In this document: positions 1 through 33,487 of the stretch, in pieces | Layout: the number at the start of each line of letters is the position of its first letter | How positions within the stretch are numbered: position 1 is the first letter of the stretch | Source of the DNA: Candidatus Stahliibacteriota bacterium | GTDB taxonomy: Bacteria; Hydrothermota; Tepidihabitantia; SM23-42 | DNA: 33,487 bases | Direction of reading: 5' to 3' | Assembly (NCBI GenBank): GCA_030613445.1 | Contig: JAUWLY010000002.1 | Span: 1-33,487, forward strand | Position numbers and translations under genes: made by a program | Notes under the pieces: generated by a model | Databases searched by the model: none | The model's input: the letters and a program-made list of their open reading frames with translations, nothing else | What the model was told of the DNA's origin: nothing

Positions 1-42
1 TCGACAATGAATTGTAAAGGGGGCACTTACTCTTGACTTCGC

Positions 43-303
43 TTAGGAAACATTTGTGCCAAGTTCCAACCTCTTCACTGCTTCCCTAAGATGAGCATCT
101 GATAAGTGGCTGTACTTCATTGTCATCGTAATATTCTTGTGACCCATTAATTCCTGAACTGCTCTAATGTCAACTCCAGCCATCACTAATTTCGAAGCCA
201 ATGTGTGACGCAGGTCGTGAAATCTGAAATTCTCAATCCGAGCGCGCTTTAATGCCCAGTTGGATTGAATGAATAAAAAAGGAGGCGAGCATATAATTAC
301 CAA
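43..303 (-). pseudogene. Tyrosine recombinase (phage-integrase family) C-terminal fragment
   Basis: Translation ...ENFRFHDLRHTLASKLVMAGVDIRAVQELMGHKNITMTMKYSHL... carries the HxLRH and terminal H..Y catalytic boxes of phage-integrase-family recombinases. Only the C-terminal ~65 aa are homologous. The first ~20 aa are unrelated and the frame opens on TTG. nt 147-257 recur at 32105-32215. Confidence 0.75.
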
Positions 304-331
304 CCTCCCTTTATTCTTATAGCCAATGGAA

Positions 332-532
332 CTATCGTAACAGTATTATCTTCTCTGGTTTTTCAAAATCAGCTGCTTCCACTCTCACAAAGTAAACTCC
401 GGCAGATAATCGTTTCGGCATAATCAAAAATTCATTCATTCCCACCTTAGCTTTGCCTTTTTGTATTGTAGTAGAAGGTAGTAGATTATGAAGCTGAAAA
501 CAGTCCTTGACATCCTTGAGGTTAACAGTATA
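332..532 (-). pseudogene. 3' remnant of a gene for a T9SS C-terminal-sorting-domain protein
   Basis: The minus-strand frame ending at TAG (332-334) reads ...KGKAKVGMNEFLIMPKRLSAGVYFVRVEAADFEKPEKIILLR*. This matches the tails of the intact proteins ending at 2053, 5874 and 31975. There is no start codon, and the frame is closed by a stop near 575 and cut off by the + strand gene starting at 551. Confidence 0.5.
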
Positions 533-550
533 ATTATAGAGGAGATAGGG

Positions 551-2053
551 ATGAAAAAAAGTATCTATTTAAGTCTTTTTTACATTTTGACTTTTTGTTT
601 TCCACTTATCAATTCCAACATATATGCCCAATCAGATTGGAGTGTGGATGTGAGATTAACCTATTTTTGGGGAGATTCTGATGGCCCTCGGGCAGCGTGT
701 AATGGCGACACAGTTCATTTGGTCTGGCGTGAGCATTATTGGATTAATTCAAATCTTCACGAGGAAGTTTTTTACAAACGCAGCACCGATGCCGGTGTAA
801 CCTGGAGTGATAGTGTAAGGTTGACGACCGAGGATACCATATCTAGTGCGTCCCCAAAGGTTGCGGTTTGGGAAAACAATGTTCATGTTATCTGGAATGA
901 ACGTGGTAATTGTTATTATGCGCTGTGTTACAGAAAAAGCACTGATGGTGGCGAGACATGGGGACTGGTAGATACCTTAAGAAAACACCTTGAAGGTGGT
1001 TGGGGAGCTTCCTGGTTGGCTGTTAGTAGTATTAATGTCTATGTTGTTTTCATTCGTGAGGACAGTAGGATGATATTTATGAAGAGCACTGACAATGGTT
1101 CAAACTGGTCAAGCCAGATAGAAGTAGGGTCTGGTTCTGCTAACCCGCGCATAGATGTATTCACTCTTAATGATTCGTGCTTGGTGACATGTGCCAGTTA
1201 TTTCTCTTCTGCTGTAGAAGTGCTCTTTTATAAAAGCACGGATGCGGGAGTGACCTGGAGTGATAGTCAGTGTGTTTCACATTATGATTCAATCAGTAGT
1301 CAACGTCATGCAGTGGACACAGACGATAGTGGCGGTGTTCATGTTGTGTGGTATGACTATAAATATTCGCCTTATCCCTGGACTGGTGATATATTTTACC
1401 GATCGAGCAGGGATTCGGGCACTACGTGGGAGCTTATAGATTCATTGACCGTAGCGCATCGAGCCTTTTATTCGGATATTCTTGCTCAGGGCAACAACTT
1501 GCACTTGGTCTGGATGGATGACCGCCATGATTTCGATCATAACTTTGAGATTTACTATCGCATGAGCACAGATTTAGGGCAAACCTGGGCTCCTGAAGTG
1601 CGGTTAACCAATGCCCCTAATTGGTCTAGTTCGCCATCCTTGGCGTGCGATGGTCGATATCTTCATCTTTTCTGGTCAGATGCAAGAGAAGATACAATCA
1701 ACACGATAGGTGAGATCTATTATAAACGCAAAGATCTTTTGGTGCCGATATCCGAAGAGCATGAATCTTCTCATTCTTCACAGTTCTCTGTAGAAGTCTG
1801 GCCAAATCCATTTACTGCAGATATTTACCTGCGGATAACAGGCGGCAGATATGGTAAAGATAATGCTGGGCAGAAATCAATTGTCAATGTGAAACTTTAT
1901 GACATTTCAGGAAAGGAGGTGATATCCCATATAATAAAAGAAAGAACAAAAGGAATCAGCGTAGATACCAAAGACCCGCCCTGTGGAGTGTATTTCCTCT
2001 GCATTGAGACAGAATCTGAAAGTATAATGAAAAAAGTTGTGAAAGTAAAATGA
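551..2053 (+). CDS. Secreted BNR/Asp-box repeat protein (sialidase-like beta-propeller) with T9SS C-terminal sorting domain
   Basis: Repeated S-x-D-x-G-x-T-W boxes (STDAGVTWS twice, STDGGETWG, STDNGSNWS, SRDSGTTWE, STDLGQTWA). C-terminal tail is VWPNPF...LYDISGKEV...GVYFLCIE...KVVKVK. I prefer the ATG at 551 (GGAG upstream, then signal peptide MKKSIYLSLFYILTFCFPLINSNIYAQ) over the track start at 488. Confidence 0.8.
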   Translation: MKKSIYLSLFYILTFCFPLINSNIYAQSDWSVDVRLTYFWGDSDGPRAACNGDTVHLVWREHYWINSNLHEEVFYKRSTDAGVTWSDSVRLTTEDTISSASPKVAVWENNVHVIWNERGNCYYALCYRKSTDGGETWGLVDTLRKHLEGGWGASWLAVSSINVYVVFIREDSRMIFMKSTDNGSNWSSQIEVGSGSANPRIDVFTLNDSCLVTCASYFSSAVEVLFYKSTDAGVTWSDSQCVSHYDSISSQRHAVDTDDSGGVHVVWYDYKYSPYPWTGDIFYRSSRDSGTTWELIDSLTVAHRAFYSDILAQGNNLHLVWMDDRHDFDHNFEIYYRMSTDLGQTWAPEVRLTNAPNWSSSPSLACDGRYLHLFWSDAREDTINTIGEIYYKRKDLLVPISEEHESSHSSQFSVEVWPNPFTADIYLRITGGRYGKDNAGQKSIVNVKLYDISGKEVISHIIKERTKGISVDTKDPPCGVYFLCIETESESIMKKVVKVK

Positions 2054-2085
2054 TCTGATCTGTTTTGTAATGAAAAGGAGCAAAC

Positions 2086-5000
2086 ATGAAGCGTATATTA
2101 ATAACCATCATAAGTCTACCGCTGATTGTATTATCAGCAGAGTGGCAGTCATTAGATGCCCCCCATGCAGGACGGGCCATTGATATGAGTATAGGACAAG
2201 ATGGTCCTACCTGGGTCATCTATGCGGCAAACAAGGATTATAAGATATACAGCTCAACAAATGATGGTGCATCGTGGCAAGTGCCTACATTAGAAACCCA
2301 AGTAGATAAAGCTACGTGTGTAATCACGCGTCCAACTGGAGCCCAGTATGTTTATATTGGTAAGTATGAGAATAGTTCACCACCCGAAGTTGTTTGGCGG
2401 TCCACAAACAGTGGTGAGAATTGGCATAACCGCAGTGGTACTTCCCCTGATAACATTGAAAACACTTGGCCTCTCTGCTTTGCTATGCACCCGACAAATT
2501 CGGATATTATTTATGCCGGCTTTGATGCGACCGGTGGCTCGGAATGCTTCTATAAAACAACAAACGAAGGTGCAAACTGGACTGAATGCGGCATAGGTTA
2601 TTCAGTCAGAGACATCTTTGTAGATCCAGGTGACCCTGATAATCTTTATATAGCTACTAACAATTCGGTCTACATGAGTACTGATGCCGGCGCGTCATGG
2701 GAACAGATAGCTCCTCCGCCCAATGGTTCAGACGTATACAGTGTTGCCCTGAATAGCTCCAACGTGCTATTTGCCGGTGTTACTGTATATGGGTATGAAG
2801 AAACATACAGTAAAATCTTCAAAAGATCTGTTTCTATATGGGTAGAGGTCTACAGTTTAGGTCCTATATATCCCTATGTACCTACAGTAAATAAAATTGT
2901 GATTGATAATTCTGATGAAAGCTACATGTACGCAACATTTTGGCCATTTGGATTCCACAAAAGTGATGATTATGGTAATTATGGGAGCTGGGAAGAAAAG
3001 AATAGTGGCATAGTCGATAAGTACTTGTTTTCTTTGATTCAACATCCAAGTTCCGGTTACCTGTTTGTTGGTGGTGATATTGCCTGTTTGTATAAAAGCA
3101 CAGATTGTGGTGAAAACTGGACAGAAACTGTCGAGGGTATGAAACTCGCAGATGTGAGAAGTCTCGCCGTGTTAAATAATATTGTATATGGCGTTACATA
3201 TACTCCATATGAGGGATCTCTTTATGATGGGGTAACAATGGGTACTAGCGGAGGTCAAGACTGGCAATGGTTAAATTTGTGCGATCATTTCGCTGGCTAT
3301 TGTGGTGGGAGCTATATAGAAATCGCACCTTCCAACACTGAATATGTTTATGAAGCATTTGGGGCTGCAGGTAATGGCTTTATTACAAGAACAACTGATG
3401 GTGGTAAAGCGTGGATACTCAAGGTCGATTGCGGCAGCTATTTAGTCAATGACCTGACTGTTGGTCGCACTAATCATAACATAGTGCGTGCGTCAACCGA
3501 ATGCTTTGGAGCCCTCTCCCCTCCTCTTGTTCTTCGAACAACTAATGGTTGGGATAGCTGGACATGGGCTGAATTTCCATCTCCAGGTTATCTTCGGACG
3601 GTTGAAACCGACCCTCTGAACCTGGATGTTGTATATGCCGGAGGCTGGTGGCAGCTCCCTCCTACAGAAGCTAACAGAGGACCTTACTTGAAGAAAAGCA
3701 CGGATGGTGGTGTTAACTGGAACAATGCAGTTACAGGGATGAGGGGAAGTGTTAAAGAGATAGCAATTGATCCAATAAATACACAAAATCTGTATGCTGT
3801 AAGTGACTCAGGCCCATTTAGAACAACCAACGCAGGAGAGTTGTGGACGAGAAAGAAAATTGGATTATCTGAATATTACGGCACAGATATCATCATTGAT
3901 CCTGAGGAACCATCGATTATTTATGCATTAACGCAGCAGGATGCATTATCAACAACTAACTCATTTTATTGCACAGTCGATGGTGCAGCAGAATGGTTTC
4001 AGTTCACACTGCCACCAAGCCAAGATCCACCGAGTTACATCCATGAAATAACAATCGATGATTCACAAGCAGACCAAATCTATGCAGGAACACAGAACGG
4101 TATTTATTTGTTTTATCCCGACTATAAAATTAAGAATCTGACGAGCAGTGCAAATAAGGCAACCAGTGTGAATTCGGCAAAGAAAATGCTTTTAGGCGGA
4201 TTAAATATCTGGATAACTTATGAGAGTGGCGGTGTTATATATGCGGTTCACAGTAGTGATGAAGGTTACACCTGGTCGCGCAAAATGGAGATAGGTCATG
4301 GTTATAATCCAGCAATAAGCTCCAATCCTGATGCTGAGACACCGATACCCGGCATTGTCTGGTGGGCACCGGGTGACAAGGACACGCTCTATTTTGCCAA
4401 ACATGTATCTGGCTACAATTGGACCACACCCTTTGAGATCAAAGTATCAGCTGATGGATGCGACTTCGGACCGCCATCATTTGTGATTGGCACCGACAAT
4501 AAAGGTCGTGTCGTCTACCAAACCACCTCGGATGGCAAAATTAACTACACAGAATTTGACATTACTAATCCAAATCCAATTGACCCTGAAGAAGTCGGTG
4601 ATGGCATTAATCCGAGTATCGGCTTTATGATACCTGGGTCAAGTAATCCTGAAATCCATGTCGTCTGGGAAGATAATAATAAGATCAGGTACAAATCGAG
4701 AACGATCTCAGGAACCTGGGACAATTATTACACTGTTTGTACGAATAACTCAAAAGATCCTTCTATTGAGGTTGAAGGTTCTAATGTATATGTCGTATGG
4801 GAAAAACGAGCAGATATTCACTATCGTTATGCAGTCTACACCCAGAATGGTCAGCATACTTGGTCAAAACTTGATGATTTTGCCACTGATGATCCATCAA
4901 GCTATCCTGTGCTTACTGGTGGTAACGCGGTGAGCTGGGTCGAATATGTAAACAGCACCACTTACGAGATCTACTTCTCTTATAATTCTGGTTCTGGCTG

Positions 5001-5874
5001 GGTAGATCCCATTAATATTAGCCAAAACACAGAATACTCCCACTACCCCCATATTGTTCATAAACAAACGCTTCTGGGCACTATAGTCTATTTCACTTGG
5101 ACTGAGAATGATAATCCACCTTATGACGTGAGATTTGACAATTATACCTTTGGTGGATCAAACCCTGAGGCTGATCTTGCATTCTATATTGCTGAAGGCG
5201 GAGAACCAAAGGCATCGCCATTTAATCTACATCGTGACGGTTATCTGCAGTACGGACCTGAATTTCATAAGAAGATAGATTATGATTCTGAATATCTTGA
5301 GTATCAGTTCGAAAAACTTAATCCAGCAAGAGAATATGCTCTTGCTGCATATGCATATCAGGAAGGCAATAATAATCTGCCGATCACGATCAAAATAGAC
5401 AACGTTACAATTGGCGGAATTAATCTTCCACCAGAGACACTGATTGTGTGTAAAGAAATGGTGCCAGAAAATCTATATGCTGATAGTGCTGTTGATGTGA
5501 AGATATTTGGAAATAAAGCTGTGACTGCGGCTTTGGTGCTTTATGAGTATGAGAGAGAATCAGACAAAGGCGGTGGAGGGCCACAGGATGCAGGTGCTAC
5601 GCCGTTTAATATTGATAAACTTACGCTGAGTATTTCTCCTAATCCAGTTCGCAAGGATGTGAACATACGGTATACATTACCCCAATCCACTAAAGTTACT
5701 CTTTCGGTCTATGACGTTGCAGGCAGACTGGCGAGGACGTTAGTCAATTCCACTCAGAAACCAGGTTCATATCAGCAGTCTTTCAACACGGCGAATTTGT
5801 CACAGGGTGTCTATTTTGTCAGGTTACATACCGGCGATAAATCGATCGTGGAAAAAGTGATTTTCTTAAAATAG
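2086..5874 (+). CDS. Large secreted multi-BNR/Asp-box beta-propeller protein (sortilin/VPS10-like repeats) with T9SS C-terminal sorting domain
   Basis: AAGGAG-type SD before the ATG and signal peptide MKRILITIISLPLIVLSA. At least 10 Asp-box motifs (STNDGASWQ, STNSGENWH, TTNEGANWT, STDAGASWE, STDCGENWT, TTDGGKAWI, STDGGVNWN, SSDEGYTWS...). Tail is ISPNPV...LSVYDVAGRL...GVYFVRLHTGDKSIVEKVIFLK. Confidence 0.85.
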   Translation: MKRILITIISLPLIVLSAEWQSLDAPHAGRAIDMSIGQDGPTWVIYAANKDYKIYSSTNDGASWQVPTLETQVDKATCVITRPTGAQYVYIGKYENSSPPEVVWRSTNSGENWHNRSGTSPDNIENTWPLCFAMHPTNSDIIYAGFDATGGSECFYKTTNEGANWTECGIGYSVRDIFVDPGDPDNLYIATNNSVYMSTDAGASWEQIAPPPNGSDVYSVALNSSNVLFAGVTVYGYEETYSKIFKRSVSIWVEVYSLGPIYPYVPTVNKIVIDNSDESYMYATFWPFGFHKSDDYGNYGSWEEKNSGIVDKYLFSLIQHPSSGYLFVGGDIACLYKSTDCGENWTETVEGMKLADVRSLAVLNNIVYGVTYTPYEGSLYDGVTMGTSGGQDWQWLNLCDHFAGYCGGSYIEIAPSNTEYVYEAFGAAGNGFITRTTDGGKAWILKVDCGSYLVNDLTVGRTNHNIVRASTECFGALSPPLVLRTTNGWDSWTWAEFPSPGYLRTVETDPLNLDVVYAGGWWQLPPTEANRGPYLKKSTDGGVNWNNAVTGMRGSVKEIAIDPINTQNLYAVSDSGPFRTTNAGELWTRKKIGLSEYYGTDIIIDPEEPSIIYALTQQDALSTTNSFYCTVDGAAEWFQFTLPPSQDPPSYIHEITIDDSQADQIYAGTQNGIYLFYPDYKIKNLTSSANKATSVNSAKKMLLGGLNIWITYESGGVIYAVHSSDEGYTWSRKMEIGHGYNPAISSNPDAETPIPGIVWWAPGDKDTLYFAKHVSGYNWTTPFEIKVSADGCDFGPPSFVIGTDNKGRVVYQTTSDGKINYTEFDITNPNPIDPEEVGDGINPSIGFMIPGSSNPEIHVVWEDNNKIRYKSRTISGTWDNYYTVCTNNSKDPSIEVEGSNVYVVWEKRADIHYRYAVYTQNGQHTWSKLDDFATDDPSSYPVLTGGNAVSWVEYVNSTTYEIYFSYNSGSGWVDPINISQNTEYSHYPHIVHKQTLLGTIVYFTWTENDNPPYDVRFDNYTFGGSNPEADLAFYIAEGGEPKASPFNLHRDGYLQYGPEFHKKIDYDSEYLEYQFEKLNPAREYALAAYAYQEGNNNLPITIKIDNVTIGGINLPPETLIVCKEMVPENLYADSAVDVKIFGNKAVTAALVLYEYERESDKGGGGPQDAGATPFNIDKLTLSISPNPVRKDVNIRYTLPQSTKVTLSVYDVAGRLARTLVNSTQKPGSYQQSFNTANLSQGVYFVRLHTGDKSIVEKVIFLK

Positions 5875-5895
5875 AAAGGTGGCGAAATTAAAAAA

Positions 5896-5937
5896 GAAGG
5901 GGAGTGACAAATCAAAATCACTCCCCTTCTTTTTTTG
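5896..5937 (+). terminator. Rho-independent terminator (bidirectional shape)
   Basis: Perfect 12-bp stem GAAGGGGAGTGA (5896-5907) / TCACTCCCCTTC (5918-5929). An A-run precedes it and a T-run follows (5930-5936), 22 nt after the stop of the 2086-5874 gene. Confidence 0.8.
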
Positions 5938-6034
5938 TGCGGTATTTGTGCGGTCCATATATCAAATACCTGTGACTGTTTGTTGTCTATAATATCCTGG
6001 TATGTTAGCGGTAGAAACGGTTTATTAGAAAACA

Positions 6035-6165
6035 AAGGGGCGGCAGTTATTCACCACCGACCCCCCTATTTTTTATGCTGGCAACCTTGTGCCAAATCTG
6101 TGCCATTTTATCACCAAAACATATGGTAACAGACAGAATTCCCAGTAATAGGCAGAATTGCGCAA
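6035..6165. repeat. Dispersed repeat family A, copy 1 (~130 bp)
   Basis: Aligns with 15437-15568 in the same orientation, with about five substitutions and one small indel by my count. Contains the 19-nt core TTGTGCCAAATCTGTGCCA (6087-6105). Confidence 0.85.
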
Positions 6166-6253
6166 AATGTTATCTGGCTTGCATTTGTGCGATTTTGAAC
6201 GTGATCTCAAAGGTTATGAAAAAGGTTCAAAACGCTCTCACATGCCGAAGGTC

Positions 6254-6278
6254 ATGCGTTCAAGTCGCATACCGCCCA
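6254..6278 (+). other. tRNA 3'-end fragment (T-arm + acceptor strand), likely att-site relic
   Basis: ATGCG-TTCAAGT-CGCAT forms a perfect 5-bp T-stem with a TTCRANY-type loop, followed by the 7-nt ACCGCCC and a discriminator A. No matching 5' acceptor strand (GGGCGGT), D-arm or pairable anticodon stem occurs upstream. Confidence 0.45.
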
Positions 6279-6325
6279 TTGATTCTCAACGTTTTGCGGG
6301 CACCGCCTGTTTTTCGCAGAGGCTC

Positions 6326-6385
6326 TTGTGCCAAATCTGTGCCAACTTCCAACCTCTTCACTGCTTCCCTAAGATGAGCATCCAT
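6326..6385 (-). pseudogene. 3'-terminal remnant of a tyrosine recombinase gene
   Basis: The minus strand reads DAHLREAVKRLEVGTDLAQ..., matching the C-terminus ...SDAHLREAVKRLELGT of the 43-303 fragment. Nucleotide identity to 62-107 stops abruptly at 6380. The open frame continues to a stop at 6260 inside the tRNA fragment. Confidence 0.6.
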
Positions 6386-6394
6386 AACTAGAAA

Positions 6395-6668
6395 TTTGTC
6401 AAGGGTAAAGTGTAATGGCGAGGCGTAAACAATAAAAAAAACTACCTATTGAATGTTGATTTGCTAATGATAAACTTATTTACCACTGTGATGAAAATGG
6501 CAAGACGCGTCTGTAACGGAAAAGACAGTGGATTCGGTCCTGACCCCACCGCCATTTAAATGGGGAGAATGGAATAGGGTCATTGAAAAAAGGTTAACGC
6601 GCATCTTCGAGGGCCGAGATACGTATGGGTAAAATAAAGTCAGATGTACTGCTATCAAGGATGAAAAA
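6395..6668 (+). promoter_or_regulatory. Conserved promoter + ~190-nt 5' leader, copy 1 (paralogue at 17440-17718)
   Basis: An A8 tract is followed by TTGAAT (6449-6454), a 16-nt spacer and TAAACT (6471-6476). A leader follows containing the invariant 20-mer GTGGATTCGGTCCTGACCCC, and TGACCC...GGGTCA can pair. It aligns along most of its length with the region upstream of the second rSAM cassette. Confidence 0.6.
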
Positions 6669-6977
6669 ATGAAAAAGATGATAGGTGGATCAATCTTACT
6701 AATCCTATGTTTTGCAGTCAGTGGATGGGCTGAGGCACCAGCGCATTGGCATGGATATGTGAATTATGAAGGAGACCCAGTAGAGGGTGAATCTGTTTAT
6801 ACAGAACCAACAGATGGGCAAACATCCACGAACGCGGATAGCTTCTATGATTCATGCAACGCAAATGGAATGGGAAACAGGAAACACTATGACTATGTTC
6901 ACGCTAAAAAAACCATTGGTAATCGCTTGAAGGCAGAGGTCTATTACGCTAACGACTATTACTATGAAGTTTTTTAG
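6669..6977 (+). CDS. Small secreted protein (signal peptide, Tyr-rich C-terminus), translationally coupled to the radical-SAM gene
   Basis: N-terminus MKKMIGGSILLILCFAVSGWA-EAP looks like a Sec signal peptide. The mature part has a single Cys (FYDSCNANG) and ends YYANDYYYEVF. Its last 14 nt overlap the start of 6964-8328. No family recognised. Confidence 0.6.
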   Translation: MKKMIGGSILLILCFAVSGWAEAPAHWHGYVNYEGDPVEGESVYTEPTDGQTSTNADSFYDSCNANGMGNRKHYDYVHAKKTIGNRLKAEVYYANDYYYEVF

Positions 6978-8328
6978 GTCTGAGAATAATTACAAGCTCT
7001 CCTATTACAATTATTTGCACACAAAAGATAATATAACAATATTATACAACACCTATACAGGGGCTCAAGCAAATATCACAAAGTCAGATCGAGATTTCAT
7101 TTTGCATTTATTTGAAAACCTAAACAATTTTGAATTGCGTAATAAGAGGCCGGATATATTCGCAAAAATGATTCAATGTGGTTTTATAGTCAAAGAGGAT
7201 ATTCACGAGATTGACTTTATCCGATTTCGCTATTATAAAGGGGCATTTTCTGTAAAGAATTTGTCATTTACTCTGCTACCAACTCGAGCGTGTAATTTTC
7301 GATGTATATACTGTTTCGAAGATGAAATCAATGAATCAATGAATGCAGATGATTGCCATAATGTCCTAGCATTTGTGAAACGGCAGATAAAAGAACAAAT
7401 GCCACAAGCAGTTTCAATAAATTGGTATGGAGGAGAGCCTCTTCTTAAGTTTGAGATCATAAAAAATTTGAGTGAAGAATTCATAGAAATTTTTAAGACA
7501 GCTAAGATCGAATATCAAGGTGCCATCGTGACCAATGGTTATTTATTGGATGATAGTATTGCAAAACAACTATTGAAGTTGGGCATTAAGATAATCCAAA
7601 TTACGTTAGACGGACCAGAGGAAATTCATGATAAACGCAGGCCTTTAAGAAATGGTGGACCTACTTATGGTAAAGTGAAAGCTGGCATTATTTCTGCAAA
7701 AAAATATTTTGACAGTGTAGATATAAGAATCAATGTAGATCGTGACAATTTATGCTCAATTAGGGACTTCTTGGAAACAGAAGAATGGCTTTACGGTGAG
7801 AATACCACAGTAAGACCTGGAAGATTGAGAGACTATACTGATGTTTGTAGTGGGTTTTCGCCATGTGAAAAAGGATTTTCTGCTCCTGAATTCTACGACG
7901 TATACAAATTGATAAGAGGTCTTACTAAAACAAAAAGGTGTAAAGAGGATAGTGTATTTCCTGCTGTTGTTCCAGTCAGAAGTTTTTACTGTGGCGCCCA
8001 GGTTATAAATACCTATACAATAGGTCCGAGATGTTTTGTTTATAAATGCACTGCATCCCTTGATCATGGTGATGAAGTGGGCATTATAGAAAATGGAAAA
8101 TTCCAGCCGAATGAAAGATTTGTTGCGTGGTTTCTAAGAGAGCACCCGACTTATACAGAGCCGTGCAAATCATGTAAGATGTTGCCAATGTGCATGGGTG
8201 GATGTCGAGTAATTAGATTGAGAAGTTCAAATCATGAAGAATTAAAAAATGGTATTTGCCGTCATTTCTCTCTTCTGCTGAACACTTATTTAGAAAGCGA
8301 AGTAGAAAAATTAAAAAAAGCGATGTGA
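6964..8328 (+). CDS. Radical SAM / SPASM-domain enzyme (peptide-maturase-like, anSME/AslB superfamily)
   Basis: CxxxCxxC cluster motif RACNFRCIYC, GGEPLL motif, and C-terminal SPASM cysteines CGAQ...GPRCFVYKC and CKSCKMLPMCMGGC. Confidence 0.9.
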   Translation: MKFFRSENNYKLSYYNYLHTKDNITILYNTYTGAQANITKSDRDFILHLFENLNNFELRNKRPDIFAKMIQCGFIVKEDIHEIDFIRFRYYKGAFSVKNLSFTLLPTRACNFRCIYCFEDEINESMNADDCHNVLAFVKRQIKEQMPQAVSINWYGGEPLLKFEIIKNLSEEFIEIFKTAKIEYQGAIVTNGYLLDDSIAKQLLKLGIKIIQITLDGPEEIHDKRRPLRNGGPTYGKVKAGIISAKKYFDSVDIRINVDRDNLCSIRDFLETEEWLYGENTTVRPGRLRDYTDVCSGFSPCEKGFSAPEFYDVYKLIRGLTKTKRCKEDSVFPAVVPVRSFYCGAQVINTYTIGPRCFVYKCTASLDHGDEVGIIENGKFQPNERFVAWFLREHPTYTEPCKSCKMLPMCMGGCRVIRLRSSNHEELKNGICRHFSLLLNTYLESEVEKLKKAM

Positions 8329-8355
8329 AACTATTTACGAAAGGAGGTGATAATC

Positions 8356-8475
8356 ATGGATATTACAAAGCAACCACTAACCTGTTTAGAATGCAAAAAC
8401 CGGGAAACCGATGCTGAAATTGCTTTGGTTTGTCATTCTGGTTGTTGTGCCAGTAGTTGTTTTGCTATACTGTAA
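8356..8475 (+). CDS. 39-aa Cys-rich peptide, candidate RiPP precursor (not in ORF track)
   Basis: My translation is MDITKQPLTCLECKNRETDAEIALVCHSGCCASSCFAIL*. A near-perfect SD AAGGAGGTGA (8341-8350) lies 5 nt before the ATG, which is 27 nt after the rSAM stop. It has 7 Cys, five of them in the last 14 residues. Confidence 0.6.
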   Translation: MDITKQPLTCLECKNRETDAEIALVCHSGCCASSCFAIL

Positions 8476-8526
8476 ATCACATGGTTTAAGAAGCAGGTAC
8501 AAAGCTCGGATGGTGATAATTAATTG

Positions 8527-9109
8527 TCGTCATCCGAGCTGGTATTAGCGATTGCGCGCAATAATCCGGAGTTTAGTTGTCGGGTGTTGGCCGTGAAGAT
8601 CATCGATGAGGAAGCGTTCAGCGTATCGGCATTGACCGTGGCTCGGTTGTAAAGGAAAGAAGGCTTAGTTGAGCCGCGCCCGATTACTGACGTGCCAGTC
8701 GCCAAATCCTGACATCACAAGACCAAAGGATGTGAGAAGATATGGCAGTGTGACGCGATGTACTATTTTGTGGTGGGCTGGGGTTATTGCAGGCAGATTA
8801 CAGTGCAGGATGACTATTCCCGGTATCCTTTGACTTGGGGGTGAAGCCGGATGAGACTGCATTCAGCATCAGCGAGGTGGTGGAGAAAACCATTGAGAAT
8901 GCAGAGCAGCAAGGTCACTTACAGAATGGCAACAGGCCAAAGTTTGTATCGGACAATGAACCGGGTTATACTTCAAAGATTCTTGCTGGGTATCTACTGG
9001 GTATCTAAATGTGAGTCCTCGGGATATATTTGCAGGCAGAAAGGAGGAAATATTACAGAAACGAGCAAAAAAAGTGCTTGATTCTAGCACGAAGGAGATT
9101 ATAATATAG
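8527..9109 (+). pseudogene. Degenerate DDE transposase (rve integrase-core type, IS481/IS3-like)
   Basis: Pieces sit in three frames: ...LAVKIIDEEAFSVSALTVARL* (HTH region), KIWQCDAMYYFVVGWGYCRQITVQDDYSRYPLTWG* (first catalytic D), GVKPDETAFS...RPKFVSDNEPGYTSKILAGYLLGI* (SDN second D) and SPRDIFAGRKEEILQKRAKK. The segment that should hold the catalytic E is missing. Confidence 0.7.
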
Positions 9110-9333
9110 TGGGTAAACATAATGATATACAGTTCTCTGAAGTGTAAGTTAAAAAATGAGCGATTTGTCCAAAATCGGCTGAAGCATAGTAATTATAGTA
9201 TTGCTATACAAAAAAAGGGAGGAATCCCAGACCTACGCCATTTCTCACAGAAATTTCACAGTTTTTATGTATGTTGACATAATGGTACCTTGACTGTAAT
9301 AGCGCAGGGCATATAATAATTTAGGGAGGACTT

Positions 9334-9498
9334 ATGCATAGGAATATCTTTGTATTATCATTGATTATGGGCATATATTTTTCATTTGCCACATCAACCT
9401 ACACGATACGCAAATTTGATAAACCTGAAGTTGATGAAGTCTCTGATAGTGAAAAGATTCCACACCGAATCCTGTTCCGTCAAATAATAGTTGATTAA
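9334..9498 (+). CDS. Hypothetical 54-aa protein with hydrophobic N-terminus
   Basis: MHRNIFVLSLIMGIYFSFATSTYTIRKFDKPEVDEVSDSEKIPHRILFRQIIVD*. SD AGGGAGGA lies just upstream. Preceded by TTGACT (9290-9295), a 16-nt spacer and TATAAT (9312-9317). No family recognised. Confidence 0.35.
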   Translation: MHRNIFVLSLIMGIYFSFATSTYTIRKFDKPEVDEVSDSEKIPHRILFRQIIVD

Positions 9499-9594
9499 GC
9501 GCAGAATGTCCAATGTTCAGACCTGACCCCTCTTTTTCCCTTTTCAAACACTGCACCTATACTATGTTTCAAGGACTGAAAATATCGTATCAGC

Positions 9595-9622
9595 TTGACA
9601 ACTGTATGTGCGTTAGTATAAT
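9595..9622 (+). promoter_or_regulatory. Consensus sigma70-type promoter of the GWxTD operon
   Basis: TTGACA (9595-9600), a 16-nt spacer and TATAAT (9617-9622). AGGAGGTGG SD and the GTG start at 9655 lie downstream. Confidence 0.55.
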
Positions 9623-9654
9623 GTAAGGAGGAAGATTATTATAGGAGGTGGAAT

Positions 9655-10890
9655 GTGACCGTAGTGGCATATTTCATATTTATTGCGGCAATTGACATTA
9701 ATGTTTACCGTTTTGCTGAGAATTATGTAGAGTTTTGGTATCAAATTCCTGTAAATCAAGTTTTTGCGCTGGATGAACTGAATGCTGCAAAAGAAGATAC
9801 AATCTTCAAAGAGTACTCCTACCGCCTTGATATCTACAATATAGCAGATGACGATTCTGGCTATTTTGAAGGTACGAAGGGGGCTTTAGTAATTCCCGAG
9901 CAACGGCATGACTATTTCATTGACTATATACCAGCCTATTTGTATCCTGGTGAATTTCTTTATACCTTGGCAATAGAAACTGGTGATTATGCTGTGTCGT
10001 ATGATGGTGCAATTCAACTATCTGCAGATACAAGTGGTCTTTTTTGCAGTGACTTGATCTTAGGTAAGAAAAACCATGATGAAAACCTGGTTTGCCATGG
10101 CTATACGTTCAGACCGAAAATCCCGGCGCATTTCACCGAATATGATAATCTATTTACATATATGGAAATTTATGGATTAATCCCTGATAGTCTCCTTTAT
10201 AGTATTCAATACAGGATTGTTGATAGCTTAGAGAATATTGTGTTTGAACACGCTGAGAGACGAATTAAATATGACTTTGTGCAGATAGATACTTGTTATA
10301 CGAGCTTACATAATTATATAGATGGATCGTATAAATTGACTGTGTGTGTTTACGACCCCTCGCAATGCGATACACTTATTTGCGAAGCAGAGTTTAGGGT
10401 TGTTACATCGTTGGACATGGTGGCCAACGCGGTATTCTACAGTGATATTCAACACCTTCTAAGTCCTGAAGAATATAAGGATTTTCTAAAACTCGACGTT
10501 CATGAAAAAAAAGTATATCTGAAGAAATTCTGGTCAACAAGGAACTATTGGGAATTTGAGAAGCGAATTATAGAAGTAGATGCGCAGCTTGGAACACCGT
10601 TTGCTCTAGGACGCGACACTGATCGTGGCAGGATATACATACAACTTGGTCCTCCTGAATGGATCGATTCCCGATCCATGGAAAAAACTTGGCTCTATGA
10701 AGATTTAAAGGCCGGAGCAAGAGTCGGAAGCCCCTGTCAAATCTGGCATTACGATGGCAGAGGCATTCGTTTACTATTTTGTGACACTAACAAAGACGGT
10801 GATTTTGAACTTCTTGGCTACTTTGGCGCTCACGAAGAGTATGAGGAATTTTTAAAGGACCACCAAGAGTTAATGGGATATTTTGATTAA
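9655..10890 (+). CDS. GWxTD domain-containing protein
   Basis: C-terminal region ...KKFWSTRNYWEFEKRIIEVDAQLGTPFALGRDTDRGRIYIQLGPPEWID...IWHYDGRGIRLLFCDTNKDGDFELL matches the GWxTD signature (G-x-x-TDRG..Y...G.P ... W.Y). GTG start follows a strong SD. Confidence 0.8.
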   Translation: MTVVAYFIFIAAIDINVYRFAENYVEFWYQIPVNQVFALDELNAAKEDTIFKEYSYRLDIYNIADDDSGYFEGTKGALVIPEQRHDYFIDYIPAYLYPGEFLYTLAIETGDYAVSYDGAIQLSADTSGLFCSDLILGKKNHDENLVCHGYTFRPKIPAHFTEYDNLFTYMEIYGLIPDSLLYSIQYRIVDSLENIVFEHAERRIKYDFVQIDTCYTSLHNYIDGSYKLTVCVYDPSQCDTLICEAEFRVVTSLDMVANAVFYSDIQHLLSPEEYKDFLKLDVHEKKVYLKKFWSTRNYWEFEKRIIEVDAQLGTPFALGRDTDRGRIYIQLGPPEWIDSRSMEKTWLYEDLKAGARVGSPCQIWHYDGRGIRLLFCDTNKDGDFELLGYFGAHEEYEEFLKDHQELMGYFD

Positions 10891-10914
10891 AGAGGGATAA
10901 TAGGTATTTCAAAA

Positions 10915-12231
10915 ATGCGACGCGCAAATAGAAAAAATACAAAGGTGTTTACCTTACACATATGTTGTATTCTTATGGTCTGTTTGGCTTGCTCGGCAGT
11001 GAATATATTCGCAAGTCGCTATTATAGGCTTCTTGAGAAGGAACGTAAAATTTTTCTTGGCTTTAGGGGCATTGATTCATTGGCTGCGGTTGAGTACATT
11101 ACACTGGAAACAGTTACTGAGCGGACGCAATACTATGAAGCTTTTTGGTTTGGAAGATCAGAACATGAACGGCAGGAATTTGAGAAACGAATCGAATATG
11201 CTCATAGGGTATTTGGCAAACATGCGCCACTGAGTGATGACAGAATTCCGATTTATGTGAAGCATGGAGAACCTTCAATTAGAGAAGAGATTTCTCCGAA
11301 AAAGAAGATTGCAGTAAAAATCAAAGAATCAGTTAAACCAGCGGAAATCTGGACATACTACGCTGATGGTTTGATCTTTGATTTCATACGCATTGCAAGA
11401 GCATATAAATTAATCGCTGAGTCTGAATTTGGTGAACGAGTGAACGTACCTTTTCTTCAAGAGGTGGTGCAAGATACGAATTTCACAATTCAATCCATGC
11501 TGCCTCTGGAATTTAACGTGACAACTGCAAGATATCGCCAAAAGAAGAACCTGACACGCCTGGAAGTATATCTTACAGTTGAGATAGATGATACGACAGG
11601 GAGTGAATTGCTGCGAAGCATTAAAGTTTTTAATACCAATGATAGTCTTGTGCAGTTCCAATCTGATCTTCTCAAACCTACGGGGAAGAAAGGTGGTTTG
11701 TTTTTTGACCAAGTGAATTTCTGGCTTGATCCCGAACTATATCGTCTGGAAATTCAGTTGACGGATCTCAAAAACAAACAATGCAGTACTGACACGATAC
11801 AAGTTAGCCTTATCGACTACCAAGATGATGGCAAGGAAATAAGCGATTTGATCGTTGCCAAGTTAATCGACGATATATTCACACATTATAAGTTCGAAAA
11901 GCCAGTGGGGCGTGTTATTCCACTGATAGACCGCAAATTCTCTGTGCACACCCCTTTTTACCTGTATGCTGAAGCTTATAATTTACACACAAAAAACGGT
12001 GAACATACAATTAGAATTACCTATGAAGTATATAATAAAGAAAAAATGCGGCAGGAAGTAGTCGATGCGGTAATAGAAAACGAAACAGAAGTTGGGGAGA
12101 TTGCCTATCTTGCTACTGAATATCACCCAATGGATTTGGACCCCGGAGTTTACATGATAGTATTGAGAGTTGAGGATCTATTTGGCGGCAAAGAACGAAC
12201 AGCTGTCTGCGAGTTCGAACTGGTAGAGTAA
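10915..12231 (+). CDS. GWxTD domain-containing protein (divergent paralogue, domain N-terminal)
   Basis: Signal-anchor MVCLACSAVNIFA, then YYEAFWFGRSEHERQEFEKRIEYAHRVFGKHAPLSDDRIPIYVKHGEPS...PAEIWTYYADGLIFDFI. This is the same motif order as the upstream gene but located near the N-terminus. Confidence 0.7.
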   Translation: MRRANRKNTKVFTLHICCILMVCLACSAVNIFASRYYRLLEKERKIFLGFRGIDSLAAVEYITLETVTERTQYYEAFWFGRSEHERQEFEKRIEYAHRVFGKHAPLSDDRIPIYVKHGEPSIREEISPKKKIAVKIKESVKPAEIWTYYADGLIFDFIRIARAYKLIAESEFGERVNVPFLQEVVQDTNFTIQSMLPLEFNVTTARYRQKKNLTRLEVYLTVEIDDTTGSELLRSIKVFNTNDSLVQFQSDLLKPTGKKGGLFFDQVNFWLDPELYRLEIQLTDLKNKQCSTDTIQVSLIDYQDDGKEISDLIVAKLIDDIFTHYKFEKPVGRVIPLIDRKFSVHTPFYLYAEAYNLHTKNGEHTIRITYEVYNKEKMRQEVVDAVIENETEVGEIAYLATEYHPMDLDPGVYMIVLRVEDLFGGKERTAVCEFELVE

Positions 12232-12233
12232 GT

Positions 12234-13454
12234 ATGCGCAGATACATACTATCCTTTTTCATGATTTTAATTCATGTTGTGTATGCTTCAGTCTACCTTA
12301 ATACTGCAAGAATTGCCTACTTCAATGAGCAGGACTATGCACGTGCAAGACGGGCGTGTCTTACAGGAATTGAACAGGGTGAAATTGATTTTGAGTTGTA
12401 TGCAATTCTGGCAGGATGTGAAATTGCCTATGGGAACTGGGGAAAAGCAGCCAATGCTCTATTCGAAGCCATCAAGGTTGATTCTGCCAAGACGTTCGAA
12501 TGGATGGACAAAAAAGGTGGCGGGTTGAAGTACTATCATCAGGCCTTTTATTTTTCTGCACGAGCACTATTTCTTGAAAATGAAAACGAAGAGGCTCTAG
12601 AACGAATCGATTATGCTAGATTTCTGCACGGTAGTGATATAAATACTGTAATTCTGAGGGGTGCTATTCTCTACAAACTGGGAAAGATTGAAGAGGCAAA
12701 CCGGGAATATAGCAATGTTCTCGCCATAGACCCAAGAAATCCTGACGTGCATTTTCTCATTGGTAAAGCCTTATTTGAGATTGATGAATTTGATAGCAGC
12801 CTGGTATACTTCAATAACGCCCTTGATTTCTATAATCCTCGTTATGAACGTACACTTTATGTATTATTTCAAAATGCATCAGAGAGTAATATAGATATTG
12901 CAATGGAAATATTGGCTTTGTGGAGGGACAGGAAAATACATGAACTTGACCAAATATTGAAGGCTGAACTTGCGCTTGACAACGGTTTGATTGCCCACAG
13001 TGAGACTATATCAAAACTGGATAGGACTGCTACTGATCTTGCCCGTGCTTATTACTATGCAGGTTTAAGCTACTACCATATCAAAGAGGACAGTCTTGCA
13101 TTGGACAATCTGCGTGCGTGTCTTAAACTCAAATCTGATGATACAGACGCTCTTTTCTATGCTGGAGAAATCTTGGTAAAATTTAAAGCATACGATCAAG
13201 CCGTGGTGTATTTGGACAAGGCTGCACATCTGAATCCTGATGATCAATATGCGTGGTTCTATCTTGGTGTATGCTACACAAAATTGAAGGAATATGATAA
13301 GGCGATAGGTGTCTATGAGAAAATGCTTGGATCAAATCCTGAGCGTATTGATGTACTGACCAATCTTGCATATTTATACTCTGAGCTCGGTGCTTACGTT
13401 AAATCAAATGAATATCTTAGAAAGGCTGAACTGATTCAGAAAAAACCGCAATGA
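12234..13454 (+). CDS. Tetratricopeptide-repeat protein (secreted)
   Basis: Hydrophobic N-terminus. Repeated 34-aa A/Y/L-pattern units (e.g. AYYYAGLSYYHIKEDSLALDNLRACLKLKSDD, AWFYLGVCYTKLKEYDKAIGVYEKMLGSNPE). Starts 2 nt after the previous stop. Confidence 0.8.
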   Translation: MRRYILSFFMILIHVVYASVYLNTARIAYFNEQDYARARRACLTGIEQGEIDFELYAILAGCEIAYGNWGKAANALFEAIKVDSAKTFEWMDKKGGGLKYYHQAFYFSARALFLENENEEALERIDYARFLHGSDINTVILRGAILYKLGKIEEANREYSNVLAIDPRNPDVHFLIGKALFEIDEFDSSLVYFNNALDFYNPRYERTLYVLFQNASESNIDIAMEILALWRDRKIHELDQILKAELALDNGLIAHSETISKLDRTATDLARAYYYAGLSYYHIKEDSLALDNLRACLKLKSDDTDALFYAGEILVKFKAYDQAVVYLDKAAHLNPDDQYAWFYLGVCYTKLKEYDKAIGVYEKMLGSNPERIDVLTNLAYLYSELGAYVKSNEYLRKAELIQKKPQ

Positions 13455-14203
13455 ATATCAGGGTTTCTTGCATTCTAATGTGCATATTAATGGTTGCTTT
13501 CTGCACTGCCGATGGATTGTCACAGGATTCTCCAGATATTGTCTTGTTGGATGCCATGGGTGATTATTATAATGGTGAATATTCCAAGGCTATTAAGCTT
13601 TTAGAAGATGCGTTGGAGAATTATGAGGATGGGAACAGGCTTACCGCACACAAATTTTTGGCTTTTTGCTACATAGCAATCGGTGTCAACTTGCAAGCCT
13701 TGGTGCATTTCAAGAAAGTTCTAAGTATAGACTCAGACTTTGAATTGGATTCATTGGCAGTGACATCAGCGATCTATACGGTATTCAGAGAAGCAAAACG
13801 AGAAAGGGCCCAGGAAGGAGCATGCTGTTCATGTTTTATTCCTGGATATGGACAATTTATGAAGGGCGAAGATGTAAAGGGAAAAGTGATATGTGCCACC
13901 AGTGGAATAACACTGGTGGCAACACTCCTTTTATGGTTTAGGACTGACCATGAGCATACCGAATACCTGTCTCTGGGACCAGATGAAAGAGACAGAATCG
14001 AAGATGCGTATCAAAGCTATAATCGGTGGTACAGAATTTCGCTTGCTGGTACCACACTGTTTGCTGCAATGTACTTGTATAGTATATTTGATGCATTTCC
14101 GTTTGGCAGTTCCACGACGAAATCAAGTAGTGGCTCTGGTTTTGGATTCAATTTGCATGAAGATAGTGAAACCATCAAGATCGGTTTCAGGATCTCCTTA
14201 TGA
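13451..14203 (+). CDS. TPR-like membrane protein
   Basis: ATGA overlap with the previous gene. Signal peptide, TPR-like unit (GDYYNGEYSKAIKLLEDAL), then PGYGQFMKG followed by two predicted TM helices (VICATSGITLVATLLLWF, ISLAGTTLFAAMYLYSIF). Confidence 0.65.
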   Translation: MNIRVSCILMCILMVAFCTADGLSQDSPDIVLLDAMGDYYNGEYSKAIKLLEDALENYEDGNRLTAHKFLAFCYIAIGVNLQALVHFKKVLSIDSDFELDSLAVTSAIYTVFREAKRERAQEGACCSCFIPGYGQFMKGEDVKGKVICATSGITLVATLLLWFRTDHEHTEYLSLGPDERDRIEDAYQSYNRWYRISLAGTTLFAAMYLYSIFDAFPFGSSTTKSSSGSGFGFNLHEDSETIKIGFRISL

Positions 14204-15129
14204 CGACCAGGAGATTAGTTGTTGTAACAGCCGCTATTGCATTCATTCTGTTCTCCTGTATTAATGCGCCACGTGATAGTATCTATGATCCCAATAATCC
14301 CAATAGGGCGTATATTGTTGGTATTGTATGTGAACCAGACAGTTCGCCTGTAGATGGTGCAGTTATTACCTTGAGCATAGATGAGCAGATTATCAAAGCT
14401 GATACAACTGATGATACTGGAGGTTACGAGATAGAGGATATAATCCCTGATATCTACAAACTAACAGTGGAATCTCCCTTGTATTATGATGTATGGGAAC
14501 AATATCCAGAAAGTCTGTGGGCAGAGACATATTTAGACAATTATGATATTTTTCTTGATACATATGTATTTGAAGATGATTCGATTGGCACTGTTATCCC
14601 TTATGCTTTTGGTGCTGCATATGGTAGTTGGTCTATTGTCGAGGATAATGGACAACCAGAAAAGCATTCGGTACCAAATGTCTATAAAGGAGAAGATAGT
14701 GACACCACCGAACCAGCAATATCGCTGTTGCAGCAAACAGATATCACTGCCTTCTATTTCGCTGCCAAGCTGAAAGTACTGAGCGCATCGGGTACAGACT
14801 GGCAGGTTGGGATTGTCTACCGGTTTCAAAACCCTATGAATTATTATCTCTTGAAGATTTATGCGGATTCAATCGTTGCATTAAAGGTTGTGGATGGAGC
14901 GGAGGTTCGTATTCAAGGTGTTGCTCAGATTTTTTCGACGGACATATGGTATTCACTCGCTGTTGAGTATGACAACACTCATATGACCATATACTTGAAC
15001 AATGAGTGGTGTATCGGGGCAACTGACGGTTCTATCAAACAAGGGCAGCTTGGCTTATGGGTGTCAGATTCGAACACAGGGACGGCAGCATCTGTATTTT
15101 TTGACGATGTAACAGTTCAATTACGCTAA
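14200..15129 (+). CDS. Lipoprotein with carboxypeptidase-regulatory-like Ig domain and LamG/DUF1080-like lectin-fold domain
   Basis: ATGA overlap with the previous gene and lipobox ILFSC. GIVCEPDSSPVDGAVITLS...TDDTGGYEIEDIIPDIYKLTV resembles the CarboxypepD_reg pattern. C-terminus WQVGIVYRFQNPMNYYLLKIY...WYSLAVEYDNTHMTIYLNNEW...GQLGLWVSD...VFFDDVTVQ resembles a concanavalin-like fold. Domain calls are by eye only. Confidence 0.65.
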   Translation: MTTRRLVVVTAAIAFILFSCINAPRDSIYDPNNPNRAYIVGIVCEPDSSPVDGAVITLSIDEQIIKADTTDDTGGYEIEDIIPDIYKLTVESPLYYDVWEQYPESLWAETYLDNYDIFLDTYVFEDDSIGTVIPYAFGAAYGSWSIVEDNGQPEKHSVPNVYKGEDSDTTEPAISLLQQTDITAFYFAAKLKVLSASGTDWQVGIVYRFQNPMNYYLLKIYADSIVALKVVDGAEVRIQGVAQIFSTDIWYSLAVEYDNTHMTIYLNNEWCIGATDGSIKQGQLGLWVSDSNTGTAASVFFDDVTVQLR

Positions 15130-15302
15130 TTTCTTGTAATTGAGATTCAGATTCTGGAACTTTCCGCTTTTTTATGATTTCAGGATGAAAAAGCACAGAT
15201 AAAGTATTGACAATTATTCAAACAAGATATATAGTCTTAGGTCAGAGTGCGGTTATGTTCGTGTAGAATGGAGGCTATTCACACTGTAACTAATGTTTAA
15301 GT

Positions 15303-15381
15303 TGTTGTGTTTCAGCACATGTGGCACACATTGGCTAAAAACTAACTTACACTCATAGGGTTGTGCACCAGCCAAAAAGGG
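15303..15381. repeat. Dispersed repeat family B, copy 1
   Basis: TGTTTCAGCACATGTGGCACACATTGGYTAAAAACTAACTTACACTCATAGG... is shared with 32401-32478, where it lies directly 5' of an integrase remnant on the minus strand. No integrase follows here. Confidence 0.7.
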
Positions 15382-15398
15382 GTATAATGAGATACCCC
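15374..15398 (-). terminator. Putative rho-independent terminator (minus strand)
   Basis: The minus strand reads GGGGTAT-CTCATT-ATACCCC followed by TTTTT (7-bp stem at 15379-15385 / 15392-15398). It lies downstream of the antitoxin-like gene and repeat A on that strand. Confidence 0.45.
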
Positions 15399-15436
15399 GA
15401 GGAAAAAACGTGGAGAACACAACTTTGTGAGAAATC

Positions 15437-15568
15437 AAGGGGATCGCAGTTATTCACCACCGACCCCCCTATTTTTTATATTGGCAACCTTGTGCCAAAT
15501 CTGTGCCATTTTATTACCAAAACATATGGTAACAGACAGAATTCCCAGTAATAAGCAGAATTACGCAA
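15437..15568. repeat. Dispersed repeat family A, copy 2
   Basis: Aligns with 6035-6165 in the same orientation. The 19-nt core TTGTGCCAAATCTGTGCCA is at 15490-15508. Confidence 0.85.
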
Positions 15569-15642
15569 GTGCTTGTCTTTGTTTCTTTTGGGAGCTTTTG
15601 AAGAAATCTAAAAACCTTTGGATGTAATTCAACTTCAAACAT
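15514..15642 (-). pseudogene. Truncated RelE/ParE-like toxin ORF
   Basis: The ATG overlaps the stop of the upstream small gene (ATGTTTGA). The N-terminus MFEVELHPKVFRFLQKLPKETKT resembles the start of RelE/ParE-family toxins, but the frame then runs into repeat A and stops after 42 codons. Recognition is weak. Confidence 0.3.
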
Positions 15643-15820
15643 TTTTAGGGCTTAGCTTGTCAATTGAGATGTATGAAGATATCGGCGTTTTTCTTGCTTC
15701 TACAAGTTGCCTTCTGGCTCTTTTGGTTAACTTGCCTTCTTCGACTAAAATATGTTTAATCAATTCTATTTCTTGCTTCAAGAAAGTAATTTCCCTATGG
15801 ATCTGTTGTAAAGTTGCCAT
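15635..15820 (-). CDS. Small coiled-coil antitoxin-like protein
   Basis: 61 aa: MATLQQIHREITFLKQEIELIKHILVEEGKLTKRARRQLVEARKTPISSYISIDKL... Size, coiled-coil content, the ...ARKTP..YISIDKL ending and the 4-8 nt stop/start overlap with a toxin-like ORF fit type II antitoxin architecture. Confidence 0.45.
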   Translation of the reverse strand: MATLQQIHREITFLKQEIELIKHILVEEGKLTKRARRQLVEARKTPISSYISIDKLSPKNV

Positions 15821-15921
15821 ATTTTATGAAAACAGACATTATTTATAAATCTATTCTTTTAAAACTCGTGTGTACAAAACAGTGACATATGTAATGAACC
15901 TACACGTGATGTTTAACGTTT

Positions 15922-16725
15922 TTATGTGCAAAGATTAAAAAGAGAAACCAGCCTTAACATAATTCTTTTATCTGAAAAACTTTTTGAGAATCTTGCCGCA
16001 TTTCTTCTCGTTCTTTCCAAATCGACGCCCTCTTGATAAACTGATTTTTTTCTCCTATAATATAGAAGAGGTACAGGTGTCATGATTCTCTTAATGGAGC
16101 CAGATAAAGCCATAAACAAAAAACTGACATCACAGTATTTAATCCATAAGACAATCGATGTGTTATTGATGCCCGAACTATCATCTGGATTAGTATAGAG
16201 TATTCTCGCCTGCAATTCACTTCCTAAGTCCAGTTCACCACCATTTCCAGTTATCAGACCACTTTCCACAAGATTGAAGTAGAAGTTTGAATTCGGTTCA
16301 TTCAAAGCTTTGTTGTAAAAATCGTTATAAGCATTGGTCGTGTAATGATAACCAGGGTCCAGAGTATTATTTACCTGATATGTATCGTAAATTTCTGGCA
16401 TGCCGCCGACATGATCCTCATGTGAGTGGGTTGCTATGACGTAATCGATAGTATACCCATCCTCCATGCCCTGGTTTCTGAGATAAGGAATAACATATTC
16501 ACTGCCGCGACCTTTCTTTCCAGCATCTATTAGAATCCTGTAACCTTCACATTCACCATTTCCTTCTATAGTATCATTCGGTGTTAAAATAAAGATGCAA
16601 TCGCCGTGTCCCACGTCAATGAAATGCACTCTCAGATCAAGATCATGTCTTTCTAATATACTATCTTCGCCGTTGCAGACGATGAGGAAAAAAGCGACGA
16701 TAAGTAAGATGTATGATTTCTTCAT
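15922..16725 (-). CDS. MBL-fold metallo-hydrolase (ComEC-type lactamase_B domain) lipoprotein, C-terminus aberrant
   Basis: Signal/lipobox LIVC, FIDVGHGDCIFI and the metal motif ATHSHEDHVGG. After ...VSFLFM the expected GD...HHGS region is absent and is replaced by low-complexity basic sequence. Confidence 0.7.
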   Translation of the reverse strand: MKKSYILLIVAFFLIVCNGEDSILERHDLDLRVHFIDVGHGDCIFILTPNDTIEGNGECEGYRILIDAGKKGRGSEYVIPYLRNQGMEDGYTIDYVIATHSHEDHVGGMPEIYDTYQVNNTLDPGYHYTTNAYNDFYNKALNEPNSNFYFNLVESGLITGNGGELDLGSELQARILYTNPDDSSGINNTSIVLWIKYCDVSFLFMALSGSIKRIMTPVPLLYYRRKKSVYQEGVDLERTRRNAARFSKSFSDKRIMLRLVSLFNLCT

Positions 16726-16942
16726 TATTCCTCCCTCTCTACATATATCCTTTATCCTTCAATTAACAGAAATTACTAAAACAAAAGAAGCTATATCCAC
16801 GTTCCATTTGTTCCACATGCGCTAAGATAGAACACACAGAATTCTATTACAGAAAGATATTCGAAGTCACACCTCCTTAACCTACCAGAAACATGTGCCA
16901 GAAATTGCATGAAGAAACCGAACAAGGATGATGTTTCTGTTT

Positions 16943-17236
16943 CTAATCATTGTTGACCCGGTATTTCCTCATATAGTACTTCATGTAGTGTCTTCTCTTC
17001 TCACGGTTTCTCTTGCACCACTGTCTTTGATACTCTCTATACTTCTTTCTATTTGTGACACGCCAATCTGAAAAGTATCTTGGATGTTTTTCTATCCACA
17101 ATTTGTAGTATTCTGAATGCCGCCCCAGCCATCCCTCACGTTGTTGCTGATACTCTTCACCTGTACGATATCTTTTAAGATATATCTTTCGTCGCAATAT
17201 CTGCTCATCAGGAACTATAAGTCCTTTCTTACGCAT
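16943..17236 (-). CDS. Hypothetical highly basic Arg/Lys/Tyr/Trp-rich protein
   Basis: 97 aa with a purine-rich SD (GAGGGGAGAG) upstream. Sequence ...YREYQRQWCKRNREKRRHYMKYYMRKYR. No family recognised. Confidence 0.45.
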   Translation of the reverse strand: MRKKGLIVPDEQILRRKIYLKRYRTGEEYQQQREGWLGRHSEYYKLWIEKHPRYFSDWRVTNRKKYREYQRQWCKRNREKRRHYMKYYMRKYRVNND

Positions 17237-17439
17237 ATCTCATCTCTCCCCTCAATTACAAGTCTGTCTTATACTCTAAATCGAATTTCTATTTATCCTC
17301 CTCTTTTTTCTACAATCAAACATTTCAAACTAATTACAAAAAAACAAAAGAAGATACCTATACCTGTCAGAGGTCATGACCTCTGCAGACACACATACCT
17401 TCTCATACCTTCTCATATAATTATAAGACTAAAACGACG

Positions 17440-17718
17440 TTTGTCAAGGGTAAAGTACAATGGAGTAGCGTAAACAATAAAAAAAACTATCTATTGACGG
17501 TTGACTTACTGAAGATAAACTTGTGTACGATTGTAATGAAAATAGCAAAATTCGCTATTACTGAAAAGCTTGTGGATTCGGTCCTGACCCCGCCTCCATC
17601 TTAGAATGGGGCAAGAGGAAAAGTGGGTCATAGCAAGTGGAGTAACCATCAATAAGGGGATCGAGATCTGGATGGTTATGTTGATTTATTTAATCATTAT
17701 ATCACAAAGGAGGTTATC
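17440..17718 (+). promoter_or_regulatory. Conserved promoter + ~190-nt 5' leader, copy 2 (paralogue of 6395-6668)
   Basis: An A8 tract is followed by TTGACG (17494-17499), a 16-nt spacer and TAAACT (17516-17521). The leader has the identical 20-mer GTGGATTCGGTCCTGACCCC and TGACCC...GGGTCA pairing. It ends at the AAGGAGG SD of the Cys-rich peptide gene. Confidence 0.6.
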
Positions 17719-17916
17719 ATGATTAATGCTAAAAACTGGGGTGGTGCCAGTGGCATTAATGAGACATGGAAATGTGGTTGTGCCTGCGTATGTAACTGTA
17801 TTTGCGGTTGTGGCATTGGGGATGATCTTGATGACTGCATCGCTGAGGCCTACCAGAATGACATTAATTCTGTAGCCAATGGTACGGCGTACGACGTAAG
17901 AATATCAATTCCATAA
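17719..17916 (+). CDS. 65-aa alternating-cysteine peptide, candidate RiPP precursor
   Basis: MINAKNWGGASGINETWKCGCACVCNCICGCGIGDDLDDCIAEAYQNDINSVANGTAYDVRISIP. AAGGAGG SD lies 6 nt upstream. Seven Cys occupy every second position (residues 19-31), with an eighth at residue 40. It lies directly upstream of a SPASM rSAM gene. Confidence 0.75.
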   Translation: MINAKNWGGASGINETWKCGCACVCNCICGCGIGDDLDDCIAEAYQNDINSVANGTAYDVRISIP

Positions 17917-17925
17917 TAGTATAAC

Positions 17926-17957
17926 GTGAGCTTGGAGGCTGCGGCTTCCAAGCTCAC
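17926..17957 (+). promoter_or_regulatory. Intercistronic stem-loop between peptide gene and radical-SAM gene
   Basis: GTGAGCTTGGA (17926-17936) pairs perfectly with TCCAAGCTCAC (17947-17957). The stem extends through further pairs to a TGCG tetraloop. No T-run follows; the SD for the next gene starts at 17972. Confidence 0.55.
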
Positions 17958-18111
17958 TAGCTCACTAAATTAAGGAGGTTTAATAAACGATTCTCCATTT
18001 ATACATAGATTTAAGAGTCTTTCTGGCAAATATTACATCTATGATGTTGGTACAAGCCGCGTTGTCTGTGTATCGAAAATCATTTATGATATCATAGATG
18101 ATTTTGGGCTA

Positions 18112-19461
18112 TTGTCACAATTTGATATAATATCAAAGTACATTAGTAAATATAATAGACAGCATATTATTAAGGCATTTGAAGAGATTAAACTACATAA
18201 ATCCAAAAGATTATTTTCCCCACCAAGACTTAGAAAAATGCATCGTCCATCATTGGATGAAGAAACTAAATTAAAATTATCCTCGCAGATAGGCCATTTG
18301 TGCCTGAATATCACAGACTCATGTAATTTACGATGTAAATATTGTGCGTTCAGTGGTACATACTATTTCGAAAGATTACACTCAAGCAAGTCGATGAGTA
18401 ACAAATTGATAAAAAAGACAGTAAATTATTATCTACGCCACGCTAGGGAGGCAGAAAATAAAGTAATTTCCATATACGGTGGCGAACCATTGACAGTATT
18501 CCAAAAAATTGTGTATTTAAGTGATGTTCTTTCGAACTCCAATCCAAATAGTGACTGCACAATCAGAATTGATACCAATGGTGTATTGCTCAGTGATCCA
18601 CATATCACCAACTATGTAATCAAAAATAATATCGATTTACAAATCAGTCTTGATGGTCCTAAAAGCACACAAGACAGATATCGTGTTGACAAAAATAACA
18701 AACCAACTTATGATAAGATAATATCGAACCTGTCCAATATCAAAAAAATAAACAGGCAATATTATGATGAACATGTTTCATTTTCTATTACACTTGCTCC
18801 GGATTATAATTTGTATGAAATCAACAATTTTTTTGAAACAAATAAACTCGTTAAAGGACATCATATGCTGTGCTCCAGTGTTAGAAGACACGATACTAAT
18901 TTCTTTGACAGATATACGCCAGATATTTATGAAAAAAAGCAAAAACAAATGCAAACATTGAAAGGAAACTACATTAATGCGCGAATAGCAGGAAAGGAGC
19001 CAACTGCATTTGAGAAAGCACTATTCGAAAAAAGTATAGTTTTACTACATGCAAGAAAACTAGACGAACCGTATGATAGTATTTCAATGAATGGATGCTG
19101 TTTTCCAGGACTGAGAAAAATTTACGTTAATACAAATGGCAATATTCATCCATGTGAAAAAGTTGGTAATGCATACAATATCGGAAGTCTTGACAAGGGA
19201 TTAGAGCTGAATAAAATAGCAGATATGCTAAAACAATACGTGAGTGCATCTGAAACTCACTGTATAAAATGCTGGGGTGCAAAGATATGCGGAATATGTT
19301 TTTCCCATGCTGTCAAAAATCATAAATTTGACTTTGAACGAAAAAAAGAGAATTGTCATATGATACTTTCCGCATCGCACAACGAGTTGGTAACTTATGC
19401 AACAATATTAGAAAGTAATCCCCAAGCTTTTGATTTTGTTAAAAACATGACTTTCAAATAA
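18112..19461 (+). CDS. Radical SAM / SPASM-domain peptide-maturase-like enzyme (true N-terminus probably ~43 codons upstream)
   Basis: DSCNLRCKYC (CxxxCxxC), YGGEPL, and SPASM cysteines NGCCFPG...IHPCEK...CIKCWGAKICGIC. The track start is TTG at 18112, but the frame is open back to 17974, just after the SD AAGGAGG (17972-17978). That extension encodes a typical maturase N-terminus, ...GKYYIYDVGTSRVVCVSKIIYDII. Confidence 0.9.
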   Translation: MSQFDIISKYISKYNRQHIIKAFEEIKLHKSKRLFSPPRLRKMHRPSLDEETKLKLSSQIGHLCLNITDSCNLRCKYCAFSGTYYFERLHSSKSMSNKLIKKTVNYYLRHAREAENKVISIYGGEPLTVFQKIVYLSDVLSNSNPNSDCTIRIDTNGVLLSDPHITNYVIKNNIDLQISLDGPKSTQDRYRVDKNNKPTYDKIISNLSNIKKINRQYYDEHVSFSITLAPDYNLYEINNFFETNKLVKGHHMLCSSVRRHDTNFFDRYTPDIYEKKQKQMQTLKGNYINARIAGKEPTAFEKALFEKSIVLLHARKLDEPYDSISMNGCCFPGLRKIYVNTNGNIHPCEKVGNAYNIGSLDKGLELNKIADMLKQYVSASETHCIKCWGAKICGICFSHAVKNHKFDFERKKENCHMILSASHNELVTYATILESNPQAFDFVKNMTFK

Positions 19462-21198
19462 ATGAAAGAATATATTAAATTGTATCTTCGGTTTATAGCA
19501 ATGAGTAGACCATGGTGGAAAAATGGCATTGGTGCAATTATTATTAGCCTTTCCGTTGTTATTTTTCAACTGCCGCTGCCATTGATCAGCAGATATGCAA
19601 TTGACAATATTTTTCCCCAAAAAGACATCTCAGCATTAAACTTAATTGCCTTAGGATTCTTATTCCTCACACTATCTAGTGCCGTAGGCAACTATCTAAG
19701 TAGTATGCTGCTTTTCTTGGTCAGGTCTAAGCTAACAATTTTTATTCAACATGAATTATTTCAACATATAGAACACCTAAGCATGACTTTTCATGAAAAT
19801 ACAAAGGTTGGATATTTAGCAGCCAGATTAAGTAGTGATGTTAGTCGTTTGCGGGGCTTGATGACTGATACATTACTTGGTTTTGTACGCAATTTATTGA
19901 TTTTCATTGGCGGAGTCACAGCATTGTTCTTTTTAAATTGGAAATTAGCCTTTTTAGCAATGATTATACTACCTTTTTTTGGGTATTCAATATATTTTTT
20001 TTCAAGCAAAATTCGATGGCTGGCAACTGATCTACAGGAAAAGACAGCTCAAGTTTTCAGTATCTTCAACGAAACTCTATATTCCATCACCACAGTAAAA
20101 ACATTTTGCATTGAAGATATACAAGCAAATAAAGCACTTGATAGGCTAAATTCTGCATTTAATGCTAACCTTAATCTTACAAAAACTTCCCGGCTTTCTG
20201 GTATGACGACATCTATATTGGGTTCCTTGGGTCCATTACTTATCCTTTGGTTTGGTGGAAGAGAAATAATGGCGGGTCATTTGACTCTTGGTGGTTTTGT
20301 TGCTTTTACTGGTTATCTGGGATACCTATATAGTCCAGTTCAATCACTGGTCAATTTAAATATGTCTTTACAAACTTCGCTTGCATCGCTGAAAAGAGTG
20401 TTTAATATATTCGATACTCCCAAAGAATCTAATAAGATAGTGAACAGCGAAGATAGCTATAATATAAGAGGGAAAATCGAATTTTCAGATGTCACGTTTT
20501 CATATAATGAAAATGAACCTGTATTGAAACATATATCATTTCTCATTAATCCAGGCGAAAGAATCGCTATTGTTGGTAGATCAGGTGCGGGGAAAAGTAC
20601 AATAGCAAGGTTGCTGATCAATTTTTACAAACCACAATCAGGAAATATTTTTATCGATAGCATAAACCTGAACGCAATCTCAACGGATTTCTTAAGAAAA
20701 AATATAGGAATTGTGTTACAAAACGCAACCATTTTATCGGGAACCATTTATGATAATGTAAAGGTTGGAAACATCGATGCAACCCATGATGAAGTAATTA
20801 ATGCATTAAAGATTGCAAATCTTTATGACTTTGTACTTTCTTTACCTAATGGACTTAAGACGGAAGTTAGCGAAAGAGGTACGCGGTTGTCTGGCGGTGA
20901 AAGACAGAGACTGGCAATTGCCAGAGTTATTTTAAAAAATCCTAAAATACTAATCTTTGACGAAGCAACTTCAGAGGTAGATTCTGAATCTGAGATACTC
21001 ATTCATGAAGCAATGGTGCATTTCTTAAAGAATAAAACATCTATTTTCATTGCTCATAGATTATTCAGTTTAATGCATGCTGATCGCATAATTTTTATTG
21101 AAAATGGTATTATCAAAGGATTTGGCGATCATAATAAATTGTATAATAGTGTAATGTCATATAAAAAACTCTATGATGAGCAATTTAGGGTTGCATAG
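19462..21198 (+). CDS. ABC transporter, fused permease/ATP-binding half-transporter (MsbA/exporter type, no peptidase domain)
   Basis: N-terminal 6-TM region, Walker A GRSGAGKST, signature LSGGERQR, Walker B ILIFDEATS and H-loop IAHR. The ATG starts the nucleotide after the rSAM stop codon. The N-terminus goes straight into TM1, so there is no C39 domain. Confidence 0.9.
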   Translation: MKEYIKLYLRFIAMSRPWWKNGIGAIIISLSVVIFQLPLPLISRYAIDNIFPQKDISALNLIALGFLFLTLSSAVGNYLSSMLLFLVRSKLTIFIQHELFQHIEHLSMTFHENTKVGYLAARLSSDVSRLRGLMTDTLLGFVRNLLIFIGGVTALFFLNWKLAFLAMIILPFFGYSIYFFSSKIRWLATDLQEKTAQVFSIFNETLYSITTVKTFCIEDIQANKALDRLNSAFNANLNLTKTSRLSGMTTSILGSLGPLLILWFGGREIMAGHLTLGGFVAFTGYLGYLYSPVQSLVNLNMSLQTSLASLKRVFNIFDTPKESNKIVNSEDSYNIRGKIEFSDVTFSYNENEPVLKHISFLINPGERIAIVGRSGAGKSTIARLLINFYKPQSGNIFIDSINLNAISTDFLRKNIGIVLQNATILSGTIYDNVKVGNIDATHDEVINALKIANLYDFVLSLPNGLKTEVSERGTRLSGGERQRLAIARVILKNPKILIFDEATSEVDSESEILIHEAMVHFLKNKTSIFIAHRLFSLMHADRIIFIENGIIKGFGDHNKLYNSVMSYKKLYDEQFRVA

Positions 21199-23425
21199 TA
21201 TAACTATATTATGCACTATTGTTTTGTCCTTAAATCCACTTTTTGGACAAGATTTCTTTTCTCCAGAAATATATGCAAATCGGATATCACAACCCATCTA
21301 TGTAGATGGTTCCTTGGATGATGAAGCTTGGAATGAAGCAAGCACTATCTCAGATGATTTTCATGACTACTGGATTGAATATGGAATCGTTGCGCCTGTA
21401 AAAACAACTATACTGGTTGGTTATGATGATGAGAATCTCTATTTTGGATTTATATGTCATGAAAAAGAAATGGATAAAGTACGTTCATTGATTCCAGCAT
21501 CCATTGAGAACTATGAAATTGTTGACGATGACCAGATAAGGATTCATCTCAATACCGATATTGAGAAGACCGAATCCTATGCTTTTTGGGTAAATCCTGA
21601 TGGATTCCAGGTGTGTTTTTATAACGTGGAAGAGAAACCAGGATTGTGGGGTTATGCTGAAATTATTGATCTTATCTGGTATGCAGCAGCAAAGAAACTG
21701 GATTCATGTTGGACTGTGGAGGTCAAGATACCTTTTCAGAGTCTTAGGTTTCCTTCAAATAAGATAGAGTATTGGAGAATAAATTTCACACGTAAATACC
21801 CACGGGAATATATGAACTTTTACAATTGGGCTCCTTTGGTCAAAGGCTATTCAGCTTATACTTTTTACGGGAAATTGCATATAAATGACAAGATCGTACA
21901 GCCAAAGAAAGTGGAGTTATTGCCTTACGTAACTGGTGGTGTTTATATTGATACAACCGGTTACTCAAACAAAGATTTTACAGGCAGAGCCGGCATAAGT
22001 GGAAAATATTATTTTGACTACAACAATATCATTGATTGGACTATTATCCCCGATTTTTCGCAGATTGAATCCGATGCGCCACAAATTGATTTGAATACGA
22101 CCTTTGCTTTTTACTATCCGGAAAAACGCCCTTTTTTTCTGGAACGCAAAGCCTTTTTTGAGACACCAATTTCGGTATTTTACAGCAGGGCTTTGAATGA
22201 TCTATTATGCGGACTAAAATATACAGGCAGCATGAAGTCCTTTAGTATTGGGTATGTAGGAGCTTATGATCGAAATACGCCATGGATTGTGCCATTTGCT
22301 GAACGGAGTGCAGTTATTGGAAGTGATAAAAAAAGTTTTTCCAATATCATACGAATAAAAAAAAGGTTATCGCCCGATTCTCATTTTGGCATAATATCAG
22401 TTAATCGTAATTTGTTTAATGGAGGTCATAATCACGTCGCAGGTCTGGATGGCAATGTAGTATTCTTAACAAGTAATGCAATAAGTTTTCAGGGACTGGT
22501 TTCTTTGACAAAGGAACCTGATGATACAACTTTACTTGGCAATATTTATGATCGTTATTTTGAGAACCATACGGGCGCTTTTGATGGCGAGCAATTTGGT
22601 GGTTCTGCCTTTGTGCTCCAAGCGTCTCACAAGAGCAAAATTCTGCACTTGAATGCATATTATAAAGGATTATCGTCAGATTTTCGTTCTGATAATGGAT
22701 TCATTTATTATAACGACTGTGAGGAACGTTATATTAGCATGGGGTTAACTGCGCCATTACGGAGATATCTTATCGAATCAATAATTCTTAGTTTAGAGGC
22801 TGGAGAAAAAAGGCGATATTTTGGTGAACATATCGGCTTTGAACGTTCCGCGGCTATATCTATTAACCTCAAAAATCAAATAGCCACTCAGTTTTCCTAT
22901 TCTTTAAATGACCGGATCTATGAGATGGTTGATTTTCATAATATTTGGACAGGTGCAGTAAGTTTGTCTATAACTTCAATAAAGAACATCAATTTAGGTA
23001 TGTCAATTAATTATGGGCGTCAAGTTAGTTTTCTTGCTGATCCTTATGTTCTTGGTTACAAGTTTGCACCATTTGTCTGGAGCAGATTCTATTATGGCAG
23101 ATTATCACTGAAATGTACCTATCATCAATATATATTATGGATAAGTGATTATAATAATCAGGAATTAAATACATCAGCAATAGATTTAACATGCGCTTTC
23201 CGTTTTGCTAAAAACATATATATGCGAACCTTACTGCAGTACAATTCTACATCAAATACATGCTGCTTTTATCCATTGTTCTCTTATGAAGCTACACCTT
23301 TCACAACATTCTATCTGGGAGTGAATCAGACCCTTGAAAACAGCAATGATCTAAAAGACTTGCAAAACTATAAAAATATAAGTACGAAGATCTTCCTGAA
23401 ATTACAACATGAATTTAGACCTTGA
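21173..23425 (+). CDS. Secreted CBM9-like + DUF5916-type envelope protein
   Basis: Signal peptide ...LSLNPLFGQ. N-terminal pattern IYVDGSLDDEAWNEAS...DENLYFGF...WTVEVKIPFQSLRF is typical of family-9-like carbohydrate-binding modules that precede DUF5916. It is followed by ~500 aa rich in alternating aromatic/polar beta-strand-like segments ending ...KLQHEFRP. Overlaps the ABC gene by 26 nt. Confidence 0.7.
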   Translation: MMSNLGLHSITILCTIVLSLNPLFGQDFFSPEIYANRISQPIYVDGSLDDEAWNEASTISDDFHDYWIEYGIVAPVKTTILVGYDDENLYFGFICHEKEMDKVRSLIPASIENYEIVDDDQIRIHLNTDIEKTESYAFWVNPDGFQVCFYNVEEKPGLWGYAEIIDLIWYAAAKKLDSCWTVEVKIPFQSLRFPSNKIEYWRINFTRKYPREYMNFYNWAPLVKGYSAYTFYGKLHINDKIVQPKKVELLPYVTGGVYIDTTGYSNKDFTGRAGISGKYYFDYNNIIDWTIIPDFSQIESDAPQIDLNTTFAFYYPEKRPFFLERKAFFETPISVFYSRALNDLLCGLKYTGSMKSFSIGYVGAYDRNTPWIVPFAERSAVIGSDKKSFSNIIRIKKRLSPDSHFGIISVNRNLFNGGHNHVAGLDGNVVFLTSNAISFQGLVSLTKEPDDTTLLGNIYDRYFENHTGAFDGEQFGGSAFVLQASHKSKILHLNAYYKGLSSDFRSDNGFIYYNDCEERYISMGLTAPLRRYLIESIILSLEAGEKRRYFGEHIGFERSAAISINLKNQIATQFSYSLNDRIYEMVDFHNIWTGAVSLSITSIKNINLGMSINYGRQVSFLADPYVLGYKFAPFVWSRFYYGRLSLKCTYHQYILWISDYNNQELNTSAIDLTCAFRFAKNIYMRTLLQYNSTSNTCCFYPLFSYEATPFTTFYLGVNQTLENSNDLKDLQNYKNISTKIFLKLQHEFRP

Positions 23426-24197
23426 TATTTTGCGTCCACATTGCTGGTGCAAAACTAACATAGCTATATTGGCAAAATTACTATCACTATTGATTGTTCA
23501 AAGTTTCATTTATGCGCAAATTTATAAGGCACCTGAAATAAGGCCGGCAAGATTTCACGAAAGCATTACAATAAATGGCATTTTTGATGAAACCTCCTGG
23601 CAATCTGCAACAGTGATCGACAGTTTTTATGAAATTAATCCTGGCAATATGTGTAATCCTTCGGTAAGAACACTAGTATTATTAGGCTATGATAACAAGA
23701 TGTTATACGTTGGCTTTACCTGCTATGAAGATACTATTTCCAAAATAAAGGCTACAACAATTAAAAATAATAGAACCGAAAGAATTCTTGGCGGCACAAA
23801 TGATCTTGTTAAAATCTACATAAAACCTCGTATTAATATTAATGAAAGTTATATTCTTTATGTTAATCCTCTTGGTATCCAATACACACACTACTACAAG
23901 AAAGAGTGGCTTGAAGTGTATAAAATTAAATTAGGTTGGCACGCTGCGGTAAACATCACTGATTCATGCTGGACTGTGGAAATTGCGATTCCTTTCAAAA
24001 ATTTGCATTTATATAAATCGATTCATCAAGAGTGGCAAATCGATTTCTGGCGTATTCGTCCGCGTGAGTTCTTGTATAAGTATAGTTGTTCACCTCATCC
24101 CAATGGTGAATTTTCCATATATAGCTTCATGGGTCATATGACTATTGACGAAAAAATATATAGTTCTAAGTTATTTGGCTCCTCTTGCCTATGGTAA
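23409..24197 (+). CDS. Secreted CBM9-like domain protein (stand-alone)
   Basis: Signal peptide ...LLIVQSFIYAQ. ITINGIFDETSWQSATVIDSF...NKMLYVGF...WTVEIAIPFKNLH parallels the N-terminal module of the upstream gene. Overlaps that gene by 17 nt. Confidence 0.65.
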   Translation: MNLDLDILRPHCWCKTNIAILAKLLSLLIVQSFIYAQIYKAPEIRPARFHESITINGIFDETSWQSATVIDSFYEINPGNMCNPSVRTLVLLGYDNKMLYVGFTCYEDTISKIKATTIKNNRTERILGGTNDLVKIYIKPRININESYILYVNPLGIQYTHYYKKEWLEVYKIKLGWHAAVNITDSCWTVEIAIPFKNLHLYKSIHQEWQIDFWRIRPREFLYKYSCSPHPNGEFSIYSFMGHMTIDEKIYSSKLFGSSCLW

Positions 24198-24289
24198 AAA
24201 CTGATATTGATATCATAAAATTATAGATATGATTGGTCAAATCATAGAGGACTGTAATATAATACGTGGCTGCATCAAAAGATAATATT

Positions 24290-25501
24290 ATGACAATGCT
24301 ATTCATTCAATCCCGGCTCATGATAATTGTGGTTCTCTGTATGGCGGTTGCAGGATGCCCGGGACGTCATACCTCGTCAGGAAATCCATCGTGGACACAA
24401 CTCTACCCGTTGAGCACCAAAGAACTTGCGGAACAGGAATATGCCATTGGTTTCGAATTTATGCTGGAAAACCGATATGACAACGCTATCCGTCATTTTG
24501 AAGAAGCAGTAAGATTAGACAGCGCACAACTTAAATCCTATTGGGCTCTGGCGACCATCTATACTGAGCTGAATGATAATGAAAAAGCACTGTCATTATA
24601 TAAGCAGTTGTGTAATTCAAATCCATCAAACCCACAGATCTATGTAGCATTAGGCGCTTATTATGCTCAAATCGAGGATTATAATGCAGCAGTAAATACT
24701 TATAAGAAGGGATTGACCATTGATTCTACAGACCTAGATTTATTGAATGGTTTAGCTTTGATGCATGCCTGCCTCCGGAATTTTGAGCAGTCATTGGTCA
24801 TATTTGGCAAAGTACTTGCACATGATTCGACCAACGTAATTGCTTTAAGAAACGCCGGGCGCATTAACTATGTTCGGCATCAGCCTGAAAAGGCACTTCA
24901 ATACTATAAACGGCTTCTTATTAATCCATTGGGAGTTTCAAGCATTGTGGTGAGTGAATATGCTGACGTTCTAATAGCTTTGCGATGCTATGAGGAAGCA
25001 TTAATGATATATGATTCCTTGCTGGTTTTCGAACCAGAAAATGTAAATCTTCTCATTATATCTGGATTGACCTTGCAAAAGCAAAAACAATATACAGAAG
25101 CTGTTAAAAGATTTGAAATTGCGAATCAATTTGAACCTGAGAATACGCAACCTTTGTTATATATAGCAGAAATTGATCTTGAACAAGGGAATTTAATAAA
25201 CGCAAAAGGTCGCCTTGATCGTGTAGTAGATATTGATCCAGACAATACAAAAGCTCATATGATGCTCGGTGATTTGTATTTTAATTGGGCAAAAGCGGCA
25301 GAAGGTGAATGGTATCAGAATCGTGTAAAGGAAAACTGTAGCACATTGTTCAAAGCGTTGGATAACCTAATGCAGGCAATTCAATATTATCAAAAAGCAC
25401 GTAACGAGGAAAATCTACGCAAATATTCTAATAATCAAATTGAGCGCTGTCAGGCAATTAAGCGCGCGCTTGAAGAAGACAAGTGGTTTTACTGTAAATA
25501 A
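24290..25501 (+). CDS. TPR-repeat lipoprotein
   Basis: I prefer the ATG at 24290 (MTMLFIQSRLMIIVVLCMAVAGC, lipobox VAGC) to the GTG at 24266. It has multiple 34-aa TPR units (e.g. YWALATIYTELNDNEKALSLYKQLCNSNPSN, IYVALGAYYAQIEDYNAAVNTYKKGLTIDSTD). Confidence 0.8.
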   Translation: MTMLFIQSRLMIIVVLCMAVAGCPGRHTSSGNPSWTQLYPLSTKELAEQEYAIGFEFMLENRYDNAIRHFEEAVRLDSAQLKSYWALATIYTELNDNEKALSLYKQLCNSNPSNPQIYVALGAYYAQIEDYNAAVNTYKKGLTIDSTDLDLLNGLALMHACLRNFEQSLVIFGKVLAHDSTNVIALRNAGRINYVRHQPEKALQYYKRLLINPLGVSSIVVSEYADVLIALRCYEEALMIYDSLLVFEPENVNLLIISGLTLQKQKQYTEAVKRFEIANQFEPENTQPLLYIAEIDLEQGNLINAKGRLDRVVDIDPDNTKAHMMLGDLYFNWAKAAEGEWYQNRVKENCSTLFKALDNLMQAIQYYQKARNEENLRKYSNNQIERCQAIKRALEEDKWFYCK

Positions 25502-25635
25502 TGTGACTTAGCAAATATCATAGAAATGAAGAAATGGATTTATTTCGGAAGTTTGCTCTATACAAACTCACTTTGCATTATTCTTCTACTACACAATTTA
25601 TGGATTTGAACTATCTAAAATTTAAAGGAGATGAA

Positions 25636-25863
25636 ATGATATGTGATTACATACATAAATTACTATATACCTTTGGTAGTAGTTATGTAGCTAAACATAA
25701 AAGTAAATATATCGCGAAACATATGAAAACTTGTGGCTTCTGCAAAAAAGAACTAAACAATATGCAAAAACTACAGAGGCTATTGGACTCGGTGGAGACC
25801 ACGTGCGCACCCTTGAATTTTAGCATCCGAGTAATTGAGATTATTTGTGGAATAAAACAATAA
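25636..25863 (+). CDS. Small zf-HC2-like (anti-sigma-factor N-terminal type) protein
   Basis: AAGGAG lies 5 nt before the ATG at 25636. The product MICDYIHKLL...KHMKTCGFCKKELNNMQKL contains H-x3-C-x2-C, the putative zinc-finger motif of anti-sigma factors. No TM segment and no sigma factor gene are nearby, so the call is weak. Confidence 0.4.
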   Translation: MICDYIHKLLYTFGSSYVAKHKSKYIAKHMKTCGFCKKELNNMQKLQRLLDSVETTCAPLNFSIRVIEIICGIKQ

Positions 25864-26041
25864 GATTTCGGATTTCTTTCTGACATATTTTAAATAGTCT
25901 AATAGCAATATATTTAACAATTCTTCCTTTATGGATCCTTGAGCATTCTATTCCTTATATAATTCTCTTATTCCCTAATTTGCTTATTCATTTGAGACGA
26001 AAGCCATTTATTAATGGAAGTCAGAATCAGGGTGTGTACTT

Positions 26042-26233
26042 ATGGATTTCAAGAACAACGAAATATGTGAGAAAAAAATACTAGAGATAGTCATGGCATG
26101 TTCGATTTTTTACAATTTTAGCCCACTTAAAACCCATTGCGAGAAAGTAACACAGGCAAGAAATTATTTATTCACTTTTTGTGAACATATGCTGGAGTAT
26201 GACCAAATGCACCCAAAAGACTATACCTGTTAA
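26042..26233 (+). CDS. Hypothetical protein
   Basis: 63-aa ORF in an AT-rich, gene-poor stretch. No SD and no recognisable motif. Confidence 0.2.
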   Translation: MDFKNNEICEKKILEIVMACSIFYNFSPLKTHCEKVTQARNYLFTFCEHMLEYDQMHPKDYTC

Positions 26234-26286
26234 GTATTCAAGTGGTCACTAAATAGGGATTCAACTTAACAACTATTAAATAAGAG

Positions 26287-26660
26287 ATGAGAAATTACCC
26301 AACATTAATGAAGAAAAGCTACAACATATTTGAAGCCGATTCAAATGGCAAAAACATATTCCACACTTGGGACATGACATATTGGTTTATCTATGAAGCT
26401 AATTTTGAAGATGCATTTTTCGATCTTGTACAACTCAATGGAGTAAATGCCAAGGTAAGTGCCTTTTTTTGAGGGATATTGCAGCTGCCCTATATGATTT
26501 AGATCACCCATGTAAGTATCCACAAAACATTGATGAAACTCAGATGATGTATGTTCAGTCAATAGATATTTGGCTAAGGAAAATTATTACGACTTTAAAA
26601 AATCATAAACCGTGTAGAAAAATCTTCAAAACACAGCAGATTCATTCGCTACTTAAGTGA
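26287..26660 (+). pseudogene. Hypothetical gene split by a frameshift in a T7 run
   Basis: ORFs 26287-26472 and 26469-26660 abut at the homopolymer TTTTTTT (26464-26470). One extra T would fuse them into a 124-aa product. No family recognised. Confidence 0.3.
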
Positions 26661-26755
26661 AAATAAGAGAAACTTGGATAAAATATTCTGTTCCAGCACA
26701 CGTGGATTTGGTTGAAATTTAATAGACACTTTTGGAATTACGTTCCATAAGTAGT

Positions 26756-26779
26756 GGGGACGGTGCATGACAATATGAC
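26756..26779. repeat. Left arm of a perfect 24-bp inverted repeat
   Basis: GGGGACGGTGCATGACAATATGAC is the exact reverse complement of 26946-26969. Confidence 0.9.
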
Positions 26780-26793
26780 TTTATTATCTTTAA

Positions 26794-26913
26794 CTATACT
26801 GTTTTGTTCATTCTGGCTCTAGCGCGGTTATCAAAAAATATCTTCTCGCCATGCATGCCTCTATTCATTACATGGTGATATAATCCATCATACTTTAGAC
26901 GCACTCTTCGCAT
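26794..26913 (-). pseudogene. N-terminal stub of an IS200-type Y1 (HUH) transposase / RAYT-like gene
   Basis: My translation is MRRVRLKYDGLYHHVMNRGMHGEKIFFDNRARARMNKTV*, with AAGGAG upstream. The motif G..YHV.NRG......IF.D is the conserved N-terminus of the Y1_Tnp family. It stops after 39 codons, whereas full-length proteins are several-fold longer. Confidence 0.55.
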
Positions 26914-27241
26914 GAAATCTCCTTGGTTCAACAATCACCGAAAATGTCATATTGTCATGCACCGTCCCCGATTGGTTAAGTATTCAGTTGGAGGCGGCGG
27001 GGTAGGGTCTGGTAAACCCGTGTACGTGTACACATCAGAAGAGGATTGGGAAGAGACTGAAACTAGCGGATCTTGGTATAATTATAGCTTTTACTCTGGT
27101 ACATATTTCGAAAAGGTTATGTGTATCTTCAATGAGGATAACCAGTGGTATCAAGGAACGACAATGATACAGCAAACGCTCTATAGAGACAAACGGTATG
27201 ACATCACGGTAAGCGAAGTACAAGATCCTGGTAAGAAGTGA
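26912..27241 (+). CDS. Hypothetical protein (N-terminal part doubtful)
   Basis: 109-aa ORF. Its first ~20 codons overlap the Y1-transposase stub and the right inverted-repeat arm, so the real start, if any, is probably later. No motif recognised. Confidence 0.25.
   Translation: MKSPWFNNHRKCHIVMHRPRLVKYSVGGGGVGSGKPVYVYTSEEDWEETETSGSWYNYSFYSGTYFEKVMCIFNEDNQWYQGTTMIQQTLYRDKRYDITVSEVQDPGKK
26946..26969. repeat. Right arm of the perfect 24-bp inverted repeat
   Basis: GTCATATTGTCATGCACCGTCCCC is the exact reverse complement of 26756-26779. The arms are separated by 166 bp. Confidence 0.9.
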
Positions 27242-27270
27242 TCCTGAATCTGTTTAGTATAGGCTAAAAT

Positions 27271-27298
27271 GGGCCGGGTAGAAAACCCTGCCCGGCCC
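27271..27298 (+). terminator. GC-rich hairpin (possible terminator or RNA-stabilising element)
   Basis: GGGCCGGG (27271-27278) pairs with CCCGGCCC (27291-27298) around a 12-nt loop. It is conspicuous in AT-rich surroundings but has no trailing T-run. Confidence 0.3.
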
Positions 27299-27305
27299 TC
27301 AGAAA

Positions 27306-29270
27306 ATGAAGCTATTAACACTAATCGTATTTCCTGTCGTTATTATAAATTGTTCTCAAAACACAATGGTGTCTTCATCTTATATTTCAGGAATGTATTA
27401 TGATGTTGAAAAAGTTGATACCTTAATATACTGCACAACCGGACGCGGACTCGAAATATTTTCCTTCAAGAAAGGACAGTTAAAACTTGTTTCCAGATAT
27501 GCGACTGATGGTGTGGCAAGAGCATGTGACATCAGCGATCAATATGCAATTATTGCCGATGATTATAAAGGCATTTGTATTCTTGATATTTCTAATCCTG
27601 AGAATCCCAAGAAAATCGGTTCTTACAACAGCGGTGGGCAAGCCAGGGATGTTTTGGTGCAGGGAGAATATCTGTATTTGGCTGATTATGACAAGGGCCT
27701 TCTTATTTTTGATATTTCTAAAGTTACGTCACCTAAGTTTATAGGGGCATATGAGGATATAGCTGGTGCCTGCTGGATCAGGATAAAAGACACACTTGCC
27801 TATGTCGGCGACCTTGGTGCCCCCTTTAAGATCATAAATATTGCCAATCCAACAAAACCACAGATAGTTAATGAATTTCCTGAAGGTTCTTTTGATTATG
27901 GTGATGACATCTGCATTGATGATACATTAGCGTATGTCAACTGTCGTATACAGACAAGTGATGCTATCTTCACCTTCGCAGTTATAAACATAAAGAATCC
28001 TGCACATCCTCGATTTGTGTCAGGGATAACCTTGCCGTCGACACGTCAAGGTTTGATAAAAAGAGGAAATTTTATATACACTAATACATTTAATGAAGGC
28101 GTTTTTATCATCGACGTCACATTGCCTTCTGCTCCGATAATTTCTGGACAGTACAAGATTAGTAATTATTCAGGTAACAGAATAGAAATTGATGATAATT
28201 TGTTAATTGTACCCCATTTCGTCGATGGATTTTCCATCGCACAGATAAATGATCCCAAGAAACCCAAGACAATTTATCATAAACAAAATATACGGTGGGA
28301 GTTTTTGACCATTGATGATAACCTCGGCTATTTGTATCTCTTGGGAAATGTAGAAGATATGGATTTGGTCAGAAGTTGTTATCTGAAAATTTTTGACATC
28401 AATGATCCCGAGAAATTAAGATTTTGTGCTGAATTAGCATTTTCAGGTCGTGGTTCATTGTCTGATGGTTCATATGATTATCCCTATCTGCTGATGACGA
28501 ACCAGCGGGGACATCCAAAATGCGATACTCTATATACAGAGATAGTGGACCTTCGTAATCCATATAAACCGCGAGTAGTGAAGTCGATTAAAGGAGGGGG
28601 TATTATTGAATTCCATTCTCCCAACATATATGCACTTGATTGCAAAAATGTAAGAAAAGGAAATATAAATGATCCGCACATTTGGACCGGTAATATAAGT
28701 TTGCCTGAGCGAGGAAATGATTTTGCAGTGAGAGATACATTTGTATATATCATTACAAAGGATTCGTTAATCACAATGAATGTTAATTCTGGCGATCAGA
28801 CAGGCAGCTGTTCCCATAATAGGTCTCTGGCCACCAATATCTCATTAGATTATCCCTATCTTGCGGCAACTTATACGCTTTGTGACAGTCGGCATACCTA
28901 TGGTTTCTTATTATTCGACGTCACTGATATCAAAAGACCCGCATTGGTTGTGGATACAGTTATATATGGTGATACTATTTCACACAACGTCCGTTCATTA
29001 ATTAGAATAATGTACTCAATGAGTTGTGAATTGAGGGATAGCTTATTATATTTTGGCAGAGGGATTTATGGCTTTGATGTATGGCAGATAGGGAAGCAGA
29101 ATACTTTAGTAAAACTCTTTACTGTAGATACGCCCTATATCGCCACTCATTGTTTTCCTCATGGTAATGGGAATCTTCGCGTGTACAAGGATCATGTGTT
29201 TCTCATCGATTATATTGTGGGTCTTGAAATATATAAGGTGGGTAACCTATTGAGTAAAAAGGGGTATTGA
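27306..29270 (+). CDS. LVIVD-repeat beta-propeller lipoprotein
   Basis: Lipobox VIINC. Reiterated units of the LVIVD type (QYAIIADDYKGICILDISNPENPKKIGSY, GEYLYLADYDKGLLIFDISKVTSPKFIGAY, FIYTNTFNEGVFIIDVTLPSAPIISGQY). Confidence 0.85.
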   Translation: MKLLTLIVFPVVIINCSQNTMVSSSYISGMYYDVEKVDTLIYCTTGRGLEIFSFKKGQLKLVSRYATDGVARACDISDQYAIIADDYKGICILDISNPENPKKIGSYNSGGQARDVLVQGEYLYLADYDKGLLIFDISKVTSPKFIGAYEDIAGACWIRIKDTLAYVGDLGAPFKIINIANPTKPQIVNEFPEGSFDYGDDICIDDTLAYVNCRIQTSDAIFTFAVINIKNPAHPRFVSGITLPSTRQGLIKRGNFIYTNTFNEGVFIIDVTLPSAPIISGQYKISNYSGNRIEIDDNLLIVPHFVDGFSIAQINDPKKPKTIYHKQNIRWEFLTIDDNLGYLYLLGNVEDMDLVRSCYLKIFDINDPEKLRFCAELAFSGRGSLSDGSYDYPYLLMTNQRGHPKCDTLYTEIVDLRNPYKPRVVKSIKGGGIIEFHSPNIYALDCKNVRKGNINDPHIWTGNISLPERGNDFAVRDTFVYIITKDSLITMNVNSGDQTGSCSHNRSLATNISLDYPYLAATYTLCDSRHTYGFLLFDVTDIKRPALVVDTVIYGDTISHNVRSLIRIMYSMSCELRDSLLYFGRGIYGFDVWQIGKQNTLVKLFTVDTPYIATHCFPHGNGNLRVYKDHVFLIDYIVGLEIYKVGNLLSKKGY

Positions 29271-29350
29271 CAAATCTTCAGTCACTAATATAATATCTTA
29301 GGTAGGAAGTCTTTCCGGATTATATAAATCATCGTAAAGAGGGAGGTACT

Positions 29351-31975
29351 ATGATGTTTATCCTCATGATTGTAGTTATAAGCAATAACGCTTACCTAAC
29401 AATACCGGCACCTGGTAATTACGGTCATTTATGGTTTCGTGAAAAAAATGAATCGTATCTCTTATTCAGGAATTCCTATGAGGTATTCAACCCGCAACGA
29501 AGTCTATTTAGCAGCGCGCCACATTCATCGCTGTTGCCCCGTGATTCTGTACAGACCATCTGGTTGCCAGTTGCTGGCGGTGGTGTGGTATACCCCTACG
29601 AATTCATCTATAATTCGGTTAATGAAAAAATGTACATTAACGGTGCGTGGAATATCGCGGTCTGTGATGGACAATCAGGCGAATTACTGTCTGTTATCCG
29701 TACCAGCAGAACGCGGCGAGAGCCTGCGTATAGCAGGACAAGCAATAAGCTGTATTATGCTGATTGTTTTGAAAAGAAGATCGATGTCATTGACGGTCAA
29801 ACCCAGCAGGTAATTACAACCATTCAACTCGCCGATACTGCTACTGCCTTGGTCTGGAATAGCTTTGCCAATGAGATGTATTGTACCCAGCATGTGCCTG
29901 GCCAGGGAGGTCGCATTGAGGTAATAGACTGTGTGGGTGATTCTTTTATCACCAGCATCACTACAGGCGGCTATCCTAAAAATCTATTCTGCAATCCACA
30001 GGTCAATAAAATCTACTGCGCAAACTGGGGGATTTTGGATATCATTGATGGCAATAACCATACTGTTATTAAACAGGCACAAATCACTCCAGCAGGTTAT
30101 TATTTTTTCACATATAACACAGTAAACAATAAACTCTATTGCTTTGATGATCAAACTGACACGCTCATAATCATTGATGGTATTGGTGATACCCTCATTA
30201 CCGAACTGCTGCTCGGTTCATGGCCAGATTGTGCAGCGTATAGCCCGGTGGAAAACCGTGTTTACTTTGGCTGTGCATTGAGTAAAAACGTCTATGTTCT
30301 GGATGGGGATACTGATGAAATAATCGATATATTGTATTTTAATGCCGCAGTCTGGGCAATGGCATACGATTCTACAGACAACAGGCTTTTTGTTGTAACC
30401 CAAGCAAATTCTGATGAGGATTTCTACGCAGATATGATCGTACTTGATGGCACAACAAACGCAATTATCGATACCCTGGAGACCGGGATTTGCCCATTGA
30501 ATTCTATGGTATGGGAAGGGAACCATAATCAGGTCTGGGTAGGTAATTATGGTTTTATTAACATTCCGGGTTATACGATTGATGGTTATTCAGCGGATAG
30601 TTTAGCACACCGATTCAAAACACCGGTAGGTTTTACTCCTTTTGCAGTAGTCCTGAATCCAGCAACTGACAAATACTATTGTGCGGGTCGCTCAGATAAC
30701 TTCATCGTGATTTTTGACATCAATAATCCTGACACCTGCGTGTTAAAGGAAACAGGAGAATGCACCTGGGATATCCTGCTAAATCCATCGGAAAATAAGA
30801 TTTACTGCGCAAATAGAACAGACAGAGATGTTGCTATCTTAGACGGTGCGACTGACTCGATAATCGCGCGCGTACCCATTGGCACTGATGTATTGGCACT
30901 TGGATTCAATCGCACCGACAATAAAATCTATGTATCGAGTGCATTTTACCCAGATGACAGTTATCTCACGGTAATCGATGGTCAAACCAATGCTGTTCTT
31001 GATACTATTTCGGTCGCTATGTACCCAATGACGATTCTATGGAATGCAATTGACAATAAGCTCTATATAGCCAGTTATATTGTGGAAAGTACCATTACGA
31101 TATTAGATGCACATGCCGATACAATACTTACCACAATTTCTCCGGGTGGTGATCCTTGGTCACTCGTCCACAATACATTAAATGATAAGATATACTGTTC
31201 TTTGGGTAAGTCTGTGAGCAGTGATATCGTGGTAATTGATGGTGTGACTGACGAGGTCATTACCACTATCAACAATGCTCCGGCATTTGCCCTTACCTAT
31301 AACCCGGTCAACAATAAGATCTACAGTGGTGGACGTCGTCGTATTAGTATAATAGATGGTTCAACAGACGCAATAATCGATACAATTGGACTGCCCGCAG
31401 GCAATACATACTTACATTCATTGCTTTATAACCCAAACACAAATACGATTTTTTGCGCGTATTCTGACTGGGATTATCATCCACCCCAGGAGGCGGTAAT
31501 GGTAATCGATGGCACCTCTGATGAGATCCTGGCGAATTTTATAATTGAGTCGCAGGTGTGGGCTTATGGCGGCGGTGAACCACCGCGATATGCATTAGTG
31601 CTTGATTCTCTCAATAACAATGTGTATTTGAATCATTATTTTTCAAGCAAGATATCAGTGCTTGATGGTACAACCGGCATTAGTGAACGTACTGTGGCTT
31701 CACCCCGTTCGATTTTCCTTCAAATTTATCCAAATCCTGCAGTGCACCGTGTCAATATCGAATTCTCGTTACCAGGTGCACAGAATGCCAAAATGGCAAT
31801 TTATGATGTCACGGGCAGAATGATTAAGTACTTTGACATTATGAATAAAAAATCTCACCGATTCATCTGGGATGGATGTGATAATTCAGGCAACAGGTTA
31901 CCTAGTGGTATCTATTTTGTAAAACTTGAATCTGAAGAGTATAAAGAAACAAAAAAAATTATACTACTAAAATAA
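29351..31975 (+). CDS. YVTN-family beta-propeller repeat protein with T9SS C-terminal sorting domain
   Basis: GGGAGG SD. More than 12 repeats of the form N-K-[IL]-Y-x-[AS]-N...[VI]-[IL]-D-G-x-T-[DN]-x-[IV]-I (NKIYCANRTDRDVAILDGATDSIIARVPIG etc.). Tail is IYPNPAVHRVNIEFSLP...MAIYDVTGRMI...GIYFVKLESEEYKETKKIILLK. Confidence 0.85.
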   Translation: MMFILMIVVISNNAYLTIPAPGNYGHLWFREKNESYLLFRNSYEVFNPQRSLFSSAPHSSLLPRDSVQTIWLPVAGGGVVYPYEFIYNSVNEKMYINGAWNIAVCDGQSGELLSVIRTSRTRREPAYSRTSNKLYYADCFEKKIDVIDGQTQQVITTIQLADTATALVWNSFANEMYCTQHVPGQGGRIEVIDCVGDSFITSITTGGYPKNLFCNPQVNKIYCANWGILDIIDGNNHTVIKQAQITPAGYYFFTYNTVNNKLYCFDDQTDTLIIIDGIGDTLITELLLGSWPDCAAYSPVENRVYFGCALSKNVYVLDGDTDEIIDILYFNAAVWAMAYDSTDNRLFVVTQANSDEDFYADMIVLDGTTNAIIDTLETGICPLNSMVWEGNHNQVWVGNYGFINIPGYTIDGYSADSLAHRFKTPVGFTPFAVVLNPATDKYYCAGRSDNFIVIFDINNPDTCVLKETGECTWDILLNPSENKIYCANRTDRDVAILDGATDSIIARVPIGTDVLALGFNRTDNKIYVSSAFYPDDSYLTVIDGQTNAVLDTISVAMYPMTILWNAIDNKLYIASYIVESTITILDAHADTILTTISPGGDPWSLVHNTLNDKIYCSLGKSVSSDIVVIDGVTDEVITTINNAPAFALTYNPVNNKIYSGGRRRISIIDGSTDAIIDTIGLPAGNTYLHSLLYNPNTNTIFCAYSDWDYHPPQEAVMVIDGTSDEILANFIIESQVWAYGGGEPPRYALVLDSLNNNVYLNHYFSSKISVLDGTTGISERTVASPRSIFLQIYPNPAVHRVNIEFSLPGAQNAKMAIYDVTGRMIKYFDIMNKKSHRFIWDGCDNSGNRLPSGIYFVKLESEEYKETKKIILLK

Positions 31976-32057
31976 TTCTAACGTATAAACGACAAATTCC
32001 CGGGAATAACGGGGGCAAATTTTTATACTTGACATTGACAATATTGATAGGATGTTC

Positions 32058-32390
32058 CTAAATTTCCTCTTTATCAATTATAGGTATTCTATTATTTCTG
32101 TCAATTAATTCCTGAACCGCTCTAATGTCAGCTCCAGCCATCACTAATTTCGAAGCAAATGTGTGGCGCAGGTCGTGAAATCTGAAATTCCCAATCCCAG
32201 CACGCTTTAATGCCCCTTTGAATGGACTTTTGATATCACTGTATGGACTGCTGTCTTCATGGGAAAATACATATTGGGGGTTCATTTGCTGACCCAATGA
32301 ACTAAGTTCATTATATAGCATAGCATTTATCGGTAGTATTCTTGTTTCATTATTCTTCGTTTGTCTAATAGTAATAATCTGATTTCTCAT
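32058..32390 (-). pseudogene. Tyrosine recombinase internal fragment (truncated at both ends)
   Basis: ...TKNNETRILPINAMLYNEL...FKGALKRAGIGNFRFHDLRHTFASKLVMAGADIRAVQELI covers the catalytic-domain core (R, HxLRH). It diverges after QEL, so the terminal H..Y tyrosine box is lost, and the N-terminal core-binding domain is absent. Confidence 0.75.
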
Positions 32391-32400
32391 ATCAATATCC

Positions 32401-32478
32401 TGTTATGTTTCAGCACATGTGGCACACATTGGTTAAAAACTAACTTACACTCATAGGATTGTGTTCAAGCAAAAAAGA
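32401..32478. repeat. Dispersed repeat family B, copy 2
   Basis: Matches 15303-15381. It abuts the 5' end (minus strand) of the integrase fragment, so it probably represents an integrase 5' leader or element-end sequence. Confidence 0.7.
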
Positions 32479-32714
32479 AACCCTTTTTTAGAATTTTATT
32501 CCTTGACACCTTATCAGGTTTATTTATACTTATTATAGTATGAGAAGATAGAGTAACTATACTATCCACTTGCTCTTAAAAGCTGTTTGGTTGGGAGAAT
32601 GGATAAACTATTATATTATTGCTGTTGGCATAACTTTACTCTCTCAGTATTTAGTCTGGCCTATGAAAAAGTATATTTTAGCTGATCTATATGATTTAAA
32701 TAATAAATGACTTA

Positions 32715-33414
32715 ATGAAAATGAGCAGAAAAGATAAAACAAAAGAAGAGCTGGTAAAAGAAATAGAAAATTTACGCAACCGAGTTGCTAAATTAGAAAA
32801 ATCCAAAATCAAACTCAAGCACACGCAGGAAAAAGAAAGAGAGTACTTTGAAAGTATTACATTCCTTACCGAGACCGCCATGAAGTTTGTTGAATTTCCA
32901 TCAAATAAAGATATATATCGCTTCATAGGAGAATGTCTGAAGAGACTTGTCCCTTATTCTATGGTCTTCATCAATTCGTATAACCAGGCTACCAGTATCA
33001 TATGCACTCGCTTAGCACTGGGAATAGGTGCGGTGAGCGAGAAAACCCTAAAGCTTCTTGGCAGACATCCTGTAGGAATGACATTCAAAATAAGTAAAGA
33101 AGCATTGCTTGGTCTTACAAGCAACAAGTTAAATAAGGTGCCCGGCGGATTATCTGCTCTTGGTCTCGGGGGAAATACCAAAATCCATCTGCGCTGCGCT
33201 TGAGAAGATCTATCACATAAAGCACATCTATTCCATAGGTTTTACGTGGCAAAAACAATTATACGGCAATGCCACGTTTATTATGCGCGAAGAAAAGAAA
33301 ATTAAAAATCAAAGAGTGATTGAGGCGTTCATAAAACAGGCTTCGAAAAAGGTGGCAGGTCTTGACATTCTACACGATGTTATCTTAAGAGTTTTTTCTG
33401 CAGCGTTCGAATGA
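32715..33414 (+). pseudogene. Frameshifted gene for a coiled-coil + sensor-like domain protein
   Basis: ORFs 32715-33203 and 33160-33414 overlap in different frames around a G5 run (33168-33172). Deleting one G gives the continuous reading ...KVPGGLSALGLGEIPKSICAALEKIYHIKHIYSIGF... The N-terminal coiled coil is EELVKEIENLRNRVAKLEKSK. Function unknown. Confidence 0.45.
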
Positions 33415-33487
33415 TTTTCTTAGTGCGTGTATTCGACAACCCGTGCTTCTTGAACCGCCATAAACGCTGTGCAACAGTAAACTTTCT
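33380..33487 (-). CDS. C-terminal end of an ORF entering from the right edge (unknown, possibly mobile-element related)
   Basis: The minus-strand frame is open from the window edge: ...RKFTVAQRLWRFKKHGLSNTRTKKIIRTLQKKLLR*. It overlaps the 3' end of the frameshifted gene, suggesting an insertion. Too short to classify. Confidence 0.2.
   Translation of the reverse strand, partial: RKFTVAQRLWRFKKHGLSNTRTKKIIRTLQKKLLR

Follow-up and report, generated by a model that had tools for sequence, protein, structure and literature searches.

A candidate cis-acting leader RNA shared by radical-SAM peptide cassettes of WOR-3-like bacteria

Introduction

The downstream-peptide and glnA (glutamine) motifs are structured leaders that stand before very short open reading frames (ORFs) in uncultured and marine bacteria. 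LoaP-dependent leaders and EAR are structured leaders that head long biosynthetic operons and are linked to processive antitermination. To our knowledge, structured leaders before RiPP precursor genes are hardly documented, and we know of nothing on gene regulation in WOR-3; our literature search for such RNAs in WOR-3 found none. Comparative genomics has yielded orphan cis-regulatory motifs in 5' untranslated regions (5' UTRs) (Weinberg et al., 2017, PMC5737381; Fremin and Bhatt, 2021, PMC8040213). The sole published radical-SAM-linked candidate that we found, HMP2_1881 of gut Bacteroidetes, is a long hairpin (GCCAAUCACAUA...) adjoining rSAM "mobile pair" genes, and it is a different hairpin, unrelated to the element described here.

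We analyzed 33,487 nucleotides of contig JAUWLY010000002.1 (assembly GCA_030613445.1) from a Candidatus Stahliibacteriota bacterium; this whole stretch is referred to below as the window. An earlier note on this DNA had proposed that two radical-SAM cassettes are preceded by a shared promoter and a structured 5' leader RNA of no known family. This proposal is supported by homologues, by compensatory base changes, and by an additional helix, P0. Judged from its sequence, the element is of a known kind, a structured cis-regulatory leader RNA, that lies outside the catalogued families. Like the orphan 5'-UTR motifs, it is ~100 nt long, lies on the strand of the gene, has covarying stems and one variable stem, and occurs in a narrow lineage. 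Its sequence and fold differ from those of the downstream-peptide and glnA motifs, it has no Rfam match, and the ORFs that it precedes include Cys-rich RiPP-type precursors and secreted proteins of ~100 aa. It resembles the LoaP-dependent and EAR leaders in that one window copy (copy B) heads an operon of peptide, maturase, exporter, and further genes. Unlike those leaders, it has no gene for a NusG paralogue near the window copies, one of its homologues (L006j) stands before a lone gene with a terminator-like hairpin at its end (identified by eye), and its fixed spacing of 35–48 nt points to the first ORF, not to elongation.

Results

In the earlier note, positions 6395–6668 (copy A, winA) were aligned with 17440–17718 (copy B, winB). 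We confirmed that 6395 to ~6625 aligns with 17440 to ~17672, which is most of that span, and found that its right end does not belong to the alignment. Identity between the copies is 47% in the left flank, 89% from the upstream box through the A8 tract, 77% from the -35 through the -10 element, 68% from the presumed start site up to the RNA core, 66% in the core, 45% from the core through the ATG, and 42% at the beginning of the coding sequence. Because these values fall after the core, the similarity ends near 6625 and 17672 rather than at 6668 and 17718; across the full span (281 columns), identity is 69%. The longest exact run shared by the copies is 22 nt, which has P ~0.02 under uniform divergence, so conservation is patchy and not even.

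The sequence elements listed in the note are all present at the places given, including ATGAAAAT, CCAT-loop-ATGGGG, GGGTCAT, and CGAGAT. The 20-mer GTGGATTCGGTCCTGACCCC, at 6528–6547 and 17572–17591, has just these two matches in the window with three or fewer mismatches (0 expected). Taken alone, the 20-mer is weak evidence, because the promoter part likewise contains a run of 22 matches and because four homologues were chosen for a match to an 18-mer or to the 20-mer. The local hairpins described upstream in each copy do exist, but the loop in copy B has 7 nt, not 6 nt, and the hairpins are not conserved in other relatives. A comparison of both products bore out the claim that the first genes behind copies A and B are unrelated to each other. 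The radical-SAM/SPASM maturases of the two cassettes are 32% identical over 209 aa only, and their nearest NCBIfam models differ. Conservation is thus much higher in the noncoding region than in the genes behind it.

The window also contains gene remnants or 3'-end repeats of a tyrosine recombinase (Phage_integrase, PF00589) at 43–303 (minus strand), 32058–32390 (minus strand), 6335–6391, 6021–6199, 15303–15602, and 32401–32477. They bracket the segments ~300–6020, 6395–15300, and 15600–32058, an arrangement that suggests repeated island insertion or cassette turnover.

The conserved block consists of two layers, a DNA-level module with a promoter and an upstream box, and an older RNA core of ~100 nt. 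The predicted core has the following parts in the two window copies.

6528–6624, plus strand: RNA core of copy A (covariance-model match 84–86 bits, E ~1e-20)
6529–6541 with 6610–6623: helix P0 of copy A
6542–6546 with 6577–6581: helix P1 of copy A
6549–6555 with 6560–6565: helix P2 of copy A
6582–6609: joiner of copy A
17572–17671, plus strand: RNA core of copy B (covariance-model match 92–96 bits, E ~1e-23)
17573–17585 with 17657–17670: helix P0 of copy B
17586–17590 with 17625–17629: helix P1 of copy B
17592–17599 with 17606–17612: helix P2 of copy B
17630–17656: joiner of copy B

P0, which the earlier reader had missed, is a long-range helix (UUCGGUCCU/GGGNNCGA) that encloses P1 and P2 and pairs the 20-mer with the CGAGAT box. 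Its 5' strand is (U)UCGGUCCU and its 3' strand, the CGAGAT box, is GGGNNCGA(G); in window-like copies it gains five outward pairs past a one-base bulge. P1 (GACCC/GGGUC) follows directly on the 5' strand of P0 and is the TGACCC/GGGTCA pairing that had been noted. P2 is a hairpin on P1; its base is GCC/GGC, a U is usually bulged, and its distal stem is free in sequence. Across instances P2 ranges in length from 4 bp to a form of >17 bp that has a branched insert. In most copies, a purine-rich internal loop (RGGAAAAGU) separates P2 from the 3' strand of P1. P1 is in turn linked to the 3' strand of P0 by an A-rich single-stranded joiner of ~29 nt that often has YUCG at its end, and both this joiner and a U-G wobble in P0 are conserved. 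The core is a local peak of G+C content (0.48) in an intergenic region of 0.30–0.39.

We found 11 instances of the core in nine contigs (copies A and B, L001, L015, L006j, L024, L030–L033, and L058), and they recur in related uncultured WOR-3-like bacteria. When one genome per species was scanned for exact matches to the 20-mer, one more copy came up (L001, in a metagenome-assembled genome [MAG]). A scan of metagenomes for an 18-mer gave 27 loci, of which four, including L015, L006, and L024, were real after BLAST; the other 23 were chance matches, mostly in high-G+C coding DNA, and were discarded. L015 and L006 represent two copies that share a contig syntenic with the window, and the copy that crosses the L015/L006 boundary was reassembled by hand as L006j; L024 is more divergent. 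In contigs that encode homologues of the copy-B maturase, we found divergent elements upstream of the orthologous Cys-peptide gene in L030, L031, and L032 (protein identity to the maturase 50%, 48%, and 43%, respectively). A covariance model built from eight sequences then found L033 (E 5e-14) and L058 (E 1e-8) unaided; L058 is a MAG named candidate division WOR-3. The collection of homologues that the earlier note had called for therefore comprises nine further instances in other contigs, and five of these (L030, L031, L032, L033, and L058) were obtained without the conserved sequence as bait.

A scan of viral contigs for the core pattern gave chance matches only. With a second covariance model and with filters off, we found no element in L059–L063 (homologues of the copy-A radical-SAM protein) or in L034–L044 (distant homologues of the copy-B maturase). 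The leader of the copy-A maturase orthologue in L059 (9912–9975; also L060) has GTGGATTAGGTCCTGG, which matches the 5' end of the core at 14/16 positions; a UCCUGGUC/GACCCAGGA hairpin comes next, and the leader gets no score from either covariance model. It could be a degenerate or divergent relative.

RNAalifold, run on an unfitted MAFFT alignment, predicted the inner part of P0, P1, and P2 unaided. In that alignment 89% of cells pair, compared with 34–60% when the partners are slid, and nine pairs show double changes. The corresponding values for a hand-curated alignment of the 11 sequences, in which loops were replaced by spacers and absent positions were set to N, are 93.6% and 28–59%, with double changes at 15 of 25 pairs, and none of 500 shuffles reached the observed pairing. 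As this alignment was fitted by hand, its pair counts are an upper bound.

The earlier proposal that TGACCC/GGGTCA encloses a hairpin gains compensatory changes in both helices. Between copy B and its orthologue L015, which are 90% identical, P2 changes from CCAU/AUGG to UCAC/GUGA by two exactly compensating double changes, and in L024 it reads GUCC/GGAC. P1 is rewritten as GCUCU/AGAG-C in L030 and as GACUC/GAGUC in L032, and a U-A pair of P0 becomes C-G in L031, L058, and L033. L031 and L058 have nearly identical flanks and long P2 inserts that differ wholly, each with its own extended helix. Forty-four G-U cells make pairing better on the gene strand (93.6%) than on the opposite strand (78%).

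Minimum free energy (MFE) folding of single sequences recovers P0, P1, and P2 in copies A and B, L024, L030, and L032, and in copy B the motif fold is both the MFE and the centroid structure. In five of ten full-length leaders, the MFE structure is another fold. Folding energies are unexceptional (z -0.6 to -2.7), and most variation in P0 is one-sided (G-C/G-U, U-G/U-A). Conservation of the 18/20-mer block is overstated, since four homologues were caught by an exact match to it. We consider the predicted fold well supported for so few sequences, namely 11 from one narrow clade.

All 11 instances lie on the strand of the next ORF and end 35–48 nt before its start codon, and an AU-rich spacer and a strong Shine-Dalgarno sequence separate the core from the start codon. 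In the window these parts are as follows.

6625–6671, plus strand: spacer of copy A (44 nt), with Shine-Dalgarno AAGGA at 6657–6661 and the ATG of a 102-aa secreted protein at 6669
17672–17721, plus strand: spacer of copy B (47 nt), with Shine-Dalgarno AAGGAGG at 17707–17713 and the ATG of a 65-aa Cys-rich peptide at 17719

The 102-aa gene of copy A overlaps a radical-SAM/SPASM gene (6964–8328), and the 65-aa peptide gene of copy B is followed by genes for a CcpM-like radical-SAM maturase, an ABC exporter, and a DUF5916 protein. A Cys-rich peptide and then a CcpM-like maturase are encoded behind the core in copy B, L015, L030, L031, L032, and L058. Proteins of 102, 109, and 116 aa follow it in copy A, L024, and L006j, respectively; all three have a hydrophobic, signal-peptide-like segment at the N terminus. 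In L001 and L033, the products are peptides of 28 and 40 aa. The only similarity between the small proteins of copy A and L006j lies in the hydrophobic N-terminal region and in a W-x-G motif (31 aa, 35% identity).

By eye, we identified sigma-70-like promoters upstream of the L030 and L032 cores, and the L058 core is preceded, at a distance of 260 nt, by a sigma-54-like sequence (GGCACGATTTTTGCT). The L033 core starts at the stop codon of a gene for a B12-binding radical-SAM protein; it is thus intercistronic and has no promoter in front of it.

The DNA-level module has the following features.

6395–6411, no strand assigned: upstream box TTTGTCAAGGGTAAAGT of copy A; its reverse complement carries TTGACA
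17440–17456: upstream box TTTGTCAAGGGTAAAGT of copy B
17420–17456, minus strand: divergent promoter of copy B, TTGACA (17447–17442), 16 nt, TATAAT (17425–17420), a perfect match (12/12) to the consensus
6434–6476, plus strand: promoter of copy A, A8 (6434–6441), TTGAAT (6449–6454), 16-nt spacer, TAAACT (6471–6476)
17479–17521, plus strand: promoter of copy B, A8 (17479–17486), TTGACG (17494–17499), 16-nt spacer, TAAACT (17516–17521)

By consensus match, both copies have a sigma-70-type promoter, with its hexamers at a spacing within 16–18 nt, upstream of the element. In copy B, TTGACG-16-TAAACT scores 9/12 in a promoter scan; in copy A, TTGAAT-16-TAAACT (8/12) is under the cut-off of the scanner and was read by eye. 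The layout of A8, -35, and -10 recurs in L001, L015, L006j, and L032. On the opposite strand, the box (TTTGTCAA) is the predicted -35 element of a divergent promoter. Its -10 element is absent from copy A, because there the similarity begins exactly at the box, 4 nt past an integrase-gene fragment. A possible activator site is formed by three GTAA repeats that lie between the box and the A-tract.

The region upstream of the core is common to the window, L015, L006j, and L001 only; L032 has just the A-tract and the -35 element. The strongly conserved part upstream of the -35 is DNA-level (promoter, operator, and divergent promoter) and is confined to close relatives. L006j resembles copy B across 344 nt, of which 147 nt lie on the far side of the box, upstream of it, and has a different, single gene behind it. 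This pattern and that of copy A indicate that the promoter-plus-leader unit has been copied before different genes within this lineage.

Sigma-54-type promoters occur at orthologous Cys-peptide/radical-SAM cassettes in L033, L034–L039, L044, and L059. L033, L034, L059, and L041 (upstream, in the case of L041) encode enhancer-binding proteins, some of which have GAF and GGDEF domains. These genes are therefore tightly controlled in relatives by a system that is protein- and DNA-based, whereas the promoters of the window copies are sigma-70-like. In L058, a sigma-54 promoter and the RNA element occur together, which indicates that the RNA supplements such control and does not simply replace it.

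Sigma-54-type sites (e.g., TGGCACGAATATTGCT) were seen in L033 at 6150–6180, in L034 at ~6460–6485, in L044 at ~440–460, in L059 at ~9888–9905, and in L058 at ~7133–7147, and repeated upstream sites accompany the promoters in L035, L044, and L059. L058 also has a purine-rich repeat of ~170 nt (GGGGTTGAAGGTGAGAGGTTAGAAGTGAAAAGAGAAAGGAG...) upstream of two different radical-SAM cassettes (50–220 and 7190–7350), and one copy of it sits between the sigma-54 promoter and the RNA element.

A search of the whole window with Rfam 15 (4227 models) gave no matches at the gathering score; in the two regions, at E <=10, it gave snoRNA and lncRNA noise of 11–19 bits, far under threshold. A tRNA, a tmRNA, or a tRNA-derived att fragment was rejected, as ARAGORN found none in the window. 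We rejected an intrinsic terminator or attenuator, as there is no U-tract and no scan match after the core. A coding element or leader peptide was also rejected, as reading frames differ between copies on both strands and indels are not multiples of three; a frame that is open in copy A, L015, and L024 has stops in copy B, L001, L006j, L031, and L033 (checked by eye).

Discussion

Our best reading is that the block combines a DNA-level module with a new cis-acting structured leader RNA, which would represent a new family in WOR-3-like bacteria, and we regard it as reasonably probable. The core would act in cis on the small ORF behind it. A trans-acting factor would most likely bind the conserved G+C-rich P0 and P1 helices and the A-rich joiner, and its binding may set translation initiation or mRNA lifetime. 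This output step is a guess because scans and foldings of the leaders revealed no conserved expression platform, that is, neither a terminator nor a conserved element capable of sequestering the Shine-Dalgarno sequence. Alternative folds in which the pyrimidine-rich 5' half (CCUCC, ACCCC) pairs with the Shine-Dalgarno sequence occur in some leaders, L001 among them, and are not conserved. Nor are three further pairings that we considered: a P3 hairpin in the joiner, a pseudoknot that joins the P2 loop to the A-rich joiner, and a helix formed by the joiner with the region before the Shine-Dalgarno sequence, which is convincing in L001 and L024 only. Both window cassettes would share one post-transcriptional input on top of their shared promoter.

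As effector, an RNA-binding protein is slightly more likely than a small ligand. The most conserved residues lie in the G+C-rich helices, L032 is reduced, the distribution is narrow, and there is no metabolic theme; together these features make a protein-bound leader somewhat likelier than a classical riboswitch. Orthologous cassettes elsewhere that lack the element and have sigma-54 promoters and enhancer-binding proteins indicate that it is dispensable for these gene types.

The element joins otherwise unrelated genes for small peptides and secreted proteins into one putative regulon, and it is unusual in being associated with RiPP precursors in an uncultured phylum. A portable promoter-plus-leader unit with a putative regulon would provide a handle on switching on cryptic cassettes and driving their expression in a new host. 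Orphan RNA motifs number in the hundreds, and the value of this one among them hinges on finding its effector.

It is unlikely that the core is a riboswitch, that is, a small-molecule aptamer (e.g., for a signalling nucleotide, SAM, or a metal) that alters translation of the small ORF. P0, P1, and P2 do form a covarying, conserved, aptamer-like fold of the kind expected for a riboswitch class, with a variable-length peripheral stem at a fixed site, and both the A-rich joiner and the P0 U-G wobble are kept; however, the most conserved nucleotides lie within helices and not in junctions, and L032 has neither the internal loop nor the distal part of P2. The element also has a riboswitch-like fixed place in the 5' leader, but it has no terminator, and the Shine-Dalgarno sequence lies 25–35 nt past the fold with no conserved switching helix. 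Distant orthologous cassettes are under GAF/GGDEF enhancer-binding proteins, and thus the genes are signal-controlled elsewhere; the genes behind the core nevertheless suggest no metabolite, the distribution is very narrow, and no Rfam aptamer class matches. We regard it as rather improbable that the core is the aptamer of a new riboswitch class, or another direct RNA sensor, that gates RiPP precursors and small secreted proteins in WOR-3. If it were, the signal would be the one read by the GAF/GGDEF-type sigma-54 enhancer-binding proteins in sister lineages, and a findable ligand could trigger natural-product peptide synthesis in an uncultured phylum.

A further proposal of low probability is that the element serves processing or stabilization: an RNase would cut at or near the fold, and the helices would protect the 5' end of the mRNA, so that expression of the precursor or secreted protein would be high and uncoupled. 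Stabilizers of this kind are known at the 5' ends of aprE and ompA transcripts. L033, in which the element is intercistronic between a radical-SAM gene and a peptide gene, and L058, in which it lies 260 nt downstream of the promoter, make this role a serious alternative. Constant spacing to the start codon and small exported products that need high expression fit it as well. Simple stabilizers, however, rarely keep their primary sequence and a long-range helix across diverged genomes, and the present fold is of moderate stability only.

A purely DNA-level origin, by recent duplication or gene conversion of a promoter or operator and without RNA function, is very unlikely. It would account for the window segment upstream of the -35, which is the best conserved (89%), for the box as the -35 of a divergent promoter, for the stretches of up to 344 nt, upstream flank included, that close relatives share, and for the integrase remnants that flank the cassettes. 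Distant instances, however, share the transcribed core only, and their promoters differ or are absent; compensatory changes and the strand asymmetry of G-U pairs are unexpected for a double-stranded DNA site, and conservation is patchy. The earlier note had left open a DNA-level explanation; on sequence evidence alone, all promoters that can be located precede the core, and in one instance the core is intercistronic, which places the core inside the mRNA wherever this can be judged.

A folded single-strand recombination site (attC-like or another att) for the tyrosine recombinase can be dismissed almost outright: the Phage_integrase fragments at 43–303, 6335–6391, and 32058–32390, the start of copy A 4 nt past one of them, the imperfect hairpin with bulges and a variable terminal stem, and the location between ORFs recall such a site, but there are no RYYYAAC/GTTRRRY core sites, only two copies lie in the window, 11 kb apart (we rejected an integron attC on both grounds), these have their own promoters and form no cassette array, the 29-nt one-sided unpaired segment is unlike attC, the sense strand pairs better, the spacing to start codons is fixed, and the element occurs in contigs without a nearby integrase.

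Two observations concern the arrangement of genes around the element. In L033, two adjacent paralogous short peptide genes (5813–5935 and 6272–6421) share a GHTVQE..QPH motif; the RNA element precedes one of them and a sigma-54 promoter precedes the other, with genes for a Cys-rich peptide and a maturase downstream. In the window, a stem-loop (GCTTGGAGGCTGCGGCTTCCAAGC, 17917–17960) immediately follows the Cys-peptide gene, ahead of the maturase gene, and it could be an attenuator that uncouples the levels of precursor and enzyme.

What the first reader, a model, noticed from the sequence alone, without database searches (positions are those of the whole stretch)
8356..8475. Unlisted 39-aa Cys-rich ORF immediately downstream of the first radical-SAM/SPASM gene
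Seen: ATG at 8356 lies 5 nt after a near-perfect SD (AAGGAGGTGA) and 27 nt after the rSAM stop. It encodes MDITKQPLTCLECKNRETDAEIALVCHSGCCASSCFAIL*, with 7 Cys and a C-terminal CHSGCCASSC cluster. It falls below the 60-aa cutoff of the supplied ORF track. Established: rSAM/SPASM maturases commonly sit beside leader-plus-Cys-rich-core precursors of this size. Inference: this is a second candidate precursor, unrelated in sequence to the 65-aa peptide of the other cassette. That would imply cassette-style diversification of substrates.
Basis: partly seen in the sequence, partly recalled or inferred. Interest (0 to 1): 0.7.

Follow-up and report, generated by a model that had tools for sequence, protein, structure and literature searches.

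The report
Conserved Cys-rich radical-SAM precursor peptide gene
The 39-codon open reading frame is a real, selected but mostly unannotated gene that travels with a radical-SAM peptide-modifying enzyme in uncultured WOR-3-type bacteria, and it is most likely that enzyme's substrate: a new family within a well-known kind of system.

Summary
The ORF at 8356-8475 (+) is exactly as described, except that it has 6 Cys, not 7. It follows a strong Shine-Dalgarno site and lies 27 nt after the radical-SAM (rSAM) stop.

It is a real gene. One homologous 37-44-aa ORF lies beside every rSAM orthologue I could fetch (57% down to 36% identity), in about 13 distinct metagenomic loci. There are no stops or frameshifts. 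Synonymous sites are saturated (pS 0.71-0.96) while pN is 0.12-0.27.

The N-terminal 12 residues (M-[DEKQ]-[IV]-x-x-x-x-[ILV]-T-C-[LM]-E) persist across the family. The Cys-rich C-terminal half diverges, which is the leader/core pattern of a RiPP (ribosomally made, enzyme-modified peptide) precursor.

The enzyme has CxxxCxxC, all seven SPASM Cys and an N-terminal RRE-like (leader-binding) domain. Its best structural match is CteB, a thioether-forming maturase.

No Pfam or NCBIfam model matches the peptide. The enzyme scores below the cut-off of every named maturase family. Profile searches of 5.8 and 1.84 billion proteins found only this handful of peptides.

Best reading: a new precursor/maturase family of the sacti-/ranthipeptide kind, with untested chemistry.

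Caveat: in one sub-lineage the rSAM is broken or deleted while the peptide ORF stays intact.

The parts
6964..8328 (+). Radical SAM/SPASM peptide maturase, 454 aa, intact
   Evidence: Pfam Radical_SAM 1.4e-18. The best NCBIfam hits are Clo7bot maturase (244 bits), CefB (223) and TIGR04463 (187), all far below their cut-offs. The AF2 model has pLDDT 92.1. The top Foldseek match is CteB 5why/5wgg, aligned over the full length.
6991..7248 (+). N-terminal RRE-like (leader-binding) domain of the maturase, about aa 10-95
   Evidence: The AF2 model shows four beta strands (aa 10-38) followed by helices (aa 40-95) ahead of the rSAM barrel. The Foldseek alignment to the RRE-containing CteB and TigE covers the whole length. 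No Pfam PqqD hit was found, so the assignment rests on structure only.
7291..7314 (+). CxxxCxxC radical-SAM cluster motif (C110, C114, C117)
   Evidence: Invariant in a 30-sequence alignment of homologues.
7990..8259 (+). SPASM region with seven invariant Cys (C343, C362, C401, C404, C410, C414, C432), implying two auxiliary Fe-S clusters
   Evidence: Invariant columns in alignment A6. The CKSCKMLPMCMGGC motif is read directly from the sequence.
8341..8350 (+). Shine-Dalgarno site AAGGAGGTGA, 5 nt before the ATG
   Evidence: GAAAGGAGGTGAT is conserved in 7 of 8 relatives. In L008, L009 and L014 it lies inside the last codons of the rSAM gene, which suggests translational coupling.
8356..8475 (+). 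39-aa Cys-rich precursor-like peptide gene (coordinates include the stop)
   Evidence: Homologues lie beside rSAM orthologues in about 13 distinct loci. Codon analysis shows purifying selection. The ORF was called as a gene in the Logan assembly copy L003.
8356..8391 (+). Putative leader / recognition motif, aa 1-12 (MDITKQPLTCLE)
   Evidence: This is the part of the peptide that persists down to 36-44% rSAM identity: MEILRNPITALE (L012), MQIIKSPLTCLE (L011), MEVLRKAVETLE (L019). That it functions as a leader is inferred.
8431..8472 (+). Putative core, aa 26-39 (CHSGCCASSCFAIL), with conserved Cys 26, 30/31 and 35
   Evidence: C26 and C35 are nearly invariant across the 14 family members. C30, C31 and S33 are invariant among the five closer relatives aligned in A5. 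The region is replaced by other Cys-rich sequences in distant members.

Best explanation
The 39-aa ORF is a translated, selected gene. It most likely encodes the substrate (RiPP precursor) of the rSAM/SPASM enzyme immediately upstream, and the two genes form a minimal, co-inherited cassette.

Proposed mechanism:
1. The enzyme's N-terminal RRE-like domain binds the conserved N-terminal segment of the peptide (M-x-I-x-x-x-x-[IL]-T-C-[LM]-E).
2. The rSAM cluster generates a 5'-deoxyadenosyl radical that abstracts a hydrogen atom from an acceptor residue.
3. A Cys thiol of the C-terminal cluster (C26, C30/31, C35), probably held on a SPASM auxiliary cluster, closes an intramolecular thioether ring, as in sacti- and ranthipeptides.
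4. The conserved Glu residues (E12, E17, E21) are either leader contacts or the acceptor residues.

Shown here: the gene is real, it is conserved as protein, it is linked to the rSAM, it has the leader/core conservation pattern, and the enzyme has the RRE-rSAM-SPASM architecture.

Inferred: that the peptide is the substrate, the leader/core boundary, the thioether chemistry, and the fate and function of the product. No protease or exporter gene is conserved next to the pair.
For: - Linkage: one family member per locus, on the rSAM strand. It lies 0-160 nt downstream of rSAM orthologues of 38-57% identity, and just upstream of the rSAM at 36% identity (L019).
- The genes flanking the pair differ between loci, so the pair is the conserved unit.
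- Peptide and enzyme divergence run in parallel. Peptide identity is 56-59% where rSAM identity is 54-57%, and 17-19% where it is 36-38%.
- Purifying selection: pS 0.71-0.96 against pN 0.12-0.27.
- The SD site is conserved.
- The N-terminus is conserved and the Cys-rich C-terminus is variable.
- The enzyme has an invariant CxxxCxxC and seven SPASM Cys, and a confident model with an RRE-like N-terminal domain. Its best structural match is the thioether-forming SCIFF maturase CteB, followed by TigE, anSME, SuiB, ChlB and SkfB.
- The best sequence-family hits are all maturases paired with Cys-rich peptides.
- The peptide alone has no confident fold (pLDDT 52), as expected for a precursor rather than a folded mini-protein.
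- No Rfam family matches the region.
Against: - No direct evidence of expression or modification exists.
- In one sub-lineage the rSAM is damaged while the peptide ORF stays intact: a TAA nonsense codon in L006/L007/L018, an N-terminal deletion that removes CxxxCxxC in L016, and only fragments left in L015/L017. The peptide may therefore have a role that does not need this enzyme. Alternatively, a 117-nt ORF may simply outlive a decaying cassette.
- No leader-peptidase or exporter is conserved nearby, and there is no recognisable cleavage motif.
- The chemistry of an uncharacterised rSAM cannot be predicted reliably from this level of similarity (PMC10288494). The closest named families (Clo7bot, CefB, TIGR04463, FlmE/OhkG) have, to my knowledge, no established chemistry. 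For FlmE/OhkG, PMC12703449 says the natural products are still uncharacterised.
Confidence: 0.7

Rival explanations
1. The peptide is a real small protein but not a substrate. It could be an independent Cys-rich metal-binding or redox mini-protein, or a regulatory or partner peptide of the enzyme, that happens to be co-transcribed with it.
For: The peptide ORF stays intact next to a nonsense-mutated, truncated or largely deleted rSAM in L006, L016 and L015. L006 and L015 differ at nearly all synonymous sites yet keep the protein (pS 0.93, pN 0.16). Four Cys are conserved in the closer relatives. No protease or exporter is conserved nearby.
Against: The Cys pattern is not a known metal-binding knuckle. 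The Cys-rich half is replaced wholesale in distant members while the N-terminal 12 residues persist, which is the opposite of what a metal-site protein would show. AF2 gives no fold. The enzyme carries a leader-binding-type domain. A 117-nt ORF is a small target for mutation, so its survival beside a recently broken enzyme is weak evidence.
Confidence: 0.13
2. The peptide is the substrate, but the modification is not a Cys thioether. It could be a C-C or C-O cross-link, epimerisation, Cys oxidation or another rSAM reaction, with the Cys forming disulfides or binding metal afterwards.
For: SPASM enzymes with the same architecture carry out many other reactions: TigE makes cyclopropylglycine, SuiB a Lys-Trp link, anSME formylglycine. 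All are among the top structural matches. PMC10288494 states that the chemistry of an uncharacterised rSAM is virtually impossible to predict unless sequence identity to a known example is exceptionally high. Aromatic residues (F/W36) and Ser/Thr are also conserved in the core.
Against: Cys is the dominant conserved feature of the variable core in every family member. The best structural match (CteB) forms thioethers. The best HMM matches are maturases named for their association with Cys-rich peptides.
Confidence: 0.25
3. The ORF is a chance reading frame in the 3' untranslated region or terminator region of the rSAM gene. The true substrate lies elsewhere, for example the 102-aa secreted ORF at 6669-6977 that overlaps the rSAM start.
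For: The ORF is very short. A weak terminator-like hairpin lies inside it at 8438-8453. Gene calls for the NCBI MAG records behind L005 and L013 did not include it.
Against: The ORF is conserved as protein with saturated synonymous sites and a conserved SD and start. It is present once in every related locus. The 102-aa ORF has no counterpart upstream of any orthologue.
Confidence: 0.02

Closest known systems
SCIFF peptide / CteB-ScfB ranthipeptide system (thermocellin; TIGR03974 maturase)
   Same: Both have a 40-45-aa precursor with a C-terminal Cys cluster and a two-gene core with an RRE-rSAM-SPASM maturase. CteB is the best structural match of the window enzyme. From my own knowledge, SCIFF loci also have no obligatory transporter in the core pair.
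   Different: The window enzyme scores 59 bits against a 425-bit cut-off for TIGR03974. The peptide matches no NCBIfam precursor model. The Cys spacing and leader differ. Here the peptide gene is usually downstream of the enzyme. The host lineage is WOR-3/TA06-type, not Clostridia.
Clo7bot (TIGR04334), CefA/CefB 'Cys-every-fifth' (NF038107) and TIGR04463 rSAM/SPASM maturases
   Same: These are the best sequence-family matches, aligned nearly end to end at 244, 223 and 187 bits. All are bioinformatically defined maturases paired with small Cys-rich peptides.
   Different: All scores are far below the family cut-offs of 600, 600 and 525 bits. The 39-aa peptide and all its relatives match none of the NCBIfam peptide models. 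No Cys-every-fifth periodicity is present. To my knowledge the chemistry of these families is not established.
Hairpin sactipeptides (thurincin H/ThnB, subtilosin A/AlbA) and Cys-Asp/Glu thioether systems (PapA/PapB freyrasin; QhpC/QhpD)
   Same: In both cases an rSAM/SPASM enzyme joins Cys sulfur to carbons of other residues. In the closer relatives the invariant E12, E17 and E21 mirror C35, C30 and C26 (each pair of positions sums to 47). This resembles the nested donor/acceptor symmetry of thurincin H, which I recall from memory. PapB links Cys to Asp or Glu (PMC9413430).
   Different: No sequence membership: PapB family 98.7 against 340 bits, QhpD 60 against 453, RumMC 66 against 720. The symmetry is a pattern in the sequence, not a tested linkage.
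FlmE/OhkG rSAM/SPASM maturases of the orphan 'DD(I/V)LF' RiPP clusters (NF052473)
   Same: The HMM match is distant but full-length, at 151.6 bits. This is also an orphan RiPP family from FCB-group bacteria whose product is uncharacterised (PMC12703449).
   Different: The score is below the 500-bit cut-off. The peptide has no DD(I/V)LF C-terminus, and no peptide arginase gene lies in the locus.

Membership tests
Radical SAM / SPASM RiPP maturase (general class; the enzyme at 6964-8328) | CxxxCxxC motif for the SAM-binding [4Fe-4S] cluster | tested here: met
   C110, C114 and C117 are invariant in 30 homologues. Pfam Radical_SAM 1.4e-18.
Radical SAM / SPASM RiPP maturase (general class; the enzyme at 6964-8328) | C-terminal SPASM domain with seven Cys for two auxiliary clusters | tested here: met
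   C343, C362, C401, C404, C410, C414 and C432 are invariant. End-to-end alignment to rSAM/SPASM NCBIfam models. Pfam SPASM itself did not reach E<=0.001.
Radical SAM / SPASM RiPP maturase (general class; the enzyme at 6964-8328) | RiPP recognition element (RRE) for leader binding | tested here: met
   The AF2 model (pLDDT 92) has strands at aa 10-38 and helices at aa 40-95 before the barrel. Full-length Foldseek alignment to the RRE-bearing CteB and TigE. Structural evidence only; there is no PqqD Pfam hit.
RiPP precursor peptide (generic) | Small gene adjacent to, and co-inherited with, its maturase | tested here: met
   One copy per locus beside the rSAM in about 13 distinct loci, while the flanking genes differ.
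RiPP precursor peptide (generic) | Conserved leader and variable core | tested here: met
   In the 14-sequence alignment, residues 1-12 persist (I3 and E12 nearly invariant) while the Cys-rich C-terminal half diverges.
RiPP precursor peptide (generic) | The peptide is post-translationally modified by the enzyme | not testable with these tools
   Needs co-expression and mass spectrometry.
Ranthipeptide | Thioether from Cys sulfur to a non-alpha carbon of the acceptor residue (definition in PMC10288494) | not testable with these tools
   This is a chemical feature. Only the Cys-rich core and the CteB-like fold are shown.
Ranthipeptide | [quoted passage not shown] | tested here: not met
   59 bits against a 425 cut-off, and 98.7 against 340.
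Sactipeptide | Thioether from Cys sulfur to an alpha carbon (definition in PMC10288494) | not testable with these tools
   This is a chemical feature. Sactisynthases are sequence-diverse, so the low scores to RumMC (66 against 720) and others do not exclude it.
Clo7bot / CefAB / TIGR04463 systems | Maturase reaches the NCBIfam equivalog cut-off | tested here: not met
   244 against 600, 223 against 600 and 187 against 525 bits.
Clo7bot / CefAB / TIGR04463 / SCIFF systems | Peptide matches the family's precursor model | tested here: not met
   No NCBIfam hit at E<=10 for the 9 family peptides scanned, apart from a 7-bit chance match to methanobactin. No NCBIfam hit at E<=0.1 and no Pfam hit at E<=1 for the window peptide.

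The most novel reading that the evidence does not exclude
The peptide family may define a new RiPP scaffold or a new reaction.

In the closer relatives three invariant Glu (E12, E17, E21) mirror three invariant Cys (C35, C30, C26) around the centre of the peptide. E17 and C30 are both absent from the L004/P0128 peptides and from L012. This is compatible with a hairpin stapled by three nested Cys-Glu thioethers. Such a product would combine the sactipeptide hairpin topology with ranthipeptide/QhpC-type chemistry. Only about 10 N-terminal residues would then serve as leader, and no cleavage would be needed.

Alternatively, the peptide may keep a function without the enzyme, since it outlives the enzyme in three loci.
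Probability: 0.15. Interest if true: 0.65.

Novelty: new member of a known kind. Interest (0 to 1): 0.45.

Why it matters
The result shows that a 39-codon ORF, below usual annotation cut-offs, is a genuine selected gene. It was missed in the gene calls for at least two NCBI MAG records.

It defines a previously unnamed precursor/maturase pair in uncultured WOR-3/TA06-type bacteria. These are phyla from which I know of no characterised RiPP, and one literature search found none.

The peptide is short enough to synthesise or clone, so the chemistry can be tested directly. The family offers a compact 12-residue recognition motif with naturally diversified Cys-rich cores, which could be useful for peptide-cyclisation engineering.

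This does not change any concept. Cys-rich peptides beside rSAM/SPASM enzymes are a well-known theme.

Tried and rejected
- The genome-contig scan with the rSAM found only a 27%-identical Segatella copri gene. That locus has no family peptide.
- A single-sequence search with the peptide found only a 95%-identical strain variant, which says nothing about selection: 2 non-synonymous and 0 synonymous changes.
- The 10-sequence peptide alignment was too diverse for the metagenome scan. A 5-sequence alignment gave 3 loci, only one of them new.
- The full-library profile search returned long proteins with strong summed E-values. Local re-scoring showed about 20 repeats of 1-3 bits each (TEGTTNLYFTDARADARI), so these are spurious.
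- Pfam and NCBIfam have no model for the peptide. Rfam finds nothing in 6000-10000.
- Literature searches for the FlmE/OhkG, Clo7bot and CefB names mostly returned noise. FlmE/OhkG were traced to an orphan RiPP cluster with unknown rSAM chemistry. A search for WOR-3 plus ranthipeptide found no paper.
The peptide alone folds with low confidence.
- I considered the upstream 102-aa secreted ORF as the substrate and rejected it, because it is not conserved upstream of any orthologue.
- I considered the GTG start at 8347 and rejected it, because it lies inside the SD and is not conserved.
- I considered the overlapping +2-frame ORF at 8411-8548 and rejected it, because the ORF lists of the loci I read showed no similar ORF.

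Full report
**Observation**

Window 8356-8475 (+) reads ATG...TAA and translates to MDITKQPLTCLECKNRETDAEIALVCHSGCCASSCFAIL. The rSAM ORF 6964-8328 stops 27 nt upstream. AAGGAGGTGA sits at 8341-8350, 5 nt before the ATG.

The SD 10-mer occurs twice in the window against 0.03 expected. The other copy, at 1913, lies within a gene and has no ATG after it. A GTG at 8347 extends the mechanical ORF to 42 aa, but it lies inside the SD.

**The neighbourhood**

- ORF 6964-8328 is a 454-aa radical SAM protein.
- Its best NCBIfam matches are nearly end-to-end alignments to rSAM/SPASM maturases of Cys-rich peptides: Clo7bot 244 bits, CefB 223, TIGR04463 187, FlmE/OhkG 152. All are far below the curated cut-offs of 500-600 bits.
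- Upstream lies a 102-aa signal-peptide-like ORF (6669-6977) that overlaps the rSAM start.
- Downstream (about 8520-9100) are frameshifted fragments that look like a transposase/integrase remnant. The Pfam hits are weak (HTH_32, HTH_Tnp_Tc3_2), DDYSR and SDNEPGYTS motifs can be read directly in the ORF translations, and GC is 0.48 against 0.385 for the window.
- A second, distantly related rSAM (18112-19461, CcpM-like; 32% identity over the core) lies 10 kb away. It has its own upstream 65-aa CxC-rich peptide and an ABC exporter.

**Is the small ORF a gene?**

A direct search with the peptide found only a 95%-identical strain variant from another sample, in the same context. I therefore went through the enzyme.

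The rSAM has 2,841 homologues at E<=1e-20. The closest (36-57% identity) come from candidate division WOR-3, TA06 and unnamed metagenomic contigs. I fetched the contigs of ten of them. Every one carries a homologous small ORF on the same strand, next to the rSAM.

| Locus | rSAM identity | Peptide |
|---|---|---|
| L009/L010 | 54% | MDIVREAITCLEDRNMESDAEISLLCYPPCCGSTCWAIL |
| L008 | 56% | MEILIQSITCMEDKNRETEVEISMICYPGCCGSACFPIL |
| L006/L007 | 57% | MDIIIQPITCMEDKNRECETEISLICYPRCCGSACFPVL |
| L004/L005 | 54% | MKIIETGLTCLEFDNSGNDIEIKKTCSGFPCGNTCWAIWIKDKN |
| L014 | 48% | MKILREAITCLESNNSENDSEISLLCSPPCSTTCWGLF |
| L011 | 44% | MQIIKSPLTCLESSDASINSTEISSACSTCEPARPPAALK |
| L012 | 44% | MEILRNPITALEIKVARPGGEVVEGCCPTLFIPVCTGEYEVAIT |
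| L013 (TA06) | 38% | MEILRTGKHNIYTTEAESENAAPISCCADNLCIPTKVCY |
| L019/L020 | 36% | MEVLRKAVETLETKAAEQAPCVICPEYYSGCPPACSC (upstream of the rSAM here) |

A profile of the family scored against six-frame translations of all fetched loci finds exactly one member per related locus. It finds none in the 27%-identical Segatella locus.

The genes flanking the pair are unrelated from locus to locus: a kinase/sigma-54 activator, Fe-ADH, T9SS-tailed proteins, peptidases. The conserved unit is therefore the two-gene pair.

**Selection**

Among the six 39-codon members:
- proportional synonymous differences are 0.71-0.96, which is saturated;
- non-synonymous differences are 0.12-0.27;
- where dS can be estimated, dN/dS is 0.05-0.13.

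The SD and ATG are kept.

**Leader/core pattern**

In the 14-sequence alignment the N-terminal 12 residues persist throughout: M, I/V3, [ILV]8, T9, C10 (Ala in L012, Thr in L019), [LM]11, E12. L013 keeps only the first five of these. C26 and C35 are nearly invariant.

The rest of the C-terminal half is conserved only among close relatives. In distant ones it is replaced by other Cys-rich sequences. That is the usual signature of a RiPP precursor.

C13 of the window peptide is not conserved.

The peptide alone gives no confident fold (pLDDT 52).

**The enzyme**

A 30-sequence alignment shows invariant C110/C114/C117 and seven invariant C-terminal Cys, including CxxCx5Cx3C. This corresponds to one SAM cluster plus two SPASM auxiliary clusters.

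The AF2 model is confident (pLDDT 92.1, pTM 0.89). It has an N-terminal strand-plus-helix domain (aa 10-95) ahead of the barrel.

Foldseek against the PDB ranks the matches in this order:
1. CteB, the thioether-forming SCIFF maturase (5why/5wgg, full-length alignment, E 2e-17);
2. TigE;
3. anSME;
4. SuiB;
5. ChlB;
6. SkfB.

Sequence search of the PDB gives anSME and CteB. The architecture is thus RRE-rSAM-SPASM, the architecture of enzymes that bind a leader peptide and cross-link a core.

**How it most likely works**

The pair is co-transcribed. In close relatives the SD lies within or just after the last rSAM codons, so the two genes are probably translationally coupled.

The RRE-like domain binds the N-terminal motif. 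The enzyme then installs intramolecular cross-links that involve the C-terminal Cys cluster. Thioethers are the most likely product, given the Cys-dominated core and the CteB-like enzyme.

This last step is inference. PMC10288494 stresses that the chemistry of uncharacterised rSAMs is virtually impossible to predict without exceptionally high identity to a known example. The closest named families have no established chemistry to my knowledge (PMC12703449 for FlmE/OhkG).

One pattern is worth testing. In the closer relatives the invariant E12, E17 and E21 mirror the invariant C35, C30 and C26, and each pair of positions sums to 47. E17 and C30 are both missing from L004/P0128 and from L012. 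This would fit nested Cys-Glu staples. PapB is known to link Cys to Asp or Glu (PMC9413430). The Glu residues could equally be leader contacts.

**Caveat**

In one sub-lineage the enzyme is decaying while the peptide ORF stays intact:
- L006/L007/L018 carry an in-frame TAA in the RRE region, seen on six contigs.
- L016 lacks the N-terminus including CxxxCxxC, and has a transposase gene nearby.
- L015/L017 retain only fragments of the rSAM.

Either the cassette is dispensable and the small ORF simply survives longer, or the peptide has a role independent of this enzyme.

No protease or exporter is conserved beside the pair. L011 and L012 do have peptidases and/or an ABC transporter, plus further rSAM-peptide pairs, close by.

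**How common, how new**

Profile searches of 5.8 billion clustered proteins found 8 hits, all family members. A search of 1.84 billion representatives with full HMMER found five family peptides plus spurious repeat proteins. A metagenome DNA scan added one further locus.

The family is therefore rare, or rarely called. The gene calls listed for the NCBI MAG records behind L005 and L013 omit it.

No Pfam or NCBIfam model matches any member. One literature search found nothing linking WOR-3 to ranthipeptides.

**Verdict**

It is a new precursor/maturase family within the familiar class of rSAM/SPASM-modified Cys-rich RiPPs. It is of moderate interest, mainly as a small, testable system from uncultured phyla.

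Noticed in passing
window 8520-9100: Frameshifted fragments of a transposase/integrase lie just downstream of the peptide gene. Pfam hits to HTH_32 and HTH_Tnp_Tc3_2 are weak, and DDYSR and SDNEPGYTS motifs appear in different frames. GC is 0.48 against 0.385 for the window. The strain variant L002 has the same remnant, but its peptide-to-next-gene spacing is about 430 nt shorter.
   Followed up: partly
window 6669-6977: A 102-aa ORF with a signal-peptide-like N-terminus overlaps the rSAM start by 14 nt. It has no Pfam hit and no counterpart upstream of any rSAM orthologue. Its function is unknown.
   Followed up: partly
window 17719-21198: A second, unrelated cassette. It has a 65-aa peptide with a CGCACVCNCICGCG run (17719-17916), a CcpM/RumMC-like rSAM (18112-19461; 252 bits, below cut-off) and an ABC exporter (19462-21198).
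   Followed up: partly
L006 4974-4976 (also L007, L018); L016 2966-3994; L015 5588-5984 (also L017): The rSAM next to the peptide is inactivated in three different ways within one sub-lineage: a TAA nonsense codon, an N-terminal deletion that removes CxxxCxxC, and near-complete deletion. The 39-aa ORF stays intact in all three.
   Followed up: yes
L006 4216-4563 and L016 2410-2757: A 115-aa ORF upstream of the rSAM resembles the N-terminal part of the T9SS-tailed protein encoded just downstream of the peptide (L006 6645-8039; L016 4184-5857). It looks as if the rSAM-peptide pair sits between a gene fragment and its paralogue. This is a possible trace of insertion.
   Followed up: no
L016 950-2254 (-): A 434-aa integrase/transposase-like ORF lies about 700 nt upstream of the truncated rSAM.
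   Followed up: no
L012 1-11935: One contig carries three rSAM paralogues, two Peptidase_C25 (gingipain-like) genes, a sigma-54 activator and four different small Cys- or Pro-rich ORFs. It looks like a multi-cassette RiPP island.
   Followed up: partly
L011 1-4834: Directly upstream of the family rSAM lies another RiPP-like set: a PqqD-rSAM-SPASM enzyme, a 41-aa ORF, an ABC transporter and an S9 peptidase.
   Followed up: no
L019 4560-6281: An AIPR (abortive-infection-type) gene lies directly downstream of the rSAM in the locus where the peptide is upstream.
   Followed up: no
window 6964-8475 against its flanks: The rSAM gene has lower GC (0.352) than the flanking T9SS genes (0.42) and the downstream genes (0.40), and the peptide gene is at 0.383. 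Cassette 2 is also low, at 0.342. Together with the variable genomic contexts, this hints at horizontal mobility of these pairs.
   Followed up: no
protein P0011: A 42%-identical rSAM homologue is labelled Candidatus Bathyarchaeota archaeon. This is either a cross-domain occurrence or a mis-binned contig.
   Followed up: no
window 5880-6660: About 800 nt between the 1262-aa T9SS-tailed gene and the 102-aa ORF have no convincing gene. The ORFs there have no Pfam hit.
   Followed up: no

What the first reader, a model, noticed from the sequence alone, without database searches (positions are those of the whole stretch)
17719..25863. Alternating-cysteine (C-X)7 peptide + SPASM radical-SAM + peptidase-less ABC exporter + CBM9/DUF5916 pair in one tightly coupled operon
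Seen: a 65-aa ORF with a canonical AAGGAGG SD has the core WK-CGCACVCNCICGCG-IGDDLDDC. Seven Cys sit at every second position (nt 17773-17811), followed by an acidic stretch and an eighth Cys. This core lies mid-peptide, with a ~25-aa follower. Downstream come a stable hairpin, a CxxxCxxC/SPASM rSAM gene and an ABC half-transporter whose ATG begins the nucleotide after the rSAM stop. Two secreted CBM9-like proteins follow, overlapping their upstream genes by 26 and 17 nt. Established: SPASM rSAM enzymes next to short Cys-rich ORFs are the hallmark of thioether-crosslinked RiPPs (sactipeptides, ranthipeptides/SCIFF). Inference: I do not recognise a strict C-X-C-X repeat as any named precursor class. 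The exporter lacks a C39 peptidase, and a DUF5916 envelope protein is not a usual RiPP partner. This may therefore be an undescribed peptide modification and export system. A metallothionein-like metal-binding role is an alternative.
Basis: partly seen in the sequence, partly recalled or inferred. Interest (0 to 1): 0.85.

Follow-up and report, generated by a model that had tools for sequence, protein, structure and literature searches.

The report
Alternating-cysteine peptide, radical-SAM and outer-membrane barrel operon
This is a real, conserved but rare gene cluster of uncultivated WOR-3-like bacteria: a tiny peptide with cysteine at every second position sits next to a radical-SAM enzyme that most likely cross-links it, plus an exporter and a large outer-membrane barrel of unknown function, making it an unnamed relative of a poorly studied bacteriocin family.

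Summary
The 65-aa ORF (17719-17916) carries seven Cys at alternate positions. Shuffles never give a run above 4.

About 25 short peptides from relatives share its plan: leader M-x-x-x-x-x-W-G-G-G, a (C-X)4-8 core and a variable tail. A profile search of 1.84 billion proteins found only 14.

The enzyme next door has the RRE + radical-SAM + 7-Cys SPASM layout of CteB. Its best named match is CcpM (TIGR04068), at 262 bits against a cutoff of 500. The peptide does not match the CcpM partner family TIGR04065. It is therefore a sister clade, not a member.

The radical-SAM gene starts at ATA 17983; relatives have ATG there.

DUF5916 is a confidently modelled outer-membrane barrel of about 24-26 strands with a CBM9-like N-domain. 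It follows the enzyme in 10 independent lineages, with or without the ABC exporter.

The precursor gene is hypervariable: 71% nt identity to a close relative, against 95-97% for flanking genes. A hairpin follows the precursor in 12 of 13 loci examined.

Best reading: a new CcpM-like, multiply thioether-cross-linked secreted peptide. The chemistry and the DUF5916 role are inferred, not shown.

Also found: a second SPASM cluster, and a shared structured leader RNA with no Rfam match.

The parts
17494..17690 (+). Candidate promoter plus about 190-nt 5' leader with a structured core at 17565-17675. A second copy lies at 6452-6640, upstream of the window's other rSAM cluster.
   Evidence: The two window copies are 75-80% identical, and the 20-nt core occurs exactly twice against 0 expected. 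Copies also lie upstream of related clusters in L001, L167 and L005. Of the structure's cells, 93% are paired against 31-62% in slid controls, and 5 pairs change on both sides. There is no Rfam match. A promoter-like TTGACG-16-TAAACT lies at 17494-17521.
17707..17713 (+). Shine-Dalgarno AAGGAGG of the precursor gene
   Evidence: Read directly from the sequence.
17719..17916 (+). Precursor peptide gene (65 aa). Leader is aa 1-18 (MINAKNWGG...), the (C-X)7 core is aa 19-31 (nt 17773-17811), and the acidic variable follower with an eighth Cys is aa 32-65.
   Evidence: See for the ORF and chance test. The same plan is conserved in about 25 peptides. Against L001 the core has dN 0.066, while the follower has dN 0.685 above dS 0.34.
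17926..17957 (+). Stable intergenic hairpin (14-bp stem, 4-nt loop, no U-tract) between the precursor and enzyme genes
   Evidence: The 86-nt stretch 17905-17990 containing it folds at -31.6 kcal/mol, z -5.4. A GC-rich hairpin sits in the same position in 12 of 13 clade loci, with unrelated sequences. In relatives it overlaps the 3' end of a 42-aa ORF that is deleted in the window.
17983..19461 (+). Radical-SAM/SPASM peptide maturase (492 aa) with an N-terminal RRE-like domain. It starts at ATA.
   Evidence: Best match is TIGR04068 CcpM: 261.9 bits, cutoff 500, covering full length from residue 7 of the extended ORF. The relative has ATG at the same position. It aligns with CteB (5wgg), E 1e-26, including residues 5-100. 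Invariant residues are C114/C118/C121 plus seven SPASM Cys.
19462..21198 (+). ABC half-transporter (transmembrane plus nucleotide-binding domains, 578 aa) without a peptidase domain
   Evidence: Pfam finds ABC_membrane at 25-293 and ABC_tran at 355-504 only. It aligns to PCAT1 from PCAT1 residue 158 onward, after the C39 domain. An ABC gene is present in 8 of the clade lineages.
21173..23425 (+). DUF5916 protein (750 aa): signal peptide, CBM9-like beta-sandwich (about 32-237) and an outer-membrane beta-barrel of about 24-26 strands (246-745)
   Evidence: PF19313 scores 40.1 bits (cutoff 22.6) and CBM9_1 is borderline. The AF2 model has pLDDT 89.9 and pTM 0.88. Foldseek matches LptD, MtrB and TonB-dependent receptors at TM 0.3-0.4; the N-domain matches 4jpq at TMt 0.70. 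It lies downstream of the rSAM in 10 lineages.
23409..24197 (+). Secreted 262-aa paralogue of the DUF5916 N-terminal CBM9-like domain, found only in the window and L001-L003 lineage
   Evidence: BLASTP against DUF5916 residues 13-245 gives 32% identity, E 3e-37. No separate copy was seen in more distant loci.
24266..25501 (+). TPR lipoprotein. It is an adjacent gene shared only with the closest relatives and is not part of the conserved module.
   Evidence: Many TPR families match. It is present in L001-L003 but absent after DUF5916 in L004, L165, L171 and L174.

Best explanation
This is a RiPP biosynthesis and export operon of a previously unnamed sister clade of the CcpM 'Cys-rich peptide' radical-SAM systems.

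**Proposed steps**
1. The precursor is transcribed from a long structured leader.
2. A hairpin directly after the precursor gene lets the small transcript outnumber the enzyme message.
3. The precursor's short N-terminal beta-strand-like leader (M-phi-x-phi-phi-x-W-G-G-G) docks on the enzyme's RRE domain.
4. The SPASM radical-SAM enzyme then turns the alternating cysteines, which all face one side of an extended strand, into a ladder of up to 7-8 thioether (sactionine or ranthionine type) cross-links.
5. The peptidase-less ABC half-transporter moves the product across the inner membrane.
6. The DUF5916 barrel, with its CBM9-like domain, handles it at the outer membrane, either letting it out or holding it at the surface.

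**Status of each part**
- Shown: the anatomy, its conservation, the homology and the fast evolution of the precursor.
- Inferred: the thioether chemistry, the direction of transport and the DUF5916 role.
For: **Precursor**
- The (CX)n precursor sits next to the enzyme in about 15 independent lineages, at 28-89% enzyme identity.
- The family is rare and coherent. A profile search of 1.84e9 proteins returned 14 hits, all 51-76 aa and all with the same plan. A search of 5.8e9 proteins returned only 10.

**Enzyme**
- It has the CteB layout: RRE, CxxxCxxC and a 7-Cys SPASM domain.
- Its top named matches are thioether-forming or Cys-rich-peptide maturases: CcpM, RumMC, SCIFF, PapB and QhpD.
- The six residues equivalent to CteB's active-site-proximal set read x-Y-[D/T]-S-E-[K/R] across the clade and in a bona fide CcpM.

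**Precedent**
- StsA (CxCxCx4GxGxG) is converted into three hairpin sactionines from alternating Cys (PMC10288494).
- A CcpM-family product, SacP23, is antimicrobial (PMC10731318).

**Operon logic**
- A hairpin follows the precursor in 12 of 13 loci.
- Genes overlap by 8-32 nt between ABC and DUF5916, or between rSAM and DUF5916, in several lineages.
- DUF5916 is linked in 10 lineages.

**Evolution**
- The precursor is 70.7% nt identical to L001, against 95-96.6% for neighbouring genes.
- Its dN/dS is about 1.6. The Cys core is under purifying selection and the follower is diversifying. This pattern is expected for a secreted antagonistic or signalling peptide.

**Cell envelope**
- T9SS-sorting (type IX secretion) domains in the window indicate a diderm host, so an outer-membrane step is needed.
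Against: - No chemistry has been determined, either for this clade or for CcpM itself.
- The follower shows no conserved acceptor residues across the family, so the cross-link partners cannot be predicted.
- No leader protease and no membrane-fusion or TolC-type partner is encoded.
- Three lineages have DUF5916 but no ABC gene (L004, L005, L165). DUF5916 is therefore not simply the exporter's outer-membrane partner.
- The DUF5916 structural matches are generic large barrels (TM 0.3-0.4).
- DUF5916 proteins at about 31-33% identity occur without any rSAM neighbour.
- In this window the enzyme gene starts with ATA. A 42-aa ORF and a 122-aa ORF present in the closest relative are missing. This copy might therefore be weakly expressed.
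Confidence: 0.6

Rival explanations
1. Envelope subunit or cofactor model, by analogy with QhpC. The cross-linked peptide is not a free natural product. After export it becomes a tightly bound partner or plug of the DUF5916 barrel and its CBM9-like domains. The precedent is the QhpD-cross-linked gamma subunit of quinohaemoprotein amine dehydrogenase, which crosses the membrane by an ABC transporter and assembles in the periplasm (the QhpC biology is recalled from memory and was not re-checked here).
For: - DUF5916 follows the rSAM even where no ABC gene is present (L004, L005, L165).
- The genes are translationally coupled.
- No leader protease is encoded.
- The barrel is of the LptD/MtrB size class, which houses a partner in its lumen.
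- The enzyme has a weak match to QhpD (TIGR03906, E 6e-31).
Against: - The follower region is hypervariable with dN above dS, and repeat number varies from 4 to 8 between relatives. Both are unexpected for a fixed structural subunit.
- DUF5916 proteins are widespread without the peptide.
- Two lineages (L167, L172) have peptide and enzyme but no DUF5916.
Confidence: 0.15
2. Metal-binding peptide, metallothionein-like or metallophore-like. The C-X-C run chelates Cu(I), Zn or Cd. The enzyme tailors the peptide without consuming all thiols. DUF5916 acts as the outer-membrane gate for the peptide-metal complex.
For: - CxCxCxC motifs appear in the literature only in metal-binding proteins.
- The two distant DUF5916 genes examined lie beside metal-homeostasis genes: a DtxR-type repressor with Nramp in one case, and CzcB/CusB-type RND efflux in the other.
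Against: - Apart from one contig that starts inside the enzyme gene (L010), every family member recovered with genomic context sits next to an RRE-bearing SPASM maturase whose named relatives consume Cys thiols.
- No metallothionein family matches the peptide.
- DUF5916 has no TonB-receptor plug domain.
- A fast-evolving follower is not typical of metallophores.
- The metal-gene neighbourhood rests on only two loci.
Confidence: 0.1
3. The family is real, but this window's copy is decaying or silent. The enzyme has lost its ATG (now ATA), and two small ORFs found in the closest relative are deleted.
For: - ATA replaces ATG at 17983.
- The 42-aa ORF is reduced to its terminal hairpin.
- The 122-aa ORF of L001 is absent.
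- The rSAM dN/dS against L001 is 0.82, higher than ABC (0.54) and CBM9 (0.38).
Against: - All four large ORFs are intact over about 6.2 kb, with every catalytic Cys present.
- The SD and its spacing are preserved.
- Substitutions in the rSAM are spread evenly rather than clustered.
- The ATA could be a sequencing or population variant, or a weak start.
Confidence: 0.12

Closest known systems
CcpM / CLI_3235 'Cys-rich peptide' system of Firmicutes (NCBIfam TIGR04068 maturase plus TIGR04065 precursor; example SacP23 of Paenibacillus polymyxa)
   Same: - It is the best full-length match of the enzyme (E 1e-77).
- It has the same RRE + rSAM + SPASM layout.
- It shares the pattern at the six active-site-proximal positions, x-Y-[D/T]-S-E-[K/R], with Asp in the window and Thr in CcpM at the third position.
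- Its precursors are short, start with a brief leader and carry C-x-C-x-C stretches.
- An ABC exporter lies nearby.
   Different: - The enzyme scores 262 bits against a cutoff of 500, with about 27% identity to a true CcpM.
- The precursor does not match TIGR04065; the leader is MxxxxNWGGG rather than MKKLGKK...AY.
- The Cys repeat is strictly alternating and longer (4-8 Cys).
- The TIGR04066 and TIGR04069 partners and the subtilase are absent.
- The hosts are diderm candidate phyla.
- A DUF5916 outer-membrane barrel is part of the module.
CteB/SCIFF, and the sactipeptide and ranthipeptide maturases generally (RumMC, PapB, QhpD)
   Same: - CteB is the closest solved structure (5wgg, E 1e-26), including the RRE region.
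- The radical-SAM motif CxxxCxxC and the 7-Cys SPASM domain are present.
- The substrate is Cys-rich.
   Different: - The enzyme falls below every family cutoff.
- The active-site-proximal residues differ: A-Y-D-S-E-K here against F-F-T-S-H-Q in CteB (PMC10288494).
- The precursor has no SCIFF, CX3D or other known motif.
StsA/StsB sactipeptide of Streptomyces sparsogenes (CxCxCx4GxGxG core)
   Same: Alternating Cys donors are cross-linked into a beta-hairpin ladder of sactionines (PMC10288494). This is the best mechanistic precedent for a C-X-C-X donor strand.
   Different: - StsB is MftC-like, with a separate RRE protein.
- StsA has only three Cys and a matching GxGxG acceptor strand.
- No such conserved acceptor strand exists in this family.
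Other Cys-periodic RiPP classes named in NCBIfam: the CXXX-repeat target family (TIGR04115) and Cys-every-fifth CefA/CefB (NF038107)
   Same: The precursor is defined by Cys at a fixed period, next to a SPASM maturase.
   Different: - The period is 2 rather than 4 or 5.
- The enzyme matches those models only weakly (66 and 72 bits).
- The window's other rSAM (6964-8328) is the one that resembles CefB and Clo7bot.
DUF5916 (PF19313) / CBM9-like proteins of the FCB group and allied phyla
   Same: The window protein passes the PF19313 cutoff and aligns end to end with hundreds of members.
   Different: - No function is published for the family.
- The rSAM-linked members form the top-scoring subset, at 36% identity or more.
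- Members at 31-33% identity are not rSAM-linked.

Membership tests
CcpM system (TIGR04068/TIGR04065) | Enzyme scores at or above the TIGR04068 curated cutoff (500 bits) | tested here: not met
   261.9 bits, E 1.1e-77, full-length alignment.
CcpM system (TIGR04068/TIGR04065) | Precursor matches TIGR04065 (CLI_3235 family, cutoff 26 bits) | tested here: not met
   No hit even at E<=10 for the window peptide and four clade relatives. Three Firmicutes precursors from fetched loci scored 30.5-53.3 bits as positive controls.
CcpM system (TIGR04068/TIGR04065) | Accessory genes TIGR04066, TIGR04069 and a subtilase are in the cluster (as listed in PMC4573289 and PMC10731318) | tested here: not met
   None of the seven operon proteins hits these models.
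CcpM system (TIGR04068/TIGR04065) | Shared active-site-proximal residue pattern with bona fide CcpM | tested here: met
   The window reads A-Y-D-S-E-K, CcpM P0120 reads V-Y-T-S-E-R, and the pattern x-Y-[D/T]-S-E-[K/R] holds in nearly all of the 115 homologues aligned.
RRE-dependent SPASM peptide maturase (CteB-type sacti/ranthisynthase architecture) | CxxxCxxC radical-SAM cluster motif | tested here: met
   C114, C118 and C121 are invariant in 29 sequences. Pfam Radical_SAM scores 55.3 bits.
RRE-dependent SPASM peptide maturase (CteB-type sacti/ranthisynthase architecture) | C-terminal SPASM domain with seven Cys for two auxiliary clusters | tested here: met
   C373, C391, C427, C430, C436, C439 and C458 are invariant, including G-x4-C and CX2CX5CX2C. 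The region aligns with the CteB SPASM domain.
RRE-dependent SPASM peptide maturase (CteB-type sacti/ranthisynthase architecture) | N-terminal RiPP recognition element | tested here: met
   Residues 5-100 align with the CteB N-terminal domain. This is a sequence-level test only.
RRE-dependent SPASM peptide maturase (CteB-type sacti/ranthisynthase architecture) | Forms Cys-S to carbon thioether links in the precursor | not testable with these tools
   Needs co-expression and MS/MS.
Peptidase-containing ABC transporter (PCAT) | N-terminal C39 peptidase domain | tested here: not met
   Only ABC_membrane and ABC_tran are found. The alignment to PCAT1 starts at PCAT1 residue 158.
DUF5916 (PF19313) | Scores above the Pfam gathering cutoff (22.6 bits) | tested here: met
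   40.1 bits, E 2.7e-10. There are 537 homologues at E<=1e-10.
CBM9_1 (PF06452) | Scores above the gathering cutoff (23.4 bits) | tested here: inconclusive
   DUF5916 as a whole protein scores 21.2 bits. Its N-domain alone scores 24.4 bits. The 262-aa protein scores only 12.1 bits, E 0.18, and its assignment rests on paralogy.
TonB-dependent receptor | N-terminal plug domain and a 22-strand barrel | tested here: not met
   No Plug or TonB_dep_Rec Pfam hit. Structural similarity is generic only (TM about 0.3-0.37).
Metallothionein | Match to a metallothionein family; a stand-alone cytoplasmic Cys-rich protein | tested here: not met
   No Pfam or NCBIfam hit. Apart from one contig that starts inside the enzyme gene (L010), family members recovered with genomic context lie next to an rSAM maturase.
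QhpD/QhpC quinohaemoprotein amine dehydrogenase maturation | Enzyme at or above the TIGR03906 cutoff (453 bits) | tested here: not met
   107.7 bits. No QhpA or QhpB-like genes are in the window.

The most novel reading that the evidence does not exclude
The (C-X)n peptide, its CcpM-like enzyme and DUF5916 form a dedicated two-membrane system. A peptide stapled by a ladder of up to eight thioethers would be a new RiPP chemotype. It would be delivered to, through or into a large LptD-sized outer-membrane barrel. This would give the first function for the widespread DUF5916 family and reveal a RiPP secretion or display route that needs no TolC or membrane-fusion partner. The whole system may be switched by a previously undescribed structured leader RNA shared with a second radical-SAM cluster.
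Probability: 0.3. Interest if true: 0.8.

Novelty: new variant of a known kind. Interest (0 to 1): 0.6.

Why it matters
- Radical-SAM-modified peptides are a main source of new peptide chemistry and antibiotics, yet almost all studied examples come from Firmicutes and Actinobacteria.
- This cluster defines a small, coherent family in uncultivated diderm phyla (WOR-3, Krumholzibacteriia and others). Its precursor is unusually regular, so cross-link topology should be easy to map by mass spectrometry.
- Solving it would probably also reveal what the named but chemically unsolved CcpM family does.
- The recurrent coupling to DUF5916 gives a testable first hypothesis for a large outer-membrane protein family with no known function.
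- The shared leader RNA is a candidate new regulatory element.

Tried and rejected
**Searches that returned nothing**
- Pfam and NCBIfam scans of the peptide, even at E<=10: no hit.
- Rfam at gathering score over the window, and at E<=1 over the leader: no hit.
- Literature searches for DUF5916, ranthipeptide with WOR-3, CcpM, CLI_3235, TIGR04068 and CxCxCxC. These gave no description of this family, only annotation-level mentions of CcpM plus metal-binding proteins.
- The paper I recalled as defining the TIGRFAM models (Haft and Basu 2011) could not be retrieved.
- The supplements of PMC10288494 are not held.

**Ideas considered and rejected**
- The hairpin as an intrinsic terminator. It has no U-tract and was not flagged by the scan.
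- A sigma-54 promoter in the leader. This was prompted by sigma-54 activators near L167, L170 and L174. The spacing is off by one and the site is not conserved in the second copy; this was judged by eye only.
- The WGGG in the leader as a double-glycine cleavage site. It lies only 9-10 residues from the N-terminus and no C39 peptidase is present, so the question is unresolved.
- The TPR lipoprotein and the 109-aa ORF as system parts. They are not conserved beyond the closest relatives.

**Limits of what was obtained**
- The Foldseek search of the DUF5916 model returned only generic large barrels, so no specific function could be transferred.
A systematic neighbourhood survey of DUF5916 was therefore not possible.

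Full report
**1. Observation**

The ORF at 17719-17916 (+) encodes MINAKNWGGASGINETWKCGCACVCNCICGCGIGDDLDDCIAEAYQNDINSVANGTAYDVRISIP. An AAGGAGG lies 5 nt before its ATG. Seven Cys occupy every second codon at 17773-17811.

In 200 shuffles of the window, read in six frames, the longest alternating-Cys run was 4. The expected number of seven-Cys runs is 3e-6.

The hairpin at 17926-17957 has a 14-bp stem. The 86-nt stretch 17905-17990 containing it folds at -31.6 kcal/mol, z = -5.4. It has no U-tract and is not called a terminator.

The ABC ATG (19462) follows the rSAM stop. DUF5916 overlaps the ABC gene by 26 nt. The 262-aa gene overlaps DUF5916 by 17 nt.

**2. Correction to the enzyme gene**

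The first canonical start (TTG 18112) would remove the N-terminal domain. The NCBIfam match to CcpM already begins at residue 7 of the frame opened at 17980.

The 89%-identical relative has AAGGAGGCTTA-ATG where the window has AAGGAGGTTTA-ATA. The gene therefore runs 17983-19461 with an ATA start. This is either a weak start, a variant or an error.

The relative also carries a 42-aa ORF between precursor and enzyme: MNNPLGLSKTQLNDIFRDVNNLYRDNVEEVISELGGCGLQAH. In the window only its last ~30 nt survive, and they form the hairpin.

**3. What the proteins are**

*Enzyme.*
- It has CxxxCxxC (C114/C118/C121) and seven invariant SPASM cysteines.
- It aligns with the SCIFF thioether maturase CteB (5wgg, E 1e-26), including CteB's N-terminal peptide-recognition region.
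- Every NCBIfam match is below its cutoff: CcpM 262 of 500 bits, RumMC 235 of 720, lachnocin 180, the CFB 'GG' maturase 154, SCIFF 125, PapB 121 and QhpD 108.

*ABC protein.* It is an ordinary Sav1866/MsbA/PCAT-type exporter core without a C39 domain.

*DUF5916 protein.*
- It passes PF19313.
- With 71 homologues it gave a confident model, pLDDT 89.9 and pTM 0.88. The model shows a signal helix, a beta-sandwich (about 32-237) and about 24-26 long strands (246-745).
- Foldseek finds only large outer-membrane barrels (LptD, MtrB, TonB-dependent receptors, TM 0.3-0.4). For the N-domain it finds a Bacteroides 'putative carbohydrate-binding protein', 4jpq (TMt 0.70).

*262-aa protein.* It is a secreted paralogue of that N-domain (32% identity, E 3e-37).

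*Host.* T9SS sorting domains elsewhere in the window show a diderm, FCB-like host. The nearest named relatives are WOR-3 MAGs.

**4. Conservation**

The table lists contigs carrying enzyme homologues, with the precursor core found directly upstream on the same strand and the genes downstream.

| Locus | Enzyme identity | Precursor Cys core | Downstream genes |
|---|---|---|---|
| L001-3 | 89% | CACTCVCNCICGC | ABC, DUF5916 |
| L004 | 51% | CGCVCTCGCVCSC | DUF5916, no ABC |
| L005 (WOR-3) | 50% | CHCGCICMCDCWCSC | DUF5916, no ABC |
| L165 | 49% | CRCYCVCICDCWCSC | DUF5916, no ABC |
| L006 | 45% | CACACGCWCDC | ABC, DUF5916 |
| L167 | 45% | CECGCCCIC | neither |
| L170 | 41% | CTCNCTC | ABC, then contig ends |
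| L168/9 | 40% | CSCGCACTCTC | ABC, DUF5916 |
| L171 | 38% | CSCGCSCSCSC | ABC, DUF5916 |
| L174 | not measured (found via its DUF5916) | CNCGCSCQCAC | ABC, DUF5916 |
| L172 | 37% | CSCGCFCCCIC | neither |
| L007 (Krumholzibacteriia) | 35% | CVCQSMCLCSC | ABC, then contig ends |
| L008 | 34% | CSCTCWCHC | contig ends |
| L010 (WOR-3) | 30% | off contig | ABC, DUF5916 |
| L087 | 28% | CSCSCVCNC | contig ends |

- DUF5916 lies downstream of the enzyme in ten independent lineages, counting the window. Three of these have no ABC gene.
That is inference only.
- DUF5916 homologues at 31-33% identity are not next to an rSAM.

**5. The precursor family**

An alignment shows three parts:
- a conserved leader, M-phi-x-phi-phi-x-W-G-G-G, with an alternating hydrophobic pattern;
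- the Cys repeat, often C-x-C-G-C, with 4-8 Cys;
- a variable tail, which is either acidic and polar (the window's subgroup) or Gly/Ala-rich and ending in Pro-rich residues.

A word-indexed search of 5.8e9 proteins found 10 members. A profile search of 1.84e9 representatives found 14 at E<=1e-3, all 51-76 aa with this plan and all unnamed. Close relatives differ in repeat number (P0243 against P0245).

**6. Evolution**

Against L001, the rSAM, ABC, DUF5916 and CBM9-like genes are 95.1-96.6% identical in DNA, and the leader is 90% identical. The precursor ORF is only 70.7% identical.

| Region | dN | dS | dN/dS |
|---|---|---|---|
| Whole precursor | 0.41 | 0.26 | about 1.6 |
| Cys core | 0.066 | 0.34 | |
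| Follower | 0.685 | 0.34 | |
| Neighbouring genes | | | 0.38-0.82 |

The raised dS also allows replacement of the cassette by recombination. Either way, the precursor is a hypervariable cassette inside a conserved operon, as expected for a secreted antagonistic or signalling peptide.

**7. Hairpin**

A GC-rich perfect hairpin (10-17 bp) follows the precursor stop in 12 of 13 clade loci. The sequences are unrelated. This is a conserved position rather than a conserved sequence, and it fits the usual device that lets precursor mRNA exceed enzyme mRNA. That role is inference from known RiPP operons.

**8. Relation to known systems**

Firmicutes loci fetched in the same scans carry true CcpM enzymes next to peptides such as:
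- MKKLGKKMHEMKETIEAYNCIMICECSSCSCTCNP...
- MRKLGKTNQVSNESVEAFFCFCVVCACNCRCGY...

These hit TIGR04065 (30-53 bits). The window-clade peptides do not. The CcpM accessory genes (TIGR04066, TIGR04069, subtilase; PMC4573289, PMC10731318) are absent.

The positions equivalent to CteB's six active-site-proximal residues (defined in PMC10288494) read A-Y-D-S-E-K in the window. The pattern x-Y-[D/T]-S-E-[K/R] holds across the clade and in a bona fide CcpM (V-Y-T-S-E-R). The clade therefore probably performs CcpM's reaction.

That reaction is unsolved. SacP23, a CLI_3235 member, is antimicrobial, and its linkages 'remain to be elucidated' (PMC10731318).

The best mechanistic precedent for alternating donors is StsA. 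Its CxCxCx4GxGxG core becomes three hairpin sactionines (PMC10288494).

**9. Mechanism and rivals**

The best-supported reading is a multiply thioether-cross-linked secreted peptide. It would be exported by the ABC protein and handled at the outer membrane by DUF5916. I put the RiPP assignment at about 0.85, thioether chemistry at about 0.55, and an outer-membrane export or display role for DUF5916 at about 0.35.

Rivals:
- a QhpC-like bound subunit of the DUF5916/CBM9 complex;
- a metal-binding peptide, for which the only positive hints are CxC chemistry and metal genes next to two unlinked DUF5916 genes;
- decay of this particular copy (ATA start, deletions).

**10. Other things in the window**

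- A second SPASM maturase (6964-8328) resembles Clo7bot and CefB. It follows a 102-aa secreted protein gene and precedes a Cys-rich 42-aa ORF.
- Both rSAM clusters are preceded by the same leader of about 190 nt, at 17497-17690 and 6452-6640.
- The ~110-nt core of that leader recurs in L001 (twice), in L167 and, with an insertion, directly upstream of the (CX)8 precursor in WOR-3 contig L005.
- The proposed three-helix fold is 93% paired, against 31-62% in slid controls, and five pairs change on both sides. No Rfam family matches. With seven sequences and a model-fitted alignment, this is a lead and not a result.

**11. Verdict**

The finding is real and non-trivial. It is an undescribed, rare clade of a known kind of system (radical-SAM maturation of a Cys-rich peptide). 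It has a strikingly regular precursor and a new, conserved outer-membrane partner. It is not categorically new. The chemistry and the DUF5916 role remain to be shown.

Noticed in passing
window 6669-8475: A second, different SPASM radical-SAM peptide-maturase cluster. A 102-aa secreted protein gene (6669-6977) overlaps an rSAM gene (6964-8328). The enzyme's best NCBIfam matches are Clo7bot (244 bits) and Cys-every-fifth CefB (224 bits), both below cutoff. A Cys-rich 42-aa ORF follows at 8347-8475 (VIIMDITKQPLTCLECKNRETDAEIALVCHSGCCASSCFAIL). GWxTD, TPR and TssQ-like genes lie downstream.
   Followed up: partly
window 17497-17690 and 6452-6640; L001 9351-9540 and 3610-3802; L167 5664-5775; L005 54-210: A shared leader element of about 190 nt lies upstream of both rSAM clusters in the window and upstream of related clusters elsewhere. 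In L001 a further copy lies upstream of an operon encoding a 116-aa ORF and an LVIVD-repeat protein. The conserved core reads YCGGTCCT-GACCC-hairpin-GGGTC-...-GGGGAYCGR. The three-helix fold has compensatory changes (93% paired, against 31-62% in slid controls). No Rfam match. It is a candidate new cis-regulatory RNA.
   Followed up: partly
window 17983-17985: The radical-SAM gene begins with ATA where its 89%-identical relative has ATG, behind an identical SD and spacing. The first canonical start (TTG 18112) would delete the peptide-recognition domain.
   Followed up: yes
L001 9858-9986 (deleted in window; remnant = hairpin 17926-17957): The closest relatives carry a 42-aa ORF with a strong SD between precursor and enzyme. 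Its product ends ...VISELGG-CGLQAH, which resembles a double-glycine leader followed by a 6-residue core. It may be a second small precursor, or not a gene at all. It is absent from more distant loci.
   Followed up: partly
L168 610-6419 and 8001-13810: The whole cassette (precursor, rSAM, ABC, DUF5916) appears twice in tandem on one metagenomic contig. This is either a real duplication or an assembly artefact.
   Followed up: no
L174 3493-4964: In this relative the rSAM gene is split into 322-aa and 112-aa ORFs in different frames. This is either a frameshift or an assembly error. The (CX)6 precursor, ABC and DUF5916 genes are intact.
   Followed up: partly
L175 6125-9340 and L176 1-9268: Two DUF5916 genes not linked to an rSAM lie beside metal-homeostasis genes. 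One is next to a divergent DtxR/MntR-type repressor with an Nramp transporter. The other is next to a CzcB/CusB-type RND efflux system. With only two loci, this could be chance.
   Followed up: no
window 32058-32390 (-); L001 2092-3392 and 18230-19614: A truncated tyrosine-recombinase fragment lies near the window's end. In the relative, an IS (rve transposase) and an integrase/excisionase pair flank the region. Gene order around the operon also differs between the window and L001: the LVIVD gene is downstream in one and upstream in the other. The neighbourhood is rearranged and possibly mobile.
   Followed up: no
L167, L170, L174: Sigma-54 enhancer-binding activator genes lie next to three of the related clusters. 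No convincing sigma-54 promoter was seen in the window's leader.
   Followed up: no
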